Made by a program: the position numbers and the translations under genes. Source: Bacteroidota bacterium (GTDB taxonomy: Bacteria; Bacteroidota; Bacteroidia; UKL13-3). From it: a DNA stretch of 35,700 nucleotides. Under the pieces are notes generated by a model. The model was not told the origin of the DNA. It saw only the letters and a list, made by a program, of their open reading frames with translations, and did no database searches. The number at the start of each line of letters is the position of its first letter. The stretch's first letter is position 1. Where the stretch lies: assembly GCA_947481365.1 (NCBI GenBank), contig CANKGI010000003.1:1-35700 (forward strand). Direction: 5' to 3'. Positions 1-35,700 of this stretch are shown one piece after another.

Positions 1-35
1 ATTTAAATATACTTTCAGTTTTCTTTTTTTTATTC

Positions 36-225
36 ATACTTTTTTTAGAAAAAAGTATTGCAAACCAGCCTGCCATATTGCAGCTTTCCGGCTGGCAGGA
101 AAGCGGACGATTTAATACGCTTCGATGACTGCTCGCAAAACCCAACCGCCTCTTGGGCAACAGTCATCCCCATTGCGCAAAAGGCTGCCGCGCCAAATCG
201 TCCATTTGCTCACGCGCAATGACAT
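36..225 (-). other. Structured non-coding element (dispersed MITE/REP-like repeat or ncRNA candidate) ending in a terminator-like hairpin
   Basis: GC-rich island in AT-rich DNA with several perfect complementary pairs: 36-45/49-58 (ATACTTTTTT/AAAAAAGTAT), 69-75/93-99, 83-89/98-104, 105-113/195-203, 124-131/161-168, 141-145/153-157 and 171-178/214-221. It begins about 8 nt after the stop codon of the minus-strand T9SS gene; the strand is assumed from that gene. Confidence 0.6.
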
Positions 226-232
226 TAAGATT

Positions 233-1660
233 TTATTTTATCACCGACACCTTTTGTGTTTTAATTAAACTGCCTGCTGCATCTTTTATGTAAACAAAAT
301 ACAACCCTTGCGACAATTCTTGTAAGTTGATGGTTATGTTATTTGTAAAAGAAATATTTGATGTAACGGCTTTACCTGTTAAATCAAATAATTGTGCGGT
401 AATTTTTTGGTTGCTGCTTGTTTGTATATTTAATATTGAGGTTGCCGGGTTGGGGTAAATAGTAATCGCTTCTGTCTGTTTATCTCTTTTGGTTTCATCA
501 ATTCCCAAATAAGCAAACTCTCCTTTTTCATTTAGTTTAACAATATATAATTCTGCATTGGCAGTATCTAATAAATTTGATACTCCTGAACCAACAATGC
601 TATTATCGGGCAATTGCAAAATAGAATTCAAATAACACCTAGTTTGATTATACCAGAATATTTTTTGAATGTTCAAGTTGCTGTCAATTTTCATAAAATA
701 ACTTCCCCCTAACAGGCAGCCATTATCACTTGTTGCAGTAACAACATATACATTTGCAAGTAATGTATCTCCAACGCGTGGATTAAAATAATTAATATAC
801 TTAATAATATTTCCATTCAAATCTATTTTGAATAAAGTACTTTTCATCGGAATGGTAGCACTGTTATAATCCGCTAAAAGCAGAATGCTATTGCTATCTT
901 TTGACAAACATGAACTCAAATATCTGCTATATGGATAAATAAGCGGTTTGCTTATTTTAATATTGAAAGCCGTATCCATCTGTACAAAATATAACGAATC
1001 CCAATACGTTACTACAAACATGTCGTAAATGGTATCGTTGGGTTGAATAAGGTTAATAATGTATTCAAATTTTGGAATTTTTAACTCCTTCTTTTTAAGA
1101 GTATATCCATCATTGCCAATTTCGATTAAAAGTGGATATGATGTGTATGTAACAACACTATCAAGTTTACCCCATACGTAGCCATAGATCAAAGCTGAAT
1201 TATGATTATTGCGTTTTGTTATACCCATGCACTTGGACTCGTGAGTACCTGTATAAACTGAATCCCATAAAAGTTGTCCGTTCTTAGATAATTTGATTAC
1301 TCGAAAGTTTGCAAGAGCAGGACCCTTTTCAGTGGTACCAGCAATTAGAAGATTGCCATCTTGCATTTCAATACAACCAGACACATCATCGTTAATACCT
1401 GGTTCGCCATAGTGTTGTTTCCATAATATGTTACCGCACGAATCAATTTTCACAATAGCCATGTCTGTGGTGTTACCGCTTGATAAAACAGTGTCATAAC
1501 AAGACATCACAGTTAAAAAACCGCCATCATTTGTTTGAATATGGTAAGTCCTATGGGTAATTACATCAAGGTAGTAATTGTAAATATGCTCAAAAGTGCA
1601 TTGCCCAAATGCTACACCCGAAAAAACTAAAAAGCATACAATTAACTTATACCTCAACAT
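233..1660 (-). CDS. T9SS type A sorting domain-containing secreted protein, probable beta-propeller
   Basis: Signal peptide ending AFG|Q. C-terminal domain ITIYPNPATSILNI...LFDLTGK...INLQELSQGLYFVYI...TQKVSVIK. About seven repeats resembling xxKxDxxGN (IVKIDSCGNILW, VIKLSKNGQLLW, LFKIDLNGNII, FMKIDSNLNI, IVKLNEKGE). Confidence 0.9.
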   Translation of the reverse strand: MLRYKLIVCFLVFSGVAFGQCTFEHIYNYYLDVITHRTYHIQTNDGGFLTVMSCYDTVLSSGNTTDMAIVKIDSCGNILWKQHYGEPGINDDVSGCIEMQDGNLLIAGTTEKGPALANFRVIKLSKNGQLLWDSVYTGTHESKCMGITKRNNHNSALIYGYVWGKLDSVVTYTSYPLLIEIGNDGYTLKKKELKIPKFEYIINLIQPNDTIYDMFVVTYWDSLYFVQMDTAFNIKISKPLIYPYSRYLSSCLSKDSNSILLLADYNSATIPMKSTLFKIDLNGNIIKYINYFNPRVGDTLLANVYVVTATSDNGCLLGGSYFMKIDSNLNIQKIFWYNQTRCYLNSILQLPDNSIVGSGVSNLLDTANAELYIVKLNEKGEFAYLGIDETKRDKQTEAITIYPNPATSILNIQTSSNQKITAQLFDLTGKAVTSNISFTNNITINLQELSQGLYFVYIKDAAGSLIKTQKVSVIK

Positions 1661-1665
1661 TTAAT

Positions 1666-1673
1666 CAAATATA
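1666..1673 (-). promoter_or_regulatory. Putative Bacteroidota sigma-A -7 box (TATATTTG) for the T9SS gene
   Basis: Exact TAnnTTTG match on the minus strand, ending 5 nt before the ATG at 1660. No properly spaced -33 TTTG was seen. Confidence 0.35.
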
Positions 1674-1782
1674 ACTTTTGAGTGTAATAAATATTGTATT
1701 TGCAAATAGAACAAAGTTGAAAAACATGTTGAAAGCAATATTTAGCGGTTCGGTTCAAAACAGCTAATTTAGCAGCGTTTCA

Positions 1783-2841
1783 ATGCACACTCAAAAGCAA
1801 CTTTTTATAAACGGCAGATTTTTAACACAACGTATTTCGGGGGTTCAATCCTTTGCCCGCGAAGTATGCCGTGAGTTAATGGCGCAAAAGCCAATTACCA
1901 TTTTGGTTCCGGCAAATGCACAATTAATTGATGACGAGTTTGCAAATTGCATTAAACGTGTTGGTTTGTTTGGCGGGCATTTATGGGAACAATTGAGTTT
2001 GCCACTTTTTATGGCACAGCAAAAAAATGCCATGTTGCTTAATTTGTGCAATACCGGTCCTTTGATGGTAAACCAACAAATTGTTACCATTCACGATTTG
2101 GCATTTCTCAAAAATCCATCGTGGTTTCATCCTGTGTTTAGCAAAGTGTATTCGTTTTTGATACCGCAACTTGCCGAGCGAAGCCAATTTATCATCACCG
2201 TTTCGGAAACCATTAAACAAGAAATTGAACAAAAATTTGAAGTTGATGCGAATAAAATAATTGTCGTTGGAAATAAAGTTTCGGCACAATTGCTCAATTC
2301 AAAATCCATTGAAGCATTTGATGAACGAATCCAACCCCAAAACTTTTTTTTAATGGTTGGATCGGATAATCCTCGAAAGAATTTTCTCTTTGTTGAACAA
2401 ATTTTTTCTGAAGAACATGTTGATTCAAAACTGGTGATAGTTGGCGGTAGCGATAAATCATTTAACAACACAACACACACCGAAAATAAAAATATCATCC
2501 GCTTACATTATACCGATAACTCTACTTTGTTGTGGTTATATAAAAACGCCAAAGCGCTTATCAATCCATCGTTGTACGAAGGTTTTGGTATTCCGAATAT
2601 TGAAGCGATGGCAATGGGTTGCCCGGTAATTTGTTCGGATATAAAAGTTTTTAAAGAAGTGTGTGGCAATGCCGCTTTTTATTTTTCACTAGATAAAATT
2701 GATGAGCTAAAAAATTGCATAGCCCAATTGAATGAAAGAAGTGAATTGACAATCGAAAAAATACATACCGGTAAAAATATTTTCGAAAAATATCAGCATG
2801 AAAACCGTGTTGCTAAAATTTTAAAATTATTGGAAGCATGA
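1783..2841 (+). CDS. Glycosyltransferase family 4 (GT-B, mannosyltransferase-like)
   Basis: INGRFLTQRISGVQ N-terminus, HLWEQ, TIHDLAF, NPRKN, and the EX7E motif in PSLYEGFGIPNIEAMAMGCPVICSDI. Confidence 0.92.
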   Translation: MHTQKQLFINGRFLTQRISGVQSFAREVCRELMAQKPITILVPANAQLIDDEFANCIKRVGLFGGHLWEQLSLPLFMAQQKNAMLLNLCNTGPLMVNQQIVTIHDLAFLKNPSWFHPVFSKVYSFLIPQLAERSQFIITVSETIKQEIEQKFEVDANKIIVVGNKVSAQLLNSKSIEAFDERIQPQNFFLMVGSDNPRKNFLFVEQIFSEEHVDSKLVIVGGSDKSFNNTTHTENKNIIRLHYTDNSTLLWLYKNAKALINPSLYEGFGIPNIEAMAMGCPVICSDIKVFKEVCGNAAFYFSLDKIDELKNCIAQLNERSELTIEKIHTGKNIFEKYQHENRVAKILKLLEA

Positions 2842-3944
2842 AAATCGCATTGGTTCAAGATTGGTTTGTAGTGAATGGTGGTGCCGAAAAGGTGGTGCGC
2901 GAAATTGTGAATCTTTACGATGACATTGATATTTTTTCGTTGGTTGATTTTTTGAGTGCCGAAAACCGTGAGCAAATTTTAAAAGGTAAAAAATCAAACA
3001 CATCGTTTCTTCAATATTTTCCTCTTTCAGAATTTGGTTACCGAAATTATTTGCCGTTGTTCCCAACTGCAATTGAGAGTTTAGATTTTAGCGGATATGA
3101 TGTAATTATTTCATCATCGTACACCGTTGCAAAAGGCATTACCAAAACAAAAGATCAGTTACATATTTGCTATTGTCACTCGCCTGTACGATACGCATGG
3201 GATTTGGAAGAACAATATCTTGCACCCTTAAATTTTATCAAGAAATTTATTGCAAGGATAACTTTAAAATACATTCGCAAATGGGATTTAAAATCGAATA
3301 AAAGTGTAGATGTTTTTATAGCCAACTCGCATTACGTTGCCGAGCGCATCAAACGAATTTACCATCGCGATTCAATGGTTTTGCATCCTCCGGTTGATAC
3401 ATCGAGCTTTACACCTTGCGAAGAAAAAGAGAATTATTATTTTACCTCGGCACGTATGGTTCCGTACAAAAAAATTGATTTGATTATTGAAACATTTAAT
3501 GCGTTGCCAAATTTAAAATTAGTTGTTTCGGGCGATGGACCTGATTTAAAAAGACTTCAGCATTTAGCAAAAAGCAATATCACGTTTACAGGATTTCTTA
3601 AAAAAGAAGAACTGATAACAAAAATGCAAAAAGCAAAAGCATTTGTACTTGCTGCCGATGAAGATTTTGGAATTACCAGTTTGGAAGCGCAAAGTTGCTG
3701 TACACCTGTTATAGCCTTGAAAAAAGGTGGATATCTCGAAACAGTTGTTGAAGGAAAAACAGGCGTATTTTTTGAAGAAGATTCGGTAAATTGTTTGAAA
3801 AATGTAATTTTAGGATTTGAAAATATAAATTACGCCTTTAGTAAAGATGATTTTTTAAATAACGTAGAAAAATTTTCAATACAGCATTTTAAAAATGGTC
3901 TTAAAAAAATTGTAGATGAGCATATACATGCAAAGAGTTGGTAG
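2838..3944 (+). CDS. Glycosyltransferase family 4 (WbaZ-like, probable mannosyltransferase)
   Basis: MKIALVQDWFVVNGGAEKV, CYCHSPVRYAWD, SARMVPYKKIDL and EDFGITSLEAQ motifs. ATGA overlap with the upstream gene. Confidence 0.92.
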   Translation: MKIALVQDWFVVNGGAEKVVREIVNLYDDIDIFSLVDFLSAENREQILKGKKSNTSFLQYFPLSEFGYRNYLPLFPTAIESLDFSGYDVIISSSYTVAKGITKTKDQLHICYCHSPVRYAWDLEEQYLAPLNFIKKFIARITLKYIRKWDLKSNKSVDVFIANSHYVAERIKRIYHRDSMVLHPPVDTSSFTPCEEKENYYFTSARMVPYKKIDLIIETFNALPNLKLVVSGDGPDLKRLQHLAKSNITFTGFLKKEELITKMQKAKAFVLAADEDFGITSLEAQSCCTPVIALKKGGYLETVVEGKTGVFFEEDSVNCLKNVILGFENINYAFSKDDFLNNVEKFSIQHFKNGLKKIVDEHIHAKSW

Positions 3945-5214
3945 AATAATATTTTTTGTACTGTGTGCATTGGCAGGATTTCCTTTGTTGCCTGTTGGTG
4001 CAACATCGGGGCTTATTGCGTTATTTTTTTTACTGAGCATTGTAACTGCAATTTCAAATTACAAAACTTTTAACCTTAAACTTTCTGGCGAACTGCTGGT
4101 TTATATCCTACCTTTTCTCATCATATTTGTATGGACAATATTTATTGATGGTTCGAGTGAAGCACATTTTTATTTACAGCGATCGTTGAGTTTATTGGTT
4201 TTTCCGCTTTCATTTTTTTTGTTGCCTTTTCAGTTTTCACTCAATCAAAAAAATATTTTCAAAATTATTTTCATCACTTCCACGCTTTTGGTGTTGGTGT
4301 ATGGCGAAGTTACAGCCATTCAATTTTTGTTCTCACATGTTGGGCCAAATGAGTTTTGGGCAACTCCGGCAGAGATGTTTAAGCATCCATCATTATCTCA
4401 TTTACTACGTTCAACATTCGAAAACACAACAACCATTCATCCTACTTATGCTTGTTTGTATTTAGGTATTTCATTTTTGTTTGTGTTCGAGTATTTTCTT
4501 GAAAATTTCAGAGAATTTACCGTTTCAAAAAATATTGGTTACGCATCACTACTTATTTTTATTATAGTTCTTCAAGTAATTTTAGCATCCCGAACTCCCT
4601 TTATCGGCACAGTTATTTCGGCTTTTATCTTGTTTGTTATTTATCAAAAAAACAAACTCTATATACTTTGGGCAGGAATCGGAATTGTTGTTTTTACTGT
4701 TTTGCTATTTATGCTGGTTCCATCCTTTTCGGCACGATTAAAAGAAATTTCATTTGAGAATTTTACTTTATCCACTTCAAAAAATGCCGATTCGTTTAAC
4801 CTGCGAACTGGAATTTATAAATGCAGTATTGATATCGTTGAAGAAAATTGGCTAACTGGAGTGGGGCCAGGAAATGTGCAAGCCAAACTTGATGAGTGTT
4901 ATGGAAAAATATCGTCAACCGTTTATAACGAAAGAAAATATGACACCCATAATCAGTTTTTAGATTATTGGGCCGGAATGGGCATTTTAGCGCCTTTATC
5001 GCTCCTGTTCCTGCTTTTGTTCATATCTTATAAAAACCTAGCCTATAAAAATTATATCCCATTCTGTTTGTGTATTTTATTTTTTGCATCAATGTTGACA
5101 GAAAATATTTTGATTAGGCATCACGGGGTTGTAGCTTTCGCCTTTATTATGAGTTTTTATATTTTTACAAAAAGTCATAAAGAAGAATTAGCCAACCATA
5201 AACCGGTAAAATAA
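3916..5214 (+). CDS. O-antigen ligase / Wzy_C family polytopic membrane protein
   Basis: About 11-12 hydrophobic segments. HPTY, LASR, RTGIYKC...GVGPG loop and THNQFL (HN motif) are typical of the WaaL/Wzy_C family. Alternative start at 3928. Confidence 0.85.
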   Translation: MSIYMQRVGRIIFFVLCALAGFPLLPVGATSGLIALFFLLSIVTAISNYKTFNLKLSGELLVYILPFLIIFVWTIFIDGSSEAHFYLQRSLSLLVFPLSFFLLPFQFSLNQKNIFKIIFITSTLLVLVYGEVTAIQFLFSHVGPNEFWATPAEMFKHPSLSHLLRSTFENTTTIHPTYACLYLGISFLFVFEYFLENFREFTVSKNIGYASLLIFIIVLQVILASRTPFIGTVISAFILFVIYQKNKLYILWAGIGIVVFTVLLFMLVPSFSARLKEISFENFTLSTSKNADSFNLRTGIYKCSIDIVEENWLTGVGPGNVQAKLDECYGKISSTVYNERKYDTHNQFLDYWAGMGILAPLSLLFLLLFISYKNLAYKNYIPFCLCILFFASMLTENILIRHHGVVAFAFIMSFYIFTKSHKEELANHKPVK

Positions 5215-5216
5215 CT

Positions 5217-6563
5217 TTGACCCGATATTCAAGATATATCAAAGTAATCAGCATCATCAGCGATATCATATTGCTCAATGTTTGCTTTGTGGCTGTGTTT
5301 TATTACAAGTTTCATGCTTTTCACGATCCGTTTACATTCATGCTTTTTTATGTAAACGTGGCATGGATATTTTTGATAGCTGCCATTAAACCTTACGATA
5401 TTTCGCGAACATCAAAGTTGTTTGTGATTTTGCGTTCGTCATTTTACGTAATTACCTCACACATATTATTGGTATTTGCCTATTACGTTTTCCTGCAAAC
5501 GTATCGTTACTCGCGTGAGCTGTTGGTTCTATTGTATTCAAGTTTGTTCATCTTAACATTTGTACTCAAAATAGTTTTCTTTTTTGTACTCAAATGGGCA
5601 CGCGAAAAAGGATACAATTACCGAAATATTATTGTAGTTAATCAAAGTGAAAATCCTGTTGAGTTGCAATCATTTTTTAAAACACATCCGGAATATGGAT
5701 ACAACATCAAAAAAGTAATTACGGCTAAAAATATTCAAGTCAATATTCTTGAAGAGATAAAATCATTTTGCTTACAAAATGAAATTCACGAAATATTCTT
5801 TTCGATGTCGGTAATGGAAAGTCAATCTCTTTTAGATTTGATGAATTTTGCCGAAGATAATTTTATCAAAATTCGTTTGGTTGCCGATTTTAAAGGTGTA
5901 TCTTTTTCGGAAATGGCACTCGAAAAATTTGGAGAAGTACCTGTTTTAAAAGTGCTCACCACACCACTTGACGATTGGGATAAGCAGTTACAAAAAAGAG
6001 CTTTTGATATCTTTTTTTCGTTGATGATTATGATTTGTGTGCTCAGTTGGCTTATACCAATTCTTGCCATCATCATTAAACTAACATCACGCGGACCGGT
6101 ATTTTTTAAACAACAACGAACAGGTAGAGACAATCGTCCTTTTTGGTGTTACAAATTCAGAACGATGTACGTAAATGAAAAAAGTGATACGGTTCAGGCA
6201 ACTCAAAATGATCCGAGAATTACTGCAATTGGAAATTTTTTACGTGACTCAAGCATTGATGAAATGCCACAGTTTTACAATGTACTAATTGGCGATATGT
6301 CGGTTGTGGGGCCACGTCCACATATGCTTAAACACACCATAGATTTTTCTGAAGAACTAGATAAGTTTATGGGTCGTCATCAAATTAAACCTGGCATTAC
6401 CGGATTGGCACAATCAAAAGGTTATCGTGGTGAAACATCCGACTTTGAAAAAATAAAAAATCGTGTTAAGCTCGATTTGTTTTATGTAAAATATTGGTCG
6501 TTTACACTCGATATAAAAATCATTTTCAACACATTGTTTTCTTTATTTAATACCAACTCATAA
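5217..6563 (+). CDS. wcaJ: Undecaprenyl-phosphate glucose phosphotransferase (WcaJ/WbaP-type priming glycosyltransferase)
   Basis: Four N-terminal TM helices, then KRAFDI, GPVFFKQQRTG, KFRTM, DPRIT, SIDEMPQFYNVLIGDMSVVGPRPH, KPGITGLAQ and DLFYV..WS..LDIKI. TTG start. Confidence 0.92.
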   Translation: MTRYSRYIKVISIISDIILLNVCFVAVFYYKFHAFHDPFTFMLFYVNVAWIFLIAAIKPYDISRTSKLFVILRSSFYVITSHILLVFAYYVFLQTYRYSRELLVLLYSSLFILTFVLKIVFFFVLKWAREKGYNYRNIIVVNQSENPVELQSFFKTHPEYGYNIKKVITAKNIQVNILEEIKSFCLQNEIHEIFFSMSVMESQSLLDLMNFAEDNFIKIRLVADFKGVSFSEMALEKFGEVPVLKVLTTPLDDWDKQLQKRAFDIFFSLMIMICVLSWLIPILAIIIKLTSRGPVFFKQQRTGRDNRPFWCYKFRTMYVNEKSDTVQATQNDPRITAIGNFLRDSSIDEMPQFYNVLIGDMSVVGPRPHMLKHTIDFSEELDKFMGRHQIKPGITGLAQSKGYRGETSDFEKIKNRVKLDLFYVKYWSFTLDIKIIFNTLFSLFNTNS

Positions 6564-6569
6564 ATCTGG

Positions 6570-8465
6570 ATGCTCAATCAAATATTTGATAAAATAAGAA
6601 AAGTAAAAAGATCGCAAGGACAAATGTGGATGAATGGCAATTTCACTTTTTTCAGGCTGTTTATCATGTTGAAATCGCGCACTGGACAAAAGAAAATACT
6701 CAAATTTATTATCAAAGTCATTCAATTTATACTTCAACTAGTATTTGGTATTAAGACGAAAGAAACAAAAGATTATGAGTTATGGATGAAGAAAAATTAT
6801 CCTGATGAACAAAAGTTAAACCAATACAAAAATGAACTTTCCTCCTTTTCATTTCAGCCTAAAATAAGTATCATTTTACCTGTTTATAATACTCCTATAA
6901 ACTACTTAATAGAAGCACTCGATTCGGTTATCAATCAAATTTATCCCAATTGGGAATTGTGTATTTCTGATGATTGCTCTACTGATAATATGATCCGTGA
7001 AATGATTATTGAATATGCAGCAAACGACAATCGAATCAAATATGTTTTTAGAGATGTAAATGGCCACATATCATTAAACTCGAACAGTGCGCTTGAAATT
7101 GCTACAGGTGATTATATTACTTTTTTAGACCATGATGATAAGCTTTCATTAGATGCACTTTTTCAAAATGTAAAAATTTTAAATAACAACAGAGAAATTG
7201 ATTTCATTTATTCTGATGAAGATAAAATAGACAAGAAAGGTCATCATTTTGCACCACATTTTAAACCCGACTGGTGTCCGGATAATCTCTTGTCAAGAAA
7301 TTATATTTGCCATCTTGTTGTCGTAAAAAAATCGCTCATTGATCAGGTAGGTGGATTCAGAGCAGGCTTTGAAGGAAGTCAGGATTACGACTTACTGCTG
7401 CGATTAACTGAAATTGCTAAAATAATATATCACATACCAAAAATACTTTATCACTGGCGACTGCACAGTGAATCAACATCATCAAACATTGATGCAAAAC
7501 CATACGCATTTAATTCGGGTGAACTTGCACTTCAGAAAGCAATAGAGAGAAGAGGAATAAAAGGCAAAGTAAATTTGATTAAAAATTCTCATGGTTTTTA
7601 TACTATCAGATATGATATTTTTAATAAAGGAAAAGTTTCTGTTATCATCCCTACAAAAGACAAAGCCGATTTATGTGAAGTAATTATCGAATCGATTTTC
7701 AGACTAACAAGTTATCCCGATTTTGAAATTATCCTGATTAATAATAACAGCAGCGAACAATCATTTTTTGATTTCGTAAAAAAGTGGGAAGAAAAAGAAC
7801 CCGAACGTTTTAAATGTATTCACGATAATGATGTATTTAATTACTCGCGTTTAATTAACAACGGAGCTAAAGTTGCCAAAGGAGAATATTTTTTGTTACT
7901 GAACAACGACATGGAAGTGATTCATGAAGATTGGATGACTGCACTTGTTGAATATGCACAATTTGAAACAAGCGGAGCCGTAGGTGCCCGACTAATTTAC
8001 CCCAATGATACCATACAACATGCAGGAGTAATTATTGGCTTAGGAGGAATAGCTGGTCATCATCATGTGATGTTTGATAAAGATGCTCCAGGATATTATT
8101 TCTACTTAATTGCCACAAGTGATTTTTCGGCTGTTACTGCTGCTTGTATTATGATTAACAAAAATAAATTTAATGAAGTTGAAGGGTTTGATGAAAAACT
8201 TGCGGTTGAGTTTAATGATGTTGATTTTTGTTTGAAGCTTAAAGAAAAAGGATACAACAATATATACCTTCCTCATGTAACGCTGTATCATTACGAATCT
8301 ATTTCTAGAGGGCATCCGCACCTTACAAAAAAATCATATCAGCAGCATTTGAAAGATGTAAATCTATTTAAAAGTAGGTGGCAAAAATATATAGATAACG
8401 ACCCTTGTTATAATCCTAATTTATCAAAAATATCGAGCGAGTACAAGGTGAATTTAGATGACTAA
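6570..8465 (+). CDS. Two-domain glycosyltransferase family 2 (RfbC-like)
   Basis: First GT-A domain: ISIILPVYNT, DDCS, FLDHDD, YSDEDK, GSQDYDL. Second GT-A domain: VSVIIPTKD, LLNNDME, AVTAAC, NDVDFCL, HYESISRG. Confidence 0.92.
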   Translation: MLNQIFDKIRKVKRSQGQMWMNGNFTFFRLFIMLKSRTGQKKILKFIIKVIQFILQLVFGIKTKETKDYELWMKKNYPDEQKLNQYKNELSSFSFQPKISIILPVYNTPINYLIEALDSVINQIYPNWELCISDDCSTDNMIREMIIEYAANDNRIKYVFRDVNGHISLNSNSALEIATGDYITFLDHDDKLSLDALFQNVKILNNNREIDFIYSDEDKIDKKGHHFAPHFKPDWCPDNLLSRNYICHLVVVKKSLIDQVGGFRAGFEGSQDYDLLLRLTEIAKIIYHIPKILYHWRLHSESTSSNIDAKPYAFNSGELALQKAIERRGIKGKVNLIKNSHGFYTIRYDIFNKGKVSVIIPTKDKADLCEVIIESIFRLTSYPDFEIILINNNSSEQSFFDFVKKWEEKEPERFKCIHDNDVFNYSRLINNGAKVAKGEYFLLLNNDMEVIHEDWMTALVEYAQFETSGAVGARLIYPNDTIQHAGVIIGLGGIAGHHHVMFDKDAPGYYFYLIATSDFSAVTAACIMINKNKFNEVEGFDEKLAVEFNDVDFCLKLKEKGYNNIYLPHVTLYHYESISRGHPHLTKKSYQQHLKDVNLFKSRWQKYIDNDPCYNPNLSKISSEYKVNLDD

Positions 8466-9304
8466 GAAAGAAATAAAATTCGCTTGATGAATTTTACAAT
8501 TGGCAGTATTCTGCTTCCCCAAATATATTCTTCTGAATTTTTATAATTCCCAATTGTATCCTTAACCAGGTAATAATCGTATACCAAATCACTTATACTT
8601 AACTTTGATAAATATAGTTCGCGGTGGTTTTCATACAGTTGTTTCCGTAACATTCGAAAATCATTATCACTTAATGAATGAACCATTGATTTGTTACGAA
8701 TACGGTAATGAAACAATATTTCAGGAATCCTGTAAACTTCACTTTCATCACTTATTAAACTTAGCCAAAAATCCCAATCCTCATAGCCCTTCATCATTTG
8801 TTCATTATATCCTGCCGTCTTATCGTAATCAACTTTCCGAAAAAGTGCTGTGCAAAATATTATATTTTCAAAAAGCATTTGCTTGATAGAAAATTCAGGT
8901 AAATTCCATTTACCACTCCACTCTCCAAAAAAATCAACTTCGCAATAAACCACTTTCAATTTTTCATTTTCATCAAGAATTTTTGCTGCTTTTTGAATAT
9001 AAGTAGGAGCAATAATATCATCACTATCCAATGGTAAAATATATTTCCCTTTGCTGTGTAAAATTCCAAAATTACGTGCAGATGAAAGCCCTTTAATAGG
9101 TTGTAAGACTGAAATAAAACGCGAATCTTTTTCAGCAATAGATTGGGCAATTTTTTTCGAATTATCTGTCGAACCATTATCAACTATAATACACTCCCAA
9201 TTTTTATGAGTTTGTTTGATAACACTTTCAATCGTTTCGCTCAAATATTCACCGCTGTTATAACAAGGAATAATAATAGATATGAATGATTCGCTGTTGT
9301 TCAT
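8462..9304 (-). CDS. Glycosyltransferase family 2
   Basis: ISIIIPCYN, VDNGSTD, GLSSARN, LPLDSDD and GYEDWDFW motifs. Confidence 0.92.
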   Translation of the reverse strand: MNNSESFISIIIPCYNSGEYLSETIESVIKQTHKNWECIIVDNGSTDNSKKIAQSIAEKDSRFISVLQPIKGLSSARNFGILHSKGKYILPLDSDDIIAPTYIQKAAKILDENEKLKVVYCEVDFFGEWSGKWNLPEFSIKQMLFENIIFCTALFRKVDYDKTAGYNEQMMKGYEDWDFWLSLISDESEVYRIPEILFHYRIRNKSMVHSLSDNDFRMLRKQLYENHRELYLSKLSISDLVYDYYLVKDTIGNYKNSEEYIWGSRILPIVKFIKRILFLS

Positions 9305-9328
9305 TTTTATTTTTGATGTTTAAATAAA

Positions 9329-10270
9329 TTATTTAAGTGTATACAATAAAATTCTTCTTTGAATTTTTGTGTTTATCCAAAATAGAAATGTGAATATCAA
9401 TTGTTGTTCAAAGGTTATAATATTAAAATAAATAAGTATCGACTTTAATTCTTTTAAATTATTCTTTTTAAAATAATGACTTACCCATTCTCTTACCCAT
9501 CTTTTTAATTCTTTACTTAAATTTAATTTTCTTAGCTCATAGGTAGTGAAATTTTTCTTAAAGATTTGCATCACTTCGTAAATAGATATTCTATCTGATG
9601 CACTTACCGACCCCGACCTAATTCTATAAACCGATAACGGTACTGAAACTCCTTTTAATGATGAATTCGTTTTAAGCATTCGTAACCATAAATCATAATC
9701 CTCAGCTTTGCTAATTGATTCGTCAAATAACCCGGCTTTAATTAATGCACCTTTCATTGCCAACACAGTTAACATCGGTATCCTATTGCTTTCAATAAAA
9801 AGCTTTATCCCTTCATCTCCTATATATACATTATTCGGAATGTACATTCTGTCTTCGTCTTTATATTCTCCTAAAGATTCGCTTTCATTAAAATAAAAAG
9901 TATCTGTAAATAGGAGATCTACATTACTATTATTTAACTCTTTTAATGAAAAGAAAAGCTTTTCTGGAAGCCATAAATCATCAGCATCTAAAAATGCAAT
10001 AATTTCGCCATTTGCCAATTTTATTCCTTTGTTTCTGGCTGCACTTTGTCGTGAGTTATTTTGAAAATAGTACTTAATTCTCGTGTCTGAATTAATGTAT
10101 TTGTTGCAAATATCTTTTGTCTTATCTGTAGAACCATCATCAATAATAATGAGTTCCCAATTTTGATATGTTTGGTTAATTACGCTTTCAATACTTTGAG
10201 AAATAAAATTTTCAACGTTGTAAGCAGGCATTATAACAGAAATCAAACTTTGACTCAAATCTTTTTCCAT
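9329..10270 (-). CDS. Glycosyltransferase family 2
   Basis: ISVIMPAYN, IDDGSTD, ARNKG, FLDADDLW and AEDYDLWLR motifs. Confidence 0.92.
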   Translation of the reverse strand: MEKDLSQSLISVIMPAYNVENFISQSIESVINQTYQNWELIIIDDGSTDKTKDICNKYINSDTRIKYYFQNNSRQSAARNKGIKLANGEIIAFLDADDLWLPEKLFFSLKELNNSNVDLLFTDTFYFNESESLGEYKDEDRMYIPNNVYIGDEGIKLFIESNRIPMLTVLAMKGALIKAGLFDESISKAEDYDLWLRMLKTNSSLKGVSVPLSVYRIRSGSVSASDRISIYEVMQIFKKNFTTYELRKLNLSKELKRWVREWVSHYFKKNNLKELKSILIYFNIITFEQQLIFTFLFWINTKIQRRILLYTLK

Positions 10271-11142
10271 GTTTCGGGAATTAAGTCATGCGTTTGCGAA
10301 TTTATTTCTTCGTTTGAAAACCAGTTCTGTGGTGCTACTACAATTTTATTTGGGTTATTGTTCAACCACGCTCCCCACCAACTGAAACTACTGTTAGCAA
10401 TGATATTATGCTTACATCTGCTCATCAGATACATATCTTTCCAACTATGTTCATTAACGTTATGATTGACAAATATTTTATCAAAATTAAGTGGCATGAA
10501 TTCTTTCTTAACCCAATCAATATCATCCGAAAAAAATACCAGTAAAGGTTCTTTCAAGTCAGTTGTTACTTCCGTTATGGCATTATTATAATATGCATCA
10601 CTGCATACTCCATGAAATGTATTTACTGTTGCATTTTCAACATAATCTCCACGTCTGATATGAATAGCAATAGCATTTTTACTTTCAATTTTATCTAAAA
10701 GTTCTTTGTTTTGGGTGTCAAGTTTTTTTGAATCAAATGCAAATAAATTTCTTACGAATGCTTGCTGGTCATCAAAATATTTATAACTCTGAAAGTACCC
10801 CTCAAGATAAACTGGCTCATTCAATTTTAAAACTGTTGGATTAAAATCAAATCTTTTCTCACTGTAATACTTGGGATAATTTAGGTTTAATTTTCTTTTG
10901 ATTTTATTGAAATAGTTTAGCTGTTTGAAACGCTTTATTTCTTTTTCGTTTGCAACGTTGTAATTATTTGAAAAAATATTGAGTTCAAAATCTCTTGGAG
11001 TAAACGTTGCTGTTTTTACTTTGTCATTAAAAAAATTAGCATCAATTAAAACTTTTGTCTTATTTGTTTTAGCAATAATACTTGCTAAAGCAAATTGAAA
11101 CATTTGATTGCCTAATCCACCTTGTAATTTAATAATGATCAT
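10255..11142 (-). CDS. Alpha-1,2-fucosyltransferase, GT11 family
   Basis: GGLGNQMFQ, YLEGYFQS, HIRRGDY, FSDDIDW and IIANSSFSWWGAWL: the canonical GT11 motifs. Confidence 0.93.
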   Translation of the reverse strand: MIIIKLQGGLGNQMFQFALASIIAKTNKTKVLIDANFFNDKVKTATFTPRDFELNIFSNNYNVANEKEIKRFKQLNYFNKIKRKLNLNYPKYYSEKRFDFNPTVLKLNEPVYLEGYFQSYKYFDDQQAFVRNLFAFDSKKLDTQNKELLDKIESKNAIAIHIRRGDYVENATVNTFHGVCSDAYYNNAITEVTTDLKEPLLVFFSDDIDWVKKEFMPLNFDKIFVNHNVNEHSWKDMYLMSRCKHNIIANSSFSWWGAWLNNNPNKIVVAPQNWFSNEEINSQTHDLIPETWKKI

Positions 11143-11145
11143 TGT

Positions 11146-11886
11146 TTAACTTTTTATAAGCCAAAAACATCCACAACCATATTTTTGATTGCTAACAATT
11201 TCTGGATTCGCATTCCAAATAAAATCGCCCAAATCTGTTATCAATGAAAAGTTTTTTAATTCAAATCCTTCAAAACAACTTAATATCATTTCGAATGAAT
11301 AAATCCTATGAGCATTAAACTGTATTCTAGCCTTTCCAACAGGTACAACAAATAAAAGGCTGCCTCCTTTTGCAACAACGCGCTTCAATTCTTCTATTGC
11401 TTTTAAGTCACCAATCGGATCAATTGGATCTCCATATCTACCAAGCCCAATATGCTCAACTGTGTGCATACATGAAATAGATTCAACTGAATTATCTGAA
11501 AAATCGAGATTCATTAAATCGCCCTTTAATGTTTTCAGATTTGGAAGTGTGAGATTAGCTGGTCTGTAATCATAAAAATCTACCGGGACATAAGCAGATA
11601 GTTGTGAACAGAAGTGTAGTGTTGATGAAATATCGATATGTTTTGAAGGATTAATATCTTTAATTATTCGTGTTGCCCATGCGGGATGGTAAACGTAATG
11701 TGCATCGAATCCAGTATTATTTGTATTGTCATTAAGACACGGAAAATTATCTTCATTATTGATTGAAAATCTACTATCTGATTTACTTTTAAATGTAGTT
11801 AAATCATTATCAAATTTCTTTCTTGCCTTATAATTGTGGTAATACGTTTTTGTGATGTGAATATATTTATATACTAATTTTTTCAT
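11146..11886 (-). CDS. DUF268-type / class I SAM-dependent methyltransferase-like protein
   Basis: FDAHYVYHPAWA, HIDISS, SISCMHTVEHIGLGRYGDPIDP, VPVG and FNAHRIY match my recollection of the DUF268 family found in glycan loci. Confidence 0.8.
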   Translation of the reverse strand: MKKLVYKYIHITKTYYHNYKARKKFDNDLTTFKSKSDSRFSINNEDNFPCLNDNTNNTGFDAHYVYHPAWATRIIKDINPSKHIDISSTLHFCSQLSAYVPVDFYDYRPANLTLPNLKTLKGDLMNLDFSDNSVESISCMHTVEHIGLGRYGDPIDPIGDLKAIEELKRVVAKGGSLLFVVPVGKARIQFNAHRIYSFEMILSCFEGFELKNFSLITDLGDFIWNANPEIVSNQKYGCGCFWLIKS

Positions 11887-11980
11887 TTAAAATGGTCATG
11901 TTTAAAGTACTAAATTCCAAGTATCGTTATATTTTTAATATAAAAAATACAGCTTAATAATTAATTCTCTCCATAATAAT

Positions 11981-13204
11981 TTAAACAATTTGCCAGCTAG
12001 AATTTACATTAACAAATCCTGCATTATTAGTAAGATATTGTGTGTTATTTCCAATGTCTAAAATTTCTATGTCGAATGCATTTGGATTGTGGTATATATT
12101 TGACTTTTCGCCTACACTTATCCCAAATGCAAAATGGTAATTATTTGCCCTTAAATTGTGTTTTACTTCACATATAATTTCATTTTCACCTTTAACAATT
12201 GAAACAGGTCCTCTTGTTGTAAAAACGGGTATCTCATCTATTGATAAACATCCAATTGCTACGCTAATATTTTCAAAATCTTGCTTTGAATCAATTTTAA
12301 ATTTTATCTTGATGTTTTCATCAAATTTTATTTGGTTGGTGTTATTAAAACCATTTAGAATTTCAATTTTCAAAACTCTAATTATATCATCACCGTATAC
12401 ATAATCTGAGCAATCAAAATGTGACGAAGTGTTTATGCCAGTTTTAAGATAATTTTCGATGGCGTGGGTTGCACTTCCAATTATCTTAATTGATCCATTA
12501 TGTAATAATATTCCTTTATTACATAAGGCTTTTACTGCAGCCATATTATGACTCACAAATATAACTGTTCTTCCTTCTCCCGAAACGTCTTTCATTTTGC
12601 CAAGACATTTCTTTTGAAATTCTGCATCACCAACAGCCAGTACTTCATCCACAATTAATATTTCGGGCTCAAGATGAGCAGCCACAGCAAACGCCAATCG
12701 AACATACATACCCGATGAATAACGCTTTACTGGTGTATCTAAAAATCTTTCCACTTCAGCAAATGCAACAATCTCATCAAATTTTTTCTGTATTTCATTT
12801 TTGCTCATTCCTAAAATAGAGCCATTCAAAAAAACATTTTCTCGTCCGCTGAGTTCGGGATGAAAACCGGTACCAACTTCGAGCAAACTGGCAACACGTC
12901 CTTCAATTTTAATTCGTCCATGTGTAGGAGTAACTATCCTGCTTAAAATTTTTAGTAAAGTTGATTTTCCAGCTCCGTTTCTTCCAATTATGCCAACACG
13001 ATCACCTTGATTTATATCAAACGAAACATCATTTAAAGCCCAAAATGTTTCTTGTGAAGCTGACTGATCAGCATCTTTCTTTTTAAAAATAGATTTAATA
13101 TTATTGGTTATGTGCTCGCGAAACGAATCATTATGCCTTATCTTCTGATGTTGCAGAACATAGCTTTTACTGATATTTTCAACTGTAATAATTGTGTTAC
13201 TCAT
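11981..13204 (-). CDS. wzt: Polysaccharide ABC exporter ATP-binding subunit with C-terminal Wzt_C domain
   Basis: Walker A GRNGAGKST, signature YSSGM, Walker B ILIVDEVLAVGD and H-loop VSH, followed by a beta-rich C-terminal extension of about 150 aa. Confidence 0.95.
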   Translation of the reverse strand: MSNTIITVENISKSYVLQHQKIRHNDSFREHITNNIKSIFKKKDADQSASQETFWALNDVSFDINQGDRVGIIGRNGAGKSTLLKILSRIVTPTHGRIKIEGRVASLLEVGTGFHPELSGRENVFLNGSILGMSKNEIQKKFDEIVAFAEVERFLDTPVKRYSSGMYVRLAFAVAAHLEPEILIVDEVLAVGDAEFQKKCLGKMKDVSGEGRTVIFVSHNMAAVKALCNKGILLHNGSIKIIGSATHAIENYLKTGINTSSHFDCSDYVYGDDIIRVLKIEILNGFNNTNQIKFDENIKIKFKIDSKQDFENISVAIGCLSIDEIPVFTTRGPVSIVKGENEIICEVKHNLRANNYHFAFGISVGEKSNIYHNPNAFDIEILDIGNNTQYLTNNAGFVNVNSSWQIV

Positions 13205-13229
13205 CTTGTTCTTTTAATACAACTGCTCG

Positions 13230-14078
13230 CTAAATAATATCGGCAAAAGTCTTTTCCATTTTACGAAAATACCAAAGACCAATAATTAACAGAAATATGC
13301 TAATTGCACACGACACTAAAAATCTTTCAAAATAAAATGGCGTATTGCCGCCAAGAATACACCACCTAAAACCATCAATTACACCAACCATTGGATTAAG
13401 TGCATATAGATATTTAGCAAACATTGGAATTTTTGCACTGTTATAAATATCACTGCTGCTAAAAGCAATGGGTGATACATACAAACCAAATTGTATGATA
13501 AATGGAATGATAAAACGGAAATCACGATAACGAACGTTTAATGCTGCAATAATTAAACCTAGTCCAATAGAAGTTATTAAGTTTAATATCAAAAAAAATG
13601 GCAGATACAGCATTTTTATATCAGGACTAAAACGATATAAAACCATTATTACGATAAGAATTATAAATGAAATCAGAAAATCAATTAAACAAACAATTAC
13701 CGTGCTGATTGGAACAATTAATCTGGGGAAATAAACTTTGGTTAATAGATTTGAATTTACAATAAGTGAATTACTCGAATCGCTAAATGCTGTTGCAAAA
13801 AACTGCCAAGGCAAAGTGGCTGCACAAACAAGCAAAATACGTGGAACACCTTCGGGGACATTTGAATTAAAAAGCCAACCGATAAACCACATCACAAAAA
13901 TGGTAAGCAGCGGACGAATAATGCTCCAAAGCAATCCAATTGCAGTTTGTTTATAGCGAACTAATATGTCGCGCCAAGCAAGAAAATATAACAATCCGCG
14001 AAATTGCCATAAATCCTGCCAGTAATTTTTATTCTCACTATCCGGATCAATTATAATTGTTCGGCTTTTATTAATCAT
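13230..14078 (-). CDS. wzm: Polysaccharide ABC exporter permease
   Basis: WRDILVRYKQTAIGLLW, KVYFPR, RYRDF and LNPM...FR motifs; about six TM helices; adjacent to wzt. Confidence 0.95.
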   Translation of the reverse strand: MINKSRTIIIDPDSENKNYWQDLWQFRGLLYFLAWRDILVRYKQTAIGLLWSIIRPLLTIFVMWFIGWLFNSNVPEGVPRILLVCAATLPWQFFATAFSDSSNSLIVNSNLLTKVYFPRLIVPISTVIVCLIDFLISFIILIVIMVLYRFSPDIKMLYLPFFLILNLITSIGLGLIIAALNVRYRDFRFIIPFIIQFGLYVSPIAFSSSDIYNSAKIPMFAKYLYALNPMVGVIDGFRWCILGGNTPFYFERFLVSCAISIFLLIIGLWYFRKMEKTFADII

Positions 14079-14435
14079 TGTAAATTGTTAATGAACGCAA
14101 TTTAAAGAATTGTAGATAAGAGCCAACAATATTTATATGAGATTTATGTTGAAAACAATTATCAAATAACAATCTATTTCAAACTGTACTACTTAAGTTT
14201 TATCGTTTTACTTATAAAGTGTATTGTACAATAACAGTTGATATTTGCGGCAAATAAATTTATGATATAAACTATTCTTTCATGGGTTTGAATCTTTTTT
14301 CGAAAGATGAAAGCATCAATTGGTTTATGAGGATTTTTATAAACTTTTAAATATCATTTCTGCCCAAGTTCAATTCATCATTGGAAATATTGTAATTTTT
14401 CAAGTGGTGTTTTTTTGACATCATGATTTCCGTTT

Positions 14436-15227
14436 TTAAACAAATTTTTTCAAGTGATAATAAAAATATTTGACAACTCTGTAAAAAATATTTCTACTCT
14501 TGATATCTGGCCTGGGTGGTAAAATGCTTTTAAGTGAATCTATTTCAATATCGCTTAAATAAGTTTTGTGCACTTGTTTTCGTTCTTCGTTTATGCTTGC
14601 AAAATTTTTAACATTTGAACTGATTCCCTTAGTGTCGTATACAGAAATAGGAAATGGAAGATATTTTGTTGAAACTTTATTTATTGCAATTGCATGAAAG
14701 AAAAAATCATAATCAGAGACTATCTTATAATTTTCATTATAAAATCCAATTTCATAAAATAATTTTCTTCTAATAAATGTTGCTGGATGCCATACATTAT
14801 GATTAAAAAGGTGATTTATATCCAATATTTCCGGAAGTTTTTCAAGCTTTTGTTTATAGCCAAAATCAAAAATAAGTTCTCCATACAAAATATCTTCAGT
14901 ATGATTTACACCAAAAACTTTTGAAAGAATATTTTTGTCTGTTAAAAAATCTCCGGAATTTAAGAATAAACAAAATTCACCTTTGGCTGCACGAATAGCT
15001 TTATTCATCGCATCATAAATTCCTGAATCCTTTTCTGAATCCCAATAGGCCATTTTATCTGCGTATTTTTTGATGACGTCAACACTTCCATCCCTTGAAC
15101 CGCCATCGATTACAATGTATTCAAAATTGCTGAATGTCTGGGATACAACACTTGAAACTGTTTTCTCTAATCCGCTTGAATTATTGAAATTAATTGTTAT
15201 GATAGAAAGTTCGGGCGATGTATCCAT
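14436..15227 (-). CDS. Glycosyltransferase family 2 (WcaE/WfgS-like)
   Basis: LSIITINFN, IDGGSRDGS, SEKDSGIYDAMNK, FLNSGD, HPATF and SDYDF motifs. Confidence 0.92.
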   Translation of the reverse strand: MDTSPELSIITINFNNSSGLEKTVSSVVSQTFSNFEYIVIDGGSRDGSVDVIKKYADKMAYWDSEKDSGIYDAMNKAIRAAKGEFCLFLNSGDFLTDKNILSKVFGVNHTEDILYGELIFDFGYKQKLEKLPEILDINHLFNHNVWHPATFIRRKLFYEIGFYNENYKIVSDYDFFFHAIAINKVSTKYLPFPISVYDTKGISSNVKNFASINEERKQVHKTYLSDIEIDSLKSILPPRPDIKSRNIFYRVVKYFYYHLKKFV

Positions 15228-15384
15228 TAATAATCGTTAGCTCTAATATGTAAATTTATATAAATAAATTTGAAACGTTATTGATATTTATTCAGTAATT
15301 AGTATTCCCAAACTCTTGAACTAAATAATTGTTCGAATATGATTCATTATTCAATTTAGTGATGATTTGAAATTCCTGTTTTTA

Positions 15385-16701
15385 TCATTCAACATTCCTT
15401 TCACCTGAATGATAATGTGGAAAATATTTATTCATAAAAGTCTTGTCGTTAGCAATTTCGGGAGGCAGAAGTAATGCTGAATTTACAAAATACTCGAGCA
15501 TTTCATGTAAAACAATATCTGGTTTATTATCAATCACTCGCGAAACAGGAATTGTTTCCATCCATGCGTAAGTTGAAGTTTTGAAAGTGGGTGTAAGAAA
15601 ATTCCTGAGATGCTCTGAATAACTATCACGAACTACAAATATTTTCAAATGATTCACTTCATGCTCCATTTTAAAAGTAAAATAATTCCCTACAAGATGC
15701 ACTGTATCATAATCACCAACAACTAGAGGTGGCTGTATATTTTTGAGATGGTAATAAAATATTGGAGAAGAAATCTGATCACTAAACCCAAATTGCGTTT
15801 GCAAATCTCCTCCTAATAAAGTTGATGAATCGATTGTAAAATCTTCTGCCTGTAAAATTTTAGTATCTGGAAAATCAACTTGAATTTTTTGCATAACTTT
15901 TTGGTATGCTAAAAATGCTCCGAATTCATTCCAATGTGTATCGGTTATATAATAAGTTGGTCGAATATTTTTTCCCTCAATGAGTTCCTTTCTGCAATCA
16001 ATAAATTTTATAATAGTATCCTGTTGTAAATAGGTATACACCTGATCGAGTTTAGAAAACTTTAACTGATTTCTCAGAATAATCGGCATGTTCTCGGGAT
16101 AAATTCTTGACTTAACAGGCGCAATCATAAAGTAATATTTTATCCCCCTGTTGTCAAACCATTTAGTAACAATTTGAAGATTTATTTTAATGGTTTTTAA
16201 CTCATCATTTGTATATGGAACACTGGTACATTCAATATATTCATTACCTGAATTGTACAACCAATTCTCTTTGCCTATAAGAACTTTTTGCGGCAGCGGA
16301 GAAATATTCAGAAAAATAAATTTGAATTTATTTATGGCCATCACCGAAATATTTCGGTAAGCAAATCTGTCGTTAAAATAATCTTGAAATTGAAAAAATA
16401 CTTTCCAAATATTTTCGGTTTGAAAAGTTGGAAACTCGGCTAAACTTCTTTTCTCTAAACTTGATTTTTCCTTCTCACCCAACATTGGAAAATAAATAAT
16501 GATAAGAAATGACAGTATAAAAAATAGTTTGCTAAATGAAAGCAATGCGATGTGTTTCTTAAGTAAAAATATACTTAGAACAGCTATCACAAAACTTAAA
16601 CCCAAATTGAGTATGAGCGAAGTTGTAAGTTGAGCTATAACGATATAACATAACATCGAAAGATAAATGAACAACAAACTATATTTTAACTTGCTGCTCA
16701 T
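15385..16701 (-). CDS. AlgJ/AlgX-like SGNH O-acetyltransferase, membrane-anchored
   Basis: EKRSLAEFP, YFNDRFAYR, GKENWLY, APVKSRIYPE, catalytic TDTHWN (D-x-H), GGDL and RDSY (Ser). About three N-terminal TM segments. The ATG at 16701 overlaps the MBOAT stop (TGATG); the ORF track starts at the TTG at 16704. Confidence 0.85.
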   Translation of the reverse strand: MSSKLKYSLLFIYLSMLCYIVIAQLTTSLILNLGLSFVIAVLSIFLLKKHIALLSFSKLFFILSFLIIIYFPMLGEKEKSSLEKRSLAEFPTFQTENIWKVFFQFQDYFNDRFAYRNISVMAINKFKFIFLNISPLPQKVLIGKENWLYNSGNEYIECTSVPYTNDELKTIKINLQIVTKWFDNRGIKYYFMIAPVKSRIYPENMPIILRNQLKFSKLDQVYTYLQQDTIIKFIDCRKELIEGKNIRPTYYITDTHWNEFGAFLAYQKVMQKIQVDFPDTKILQAEDFTIDSSTLLGGDLQTQFGFSDQISSPIFYYHLKNIQPPLVVGDYDTVHLVGNYFTFKMEHEVNHLKIFVVRDSYSEHLRNFLTPTFKTSTYAWMETIPVSRVIDNKPDIVLHEMLEYFVNSALLLPPEIANDKTFMNKYFPHYHSGERNVE

Positions 16702-18134
16702 CAAAATCTGAAATATATAAATGGGTTATAAGTACCTGAAACCACGCTCAAGGCGGAGTAAACAAAAATCAAAATGAGTGACACTGATTTTATTGTACGA
16801 AAAGTTGACTTTACTGTTTGTATAGATATTGTTGACTGGTAAAGAATTTGAACGGTCTTTTTAAGCATAAAATTTATTCCGTTAACTGATAAAATTAAAC
16901 CTAGCATACAGCAAAATATATTTTCGCGATTTAGAAACATATCAATTGAGTAAATACTGTTCTTATTATAAATAAACAAGGACTGAATAAATGTTATCGA
17001 CTTTTCTAATGTTTCGGATCTGAAAAAAACCCAAGCCAACACTACCACGAAAATGGTGTAAAAATGCATAATAAAATTTCCTCCTCTACGAAGAAACTTT
17101 TCAAAACCCAATCTTTCGATAATCATAAAAAAACCATGAATCAAACCCCAAATAACAAAATTCCAGCTTGCACCATGCCAAAGGCCTGTAACAAAAAATA
17201 CAAATATCAGGTTAAAATAAACGCGTGATTTACTCACTCTGTTTCCGCCCATTGGAATGTATAAATAATCTCTGAACCAATTTGAAAGTGATATATGCCA
17301 ACGTTGCCAAAACTCGCGAACTGATTTTGCCTTATATGGAAAATTAAAATTCTCTAGAAAATCAAAACCAAGCATTTTACCTAATCCTATTGCCATATCA
17401 GAGTAACCCGAAAAATCAAAATACAATTGAAGTGAATAAGAAATAATAGCAAACCAAGTAGCTGAAGTTGATAATTGAGCCGGGCCTATATCAAATAATA
17501 AATCAGTTGTATAACCTAACGAATTGGCAATTATCACTTTCTTTCCCATGCCAATTATAAATCGTTGAATTCCTAATTGAAATTGTGCCGAATTCAAAAA
17601 TCTACCTGTAAACTGATAGGCTATATCTTTATATCGAATGATAGGTCCAGCAACAAGTTGAGGAAATAGGCTTATATAGAGTGTTAAGTCAACAAATGAT
17701 TTCTGAACTTTATTCTCTTTACGATAAACATCAATCAAATAAGAAATGCTGTGAAAAGTATAAAAAGAAATTCCAACAGGCAACTTCACTTTTGCAAATT
17801 TTATCGGGTCGATATGAAAATCCACCAAAAGGTAATTGATATTTTCTACTACAAAACTGCTGTACTTAAAAATGACCAACAACAATAAATTAACAAATAC
17901 GCCAACCGAAATGGCTGTTTTTGTTTTGCTCCTGTCAATCCATTTTCCAATAAAATAATTAAATGTAATGGAGAGCATCATTAAAACAATCATCTCTCCT
18001 TCACCAAAAACGTAAAACAAAATACTGAGAATTACCAGTACAGCATTTCTGAATTTAGAATTACGTGAAAGATATGCCAGTAGTAGCGTTACCGGCAAAA
18101 AGAAGAAAAGGAAAAACGGTGAACTGAATACCAT
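16701..18134 (-). CDS. MBOAT family O-acyltransferase (AlgI/DltB/PatA-like)
   Basis: LPVGISFYTF, FPQLVAGPI, YFDFSGYSDMAIG, FWQRWHISL, YIPMGGNR and GLWHGA (catalytic His); C-terminus PFIYFRF. Confidence 0.95.
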   Translation of the reverse strand: MVFSSPFFLFFFLPVTLLLAYLSRNSKFRNAVLVILSILFYVFGEGEMIVLMMLSITFNYFIGKWIDRSKTKTAISVGVFVNLLLLVIFKYSSFVVENINYLLVDFHIDPIKFAKVKLPVGISFYTFHSISYLIDVYRKENKVQKSFVDLTLYISLFPQLVAGPIIRYKDIAYQFTGRFLNSAQFQLGIQRFIIGMGKKVIIANSLGYTTDLLFDIGPAQLSTSATWFAIISYSLQLYFDFSGYSDMAIGLGKMLGFDFLENFNFPYKAKSVREFWQRWHISLSNWFRDYLYIPMGGNRVSKSRVYFNLIFVFFVTGLWHGASWNFVIWGLIHGFFMIIERLGFEKFLRRGGNFIMHFYTIFVVVLAWVFFRSETLEKSITFIQSLFIYNKNSIYSIDMFLNRENIFCCMLGLILSVNGINFMLKKTVQILYQSTISIQTVKSTFRTIKSVSLILIFVYSALSVVSGTYNPFIYFRF

Positions 18135-19067
18135 TTAAATTTTTATTTTTTTAATATCAGCTGAAATTAATTTCGAAAAATATGTAGCGCCATCTTTATT
18201 CAAATGTTCCTGATCTGAAAAATATGCGGCCTCAGTCAGGCTATTCGAATAGTCAATTAATTGATATGTTGAATCAATAACAGATTGAATTCTGTTCTTA
18301 AATCCTTTTGTTGATTTACGAAACTGAGGAGGTAAGCAAAACAACAATTGAATATTATTTTCACTGCATTTTTTCTGAATATTTAAAATGGAATTTCGAT
18401 AATCAAGATTCATTCTTAAAACAGAAAGATTGATATTGTTCATTTCAAAAACAGTATGCTCATCTTCCCCTTTTTTGTCAACCAATGTTGCTCCAAAGGA
18501 ATTTATATTTGTTGTTCGTGCGTCAGGTTTCTCTTTGCCAAAAAGCAAATATTTCAAAGCATTGATGAAATTTACATTTTGCCGATACGTATACGAAATG
18601 CTTGTTGCCAATTCGTTTTTTCCAAGTTCAGAATTTATTTTTTTACAGATAAATGGGTTGTCAACGTAAGGATACAAGACATCTTTCCTGAAAATGATTC
18701 CGCTTTTTGTGTACAACGCAGCGTAATCATCAACATTATAAATAACCAGTTTTGGTTTGTGTGCCGATTTTAAAACCAAGTCAAGTATGGTTTCATGGAA
18801 AATTGGATTTGAACCACTTTGTCCTAGATTATAACAACTCAATCCTGTATTTAATTTTATCTCTTCGGGCGAGTAATCGTTTAGTGCTTCTGATGAGCCA
18901 ATAATAACAACATCTGCCTCAATTTTATTTTCAAGAATCAGTTCAATACGGTTATCGTATTTCTGCTTTTTTGAAAACACAGATAAAACATATCCAATAA
19001 ATATATCACCTGAAATGAATATTAAAATGAAGAGTATATATTTTATATATTTTTTCATACTTCTCAT
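18135..19067 (-). CDS. SGNH-like MBOAT partner protein (DltD/PatB-like)
   Basis: Single N-terminal TM, IIGSS (block I Ser), YNLGQSG and FSDQEHLNKDGA (DxxH). The likely start is the ATG at 19067 or 19058, not 19103, which lies inside the upstream MBOAT. Confidence 0.8.
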   Translation of the reverse strand: MRSMKKYIKYILFILIFISGDIFIGYVLSVFSKKQKYDNRIELILENKIEADVVIIGSSEALNDYSPEEIKLNTGLSCYNLGQSGSNPIFHETILDLVLKSAHKPKLVIYNVDDYAALYTKSGIIFRKDVLYPYVDNPFICKKINSELGKNELATSISYTYRQNVNFINALKYLLFGKEKPDARTTNINSFGATLVDKKGEDEHTVFEMNNINLSVLRMNLDYRNSILNIQKKCSENNIQLLFCLPPQFRKSTKGFKNRIQSVIDSTYQLIDYSNSLTEAAYFSDQEHLNKDGATYFSKLISADIKKIKI

Positions 19068-19068
19068 C

Positions 19069-20541
19069 TCAAAATTGAAAATATACAAAAGGTGTTTCAA
19101 CAATATTCGACATCAGCATTATCGAAAATGCTGCAAAAAAGTAAATGCCAAATCGCTTAACCTGCGGAACTCTTTCCAAATATTCGTCTAATGTGGTGTT
19201 TCTTAATTTCCATTCAAAGTAAAAAAAAGCTGCGACAAAAAGGATGAGAACAGTGAAGGTTGTAAAATCGGTTCCGAGATACAAAAGATTTTGTCTCATG
19301 TTATTGGGATTATGCCAAATTTTCGATAACGAATCGCCAACATCGGTAAACATATTTAAAAAAAGTATGTAAGAATCATGAATATTTTTCGACCTGAAAA
19401 AAAATCCTCCAAATGCAAAAAGATGATAAATACAAATTGCTTGAATAATGTGTCTAATACTCGAATAATTTTTTAGCCAAGTTTTATTAATCAATTCTTT
19501 CCTATAGTCGCTTGTAGCTTTGGTGTATATTACGATGATACCATTGTATACGCCCCATGCAATGAAAGTCCAGTTTGCACCGTGCCAGAAACCGCTAATT
19601 AAAAACACAAACAAGAACACAAGCTGCCACTTCCATCTTTTTCTGATTAAGGGAAACAGTAAATAATCTCTAAACCAATTCATGAGAGATACGTGCCACT
19701 TACTCCAAAAACTATTAAACGATTTAGCAAAAAATGGAAGATCAAAATTTACCATTAAATCAATACCGAGTAATTTTGCCGAACCTCTTGCTATATCAGA
19801 ATACCCTGAAAAATCGCAATATACCTGCCATACAAAAAACAATAAAGCCAGATAAACTGAAGGTCCTTTTGAATTTTCGGGATTATCAAAAACAAAACTT
19901 ACAAGCACATTGATTTGATCGGCTATCACAATTTTTTTAAAGAGCCCCATTAAAATTAACCGTAACCCTTTAACAATATTCGACCATTCAAATTTTTGAT
20001 TGATATAAAACTGTGATAGTAAATGCTGTGGTCGTTCGATAGGACCTGCAACAAGCTGAGGAAAAAACATTACGTACAATGCATAAATTCCAAAATGACG
20101 CTCGGCTTTTTGTTTCCCTTTATAAATTTCGAGCGTATAACTCATTGCCTGAAAGGTGTGGAATGATAACCCGATTGGCAATAAAATGGATAAAAAAGGA
20201 AATTTATAGGTATGAATATTTAACGATTGAAATAATGCTTCAATGTTTTCGGTAAAAAAATTATAATACTTAAAAACACATAAAACACCAATGTTTGCAA
20301 CAAGACTTAGTTGCAGGTAAATTCCTTTTTTGTTTTGCGGAGCTGCTTCAATTAATATTCCAGCCAAATAATCTACCATGATTGTGAAGGCTAATATGAG
20401 AATATAAACCGGCACAAAAAACATATAGAAATAACAGCTGGCTGCTAAAAGTAATACCCATCGATATTTATGCGGAAGCACATAGTAAAATAGTGTTACT
20501 AATGGCAAAAAAATTAAATATTGGATGGAGTTAAATAGCAT
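19069..20541 (-). CDS. MBOAT family O-acyltransferase (AlgI/DltB-like)
   Basis: MLFNS, LPIGLSFHTFQ, FFPQLVAGPIER, YCDFSGYSDIA, FWSKWHVSL and GFWHGANW motifs; C-terminus PFVYFQF. Confidence 0.95.
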   Translation of the reverse strand: MLFNSIQYLIFLPLVTLFYYVLPHKYRWVLLLAASCYFYMFFVPVYILILAFTIMVDYLAGILIEAAPQNKKGIYLQLSLVANIGVLCVFKYYNFFTENIEALFQSLNIHTYKFPFLSILLPIGLSFHTFQAMSYTLEIYKGKQKAERHFGIYALYVMFFPQLVAGPIERPQHLLSQFYINQKFEWSNIVKGLRLILMGLFKKIVIADQINVLVSFVFDNPENSKGPSVYLALLFFVWQVYCDFSGYSDIARGSAKLLGIDLMVNFDLPFFAKSFNSFWSKWHVSLMNWFRDYLLFPLIRKRWKWQLVFLFVFLISGFWHGANWTFIAWGVYNGIIVIYTKATSDYRKELINKTWLKNYSSIRHIIQAICIYHLFAFGGFFFRSKNIHDSYILFLNMFTDVGDSLSKIWHNPNNMRQNLLYLGTDFTTFTVLILFVAAFFYFEWKLRNTTLDEYLERVPQVKRFGIYFFAAFSIMLMSNIVETPFVYFQF

Positions 20542-20770
20542 TTTTTGTTTTCTGTATGGCCTAAATTTATGTAATAAGTACTTTTAAGATTTACCAATTT
20601 CAAAAAAAGGTCTTTTTTACCTAATAACACCCGAATCTTACAATCATTAACCAACAACTCATTGTGAATAAATGATTCAATTAAGATATTCAGAATGGAA
20701 TCAAAAAAAATGTGAATATATGGGACAAGATTTTGAAAGTTAATTACCTAAATTTTAGATATTCGCAACG

Positions 20771-21886
20771 ATGAACACAAAAAGAAACAAATATTTTTTG
20801 CTATTCTTTATGGTTGTTGCATTCTTTCCTATCATTCAGGAAATTTTTCAACCCTTTAAATTAGTAGGATTATCAGGTGCCTTCGAAAATCATCAAGCCC
20901 CAGACTTTTCTACTCAAAATTTTTTAGACGGAAAATATCAAACAGGTGCTGATGAATATTTGAAAGAAAATACAGCCTTCCGTGCAGATATGATTAGATT
21001 GAGGAATCAAGCTAATTACAGTTTTTTTGGCAATATCAATACCATATTAACTTTAGGTAAGGAGCATTATATTTTCGATCCTAGTTACATTTCGGCTCTA
21101 AATGGCAATGATTTTCTAACTGATTCTATCCGTGATATAGAGACAAATTGTTTAATCAAATCATTACATATTTTAGATTCACTTCATATTCCGCTTATCT
21201 TTTGTATTGCGCCAAACAAAGCTTCATTTTACAATGAATTTTTGCCTCAAAAAACTGTTGAAGGAAATAAAACCAATCAAAAATATTTTGAAAAATTACT
21301 TACAGAAAACCATGTAAATGTGCTCAATTTCGATAGTTGGTTTAAATCTATTAAACAACAAAGCAAGTATCTGCTGATGCCAAAATATGGAGCACATTGG
21401 ACAATTTATGGTGCTTCTCTTGCAGGTGATTCACTATTTAAAATGGTTGAAAAAGTAAAGCAAAAGAAATATGCTTCGTTTTCGGTTTCCAGTTATGATG
21501 AATCATCAAAAGCAAAATACACAGATGATGATTATTTGCCAGCGCTAAATCTAATTGCGAGATGGAATTCTCCAATGATGGCATACCCTCAATTAAAATT
21601 TAATACGGGCGAAAAGCCAAACATCCTTGCCGTTTCTGATAGTTATTTCTGGAGTTTTTACGAACTCGAAATCATGCAAAATTGCGCTTCTCCTAAATCA
21701 GCAATGTGGTATTATAACAAATCGGTTTTTGATTATATGCGTGAAAAAAAATCGGAAAGAAATAATGCAATCAGTTATCAAGATTTAAAAAATAGAGATG
21801 CCATAATTATTTTGGCAGCAGCACCTAGCTTGAAAAATTTCGGATACAATTTTTTTGACCAACTTTCAAGCATCTCGTCAAAATGA
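20771..21886 (+). CDS. AlgJ/AlgX-related SGNH-like protein
   Basis: N-terminal TM, FRADMIRLRNQ, LGKEHYIF, APNKASFY.EFLP, GAHW..YGA and VSDSY; collinear with the protein at 15385-16701. Confidence 0.78.
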   Translation: MNTKRNKYFLLFFMVVAFFPIIQEIFQPFKLVGLSGAFENHQAPDFSTQNFLDGKYQTGADEYLKENTAFRADMIRLRNQANYSFFGNINTILTLGKEHYIFDPSYISALNGNDFLTDSIRDIETNCLIKSLHILDSLHIPLIFCIAPNKASFYNEFLPQKTVEGNKTNQKYFEKLLTENHVNVLNFDSWFKSIKQQSKYLLMPKYGAHWTIYGASLAGDSLFKMVEKVKQKKYASFSVSSYDESSKAKYTDDDYLPALNLIARWNSPMMAYPQLKFNTGEKPNILAVSDSYFWSFYELEIMQNCASPKSAMWYYNKSVFDYMREKKSERNNAISYQDLKNRDAIIILAAAPSLKNFGYNFFDQLSSISSK

Positions 21887-23373
21887 AAAAATATTCGCTC
21901 TATATTTTTATCATTATTCTCATGAGCAGCGGTATTTATTTTCATTTTAGTTCGTGCCACGAAGAAATGCCGAATGATTGTGATCAGTTTGGTTATTTAA
22001 ATTTATCGAAAGCATTTGATGAGCATAAAGTTTTTACGGCTCACGCCAATAGACCATATTTAGATGATTTACTCGACACACTTCGAAAATCAAATTTAGA
22101 TGAACGCGAATTTAGCTGGATGGTAACACCTCATGCCTATTACGTTTTACCTCACACTAACAAAGTCATAAACATGTACTCGCCCGGAACATCATTTGTT
22201 TTACACTTGATACCTATTGAGTATCGTAAAAGAATGTTCCCTGTGTTAGCTATATTTTTCCTCTTACTTTTTTCAATCATTGCATTGTATCGTGCTAACA
22301 ACAATACTTTTGGTTGGGCTGATATTATTTTACTATTATTTGCATTTTACATTACCGAAATAGTTCCTTTCAGAGCTGAGTTTGAACGCATCAATTCATT
22401 ATCCATCACATTTGGTTTATTGCTTGCTGCTGGGATATTATTAAGAAACAAACCACTGTTGAGCTGTTTCTTAATTGCACTTTCGGCAAACTTCAGGTAT
22501 GCAAATTTACTGCTGTTATTGCCTATCATTTTGTTCATCCCTCTTCCAAAAGTAATTTCAGTAAAGAAAGTTTTCGACATAATAAAAATCGGAATTACAT
22601 ATTTCGTAGTTACTCTTATCGCCATTTTGCCTCATTTAATTTATACGTATTTTTTATTGGGAAATCCGTTTAAATCAACTTATGCAGCAATTGATACTGC
22701 TATGAGTATGGATGTTTTAAAAAATTTGAATTTCTATTTTAATTACTCTCAACCTTGGTTCATATTTCATTTATTGCTGGTTGGTGTGATTGCTTATTTT
22801 GCCTATATACAAAAAACAACATGGCGATTTGTATTGTCGTTACTGGCCTTTCCGGTAATTAATTATTTGTTCTTCATTTTTAAAATGGTATCGATGAATT
22901 ACTATCCATATGGAAGTGCGTTTATTTTACTCGGTGCCATTTTATATATTTTAAAAGATGTAAATGTAAGTTTGCAGCAAGCTAAAAGGATTCAGATTGC
23001 ATGTGTTTTTATTTCCTTTTTAACATTTTCGTTTGGTATTATTTCATATTCATCAAAAAACCATCAATCATTTATCGAAGCAAAAAATGAGGTAAAAGGT
23101 TTGTGTTCATATGATATTATTTGGGGTGATTCTTATCCCGGAACTTCCGAATATGTTTGTACTAACAATGGCTTCAGGTATACATGGTCGACCATGAATG
23201 CCAGAATTATTGCAATGAAATTTCTTCACAACAGAAAATATTCACAGGCATTTATTCTTGATGAAATTCCCGTTGATGAAAAAATAATTGAAAGCGAAAT
23301 ACAGTCATGTAATTTGCTATATCATAAAATTCGAGACCCACATTTAGGAAATATTTTAATTATTGATAAATAA
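21883..23373 (+). CDS. Uncharacterised polytopic membrane protein, putative GT-C fold glycosyltransferase (paralogue A)
   Basis: N-terminal TM followed by an acidic CDQFGY motif and a large loop with YSPGT, then about ten more TMs, NFR, GNPF.STY and a small soluble C-terminal domain. ATGA overlap with the upstream gene. The CDS is secure; the function is inferred. Confidence 0.7.
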   Translation: MKKYSLYIFIIILMSSGIYFHFSSCHEEMPNDCDQFGYLNLSKAFDEHKVFTAHANRPYLDDLLDTLRKSNLDEREFSWMVTPHAYYVLPHTNKVINMYSPGTSFVLHLIPIEYRKRMFPVLAIFFLLLFSIIALYRANNNTFGWADIILLLFAFYITEIVPFRAEFERINSLSITFGLLLAAGILLRNKPLLSCFLIALSANFRYANLLLLLPIILFIPLPKVISVKKVFDIIKIGITYFVVTLIAILPHLIYTYFLLGNPFKSTYAAIDTAMSMDVLKNLNFYFNYSQPWFIFHLLLVGVIAYFAYIQKTTWRFVLSLLAFPVINYLFFIFKMVSMNYYPYGSAFILLGAILYILKDVNVSLQQAKRIQIACVFISFLTFSFGIISYSSKNHQSFIEAKNEVKGLCSYDIIWGDSYPGTSEYVCTNNGFRYTWSTMNARIIAMKFLHNRKYSQAFILDEIPVDEKIIESEIQSCNLLYHKIRDPHLGNILIIDK

Positions 23374-23384
23374 AAAATGAATTG

Positions 23385-24872
23385 ATGAATAAATACATTT
23401 TCTATTTAATTTTATTGATTTTATGCAGTACTGGTTTTTATTTAAAATTTCAAAAAAACCATCAGGATATCCCTATGCGTTGTGATGAATTCGGATACAT
23501 GAATTTAGCAAAAGTATTTGATGAAAACATCGCGTATGTTGAGCATACGAAAAGACCATACATGCCTAAACTTCTCGACACCTTGAGAAAATCATCGATA
23601 ACAGAAGAAGAAATAGATTGGATGGTCGTTCCGCATGCTTATTATGTTGTACCGAACACAAATAAAATTGTTAACCAATATCCTCCGGCAACTTCATGGT
23701 TGTTGAGTTTATTTCCTCTTGAACATCGTAGAATGCTGTTTCCATTAATTGCTGTATTTATTTTTTTATTGTTTCCTTTTTTATCTCAACTTAATATAAA
23801 ACAAAAAAAGGTAAACTGGACAGATTGTGCACTTGTCTTATTTGTTTTTATCATGTCTGTTAGCGTACCGTTCATAACAGAATTTGCTCGAATTAATTCG
23901 CTGGCATTCACGTTTGGATTACTATTAACGGCAGGAATGCTTGTTGAACGAAACACAATATTGGCATTCTTTTTAATTGCATTAACAATTAATTTCAGAC
24001 CAGTAAATATGCTGATGTTAATTCCAATAATCACGTTTATTCCCATCTCAACTTGGCTACGCGAAAAAAATTACACGGCTTTTATTACTGCTATTCTGAA
24101 ATATGTTGGTCTGCTTATTCTTGCTGTTCTTCCTTACTTTGTGTATGTGTATTTGTTGTTTGGAAATCCATTTATGTCAACGTATTCTTCTTACGATACT
24201 ACCGCAAATAACAACCTCTTTGAGAATATGCTTTTTTACTTCAACATAAATCGGCATTGGTTTATTTTTCATTTAGTGGTTGTTGGTGTATTACTTACTT
24301 TGTCGTTACTTAAAATTACTTCCTATACATTCTTTTTTCAAGCACTATTTTTTCCGATATTCAATTATGTTTTTTTTATCTACCATGATATTCATTTAGA
24401 TTATTATCCATATGCATCTTCCATTATTTTACTTGGCATCTGTATAGCTCAAATTCAAAAAATTCCTTACAAAATCAATCATACTAAAATTGCTCTTGTA
24501 TTTAGTTTACTTATCGGCATCACTATTTTTTGTGATGGATTATATACTTCATACAATAACCCGGTTCGTTCTTTTGAAGATGCAAAAAAAGACTATTCGT
24601 GCTTATGTAATTATGATATTGTTTGGGGAGAATTATTAACGGGAAGTTGCGAGTATGTATGCGGAAACAATGGATATAAATACAGTCCAACATCACCAAG
24701 GGCAAGAAAAATAGCTATGAAATTTTTACACGACCATCATTACAAACAAGCGATTTTATTAAACGATAATTTGGTAGATAAGCAAACAGTGATTGAAGAA
24801 GTTTTGTCTATTAATTTAAAATATCATATTGTATTTGATAACATTGTAAAAGAAATTTTAGTATTAGAATAA
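23385..24872 (+). CDS. Uncharacterised polytopic membrane protein, putative GT-C fold glycosyltransferase (paralogue B)
   Basis: Collinear with paralogue A: CDEFGY, LLDTLRKS, PHAYYV, QYPP, RINSL, GNPF.STY, YYPY, EYVC.NNG and IAMKFLH. ATG at 23385; the ORF track uses the TTG at 23382. Confidence 0.7.
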   Translation: MNKYIFYLILLILCSTGFYLKFQKNHQDIPMRCDEFGYMNLAKVFDENIAYVEHTKRPYMPKLLDTLRKSSITEEEIDWMVVPHAYYVVPNTNKIVNQYPPATSWLLSLFPLEHRRMLFPLIAVFIFLLFPFLSQLNIKQKKVNWTDCALVLFVFIMSVSVPFITEFARINSLAFTFGLLLTAGMLVERNTILAFFLIALTINFRPVNMLMLIPIITFIPISTWLREKNYTAFITAILKYVGLLILAVLPYFVYVYLLFGNPFMSTYSSYDTTANNNLFENMLFYFNINRHWFIFHLVVVGVLLTLSLLKITSYTFFFQALFFPIFNYVFFIYHDIHLDYYPYASSIILLGICIAQIQKIPYKINHTKIALVFSLLIGITIFCDGLYTSYNNPVRSFEDAKKDYSCLCNYDIVWGELLTGSCEYVCGNNGYKYSPTSPRARKIAMKFLHDHHYKQAILLNDNLVDKQTVIEEVLSINLKYHIVFDNIVKEILVLE

Positions 24873-26288
24873 ATGGTTTTTAGCAGCATAACATTCCTTG
24901 TGTATTTTTTGCCTTTCTTTTTGTTGGGGTATTATTTAGTACCCGACAGATTTAAAAATCGTTGGCTGGTTCTTGGAAGTCTTTTATTTTACAGCTGGGG
25001 TGCACCAAAATTCTTACCGGCTGTAATTGTTAGCTGCCTAATTGATTTTATTTGCGCATTAAATTACAAAAAGAAATACGGAAAATTCTGGTTTGTATTT
25101 TCTATTGTTTCAAACGTTTTGATGTTGGTATATTTTAAGTATGCCAATTTTTTTGCCGAGAACATTAATTCATTAACTGAAATTTTAGGTGGAAACAGAT
25201 TTCAATGGAGTGCTATTATTCTTCCTATTGGAATTTCATTTCTTACATTCCAAAAAATTAGCTACCTCACTGATGTATATCGTGGAGATTGTGAACCACA
25301 GAGGAACTTCACAAATTATCTTCTCTTTATCATTTTGTTTCCTCACTCTATTGCTGGTCCAATTATTCGTTACAAAGAAATTAGCGAACAGCTTGTAAAC
25401 CGCTTTAAGTTCATCACACCCGATTATATTATTTTAGGACTTACCCAATTTATCATTGGATTAAGTAAAAAAGTTTTGCTTTCAAACACATTAGGTGAAC
25501 AGGCAAATTCTATTTTTAATTTAAACTTAAATGAACTCGATTTTACGAAATCGTGGATTGGCATTTTATCTTATACGTTTCAAATATATCTCGACTTCTC
25601 AGGTTACTCTGATATGGCTATCGGACTTGGAAAAATGATGGGATTTAGAATTCCTGTCAATTTTAATTTCCCATATACATCAAAAAGCATAACCGAGTTT
25701 TGGAAACGTTGGCACATTACTTTGGGTAATTGGATGAAAGATTATTTATACATCCCGTTAGGTGGTAATAAAGTTACCATTAACAGAACTTACATCAATC
25801 TTTTGGTGGTATTTATTTTATCTGGTTTTTGGCATGGTGCAAGCTGGAGTTTTATTATTTGGGGAGCTTATCACGGCAGCTTTTTAATTATCGAAAGATT
25901 ATCACTCTCTAAAATTTTAAAAAGAATTCATCCGTCCATTTCAGTCACATATACATTTTTGGTGGTGATGATTGGATGGGTATTTTTTCGTTCGGCTGAA
26001 TACAACGATGCAATATTATTTATCAGAAAAATGTTTGATTTCGGAAGAATCGATTTCGCATTTTTGAGTACGTTAAACAATCGTTATTATTTTGTTCTAA
26101 TTACCGCATTTGTTTTCTCTTTTCAATCTGAAAAAATACAGCTTCAACTCAATGCTGTTTACGAAAAACAAATAACGATTAAAGGTTTTATTTGGATAAC
26201 TTATTTCGCTTTGCTACTGTTGTATCTGCTCAATTTAGGAGAATTATTCGCAACCGGATTTAATCCGTTTATCTATTTTAAGTTTTAA
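24873..26288 (+). CDS. MBOAT family O-acyltransferase (AlgI/DltB/PatA-like)
   Basis: LPIGISFLTFQ, IAGPIIRY, YLDFSGYSDMAIG, FWKRWHITL, YIPLGGN and GFWHGA motifs; C-terminus PFIYFKF. The ATG directly abuts the upstream TAA. Confidence 0.95.
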   Translation: MVFSSITFLVYFLPFFLLGYYLVPDRFKNRWLVLGSLLFYSWGAPKFLPAVIVSCLIDFICALNYKKKYGKFWFVFSIVSNVLMLVYFKYANFFAENINSLTEILGGNRFQWSAIILPIGISFLTFQKISYLTDVYRGDCEPQRNFTNYLLFIILFPHSIAGPIIRYKEISEQLVNRFKFITPDYIILGLTQFIIGLSKKVLLSNTLGEQANSIFNLNLNELDFTKSWIGILSYTFQIYLDFSGYSDMAIGLGKMMGFRIPVNFNFPYTSKSITEFWKRWHITLGNWMKDYLYIPLGGNKVTINRTYINLLVVFILSGFWHGASWSFIIWGAYHGSFLIIERLSLSKILKRIHPSISVTYTFLVVMIGWVFFRSAEYNDAILFIRKMFDFGRIDFAFLSTLNNRYYFVLITAFVFSFQSEKIQLQLNAVYEKQITIKGFIWITYFALLLLYLLNLGELFATGFNPFIYFKF

Positions 26289-26301
26289 GATTAGCGAAAA
26301 T

Positions 26302-28254
26302 TTATTCGTAAATTCTTTTCAGTAAAAATTCCTTTTTTGGTGCAATAACCAATGGAACTTTTTCAACTATTACCGAACTCGTATCAAGCCCAAATGCTTT
26401 TACTTCTGTAAGCGCAAAACGATCGAGCATAAAATAAAGATCCATAATAAATCGCTCGTATGCTGATAACTCATTTTCATATGAAAGATGACGTTGTAAA
26501 ACAACAAATCTGAAATCACCTGTTATATTTTGTTTGCTCAATGATGCATATCGTGATGTTACATCCACTTCATGTCTTTGCATCAAATCTTCAATCACTT
26601 TTCTGAAATAAAAATTGATTTTTTGCTCGACCCTGAAACCCAATTTAAACTCAACTTTTACTACATCTTGTGGAACAACAAAATCAACTTTGTATTCCAT
26701 TGTATATGGTTTATCATCAACATGAATATGCACAAACCAATATATATCGGCACGTTTAGGCTGTTTCTGTAATATCGAATACATCACCTTCGATTCAATG
26801 TCCATTAAATGATCGGCACTTGTTAAGTAAACTAAATGTGTTGCAAATTTTGGCACTGATGTATCATGACTTAGTTCTTGAAGTATCGGCAGATAATCGC
26901 GAAGGTTAACAAATTCGGTAAGTCGGTTTTTAATTTTTCTACCTTTAAACCACACCCACATTATTGCTATAAATCCAAGACTGATAAGTAAAGTTACCCA
27001 ACCACCATGACTAAACTTTTGAAGATTAGCTACTAAAAACGAAAGCTCAATCGACAAATACACAATCAGAATAATGGTAACAAACCATTTTGGAGCTTTA
27101 ATTTTTCGCAAATAATTGGCAAGCAAAACAGTTGTCATTAACATTGCAATGGTAATTGCCAAACCATATGCTGCACCCATGTTTGCCGATTCTTTAAAAT
27201 ATAAAACCACACCAATACAACCTGCCCATAAAATCCAATTTGCACTTGGAACATATAACTGACCTTTGGTTTCGGTAGGATATTTTACAGTAACCTTAGG
27301 CCACACGTTTAAACGCAATGCCTCAGAAATTAATGTAAACGATCCGCTAATTAATGCCTGACTGGCAATGATAGCAGCTAAAGTTGCAATGATAATTCCA
27401 GTGAGCAAAAACCATGGTGGCATTAATGAAAAGAAAGGATGCAAGCTAGCTGTTGGATGAAATACTTTTCCTTCAAACTGAAGCACCCAAGCACCTTGCC
27501 CCATGTAATTTAATATCAAAGCTACTTTAACAAAAATCCAACTCACACGAATATTTTGTCTTCCGCAATGTCCTAAATCTGAATACAAAGCCTCTGCTCC
27601 TGTTGTACAAAGAAAGACAGCTCCTAGTAACCAAAATCCTTCGGGATAATGAACCAATAAATTATATGCGTAATACGGATTAAGTGAAGCTAAAATTTGT
27701 GGATGTTGAGCCATCGATGTCAAACCCAAAATTGCCAACATCGAAAACCAAACTAACATAATCGGACCAAACGCTTTACCAACAAGTGTAGTTCCAATGC
27801 GTTGTATCACAAACAAAGATGTGATAATAATTAACACAATGGGAATGGTAGGAATATCTGCCTGCAAAATCCTCAAACCTTCCACAGCTGATGCTACAGA
27901 GATTGGAGGAGTAATAACTCCATCGGCAAGCAAAGCACAACCTCCAACAATTGCCGGAAAAATGAGATATGGTTTTCTTCTTCGAATGAGTGCATACAAT
28001 GAAAAAATGCCACCCTCCCCATTGTTATCGGCACGAAGTGTAATAATTACATATTTTAAAGTGGTTTGTAATGTAAGCGTCCAAAAAATACAGGAAAGAG
28101 AACCGTAAATCAGTTCCTTCGAAATCATTCTTCCTCCGATAATCTCATTAAATACATAAAGTGGAGAAGTACCAATATCTCCGTATATAATGCCGAGGGT
28201 AACTATTAAACCTGCTAAACTAAGCTTATGCGTATTGCTATGATGCTCGCTCAC
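26302..28254 (-). CDS. kup: KUP/HAK/KT potassium transporter
   Basis: LGIIYGDIGTSPLY, ADNNGEGG, TGAEALYSDLGH, ASQALISG and GQLYVP motifs; GTG start. Confidence 0.97.
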   Translation of the reverse strand: MSEHHSNTHKLSLAGLIVTLGIIYGDIGTSPLYVFNEIIGGRMISKELIYGSLSCIFWTLTLQTTLKYVIITLRADNNGEGGIFSLYALIRRRKPYLIFPAIVGGCALLADGVITPPISVASAVEGLRILQADIPTIPIVLIIITSLFVIQRIGTTLVGKAFGPIMLVWFSMLAILGLTSMAQHPQILASLNPYYAYNLLVHYPEGFWLLGAVFLCTTGAEALYSDLGHCGRQNIRVSWIFVKVALILNYMGQGAWVLQFEGKVFHPTASLHPFFSLMPPWFLLTGIIIATLAAIIASQALISGSFTLISEALRLNVWPKVTVKYPTETKGQLYVPSANWILWAGCIGVVLYFKESANMGAAYGLAITIAMLMTTVLLANYLRKIKAPKWFVTIILIVYLSIELSFLVANLQKFSHGGWVTLLISLGFIAIMWVWFKGRKIKNRLTEFVNLRDYLPILQELSHDTSVPKFATHLVYLTSADHLMDIESKVMYSILQKQPKRADIYWFVHIHVDDKPYTMEYKVDFVVPQDVVKVEFKLGFRVEQKINFYFRKVIEDLMQRHEVDVTSRYASLSKQNITGDFRFVVLQRHLSYENELSAYERFIMDLYFMLDRFALTEVKAFGLDTSSVIVEKVPLVIAPKKEFLLKRIYE

Positions 28255-28271
28255 TCAATCAAAAATTTAAA

Positions 28272-28301
28272 CAAATGTAAGAAGTATTTTGAATCTGCAA
28301 A
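28272..28301 (-). promoter_or_regulatory. Bacteroidota sigma-A promoter for kup (TTTG - 18 nt - TACATTTG)
   Basis: On the minus strand, TTTG at 28301-28298 and TACATTTG at 28279-28272, upstream of the GTG at 28254. The spacer is slightly shorter than the usual 19-21 nt. Confidence 0.55.
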
Positions 28302-28305
28302 TTCA

Positions 28306-30495
28306 TTAAAAAGCTGTTTCTGAAATAAAGTGTAAGCGCATTAATTGAATTTCATCTTTTGAGTATTCATCACCAAATTCTTTAATAGCATCATCAAGCG
28401 AATCTACTTGTTTGCTTTTAAAATAATCCATAATTTCCTCTTCATGGTCTTCGTCAACCATATCTCGCATGTATGATTTGAGATTTAATTTTGTTCCCGA
28501 ATAGATGATATTTTCCATCTCATGTAGTAAATCTTCTTTACTAATTCCCTGGCCTCTGGCAATATCATCAAGACCAATCTTTTTGTCAACGTTGGTAATA
28601 ATTGCAATTTTTCTTGCCGATTTATTAACGACCGATTTTACAACAAAATCATCGGGACGTTCAACTCCAGTTTCATCAACATATTTTTTAATTACTTCGA
28701 TGTACTGCTTTCCGTATTTAATTGCTTTACCCTTATTAACACCCGAAACTTTACTCAGCTCTTCAATGGTTATAGGATATTTGAAAGCCATCTCTTCGAG
28801 TGAAGGATCCTGAAATATAATGTAAGGTGGAAGATTGAGTTGCTTACTTACTTTTTTGGTAAGCTCTTTCAGCATTTCAAAAAGAACTTCATCATATACA
28901 TTTTCTACCTCTACATTCGAATCATCATCATCCATAAATTTATCAAATTTCTGGTCAACAGCAATTTCAAATTTTGTGGGTTTTTTCAAAAACGCTTCAC
29001 CTTTTTCACTTAGGTTCAGTAGTCCGTAATTTTCTATATTTTTTGTAATAAATCCTTGTAGCAATAAAACCCTCAATACCGATTTCCAGTAAATCTCATC
29101 ACGGTCACTTCCTTTTCCAAACACTTCGAGTTTTTGATGCCCGTTTAAGGTAACATCATGAGATTTTTTACCGATAATAACTTCAACAGCATGTTTAAGG
29201 TTATTCTTACCGTCAAACTGTTTTACAGCTGTTAACGATAGTATAGCTGCATCTTTGGCATCTTCTTTTGCTTTAGGATGACGACAATTGTCGCACATCT
29301 TATTACACTCTTTATCATTAAATTCTTCACCAAAATAAAGCAATAAAAATTTTCTTCGGCATGCAGATGTTTCAGCAAATGCTTGTGTTTCGAATATGAG
29401 TAACTCACCAATTTCCCTTTCGGCAACTGGTTTGTCTTTCATAAATTTTTCAAGCTTATCAATATCGGCCGGATTGTAAAACAACAAACATTCTCCTTCT
29501 AAACCATCTCTCCCCGAGCGACCTGTTTCTTGATAATAACCTTCGATACTTTTTGGAACATCATAATGAATAACAAACCGAACATCTGGTTTATCGATTC
29601 CCATACCAAATGCAATTGTGGCAACTATCACATCTGCATCCTCCATCAAAAATGCATCTTGATTTGCAGCACGCGTTTTTGCATCTAGCCCGGCATGATA
29701 AGGAAGAGCCTTAATTCCGTTGGCTTTTAACACTTCGGCAATTTCTTCAACCTTTTTGCGGCTTAAACAGTAAATAATACCCGACTTATGCTTTTTGGCT
29801 TTTATAAACTGAACAATTTCTTTTATTGCATCAGCTTTTTTTCCTTTTGGTCTTATTTCGTAATAAAGATTTGAGCGATTAAATGAAGATTTGAAAACAA
29901 TCGCATCATTCATCTGCAAATTTTTCTGAATATCGCTCTGAACCTTAGGAGTTGCTGTGGCTGTGAGTGCCATCATCGGAACATCTTTAATCTCCTTAAT
30001 CATTTGCTTTATTCTGCGGTACTCAGGGCGAAAATCGTGTCCCCACTCAGAAATACAATGAGCCTCATCAACAGCAACAAATGATATATTAATGCTTTTT
30101 AGAAAATCGATGGTTTCTTCTTTCTTAAGCGTTTCGGGAGCGATATAAAGCATTTTGGTGTTTCCAAGCGAAACATCCTTCTTTACTATAGTTATATCTG
30201 TTTTCGACAGCGATGAATTGATAAAATGGGCAACATGGTTTGTGCTAAACGCCCTTATCTGATCAACTTGATTCTTCATTAAGGCAATAAGCGGTGAAAT
30301 AATGATGGCTGTTCCTGGCATAATTAAAGCAGGAAGCTGGTAACAAAGAGATTTCCCGCCACCGGTAGGCATTATAACAAACGTATCATTGCCAGATAAT
30401 AAATTATTAATAATTTTCTCCTGGTCGCCTTTAAAACTGTCAAATCCGAAAAACTCCTGGAGACAATCTTTTACACTTTTATTCGCAACATTCAT
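28306..30495 (-). CDS. recQ: ATP-dependent DNA helicase RecQ
   Basis: MPTGGGKSLCYQ, DEAHCISEWGHDFRP, TATAT and QETGRSGRDG; Zn site CRR...C...CDNC; RQC and HRDC domains plus a C-terminal extension. Confidence 0.98.
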   Translation of the reverse strand: MNVANKSVKDCLQEFFGFDSFKGDQEKIINNLLSGNDTFVIMPTGGGKSLCYQLPALIMPGTAIIISPLIALMKNQVDQIRAFSTNHVAHFINSSLSKTDITIVKKDVSLGNTKMLYIAPETLKKEETIDFLKSINISFVAVDEAHCISEWGHDFRPEYRRIKQMIKEIKDVPMMALTATATPKVQSDIQKNLQMNDAIVFKSSFNRSNLYYEIRPKGKKADAIKEIVQFIKAKKHKSGIIYCLSRKKVEEIAEVLKANGIKALPYHAGLDAKTRAANQDAFLMEDADVIVATIAFGMGIDKPDVRFVIHYDVPKSIEGYYQETGRSGRDGLEGECLLFYNPADIDKLEKFMKDKPVAEREIGELLIFETQAFAETSACRRKFLLLYFGEEFNDKECNKMCDNCRHPKAKEDAKDAAILSLTAVKQFDGKNNLKHAVEVIIGKKSHDVTLNGHQKLEVFGKGSDRDEIYWKSVLRVLLLQGFITKNIENYGLLNLSEKGEAFLKKPTKFEIAVDQKFDKFMDDDDSNVEVENVYDEVLFEMLKELTKKVSKQLNLPPYIIFQDPSLEEMAFKYPITIEELSKVSGVNKGKAIKYGKQYIEVIKKYVDETGVERPDDFVVKSVVNKSARKIAIITNVDKKIGLDDIARGQGISKEDLLHEMENIIYSGTKLNLKSYMRDMVDEDHEEEIMDYFKSKQVDSLDDAIKEFGDEYSKDEIQLMRLHFISETAF

Positions 30496-30683
30496 AACAA
30501 GTAATTAATAAGTCTGCCTGTGGTTGGTAAACTTATTGTTCAAAATTTTAAAAGGGGCACGAAGTTAATCAAAAATCGATTTTTGAAAAATTGATTTATA
30601 AAAACTTTATTTGTGCTTGAAAAGATACAAAAATTGAATTGACATTTACGTTTATTTTTTTGTATTGAAGAGGATATAAATGA

Positions 30684-31784
30684 ATGGAAAAAAATAAAAA
30701 TCATTATGCCATTATTATGGCAGGAGGCATCGGTACTAGGTTTTGGCCATATAGCCGAAGTTCTTTCCCAAAGCAATTCATCGATATTCTTGGTATCGGA
30801 AAAAGTTTGCTTCAGGTAACTTATGAGCGTTTTCTGAAAAATTTTGAGAAAGACAATATCTATATTATTGCCAATCAAGCCTATTTCGACCTGATAAAAC
30901 AGCAAATTCCGGATATTAAAGATGATTGCGTTTTGTGCGAACCGATTGCCAAAAATACTGCTGCTTGTATTGCTTATGCATCTCATAAAATTCAAAAAGC
31001 CAATACACATGCCGTTTGCGTGGTTGCTCCTTCAGATCATTTGATTATTGACGAGGATAAATTTAACGAAAACATGAACCATGCGCTTCAATATGCAAAG
31101 AAAAATGAAGCACTAATTACTTTAGGAATCAGACCAAGTCGCCCTGATACAGGCTATGGTTATATTCAGTTTATCGAAGAAAAAGATTCGACCGACAATG
31201 TGTTTAAAGTAAAAACATTTACCGAAAAACCGACCATTGAACTGGCTCAAACATTTGTTGAAAGTGGCGATTTTCTTTGGAATGCTGGTATTTTTATCTG
31301 GAGTTCATCGGCAATTAAAAACGCTTTTAAAGAGCACATGCCCGAAATGTATTCGTTGTTTAAAGATGCCTCAAAACATTTTTCTACACCTCAAGAACAA
31401 AAAGCTATTCAAGCTGTATATGAACAATGTCGCTCTATCTCTATCGATTATGGTGTGATGGAAAAAGCTTCTAATGTTTTTGTCATTCCAGCCGATTTTG
31501 GATGGTCGGATTTAGGAACGTGGACCTCTCTTTATGAAAACTCAATGCACGATGAAAACAATAATGTAATTCAAGGCAAACATGTTGTGGTTTACGACTC
31601 TAAAAATTCAATTATTGCTCAAGGAAACAAAAAGAGCAACAAATTAATCGTTGTAAAAGGGATTGATAACCTGATTATAGTTGACACACCTGATGTGCTC
31701 ATGGTTTGTAATAAAAACTTCGAGCAGGAAGTGAAAGATATGGTGATGGATATTAATTTGAAGTTTGACGAGAAATATACATGA
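30684..31784 (+). CDS. manC: Mannose-1-phosphate guanylyltransferase (no phosphomannose isomerase domain)
   Basis: IMAGGIGTRFWPYSR..PKQF, EP..KNTA, PSDH, TGYGYI, FTEKP, SIDYGVME and WSDLG motifs. Confidence 0.95.
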   Translation: MEKNKNHYAIIMAGGIGTRFWPYSRSSFPKQFIDILGIGKSLLQVTYERFLKNFEKDNIYIIANQAYFDLIKQQIPDIKDDCVLCEPIAKNTAACIAYASHKIQKANTHAVCVVAPSDHLIIDEDKFNENMNHALQYAKKNEALITLGIRPSRPDTGYGYIQFIEEKDSTDNVFKVKTFTEKPTIELAQTFVESGDFLWNAGIFIWSSSAIKNAFKEHMPEMYSLFKDASKHFSTPQEQKAIQAVYEQCRSISIDYGVMEKASNVFVIPADFGWSDLGTWTSLYENSMHDENNNVIQGKHVVVYDSKNSIIAQGNKKSNKLIVVKGIDNLIIVDTPDVLMVCNKNFEQEVKDMVMDINLKFDEKYT

Positions 31785-32689
31785 GCATTTCACCTCCATT
31801 TTTGAAACCAGGAGATAAAATTGCCATGACTGCTACGGCAAGAAAAGTATCGCGTGAAGAAATGCAACCTGCAATCGATATTTTCCAATCATGGGGACTT
31901 ACTGTTTTTTTGCCCGATGAATTATTTGAAAGCGAAAATCAATTTGCCGGCAATGATGAAACACGCACAAAAAATTTACAGAAATTATTGGATGACGAAA
32001 CCATAAAAGCTGTTTTTTGTGCTCGTGGTGGTTATGGTTCTGTTCGTATAATCGACCAACTTAACTTTTCTTTATTCACATCAAAACCCAAATGGATTGT
32101 GGGCTACAGCGATATTACTGTTTTACATAATCACATCAATAAAAATTTAAACATTCAAACTCTTCATGCAACAATGCCGATTAATATGCAACTTCACAAT
32201 GCCGATGAAGAAAGCATTTCGTCATTAAATAAATTGCTGTTTGGAGAAAGTATTTCATATCAAATAGCTTCTCATCCATTCAATAAAAAGGGTGAAGTAA
32301 AAGCAAAATTAGTTGGCGGAAACTTATCCGTTATTTATAGTTTGCTTGGTTCAAATTCGGATATTGATACCACAGGAAAAATTTTGTTCCTCGAAGATTT
32401 AGATGAATATCTTTATCATATCGACCGAATGATGATGAACTTAAAACGCAACGGCAAATTACAAAACCTCGCAGGCATTGTTATTGGCGGAATGAGCGAT
32501 ATGAAAGACAATGCCATCCCGTTTGGCAAAACTGCCGAAGAAATTATTTTCAGTCATCTTAAAGATTTTAATTATCCGATTTGTTTTGGTTTTCCAGCAG
32601 GACATGAGAAGAAAAACCTTGCGTTGAAGCTAGGTTCGGAAGTTTTACTTAAAGTCGAAAATGCATTTTCACAATTATCATTTCAATAA
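31781..32689 (+). CDS. ldcA: LD-carboxypeptidase, peptidase S66 family
   Basis: ARGGYG, GYSDIT (Ser), GGNLS, FLED (Glu) and AGH (His). ATGA overlap with manC. Confidence 0.92.
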   Translation: MSISPPFLKPGDKIAMTATARKVSREEMQPAIDIFQSWGLTVFLPDELFESENQFAGNDETRTKNLQKLLDDETIKAVFCARGGYGSVRIIDQLNFSLFTSKPKWIVGYSDITVLHNHINKNLNIQTLHATMPINMQLHNADEESISSLNKLLFGESISYQIASHPFNKKGEVKAKLVGGNLSVIYSLLGSNSDIDTTGKILFLEDLDEYLYHIDRMMMNLKRNGKLQNLAGIVIGGMSDMKDNAIPFGKTAEEIIFSHLKDFNYPICFGFPAGHEKKNLALKLGSEVLLKVENAFSQLSFQ

Positions 32690-32710
32690 AAAAATTAAAT
32701 AAAATTTACC

Positions 32711-34402
32711 ATGAGTCATAATGCGATTATAGAATGTGTGCCTAATTTTAGTGAAGGCTGCGACATGAATATCATCAAACAAATTACGGATGAAGTTGAA
32801 AAAATTGATGGCGTAAAATTATTGGATGTTGATGCCGGAAAAGCCACAAACCGAACAGTTGTAACATTCGTTGGAAATCCTGATGCAGTTATTGAAGCTG
32901 CATTTTTTGCTATTAAAAAAGCGGGCGAAATTATCGACATGAGCAAGCATAAAGGCGAGCATCCGCGCATGGGCGCAACTGATGTTTGTCCATTGATTCC
33001 TGTGAGTGGAATTAGCATGGAAGAAACAGCCGAGTATGCAAAAAAATTAGGAAAACGTGTTGGCGAAGAATTAAATATTCCGGTTTATCTTTATGAATAT
33101 GCGCAGAAAAATACCGAGCGAAATAATCTATCCATCATCAGAAATGGGGAGTATGAAGGATTTTTTGATAAGATAAAATTGCCCGAATGGAAACCAGATT
33201 TTGGTGCGGCAGTGATGAACGAAAAAGCCGGAGCAACTGTAATTGGCGCTCGCGATTTTTTAATTGCATATAATATTAATCTCAACACAAAATCTGTTCG
33301 ATTAGCAAACTCGGTTGCTTTTGATGTGCGTGAAGCTGGTCGTGTAAAACGCGAAGGAAATCCTATAACAGGAAAAATTGTGAAAGATGAAAAGGGTGAA
33401 GATGTTCGTATTCCCGGCACATTAAAAGCATGTAAAGCTATTGGTTGGTACATTGAAGAATATGGCATTGCACAAATTTCGATGAACCTGACCAACTATA
33501 AAATTACTTCGGTGCACAAAGCATTTGAAGAAGTTTGCAAGAGTGCCGATAAGCGTGGAATGAGGGTTACCGGCTCGGAGTTGGTTGGATTAATTCCGCT
33601 TGATGCCATGCTTGAAGCAGGAAAATATTTTCTACAAAAACAAAAACGTTCGCTTGGTGTGAGTGAAGAAGAGTTGATTCAAATCGCAATCAAATCTTTG
33701 GGATTAGATGAGCTTGCTCCGTTCGATCCAAACAAAAAAATCATCGAATATAAATTACGTGATGCAGCAAATGAAAAATTAATTCGCATGAATTTAATTG
33801 GCTTTGCAAACGAAACAGCTTCCGAAAGTGTAGCTCCTGGTGGTGGTTCAATTAGCGCATACATGGGCAGTTTGGGTGTGTCATTGGGAACAATGGTAGC
33901 AAATATTTCGGCAGGGAAACGTGGTTGGGAAGAGCAGGTTTCTTTCTTTAGTGATTGGGCCGAAAAAGGACAAAAACTAAAAGACGATTTATTGAAATTA
34001 GTTGATGAAGACACACGTGCTTTTGATGAAATAATGAAAGCATTTGGCTTGCCAAAAAATACCGATGAAGAAAAAAAGTTGAGAAGTGAAGCCATACAAA
34101 CTGCTACAAAATATGCTTGCGAAGTTCCATTGAGAACGATGTCGGCAGCTAGTAATGCGCTTGTTATGCTTGAACCGATGATTGAAAAAGGAAATCAGAA
34201 TTCGGTTACCGATGCAGGTGTGGGTGTGCTTTGTGTGCATGCTGCTGTGCAAGGCGCATACATGAATGTGCTGGTAAATGCAAAAGGATTGAAAGATGAA
34301 AAATTTGCCAAACACATGATTGATGAAGCGAAACAAATTTTAGCAAAAACAAATTTGAAAGCTGACGAGTTGGTAAAAAAAGTGGAGAAGGTGATTGAGT
34401 AA
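32711..34402 (+). CDS. ftcD: Bifunctional glutamate formimidoyltransferase / formimidoyltetrahydrofolate cyclodeaminase
   Basis: ECVPNFSEG, NRTVVT, GEHPRMGATDVCP and GSELVGLIP, then the cyclodeaminase domain APGGGS...DEDT..F...GNQNSVTDA. Confidence 0.96.
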   Translation: MSHNAIIECVPNFSEGCDMNIIKQITDEVEKIDGVKLLDVDAGKATNRTVVTFVGNPDAVIEAAFFAIKKAGEIIDMSKHKGEHPRMGATDVCPLIPVSGISMEETAEYAKKLGKRVGEELNIPVYLYEYAQKNTERNNLSIIRNGEYEGFFDKIKLPEWKPDFGAAVMNEKAGATVIGARDFLIAYNINLNTKSVRLANSVAFDVREAGRVKREGNPITGKIVKDEKGEDVRIPGTLKACKAIGWYIEEYGIAQISMNLTNYKITSVHKAFEEVCKSADKRGMRVTGSELVGLIPLDAMLEAGKYFLQKQKRSLGVSEEELIQIAIKSLGLDELAPFDPNKKIIEYKLRDAANEKLIRMNLIGFANETASESVAPGGGSISAYMGSLGVSLGTMVANISAGKRGWEEQVSFFSDWAEKGQKLKDDLLKLVDEDTRAFDEIMKAFGLPKNTDEEKKLRSEAIQTATKYACEVPLRTMSAASNALVMLEPMIEKGNQNSVTDAGVGVLCVHAAVQGAYMNVLVNAKGLKDEKFAKHMIDEAKQILAKTNLKADELVKKVEKVIE

Positions 34403-34409
34403 TAATTTT

Positions 34410-34472
34410 ACCACAGAGGCACAGAGAACAAAAAAAGAAAATTAAAAAACTGTGCCTTTGTATCTCTGTGGT
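34410..34472. repeat. REP-like imperfect inverted repeat, possible bidirectional terminator
   Basis: ACCACAGAGGCACAGAG (34410-34426) pairs with CTTTGTATCTCTGTGGT (34456-34472): 14 of 17 Watson-Crick, plus two G-U on the + transcript. A-rich spacer; lies between convergent genes. Confidence 0.7.
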
Positions 34473-34481
34473 TAAAAAAAC

Positions 34482-35700
34482 CTACTCGTAACAACCCATA
34501 CTCGGTGTTGATGAATTTCGGTTACGTCCTTTTAAATCATTACTCACATTTACATTTATTCCGGCAGCTTTTACAGGAGATGTATTTTGCAAATCGTAGT
34601 CGTCTTTGTTTACATCATTAAACATCGGATCTTTATTGATGATGTTTCCATGTGTATTTAAAATGACTGCAAAATCAGTTGTCTTAATCAAACAGTTTTG
34701 AAAACTCTGATGTCCTGTAGTGTTTCCTCCCGTTGCATTATTATTTAGCGTTAACTCCTCATCCTGATTTCCGTAAATAATATTATTAATAAGCGTTGCA
34801 TTAAGCGGAAAAGCTGCTATGGTATTTCCATTGATGTCTGTAAACGGAGAATTATCGAGTACAAAAGTTCGTGTTGTGCGACTAAACGTATTTCCAAAAG
34901 TTGCAAATGTGTTGTGATATAAAAAATAATCTCCACCCAACACTCCATAAAAAGTAAACTGTCCGCAATTGCTCACCAAATTATTTATACCAACCAATCT
35001 CGATGAAAAAGCAGCAATACCAATGGCATACATATTTTGAATTTTACTTTGCGAAATAACCAATTTAGGATTTTGATTGAGCGATGCCGAATCGAGTTCA
35101 ATGCCTACCAACCCATTTTTAATTACTGCGCCTTTAATCACATTATCTTTGCTATCAGGAAAAAATCGTATGCCAATCCATTGTCCAGGAGTTTCGGTAT
35201 AATCAGGCTCCATGCGGTCGCCTTCAAAAATCACTGGATTATCTGATGTTCCATTTACAATCAAAGTACCTGCCACCAAAAAGCATGATTTGGTGTGCGA
35301 ATAAATATGCGTTCCTGCATCAATAGTGAGGGTGCAACCACTGGGAACTAGAATTGAATCATAAATTACATAAGGCAAATCTGCTGTCCAGTGCAAATTA
35401 TTTGTTGCACAATCTAACACCTGATTGCGTAAGTAATTTGCCTTTCGGGCATATCCTGCAATATTTACCAATTGCATGTTTCCGTTCGTAGTAAAATCTA
35501 TTTCATCAAAAACAATAAAAGGTTTTTTAGGGTCGATTGAGCCATTCGAATCAACATACATTTGTACAAAAATGATGATGCTGTCTTTTCCTCTTATCAT
35601 TTTATTAACACCAGTATTTCCTGGCTTTCCGTCAATATTCAGTTTAAAAATTCCCCAAATATTTCCTTTCAATGCGATGTTCACATTTACTGCATCAGCA
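34482..35700 (-). CDS. Conserved Bacteroidota hypothetical protein with right-handed beta-helix region (5' end outside the window)
   Basis: The frame stays open past the GTG at 35684 to the window edge (ADAVN). Contains WTADLPYVI...TLTIDAGT...GTLIVNGTSDNPVIFEG...GQWIGI, Asn-rich beta-helix repeats and a C-terminal DPMF...DYDL..SP...DLKGRNR...MGCYE (choice-of-anchor-Q-like). Confidence 0.8.
   Translation of the reverse strand, partial: ADAVNVNIALKGNIWGIFKLNIDGKPGNTGVNKMIRGKDSIIIFVQMYVDSNGSIDPKKPFIVFDEIDFTTNGNMQLVNIAGYARKANYLRNQVLDCATNNLHWTADLPYVIYDSILVPSGCTLTIDAGTHIYSHTKSCFLVAGTLIVNGTSDNPVIFEGDRMEPDYTETPGQWIGIRFFPDSKDNVIKGAVIKNGLVGIELDSASLNQNPKLVISQSKIQNMYAIGIAAFSSRLVGINNLVSNCGQFTFYGVLGGDYFLYHNTFATFGNTFSRTTRTFVLDNSPFTDINGNTIAAFPLNATLINNIIYGNQDEELTLNNNATGGNTTGHQSFQNCLIKTTDFAVILNTHGNIINKDPMFNDVNKDDYDLQNTSPVKAAGINVNVSNDLKGRNRNSSTPSMGCYE

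Follow-up and report, generated by a model that had tools for sequence, protein, structure and literature searches.

A conserved island of three MBOAT/partner pairs and two GT-C-fold proteins in a Bacteroidota glycan locus: a candidate periplasmic tailoring cassette

Analysis of a 35,700-nt stretch of DNA (the window) from a Bacteroidota genome of freshwater source identified an island of eight tightly packed genes, at positions 15385 to 26288, encoding three MBOATs, three different partner proteins, and two GT-C-fold membrane proteins. We regard it as moderately probable that this island is a periplasmic tailoring cassette belonging to the surrounding ABC-transporter-dependent glycan locus, combining three O-acyl relays with side-chain glycosylation by the GT-C proteins. 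Judged by its genomic context, the island most likely decorates a surface sugar polymer after export, and the acyl group of the relays is probably acetyl.

Organization of the island and the surrounding glycan locus

The island forms two divergent arms (Table 1), with the left arm transcribed in the order g4, g3, g2, g1 and the right arm in the order g5, g6 (memA), g7 (memB), g8. Within the arms, adjacent genes overlap by up to 4 nt or are separated by up to 8 nt. The gene content given in the original prediction is borne out by open reading frames, Pfam matches, and structural models, and the description of two tightly packed arms diverging from a 229-bp region agrees with the open reading frame coordinates. 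The true start of g3 is probably the ATG at position 19067, 1 nt past the g4 stop, giving a protein of 310 amino acids (orthologues, 308 to 311). An independent 5,700-nt lake-metagenome contig spans positions 16215 to 21914 at ∼98.9% identity, which excludes misassembly as the source of the gene order and of the short gap between the arms. A motif search of the divergent region gave no informative promoter motif; in relatives this region is occupied by a ∼390-aa membrane gene ("X"), which is absent from the window.

Table 1. Features of the island and of the surrounding glycan locus (positions in the window)
Feature	Description	Position	Strand	Basis
GT4a		1783-2841	+	Pfam
GT4b		2838-3944	+	Pfam
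WzyC	Wzy_C-family ligase-like	3916-5214	+	Pfam
WcaJ	WcaJ-type phosphoglycosyl transferase	5217-6563	+	TIGR03023
Double-GT2		6570-8465	+	Pfam
GT2a		8462-9304	-	
GT2b		9329-10270	-	
GT11		10255-11142	-	
DUF268	Methyltransferase	11146-11886	-	
Wzt		11981-13204	-	
Wzm		13230-14078	-	
GT2c		14436-15227	-	
g1	PatB1/AlgJ-like acyltransferase partner, 439 aa, hydrophobic N-terminal region	15385-16704	-	PF16822
g2	MBOAT, 477 aa	16701-18134	-	PF03062
g3	DltD-like SGNH protein, N-terminal membrane anchor	18135-19103	-	Foldseek of AF2 model
g4	MBOAT, 490 aa, first gene of left arm	19069-20541	-	PF03062
Intergenic	Divergent region, 229 bp	20542-20770	.	Between g4 and g5
g5	AlgJ-like partner, 371 aa, single N-terminal anchor	20771-21886	+	Family profile
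g6/memA	GT-C-fold membrane protein, 496 aa	21883-23373	+	AF2 model, Foldseek
g7/memB	GT-C-fold paralogue of memA, 496 aa	23382-24872	+	42% identity to memA
g8	MBOAT, 471 aa	24873-26288	+	PF03062

Within the glycan core (1783 to 8465), the TIGR03023 match scored 419 bits against a cut-off of 410.75, and the minus-strand genes from 8462 to 15227 continue the left arm on the same strand. The window Wzt (407 aa, including a C-terminal domain) finds its best matches in Wzt genes located elsewhere in the genomes of relatives (54 to 60% identity) and shares just 36 to 42% identity with their short cassette-side Wzt. In these relatives, Wzm and the short Wzt lie on the opposite side, ahead of the double-GT2 gene. 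The window locus has therefore been rearranged.

Conservation of the cassette and its link to the glycan core

Conservation was counted over 41 loci with a mem homologue. Both arms are present in eight other loci (L006, L008, L009, L010, L012, L013, L015, and L017), representing seven genomes (L006 and L013 share one; L008 is unpublished). The left arm occurs in 9 of the 41 loci, plus one interrupted by a contig end, and the g5-mem-g8 trio (AlgJ-like/GT-C/MBOAT) occurs in 12, with four more interrupted by contig ends. The arrangement is thus conserved beyond the window.

A block of GT4a-GT4b-WzyC-WcaJ-Wzm-Wzt-(variable)-double-GT2 adjoins the cassette in all five relatives whose upstream regions were examined, and this synteny upholds the link to the glycan locus that underlay the predicted action on a Wzm/Wzt-exported glycan. 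The double-GT2 gene converges on g1 in 9/9 loci with a complete left arm, and in a set of 40 relatives the mem family and a close orthologue of the double-GT2 gene (55%) were each found in one genome only, the same one. Homologues of mem beyond this Bacteroidota group have no MBOAT or AlgJ-like neighbors, and their context is inconsistent.

Three MBOATs and their three partner proteins

All three MBOATs exceed the PF03062 cut-off of 27 bits (g2, 101.8; g4, 76.5; g8, 98.0) and share 33 to 42% pairwise identity. As predicted, each keeps the catalytic His in a WHGA motif (LWHGASW in g2, FWHGANW in g4, and FWHGASW in g8). Each also ends in a C-terminal FxYxxF motif (FVYFQF in g4, FIYFRF in g2, and FIYFKF in g8), whose Tyr in PatA is described as auto-acetylated from acetyl-CoA and as the donor to PatB (PMC12148441). 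In a tree of 36 rows, the MBOATs fall into three well-supported orthologue clades, those of g4 (11 rows; support, 100/99), g2 (10 rows; 100/99), and g8 (13 rows; 99/97). These clades are ancient, and the three genes are not recent duplicates. The island is not a D-alanylation system, as its MBOATs score 129 to 161 bits for DltB (TIGR04091) against a cut-off of 375, and neither DltC nor an above-cut-off DltA was found in the genome (89.9% complete).

The partners are three different proteins. The ALGX profile PF16822 (cut-off, 26.5 bits) matches g1 at 71.5 bits and g5 just below threshold at 24.9 bits, and the two share 25% identity. Searches with the g1 family profile reach Bacillus cereus PatB1 (9.1e-15) and AlgJ (1.4e-7); among solved structures, the closest sequence relative of g1 is PatB1, an O-acetyltransferase of a polysaccharide, the secondary cell wall polysaccharide (SCWP). 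Invariant blocks of this family are D255-T-H257-W258 and R359-D-S361. The g3 protein scores 24 bits for DUF1574 in Pfam, under the cut-off of 29.1, and keeps an invariant G69-S70-S71; the top 10 Foldseek rows of its AF2 model (pLDDT 78) are all DltD (best E value, 8.9e-6), with GDSL/SGNH esterases and PatB ranking next.

The g5 family profile finds AlgJ at 8.9e-7 and aligns with the g1 family by hhalign (probability, 96.6). Invariant in its 14 sequences are G207, A208, H209, W210, D290, and S291, so that the family reads G-A-H-W where AlgJ and g1 read D-x-H-W. An invariant Gly replaces the triad Asp, and the His-Trp, a P-x-K motif, and the Ser block are kept. Substitution of the triad Asp in Pseudomonas aeruginosa AlgJ is reported to abolish acetylation in vivo (PMC4148444), and the sequence of the g5 family therefore suggests that the third line (g8 and g5) may depart from a canonical relay. 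Gene order suggests the pairs g4/g3, g2/g1, and g8/g5, in keeping with the proposal of three parallel lines. The accompanying proposal of distinct donors found no support: the C-terminal Tyr motif is of the PatA type in g2, g4, and g8 alike, and searches of the genome detected neither DltA nor DltC.

GT-C paralogues memA and memB

Pfam and NCBIfam searches returned no match for memA or memB. The AF2 model of memA (pLDDT 92.8) has ArnT as its top Foldseek match (E value, 6e-5; probability, 1.0), and ranks 1 to 37 are GT-C enzymes exclusively. Structural alignment gave a VIA Z score of 13.9 over 416 residues with ArnT (5f15) and 13.4 with Pmt1-Pmt2, confirming the GT-C-like label assigned from sequence. 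Just after TM1, the family carries a loop-1 motif (CDEFGY; CDQFGY in memA and CDEFGY in memB) whose Asp34 is conserved in 42/42 sequences across phyla and which we take to hold the counterpart of the GT-C catalytic Asp; in memA, the near-invariant Glu35 is replaced by Gln. Of the suggested coupling to lipid-donor glycosylation, the GT-C fold stands, while the lipid donor has the fold and one motif behind it, because no membrane-anchored polyprenyl-phosphate sugar synthase or GtrA-type flippase is encoded within the island. The sole GtrA-like gene found lies on another contig, and no TM helix is predicted in GT2a, GT2b, or GT2c.

Proposed mechanism and alternative explanations

In the mechanism we propose, the WcaJ-type transferase would start the polymer on undecaprenyl phosphate, the GT4s, the double-GT2, and variable glycosyltransferases would assemble it in the cytoplasm, and Wzm/Wzt would export it. 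On the periplasmic side of the inner membrane, g4, g2, and g8 would each draw on cytoplasmic acyl-CoA for an acyl group, which is most likely acetyl, load it onto the Tyr of their own FxYxxF tails, and hand it to the Ser of the neighboring g3, g1, or g5, each of which would esterify a different glycan hydroxyl or sugar. The two mem proteins would use a polyprenyl-phosphate sugar as the donor of one or more side-chain sugars, and the Wzy_C-family enzyme would ligate the finished glycan to its acceptor.

Alternatively, the three MBOAT lines could serve different envelope targets (e.g., peptidoglycan, LPS core/lipid A, and the glycan), with the GT-C proteins modifying lipid A or core like ArnT and RgtA-D and the genes merely clustering with the glycan locus. 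The best structural match of mem, ArnT, is indeed a lipid A modifier, Atlas neighbors of mem are named RgtA/B/C/D-like, and two Vicingaceae loci (L030 and L016) have the right arm without the left, so the modules are separable. We nevertheless consider this unlikely, given the same glycan core beside the cassette in 5/5 relatives, the co-occurrence with the double-GT2 orthologue, and the affinity of g1 to an SCWP O-acetyltransferase; a fourth, stand-alone MBOAT on a different contig could serve peptidoglycan. Similarly unlikely is a scheme without three independent relays, in which the SGNH/AlgJ-like proteins would work together in the manner of AlgJ, AlgF, and AlgX with a single AlgI, g5 would be a noncatalytic or intermediate carrier or a glycan guide, and the MBOATs would be partly redundant feeders. 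The missing triad Asp of g5 fits such a scheme, as does alginate acetylation, described as using one MBOAT and two SGNH-like proteins (PMC4148444). Against it stand the strict 3:3 ratio in eight loci, with each MBOAT adjoining one partner, the separation of the three MBOAT clades, the other invariant blocks of g5, and one locus (L005) in which g5 and g8 are swapped as a unit for another MBOAT and a 334-aa protein with a weakly DltD-like C terminus.

The mem proteins might also have the GT-C fold but serve this pathway in a different capacity than side-chain glycosylation, for example as a polymerase, a ligase, a non-sugar head-group transferase, or a scaffold holding the lipid-linked glycan for acylation. 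The lack of donor-synthase and flippase genes in the island would agree with this, and in cassette-type loci mem always lies between or beside an MBOAT/partner pair. We judge such a role unlikely in view of the loop-1 Asp invariant across phyla and the full-length ArnT alignment, which takes in the C-terminal periplasmic domain. Moreover, the locus already has a Wzy_C-family ligase candidate, and a periplasmic polymerase is not known to be required for ABC-dependent polymers.

Comparison with characterized systems

The closest parallels to the proposed relays are PatA/PatB of Gram-negative peptidoglycan O-acetylation and the Bacillus PatA1/PatB1 and PatA2/PatB2 of the SCWP, in which an MBOAT with the catalytic His and the FxYxxF Tyr shuttle stands beside an extracytoplasmic SGNH-type transferase; PatB1 is the protein matched by the g1 family. 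The view that characterized systems use one MBOAT per pathway overstates the case, given that PatA1 and PatA2 of Bacillus anthracis are reviewed as both affecting O-acetylation of a single SCWP (PMC7759979). Unlike these systems, the island joins three pairs with three partner types in one conserved cassette, linked to GT-C genes inside a Gram-negative ABC-exported glycan locus. AlgI/AlgJ/AlgF/AlgX likewise combines an MBOAT with circularly permuted SGNH-like proteins of the AlgJ/AlgX type, whose D-x-H-W and Ser blocks are kept by g1, but the island has one partner per MBOAT, no AlgF or alginate synthase, and a g5 family lacking the Asp of DxH.

Teichoic acid tailoring by DltABCD(X) and CsbB/GtcA/YfhO is similar in logic, in that a GT-C enzyme and a relay of an MBOAT and a DltD-type SGNH protein are described as modifying an ABC-exported or membrane-linked polymer outside the membrane (PMC8035078), and g3 is most similar to DltD. 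In contrast, the island MBOATs fall far under the DltB cut-off and have the Tyr motif in their own sequence instead of on a separate DltX, DltA/DltC were not found, the island has no CsbB- or GtcA-type genes, and the host, a Bacteroidota, has an outer membrane. The island departs from the known families in its Asp-less g5 family, in having no lipid-sugar synthase or flippase, and in lacking the additional membrane gene of its relatives. The mem proteins share their fold with ArnT/PMT/RgtA-D enzymes and have a putatively equivalent acidic motif directly after TM1 but match none of the Pfam or NCBIfam models, and they differ from Gtr-type O-antigen glucosylation in having no adjacent GtrA- or GtrB-like genes. 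Unlike both, mem in this group is always flanked by acyl-relay genes.

Gene order and gene models of the acyltransferase island

The genome that carries the window (as its contig C3) is 2.67 Mb in size, 89.9% complete and has a G+C content of ~32%. Eight open reading frames were recovered in the divergent island at exactly the positions of the original prediction, with neighboring genes within each arm overlapping by at most 4 nt or lying at most 8 nt apart. The start of g3 is most likely the ATG at position 19067, 1 base past the g4 stop codon, which gives a protein of 310 aa, and the orthologues of g3 are 308 to 311 aa long. An independent lake-water metagenome contig of 5,700 nt matches positions 16215 to 21914 of the window at ~98.9% identity. 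The gene order and the narrow divergent gap of the window are therefore genuine.

Genes of the divergent acyltransferase island
Feature	Coordinates	Strand	Length
g4 (MBOAT)	19069-20541	-	
g3	18135-19103	-	
g2 (MBOAT)	16701-18134	-	
g1	15385-16704	-	
Divergent gap between arms			229 bp
g5	20771-21886	+	
memA	21883-23373	+	
memB	23382-24872	+	
g8 (MBOAT)	24873-26288	+	

DNA nearly identical to positions 18000 to 25000 of the window is present in lake-water metagenome runs, including those of three studies that were not flagged as possible sources of the assembly, while no RNA runs were listed among the runs matching this interval. The Bacteroidota-type -7 motif TANNTTTG was matched 53 times against 62 expected, with 0 matches in the 229-bp gap, and scans for sigma-70 promoters and terminators stayed at chance level. 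Two further open reading frames were noted elsewhere in the window: one of 400 aa at the window end (34482-35684, - strand), which has no Pfam match, and one of 156 aa (30540-31010, - strand), which overlaps the start of a mannose-1-phosphate guanylyltransferase gene on the opposite strand and is unlikely to be a real gene.

Three MBOATs with a C-terminal shuttle motif

All three MBOATs match PF03062 far above its cutoff of 27 bits (g2, 101.8; g4, 76.5; g8, 98.0) and carry the WHGA motif with the catalytic His, the latter (H321) being invariant across 11 g8 orthologues. Their last six residues are FIYFRF in g2, FVYFQF in g4, and FIYFKF in g8, all of which fit the pattern FxYxxF, and the g8 clade has an invariant F466-I-Y468-F-x-F471. 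In bacterial MBOATs, a C-terminal FxYxxF motif serves as the acyl shuttle: the Tyr of the PatA motif is auto-acetylated from acetyl coenzyme A (acetyl-CoA) and then donates to PatB, and in the Dlt system a separate small protein carries the motif (PMC12148441). Scores against the DltB model TIGR04091 (152 bits for g2, 129.3 for g4, and 161.4 for g8) all lie under the NCBIfam cutoff of 375. In the whole genome (89.9% complete), the best match to DltA (TIGR01734) reached 47 bits against a cutoff of 559.85, and DltC (TIGR01688) gave no match. Collectively, the C-terminal motif, the DltB scores far below cutoff, and the failure to find DltA or DltC argue for g2, g4, and g8 being three acyl-CoA-fed relays of the PatA type rather than a D-alanyl line.

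The possibility that the three MBOATs are redundant recent duplicates was addressed by a maximum likelihood tree of 36 sequences, in which the 3 window proteins were combined with 33 encoded at related loci (3 of these from the unpublished locus L008). Three clades were recovered, each with one window gene: the g2 clade (10 sequences; support, 100/99), the g4 clade (11 sequences; support, 100/99; plus a sister group of two sequences), and the g8 clade (13 sequences; support, 99/97). With pairwise identities of 33 to 42% and three separate sets of orthologues, the MBOATs are not recent duplicates. The two-sequence sister group of g4 forms a fourth MBOAT clade, found in the relatives' loci L005 (7535-10008) and L016 (4799-6280). 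In L005, the fourth-clade MBOAT precedes a 334-aa protein whose C terminus is weakly DltD-like, and the two genes replace the g5/g8 pair upstream of the mem gene.

Three different partner proteins

The g1 protein matches the ALGX family PF16822 above the Pfam cutoff (71.5 bits), and its family profile finds Bacillus cereus PatB1 (9.1e-15) and AlgJ (1.4e-7). Residues D255, H257, W258, and S361 are invariant in the g1 family, which thereby keeps the D-T-H-W block and the Ser block. The g5 protein scores just below the cutoff of the same Pfam model (24.9 against 26.5 bits), its family profile matches AlgJ at 8.9e-7, and alignment of the g5 and g1 family profiles with hhalign gave a probability of 96.6; by these profile comparisons, the two families are homologous. 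In the g5 family, a G207-A-H209-W210 segment that is invariant in 14 sequences aligns with D-T-H-W of g1, so that an invariant Gly occupies the position of the triad Asp of AlgJ and g1, while the P-x-K, H-W, and S-D-S elements are kept. Replacing the triad Asp of Pseudomonas aeruginosa AlgJ abolished acetylation in vivo (PMC4148444). As read from these alignments, the missing triad Asp of g5 is the clearest departure from known families.

The third partner, g3, falls below the Pfam cutoff of DUF1574, and its family profile found only a chance-level match among PDB sequences. The AlphaFold2 model of g3 (pLDDT, 78) retrieved DltD in all of the first 10 Foldseek rows (best E value, 8.9e-6), followed by GDSL/SGNH esterases and PatB, and G69-S70-S71, which holds the block I Ser, is invariant in the family. 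On its predicted structure, g3 is a DltD-like SGNH protein. A link to Leptospira, raised by the names DUF1574 and LA_3751-like, was dropped after a literature search and PMC4863578 yielded nothing relevant.

GT-C-fold membrane paralogues

The 496-aa membrane paralogues memA and memB have no match in Pfam or NCBIfam. Among their look-alikes in the Atlas, PMT_2 is found in 23 to 52% of the members of neighboring clusters. The AlphaFold2 model of memA (pLDDT, 92.8) retrieved only GT-C enzymes at Foldseek ranks 1 to 37, with ArnT first, and structural comparison by VIA covered the whole protein with ArnT (Z score, 13.9; root mean square deviation, 5.4; 416 residues aligned) and gave a Z score of 13.4 with Pmt1-Pmt2. 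The modeled structure thus assigns memA and memB to the GT-C fold, with ArnT/PMT-like character. Taken together, the Pfam matches, family profiles, AlphaFold2/Foldseek results, and VIA comparisons bear out the family labels initially given to the island genes. An Asp directly after the first transmembrane helix (D34, in C-D-E-F-G-Y) is kept in 42 of 42 mem family members from several phyla and is presumably the equivalent of the catalytic Asp of ArnT, PglB, and PMT; memA of the window has Gln at the near-invariant Glu that follows it.

The two paralogues share 42% identity. In a FastTree phylogeny of the family, memA groups with the second mem copies of L010, L015, and L017, and memB groups with their first copies. 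The grouping therefore suggests that the duplication is common to the window and these three relatives' loci, with the gene order swapped: the memA-type copy comes first in the window (21883-24872) and the memB-type copy comes first in L010, L015, and L017.

No polyprenyl-phosphate sugar synthase or flippase was recognizable in the island, no transmembrane helices were predicted in the GT2 proteins of the window, and one GtrA-like gene is present in the genome, on contig C172. Around distant mem homologs outside the cassette group (20 loci, 73 neighbors), no Pfam family recurred in more than 3 loci, and GT2 was seen in 2, so the gene context points to no general role for the mem family. Complex prediction of memA with g8, run without controls, scored 0.00, a value that counts neither for nor against binding.

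In relatives, the left arm is headed by a further membrane protein of ~390 aa, here called X, which is absent from the window; a single protein query of the window's genome (89.9% complete) did not recover it. X has no match in Pfam or among PDB sequences. Its profile alignment with the mem family (hhalign probability, 41%) and its Atlas feature neighbors, named RgtA/B/C/D-like, are weak signs that make a GT-C-like fold a lead.

The island within a conserved glycan locus

To the left of the island lie genes for two GT4 glycosyltransferases (GT4a and GT4b), a Wzy_C-family protein (72.3 bits; cutoff, 31.7), a WcaJ-type phosphoglycosyl transferase (TIGR03023, 419 bits; cutoff, 410.75), and a double-GT2 protein; GT2c, Wzm, Wzt, a DUF268 methyltransferase, GT11, and two GT2 genes share the strand of the left arm. 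Wzm and Wzt match ABC2_membrane and ABC_tran, and the Wzt_C domain scores 28.4 bits, below its cutoff of 30.4. By these family assignments, Wzm, Wzt, an initiating phosphoglycosyl transferase, and a candidate ligase of an ABC-dependent (O-polysaccharide-type) glycan pathway are all present. The Wzt of the window has a C-terminal extension, and a DUF268/Methyltransf_11 gene directly follows it (11146-13204, - strand). This layout recalls that of O-polysaccharide exporters that recognize a cap.

The order GT4a-GT4b-WzyC-WcaJ-Wzm-Wzt-(variable)-double-GT2 was found in all five upstream regions that were fetched, all from published genomes, and in all nine relatives' loci whose left arm is complete, the double-GT2 gene converges on g1. 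Among the variable genes are those for a pyruvyl transferase, a GT9, an aminotransferase, and a hexapeptide transferase. Of 40 relatives, a single one has a close double-GT2 ortholog (55%), and it is also the one that carries the cassette. From this synteny and co-occurrence, it follows that the cassette is part of a conserved, sporadic locus of ~25 to 30 kb for an ABC-exported glycan. The window's locus is rearranged: Wzm/Wzt and the variable glycosyltransferases lie between the double-GT2 gene and g1, and its long Wzt resembles Wzt genes at other sites in the relatives' genomes more closely than it does their short, cassette-linked Wzt (~255 aa). The stretch with the lowest G+C content of the window (26.4%, 14001-15000) surrounds the 357 bp that separate Wzm from GT2c, beside the rearranged part.

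Some neighboring genes vary among genomes. Just upstream of the glycan core of one relative, a fused AT3-SGNH acyltransferase is encoded (L048:3157-5127, - strand), and this locus would thereby have a fourth, AT3-type acylation route. In the window, a protein with a type IX secretion system (T9SS) C-terminal domain is divergent from GT4a (233-1660, - strand); at that position, one relative has Porphyromonas-type peptidylarginine deiminases (PAD_porph; L050:10713-12362 and L052:758-2401), of which one has a detected T9SS domain. A T9SS cargo link as a conserved feature was rejected, as three other relatives carry different genes beside GT4a.

Distribution of the cassette

A pattern scan for mem across one genome per species returned 41 loci with a mem relative, in which the island proteins were then searched by phmmer. 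The gene neighborhood first noted in the window is conserved, both arms being found in the same order in eight other loci (L006, L008 [unpublished], L009, L010, L012, L013, L015, and L017), of which L006 and L013 belong to one genome. L035 and L039 appear to hold this cassette too, divided between two contigs. Nine loci have the whole left arm; the g5-mem-g8 trio is intact in 12 loci, and in another 4 a contig end truncates it. Two Vicingaceae loci (L030 and L016) have a right arm but no left arm. Given this distribution and the replacement of g5 and g8 in L005, the MBOAT/partner pairs are modular, and mem retains a neighboring acyl-relay pair.

Few genomes have the cassette, and its distribution is patchy. 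A mem gene was detected in 1 of 40 relatives, and the three genomes from the same genus that were searched (69 to 93% complete) yielded none; even sampling of the class gave mem matches in 7 of 400 other genomes, 3 of them at 590 bits or more (one unpublished). One genome (G001) has two full copies of the glycan core and cassette, ~215 kb apart (L006/L050 and L013/L052). In the second copy, GT4b, WzyC, WcaJ, X, and g5 are split or shortened, which could be decay or long-read indel errors.

Proposed pathway and comparison with known systems

Starting from the observed folds, motifs, orthology, and synteny, we infer a target, an acyl group, a pairing, and an order of steps. The glycan would be exported by Wzm/Wzt while lipid linked and then tailored in the periplasm by three O-acyl relays (g4 to g3, g2 to g1, and g8 to g5) acting at different positions, with a group that is probably acetyl. 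The GT-C proteins would add branch sugars, and the Wzy_C-family enzyme would then ligate the glycan. The relay logic follows that of MBOAT-SGNH systems (PMC12148441), and the glycosylation logic follows that of multicomponent transmembrane glycosylation (PMC8035078). The main weaknesses of this scheme are the lack of a recognized lipid-sugar synthase or flippase in the island and the Asp-less g5. A bolder arrangement, in which the right-arm trio of Asp-less g5, mem, and g8 (abutting in 12 loci) is one coupled machine whose relay acylates the sugar of the GT-C protein, either on the polyprenyl-phosphate donor at the periplasmic face or as the branch sugar during its installation, seems to us unlikely. 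Were it true, the cassette would add an acylated side branch in one step, and the two left-arm relays would complete a natural set of three orthogonal MBOAT/partner pairs within a single cell.

Both MBOAT-SGNH relays and GT-C tailoring have precedents, most of them in pathogens and in Gram-positive walls. The parts of the island are members or near-members of known families, and the closest systems are PatAB with PatA1B1/PatA2B2, AlgIJFX, and Dlt combined with YfhO-type teichoic acid tailoring. The original prediction held that characterized systems use one MBOAT per pathway, which is too strong, as two MBOATs act on one polymer in Bacillus anthracis. The cassette unites three diverged pairs, of three partner types, with GT-C enzymes, and environmental Bacteroidota conserve it as a unit beside one glycan pathway. 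A limited literature search gave no account of a conserved cassette that joins three MBOAT/partner pairs, each with its own type of partner, to GT-C genes in a Gram-negative ABC-dependent glycan locus, and no earlier proposal of MBOAT-based tailoring of such a surface glycan. If the proposed three-relay pathway is right, it would be, as far as we could find, the first case in which MBOATs are proposed to modify a surface glycan of this class. It would also offer a natural system for MBOAT-partner recognition, with three pairs in one membrane sharing the same C-terminal Tyr motif, and would allow one to ask whether an AlgJ-like enzyme can dispense with the triad Asp and how an ABC-exported polymer receives acylation and lipid-donor glycosylation in a coordinated way.

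The window's genome encodes a fourth MBOAT away from the island, on contig C63 (L053:6054-7535, + strand; 493 aa; PF03062, 119.5 bits). It stands alone beside ruvB, is followed by an unannotated open reading frame cut by the contig end, and is a candidate for acting on a separate target such as peptidoglycan.

Follow-up and report, generated by a model that had tools for sequence, protein, structure and literature searches.

The locus analysed here, a window of 35,700 nt from a Bacteroidota bacterium, raises the question of what two adjacent membrane proteins, A and B, do between an AlgX-like and an MBOAT gene. Paralogue A, which has a GT-C fold, is a 496-aa ORF with an ATG start (21883..23373, plus strand), and paralogue B, of the same fold, is a 496-aa ORF when read from the TTG at 23382 (23382..24872, plus strand). 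For B, the sequence makes the ATG at 23385, one codon past the TTG, the more likely start, giving 495 aa, because the profile match begins at 23385 and homologues open with MNK or MKK. The preceding gene encodes a 371-aa AlgX/AlgJ-like, SGNH-type protein, AlgX3 (20771..21886, plus strand; Pfam ALGX E 2e-5), whose 24.9 bits fall just below the Pfam cut-off of 26.5, and the following gene encodes a 471-aa MBOAT protein, MBOAT3 (24873..26288, plus strand; Pfam MBOAT E 8.9e-28). AlgX3 opens this four-gene plus-strand unit, and the packing is operon-like: the start of A overlaps the AlgX3 stop (ATGA at 21883-21886), A and B are separated by 8 nt, and the MBOAT3 ATG at 24873 abuts the B stop at 24872. 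The acylation setting in which the original prediction had embedded the two genes is thus seen directly in their flanks.

BLASTP aligns A and B with 209/495 identities (42%), 64% positives, 0 gaps and an E of 7e-148, a similarity that far exceeds chance. They had been described as collinear proteins of about 495 aa with common motifs, and all eleven motifs are present in the alignment: CD[Q/E]FGYxNLxKxFDE, RPY..LLDTLRKS, WMVxPHAYYVxPxTNK, NxYxPxTS, EFxRINSL, NFR, GNPFxSTY, YYPY, LCxYDIxWG, EYVCxNNG and IAMKFLH. Identity is 55% in the first external loop, 42% in TM1, 41% in TM2-7, 32% in TM8-11 and 42% in the C-terminal domain; the reported divergence of the TM segments therefore holds, most of all for the late helices. 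The old duplication read from it finds only partial support. A quick tree does not pair A with B as sisters and leaves the branch order within their 14-row clade unsettled; the single-copy gene of another locus (L003) resembles B more (51% identity) than A does. A second full GT-C copy was absent from 37/40 related loci. Because most genomes hold one GT-C copy, a heterodimer is not required, and an obligate A-B pair, which the original prediction would have allowed, is unlikely.

Neither protein matched any Pfam or NCBIfam family at E<=1, the Pfam PMT/PMT_2 models (GT39, GT83) included, as expected of a family first described as uncharacterised. Among 80 relatives, PMT_2 is matched by three (best E 3.1e-5) and GT87 by one, and the distant relatives P0101 and P0106 score 20.5 and 18.9 bits against PMT_2, the cut-off being 26.1. 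Profile comparison by hhalign gave no significant match to ArnT (probability 0.8%) and a probability of only 0.9-9% with two canonical PMT_2 proteins that this genome also encodes. A PDB profile search returned TMEM260 at E 0.021 and GPI mannosyltransferase I at E 0.13. In the ESM Atlas, the closest clusters are RgtA/B/C/D-like, LA_3751/LA_3752 and PMT_2.

The AF2 models reach pLDDT 92.9 and pTM 0.90 for A and pLDDT 92.1 and pTM 0.91 for B. Foldseek against the PDB placed ArnT (5ezm) first, with E 3.5e-5, prob 1.00 and TM 0.51/0.48, and all 11 matches with E<=0.001 are GT-C enzymes or complexes containing one. An independent structure search, VIA, over 48,161 chains aligned A with ArnT (5f15) at Z 14.2 over 409 residues, and B with Pmt4 at Z 14.0, Pmt1 at 13.6 and ArnT at 13.1, the last over 418 residues. 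ArnT, Pmt1/2/4 and ALG12 are the best structural matches at Z 13-14, a range that helical models may reach without proven kinship. For A the first 19 rows, and for B the first 20, are all GT-C enzymes or GPI-transamidase entries, and the first unrelated row falls to Z 6.3 and 6.0, respectively. DSSP and hydropathy give A about 11 TM helices, within the 7-13 of GT-C enzymes, an 85-residue external loop past TM1 in which the AF2 model has two helices (residues 33-46 and 60-69), and, at the C-terminus, an alpha/beta domain of about 105 aa. The models and both structure searches agree on the fold proposed at the outset, and on these predicted structures A and B belong to the GT-C structural class. 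A common fold does not by itself establish what they do. The family itself is rare and was previously unannotated; the enzyme class is already known.

Conservation was assessed over the 80 relatives, with identity down to about 16%, and over a close family of 34. D34, S172, R205 and Y341 (A numbering) are invariant in 80/80; Y38 is kept in 79/80, D271 in 78/80 and C33 in 74/80. D34, the candidate catalytic Asp, stands in the acidic motif C33-D34-Q35-F36-G37-Y38 (21979..21996, plus strand, codons checked), eight residues past TM1; the BLASTP alignment gives C34-D35-E36-F37-G38-Y39 as its equivalent in B (23481..23498, plus strand, codons checked). The predicted cytoplasmic loops are short, with a K/R density of 0.15-0.39 compared with 0.04-0.08 for the external loops, and the positive-inside rule puts D34 on the predicted periplasmic side. 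This agrees with the external acidic residue after TM1 that had been described and with the conserved acid that GT-C enzymes carry in an extracytoplasmic loop past TM1. The contrast in specificity once drawn between DQ in A and DE in B carries little weight, since just 22 of the 80 relatives have E at position 35 (16 have S, 16 P, 5 Q and 5 N).

R205 of the NFR motif (22495..22497, plus strand; in B R206, 23997-23999, plus strand, codons checked) lies where a periplasmic turn is predicted to link two short helices, and Y341 of the YYPY motif (22903..22905, plus strand; in B Y342, 24405-24407, plus strand) lies in the external loop ahead of TM10. Solved GT-C enzymes are described as binding the donor phosphate via Lys or Arg (PMC7801869), and by this analogy R205 is a candidate binder of donor phosphate. 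Y341 was paired with E. coli ArnT Y315 in FFS..KLPTY in the weak hhalign match. By motif position only, D34, R205 and Y341 are candidate equivalents of known catalytic residues. As for the cysteines, which had been predicted to form disulfides, the C-terminal pair fits and C33 does not. C408 and C426 (23104..23160, plus strand; in B C409 and C427, 24606-24662, plus strand) are both present in 27 of the close family, both absent in 4 and single in 3; in the wide set the counts are 9, 70 and 1. Because the pair is gained and lost together, it probably forms a disulfide, and its covariation suggests that the C-terminal domain is periplasmic. No partner cysteine is conserved for C33, itself invariant in the close family.

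The neighbours of A and B point to a surface polysaccharide. A divergent four-gene block (15385..20541, minus strand, from Pfam and ORF calls) holds an AlgX-like gene (15385-16704), an MBOAT gene (16701-18134), a DUF1574-like gene (18135-19103) and another MBOAT gene (19069-20541), all on the minus strand; 10 loci, and one more that a contig end cuts, have the block upstream of the GT-C gene with its order unchanged. The AlgX3 orthologue is immediately 5' of the GT-C gene in 15/40 loci, and the collinear order AlgX-like, GT-C, MBOAT occurs in 12/40, with three further loci cut by contig ends. A 631-aa protein with two Glycos_transf_2 stretches (double-GT2; 6570..8465, plus strand) is a candidate cytoplasmic glycosyltransferase building the chain of the glycan; its relatives adjoin the cassette in 11 loci at 50-71% identity and in a twelfth at 39%. 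Wzt, an ABC ATPase with Wzt_C (11981-13204, minus strand; Pfam ABC_tran, Wzt_C), and the ABC-2 permease Wzm (13230-14078, minus strand; Pfam ABC2_membrane) make up an exporter (11981..14078) of polysaccharide finished in the cytoplasm. Wzt-like genes lie near the cassette in four loci (L008, L036, L040 and L041), two of which also have Wzm-like genes. The products of the conserved block probably decorate an exported surface polysaccharide with sugars and acyl groups.

Donor supply does not seem to be encoded nearby. The profile search found no GtrA/GtrB-type donor gene in the window, as the original prediction had noted; the best ArnC/GtrB-like match there scores 40 bits and covers only positions 8-116 of 316. 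Nor did the window contain a linked flippase of a Gtr-type system in a search that covered the GtrA family, and the cassette loci have no linked ArnC/GtrB-like GT2 except L012, where it is 8 kb away. On other contigs of the genome there are four ArnC/GtrB-like matches at 131-167 bits, three of which cover the length of the model while a contig end truncates the fourth, together with a single GtrA-family match on contig C172. With these genes present, the MBOAT-acylated lipid-linked sugar that had been floated as a donor is not needed.

Our favoured reading, which we consider reasonably probable, is that A and B are candidate periplasmic side-chain glycosyltransferases that depend on a polyprenyl-phosphate sugar, following the model of ArnT, PMT and the GtrC/GmlC/GT136 enzymes. 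In the inner membrane they would bind a polyprenyl-phosphate monosaccharide already flipped to the periplasmic leaflet, R205 and Y341 would grip the donor phosphate, and D34 would activate an acceptor hydroxyl, so that the sugar is moved on as a side branch. The acceptor is probably the polysaccharide built in the cytoplasm by the products of neighbouring genes (an initiating transferase, GT2/GT4/GT11 enzymes and double-GT2); this polymer would leave via Wzm/Wzt and be O-acylated by the cassette's three MBOAT/SGNH-like pairs, with A and B adding sugars of different kinds or at different positions. The closest parallels in gene context are the three-component systems, namely GtrA/GtrB/GtrC of Shigella and Salmonella, the Klebsiella galactose-addition system and Citrobacter ORF12 (GT136). 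There too a GT-C enzyme is encoded in or near an O-polysaccharide locus, ABC-transporter-dependent loci included, and periplasmic GT-C enzymes are described as adding side-chain sugars after polymerisation, also to ABC-exported O antigens (PMC11127046). Like GT136 at its founding, the family of A and B shows no similarity in sequence to the GT-C families that Pfam and NCBIfam model. Unlike most described systems, however, donor synthase and flippase are unlinked in the window and in the conserved cassette, and the GT-C gene lies between SGNH-like and MBOAT genes.

An unlikely alternative is that A and B are GT-C glycosyltransferases acting on another acceptor: lipid A/core in the manner of ArnT, or a protein of the periplasm or outer membrane in the manner of PMT-type enzymes. 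In its favour, no structures are closer than those of ArnT and the Pmt enzymes. ArnT, the Und-P-L-Ara4N:lipid A transferase (GT83; PMT/PMT_2; 5EZM, 5F15), is the best or near-best full-length match, the 409-418 aligned residues extending over 1..496 and taking in its small periplasmic C-terminal domain; the sizes are 496 and 550 aa. The A/B family has an acidic D-E-x-x-Y straight after TM1 where ArnT carries PDE(G/T)RYA, whose Tyr is described as essential (PMC5377068). Identity to ArnT is only about 8-10%, however, its YFEKP motif is absent from the A/B family consensus, and A/B have about 11 predicted TM helices compared with the 13 reported for it (PMC5377068). Pmt1, Pmt2 and Pmt4 (GT39) match at Z 12.9-14.0 over the membrane domain, from residue 1 to about 395, and the PMT clan is described as having an acidic motif in its first luminal loop as hallmark (PMC7801869). 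In contrast to PMTs, A and B are bacterial and, by prediction, periplasmic, and have no MIR domain, and PMTs act as dimers whereas this family is mostly single copy per genome. Relatives beyond Bacteroidota do lie in unrelated contexts without a glycan locus: their 69 flanking proteins include 113 Pfam families, none in more than three. Because these neighbours are so heterogeneous, the acceptor may vary across the family. Within the Bacteroidota clade, however, the GT-C gene keeps its MBOAT/SGNH-like pairs, double-GT2 and, in the four loci mentioned, Wzt-like genes, a context of polymer building and polymer modification, and the A/B genes lie in a polysaccharide locus rather than an arn operon, with no arnABCD-type lipid A modification genes in the window.

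A doubtful extension of the side-chain model would couple the AlgX-like, GT-C and MBOAT proteins in a single periplasmic machine for putting an acylated sugar branch in place. The cassette resembles the PatA/PatB, AlgI/AlgJ/AlgX and DltB/DltD systems in that its three MBOATs end in FxYxxF (FIYFKF in MBOAT3, FIYFRF in 16701-18134 and FVYFQF in 19069-20541), described as the acyl-shuttle motif of PatA and other bacterial MBOATs (PMC12148441), and in that each has an AlgX- or DUF1574-like protein as its partner. It differs from them in the gene in between, as our literature search found no GT-C-fold gene described between SGNH-like and MBOAT genes. Either the side-chain sugar could be acylated on site by the GT-C protein's own MBOAT/SGNH pair, or the pair could acylate the polyprenyl-phosphate sugar before the GT-C protein transfers it. 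Such a machine would fuse both known routes of post-export glycan modification physically and functionally, and duplication of its GT-C gene would make the branch more diverse.

That A and B have a non-glycosyl or accessory role, holding a lipid-linked polymer or scaffolding the AlgX-like/MBOAT pair, seems improbable to us. The GPI transamidase has a non-catalytic GT-C-like subunit, and the VIA matches at Z 8-11 include chains of this complex, whose subunits are not glycosyltransferases. The three genes are tightly coupled, by overlapping or abutting codons, in 12-15/40 loci, and the AlgX3 lineage, in which the Asp of the D-x-H-W motif is missing from 16/16 sequences, could need a helper. One locus (L036) nevertheless holds the GT-C gene without AlgX3 or MBOAT3, and because D34, R205 and Y341 are invariant even where a relative's gene has neither an MBOAT nor an AlgX neighbour, A and B probably have an activity of their own.

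Oligosaccharyltransferases (STT3/PglB/AglB) have a large C-terminal domain with a WWDYG motif. Transfer of a glycan en bloc from undecaprenyl pyrophosphate by such an enzyme, or by a ligase-like one, would account for a cassette without an Und-P-sugar synthase or flippase, and AglB, PglB and STT3 are among the Foldseek matches (E 2.4e-4 to 8e-4), but it is very improbable here, as OST-type chains reach only Z 7.5-10.6 in VIA against 13-14 for ArnT, PMT and ALG12, the C-terminal domain is short, WWD is in neither protein, and the window already has a gene of the Wzy_C/O-antigen-ligase family (3916-5214). As regards donors for a side-chain glycosyltransferase, two distant relatives (L019 and L030) have a GT2 gene of 240-250 aa directly upstream of the GT-C gene on the same strand, and of the NCBIfam models that it matches best, most are polyprenyl- or dolichyl-phosphate sugar synthases (AglJ, PgfS, ArnC and PpgS).

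Paralogues A (21883-23373, plus strand) and B (23382-24872, plus strand) are open reading frames of 496 aa each, and BLASTP aligned them without gaps, with 209 of 495 positions identical (42%), 64% positives and an E-value of 7e-148. Synonymous sites are saturated at this amino-acid identity. All of the shared motifs listed in the original prediction are present in this alignment. Identity is highest in the first external loop (55%) and lowest in TM8-11 (32%). Translation of B probably begins at the ATG at 23385, one codon past a TTG. The two genes, the only copies of the family in the source genome, are set between a third AlgX-like gene (AlgX3, 20771-21886, plus strand) and a third MBOAT gene (MBOAT3, 24873-26288, plus strand), with codons that overlap or abut. 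A scan of 20400-26500 for promoter and terminator consensus sequences gave fewer promoter-like sites than shuffled sequences did and nothing usable. Two short opposite-strand ORFs in the A/B region (92 and 86 aa) were judged spurious because they overlap long frames that are supported by homologues. The N-terminus of A was also considered as a lipoprotein or signal peptide, a reading that was rejected since C25 occurs in just 1 of 34 family members.

At E<=1, no Pfam-A or NCBIfam model matched A or B, and no PDB sequence matched either protein (searched by phmmer for A). The family is invisible to both annotation libraries. Searching 5.8 billion proteins by a word index, we found 33 relatives of ~470-510 aa; three bear a name given by their source, in each case 'hypothetical', and two of these names mention Bacteroidota or Bacteroidetes. 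When a profile of the relatives was run against 1.84 billion cluster representatives, 381 matched at E<=0.001 and 83 at E<=1e-30.

AlphaFold2 models built from a 34-sequence alignment had a pLDDT of 92.9 and pTM of 0.90 for A and a pLDDT of 92.1 and pTM of 0.91 for B. The top Foldseek match of A in the PDB was ArnT (5EZM; E 3.5e-5, probability 1.00, TM 0.51/0.48), and all 11 matches at E<=0.001 were GT-C enzymes or complexes that contain one (ArnT, ALG9, AglB, PglB, OST, DPY19). We also used the VIA structure search, which is independent of Foldseek and covers 48,161 representative chains. For A, the leading matches were ArnT (Z 14.2, 409 residues aligned over 1..496), Pmt2 (13.1), ALG12 (13.1) and Pmt4 (12.9); the top 19 rows were GT-C enzymes or GPI-transamidase entries, and the next row, a designed repeat protein with no relation to them, scored Z 6.3. 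For B, Pmt4 (Z 14.0), Pmt1 (13.6) and ArnT (13.1, 418 aligned) led 20 GT-C or GPI-transamidase rows before a drop to Z 6.0. In VIA, helical models may score Z ~14 without proven kinship.

Sequence comparisons gave bridges to GT-C enzymes that are weak but consistent in direction. The family profile matched GPI mannosyltransferase I marginally in the PDB (E 0.13), and the profile of a wider, 80-sequence set matched TMEM260 (E 0.021, likewise marginal); 3 of the 80 relatives matched PMT_2 (best E 3.1e-5) and one matched GT87. The closest ESM Atlas clusters are labeled 'RgtA/B/C/D-like' or 'LA_3751/LA_3752 putative glycosyltransferase' or bear PMT_2. By hhalign, ArnT and canonical GT-Cs gave short local matches at a probability of 0.8-9%, which serve as motif hints only; the ArnT alignment was of low diversity (7 sequences at 76-100% identity, chosen among 120 listed). 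A canonical PMT_2 protein from the source genome, searched against the PDB, gave no match. Given the uniform top rows, the significance of the Foldseek matches and these bridges, a chance fold match is unlikely for A and B. The GT-C assignment of the original prediction is supported by fold as well as by the conserved residues described below.

Conservation was counted in the 80-sequence alignment, in which identity falls to ~16%. Four residues (numbered as in A) are invariant in 80/80 sequences: D34, S172, R205 and Y341. Y38 and Y267 (79/80 each), D271 (78/80) and C33 (74/80) are nearly so. In the model of A, TM1 is predicted to be helix 3-26, placing D34 eight residues beyond it in an 85-residue loop with two helices; the loop that follows TM1 in GT-C enzymes likewise has two helices. 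At the position matching the D34 motif, ArnT of E. coli and C. metallidurans has P-D-E-(T/G)-R-Y-A, and the Tyr of the RYA motif is described as needed in ArnT of B. cenocepacia and Salmonella (PMC5377068). According to PMC7801869, members of the GT-C/PMT clan have in common an acidic pair that is strictly conserved in their first external loop and Lys or Arg residues that bind the donor phosphate. With an N-in topology, the density of K+R is 0.15-0.39 in the short loops predicted to be cytoplasmic vs 0.04-0.08 in those predicted to be external.

The original prediction that conserved cysteines form disulfides is supported in part. C408 and C426 are kept or lost jointly (both, neither or one being present in 27, 4 and 3 sequences of the close family and in 9, 70 and 1 of the wide set), a pattern of co-retention that fits a periplasmic disulfide in the C-terminal domain. 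C33, however, has no conserved partner cysteine. A specificity difference between DQ in A and DE in B had been proposed too, but position 35 (Q in A, E in B) varies across the wider family, so the contrast is not a strong sign of specificity. Of 88 well-conserved columns, 10 differ from the family consensus in A and 5 in B, and both proteins retain every invariant residue.

The window is a surface-polysaccharide locus. Its glycan genes encode two GT4 enzymes, one protein of the Wzy_C/O-antigen-ligase family, one initiating Bac_transf enzyme, a 631-aa double-GT2 protein, three other GT2s, one GT11 and one methyltransferase, and Wzt, Wzm and mannose-1-phosphate guanylyltransferase are also encoded. 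Adjoining these are three MBOAT genes, each partnered by an AlgX- or DUF1574-like protein. MBOAT1 (16701-18134, minus strand) and MBOAT2 (19069-20541, minus strand) belong to a divergent block with AlgX1 (15385-16704) and a DUF1574-like gene (18135-19103). The C-termini of MBOAT1 (FIYFRF), MBOAT2 (FVYFQF) and MBOAT3 (FIYFKF) are exactly FxYxxF; according to PMC12148441, this acyl-tyrosine shuttle motif has been demonstrated in PatA and is proposed to act in other bacterial MBOAT-SGNH pairs. The presence of three distinct MBOAT/partner pairs in a single cassette suggests three different acylation sites or acyl groups.

From fold, conserved residues, predicted topology and synteny we infer, as the best-supported reading and with somewhat better than even confidence, that both proteins are GT-C glycosyltransferases that face the periplasm and add side-chain sugars to the polymer exported by Wzm/Wzt. 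This polymer would be the acceptor and would also be acylated by the three MBOAT/SGNH-like pairs. The side-chain reading is modelled on periplasmic glycosylation after polymerisation, a published scheme that, as set out in PMC11127046, covers ABC-exported O antigens. That A and B act instead on another acceptor (lipid A, core or protein) seems unlikely to us in this polysaccharide locus.

To examine gene context, we took 40 loci with GT-C relatives from a pattern scan, with one genome per species, and sorted their genes by BLASTP with the cassette proteins of the window. Twelve loci (L004-L011, L013-L015 and L040) have collinear AlgX3-like, GT-C and MBOAT3-like genes; in three others (L016, L031 and L041) the AlgX3-like gene is upstream and a contig end cuts the locus; three (L003, L012 and L036) have variant arrangements; and the remaining 22 are without an MBOAT or AlgX neighbor. 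Ten loci have the divergent AlgX1-MBOAT1-DUF1574-MBOAT2 block, and in one further locus it is cut. A relative of the double-GT2 protein is encoded beside the cassette in 12 loci, 11 of them at 50-71% identity and one at 39%, and Wzt-like genes are close to the cassette in 4. For 20 loci outside the cassette, 74 ORFs lie no more than two genes away from the GT-C gene; we scanned 69 of them, omitting five that are short or cut. The 69 proteins matched 113 Pfam families, each in at most 3 proteins, and from such heterogeneous neighbors we conclude that linkage to MBOAT is a feature of the Bacteroidota clade. It is improbable that the collinear AlgX-like, GT-C and MBOAT genes form one coupled glycosylation-acylation unit. 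An accessory role for A and B in acylation, which the cassette position might be taken to favor and the invariance of D34, R205 and Y341 in relatives without an MBOAT or AlgX neighbor to disfavor, is less probable still.

Most cassette loci contain, between MBOAT2 and AlgX3, a gene for a membrane protein of ~390-397 aa (L006:7679-8869, minus strand; equivalents in L003, L004, L008, L010, L012, L013, L015, L036 and L040). The window is without it, having just 230 bp between the flanking genes (20541-20771). Four copies scanned had no Pfam match; one copy compared with NCBIfam matched AZOBR_p60025, 'cell surface glycopolymer formation protein' (E 3.9e-42, 144 bits against a cut-off of 150). Because its closest ESM Atlas clusters are RgtA/B/C/D-like, this may be a second GT-C-like protein. 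A 400-aa ORF of the window (34482-35684, minus strand) has no Pfam or NCBIfam match; we rejected it as the missing cassette gene, as it has no similarity to the copies in other genomes.

Two GT-C copies are present only in L008, L013 and L015 (3/40 loci), which leaves the proposed A-B heterodimer unsupported. The predicted A-B complex (score 0.00, mark 0.32) bears on binding in neither direction. In a quick tree with SH-aLRT values, the second copies of these three loci form a separate clade, and both A and B fall in another clade of 14 rows, in which they are not sisters. By this placement, the duplications seem independent and that of the window not recent. The old age proposed for the duplication is only partly supported, as A and B are not each other's closest relatives in this tree.

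As originally noted, GtrA- and GtrB-type genes are absent from the window. Elsewhere in the source genome are one GtrA-family gene, four ArnC/GtrB-like matches (131-167 bits; three spanning almost the full model, the fourth cut by a contig end) and at least four canonical PMT_2 proteins. Given the GtrA-family and ArnC/GtrB-like genes, lipid-linked sugar donors are available though unlinked, and the earlier suggestion of an exotic donor, such as an acylated lipid-linked sugar, finds no support. The donors of A and B would be polyprenyl-phosphate sugars; en bloc transfer from a pyrophosphate-linked donor is very doubtful. A donor synthase next to a GT-C enzyme is a classic pairing. Small GT2 genes (240-250 aa) lie directly upstream of, and on one strand with, distant GT-C relatives in a SAR324 MAG (L019:3237-3959, plus strand) and Pelagicoccus mobilis (L030:9098-9850, plus strand). 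Polyprenyl- or dolichyl-phosphate sugar synthases (AglJ, PgfS, ArnC, PpgS and dolichyl-phosphate hexose transferase) make up most of their top NCBIfam matches, all of which fall below cut-offs. These GT2s are candidate donor synthases for the wider family.

The family was absent from 400 other Bacteroidota genomes drawn evenly over 180 genera (0/400), and three genomes from the source's own genus (69-93% complete) yielded no copy. Of 40 relatives, only G421, a genome of the same taxonomic family as the source, has it, again as a tandem pair. The family is a rare, patchy accessory module, known almost entirely from uncultured bacteria. All carriers of the cassette are uncultured, whereas wider-family genes occur in the cultured Pelagicoccus mobilis KCTC 13126 (L030) and Acidiluteibacter ferrifornacis S-15 (L042). 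Word searches of open-access full text found no description of the family or of any GT-C gene flanked by SGNH-like and MBOAT genes. We conclude that this is a new rare family in a well-known enzyme class. New GT-C families continue to be defined from single characterized members, as GT136 reportedly was in 2024. Surface-glycan structure set by GT-C enzymes determines serotype, recognition by phages and predators, and barrier properties. The fixed GT-C slot between SGNH-like and MBOAT genes, amid three pairs for acyl transfer, points to a polysaccharide that is richly decorated, carrying added sugars as well as multiple acyl groups, and the cassette is well suited to the question of whether glycosylation and acylation in the periplasm are coordinated. 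The invariant D34, R205 and Y341 can be mutated directly to probe function. In annotation terms, the two 'hypothetical proteins', together with some 380 clusters of relatives, become predicted GT-C-fold glycosyltransferases.

Several minor observations concern the cassette and its surroundings. Where the cassette's other AlgX-like protein reads D-T-H-W, the AlgX3-like proteins (in the window, L004-L016, L031, L040 and L041) read Y-G-A-H-W. Gly replaces that Asp in 16/16 of the AlgX3 lineage. In both lineages the His is invariant, as is a D-S pair further along; the AlgX3 lineage may use a Ser-His dyad or another acid in place of the Asp. The AlgX3-like gene at L011:8841-9966 and the GT-C gene at L038:1334-2700 are each broken into two ORFs, which could reflect a frameshift, a decaying copy or an assembly error. 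In other genomes the double-GT2 gene abuts the acylation block directly; in the window, three GT2 genes, GT11 (fucosyltransferase family), a DUF268/methyltransferase gene, Wzt and Wzm lie between them (8462-15227, minus strand), which gives the locus a modular, rearranged look. The gene at 233-1660 (minus strand), on the border of the glycan locus, encodes a protein of 475 aa that has a C-terminal sorting domain for type IX secretion (Por_Secre_tail, E 2.9e-15).
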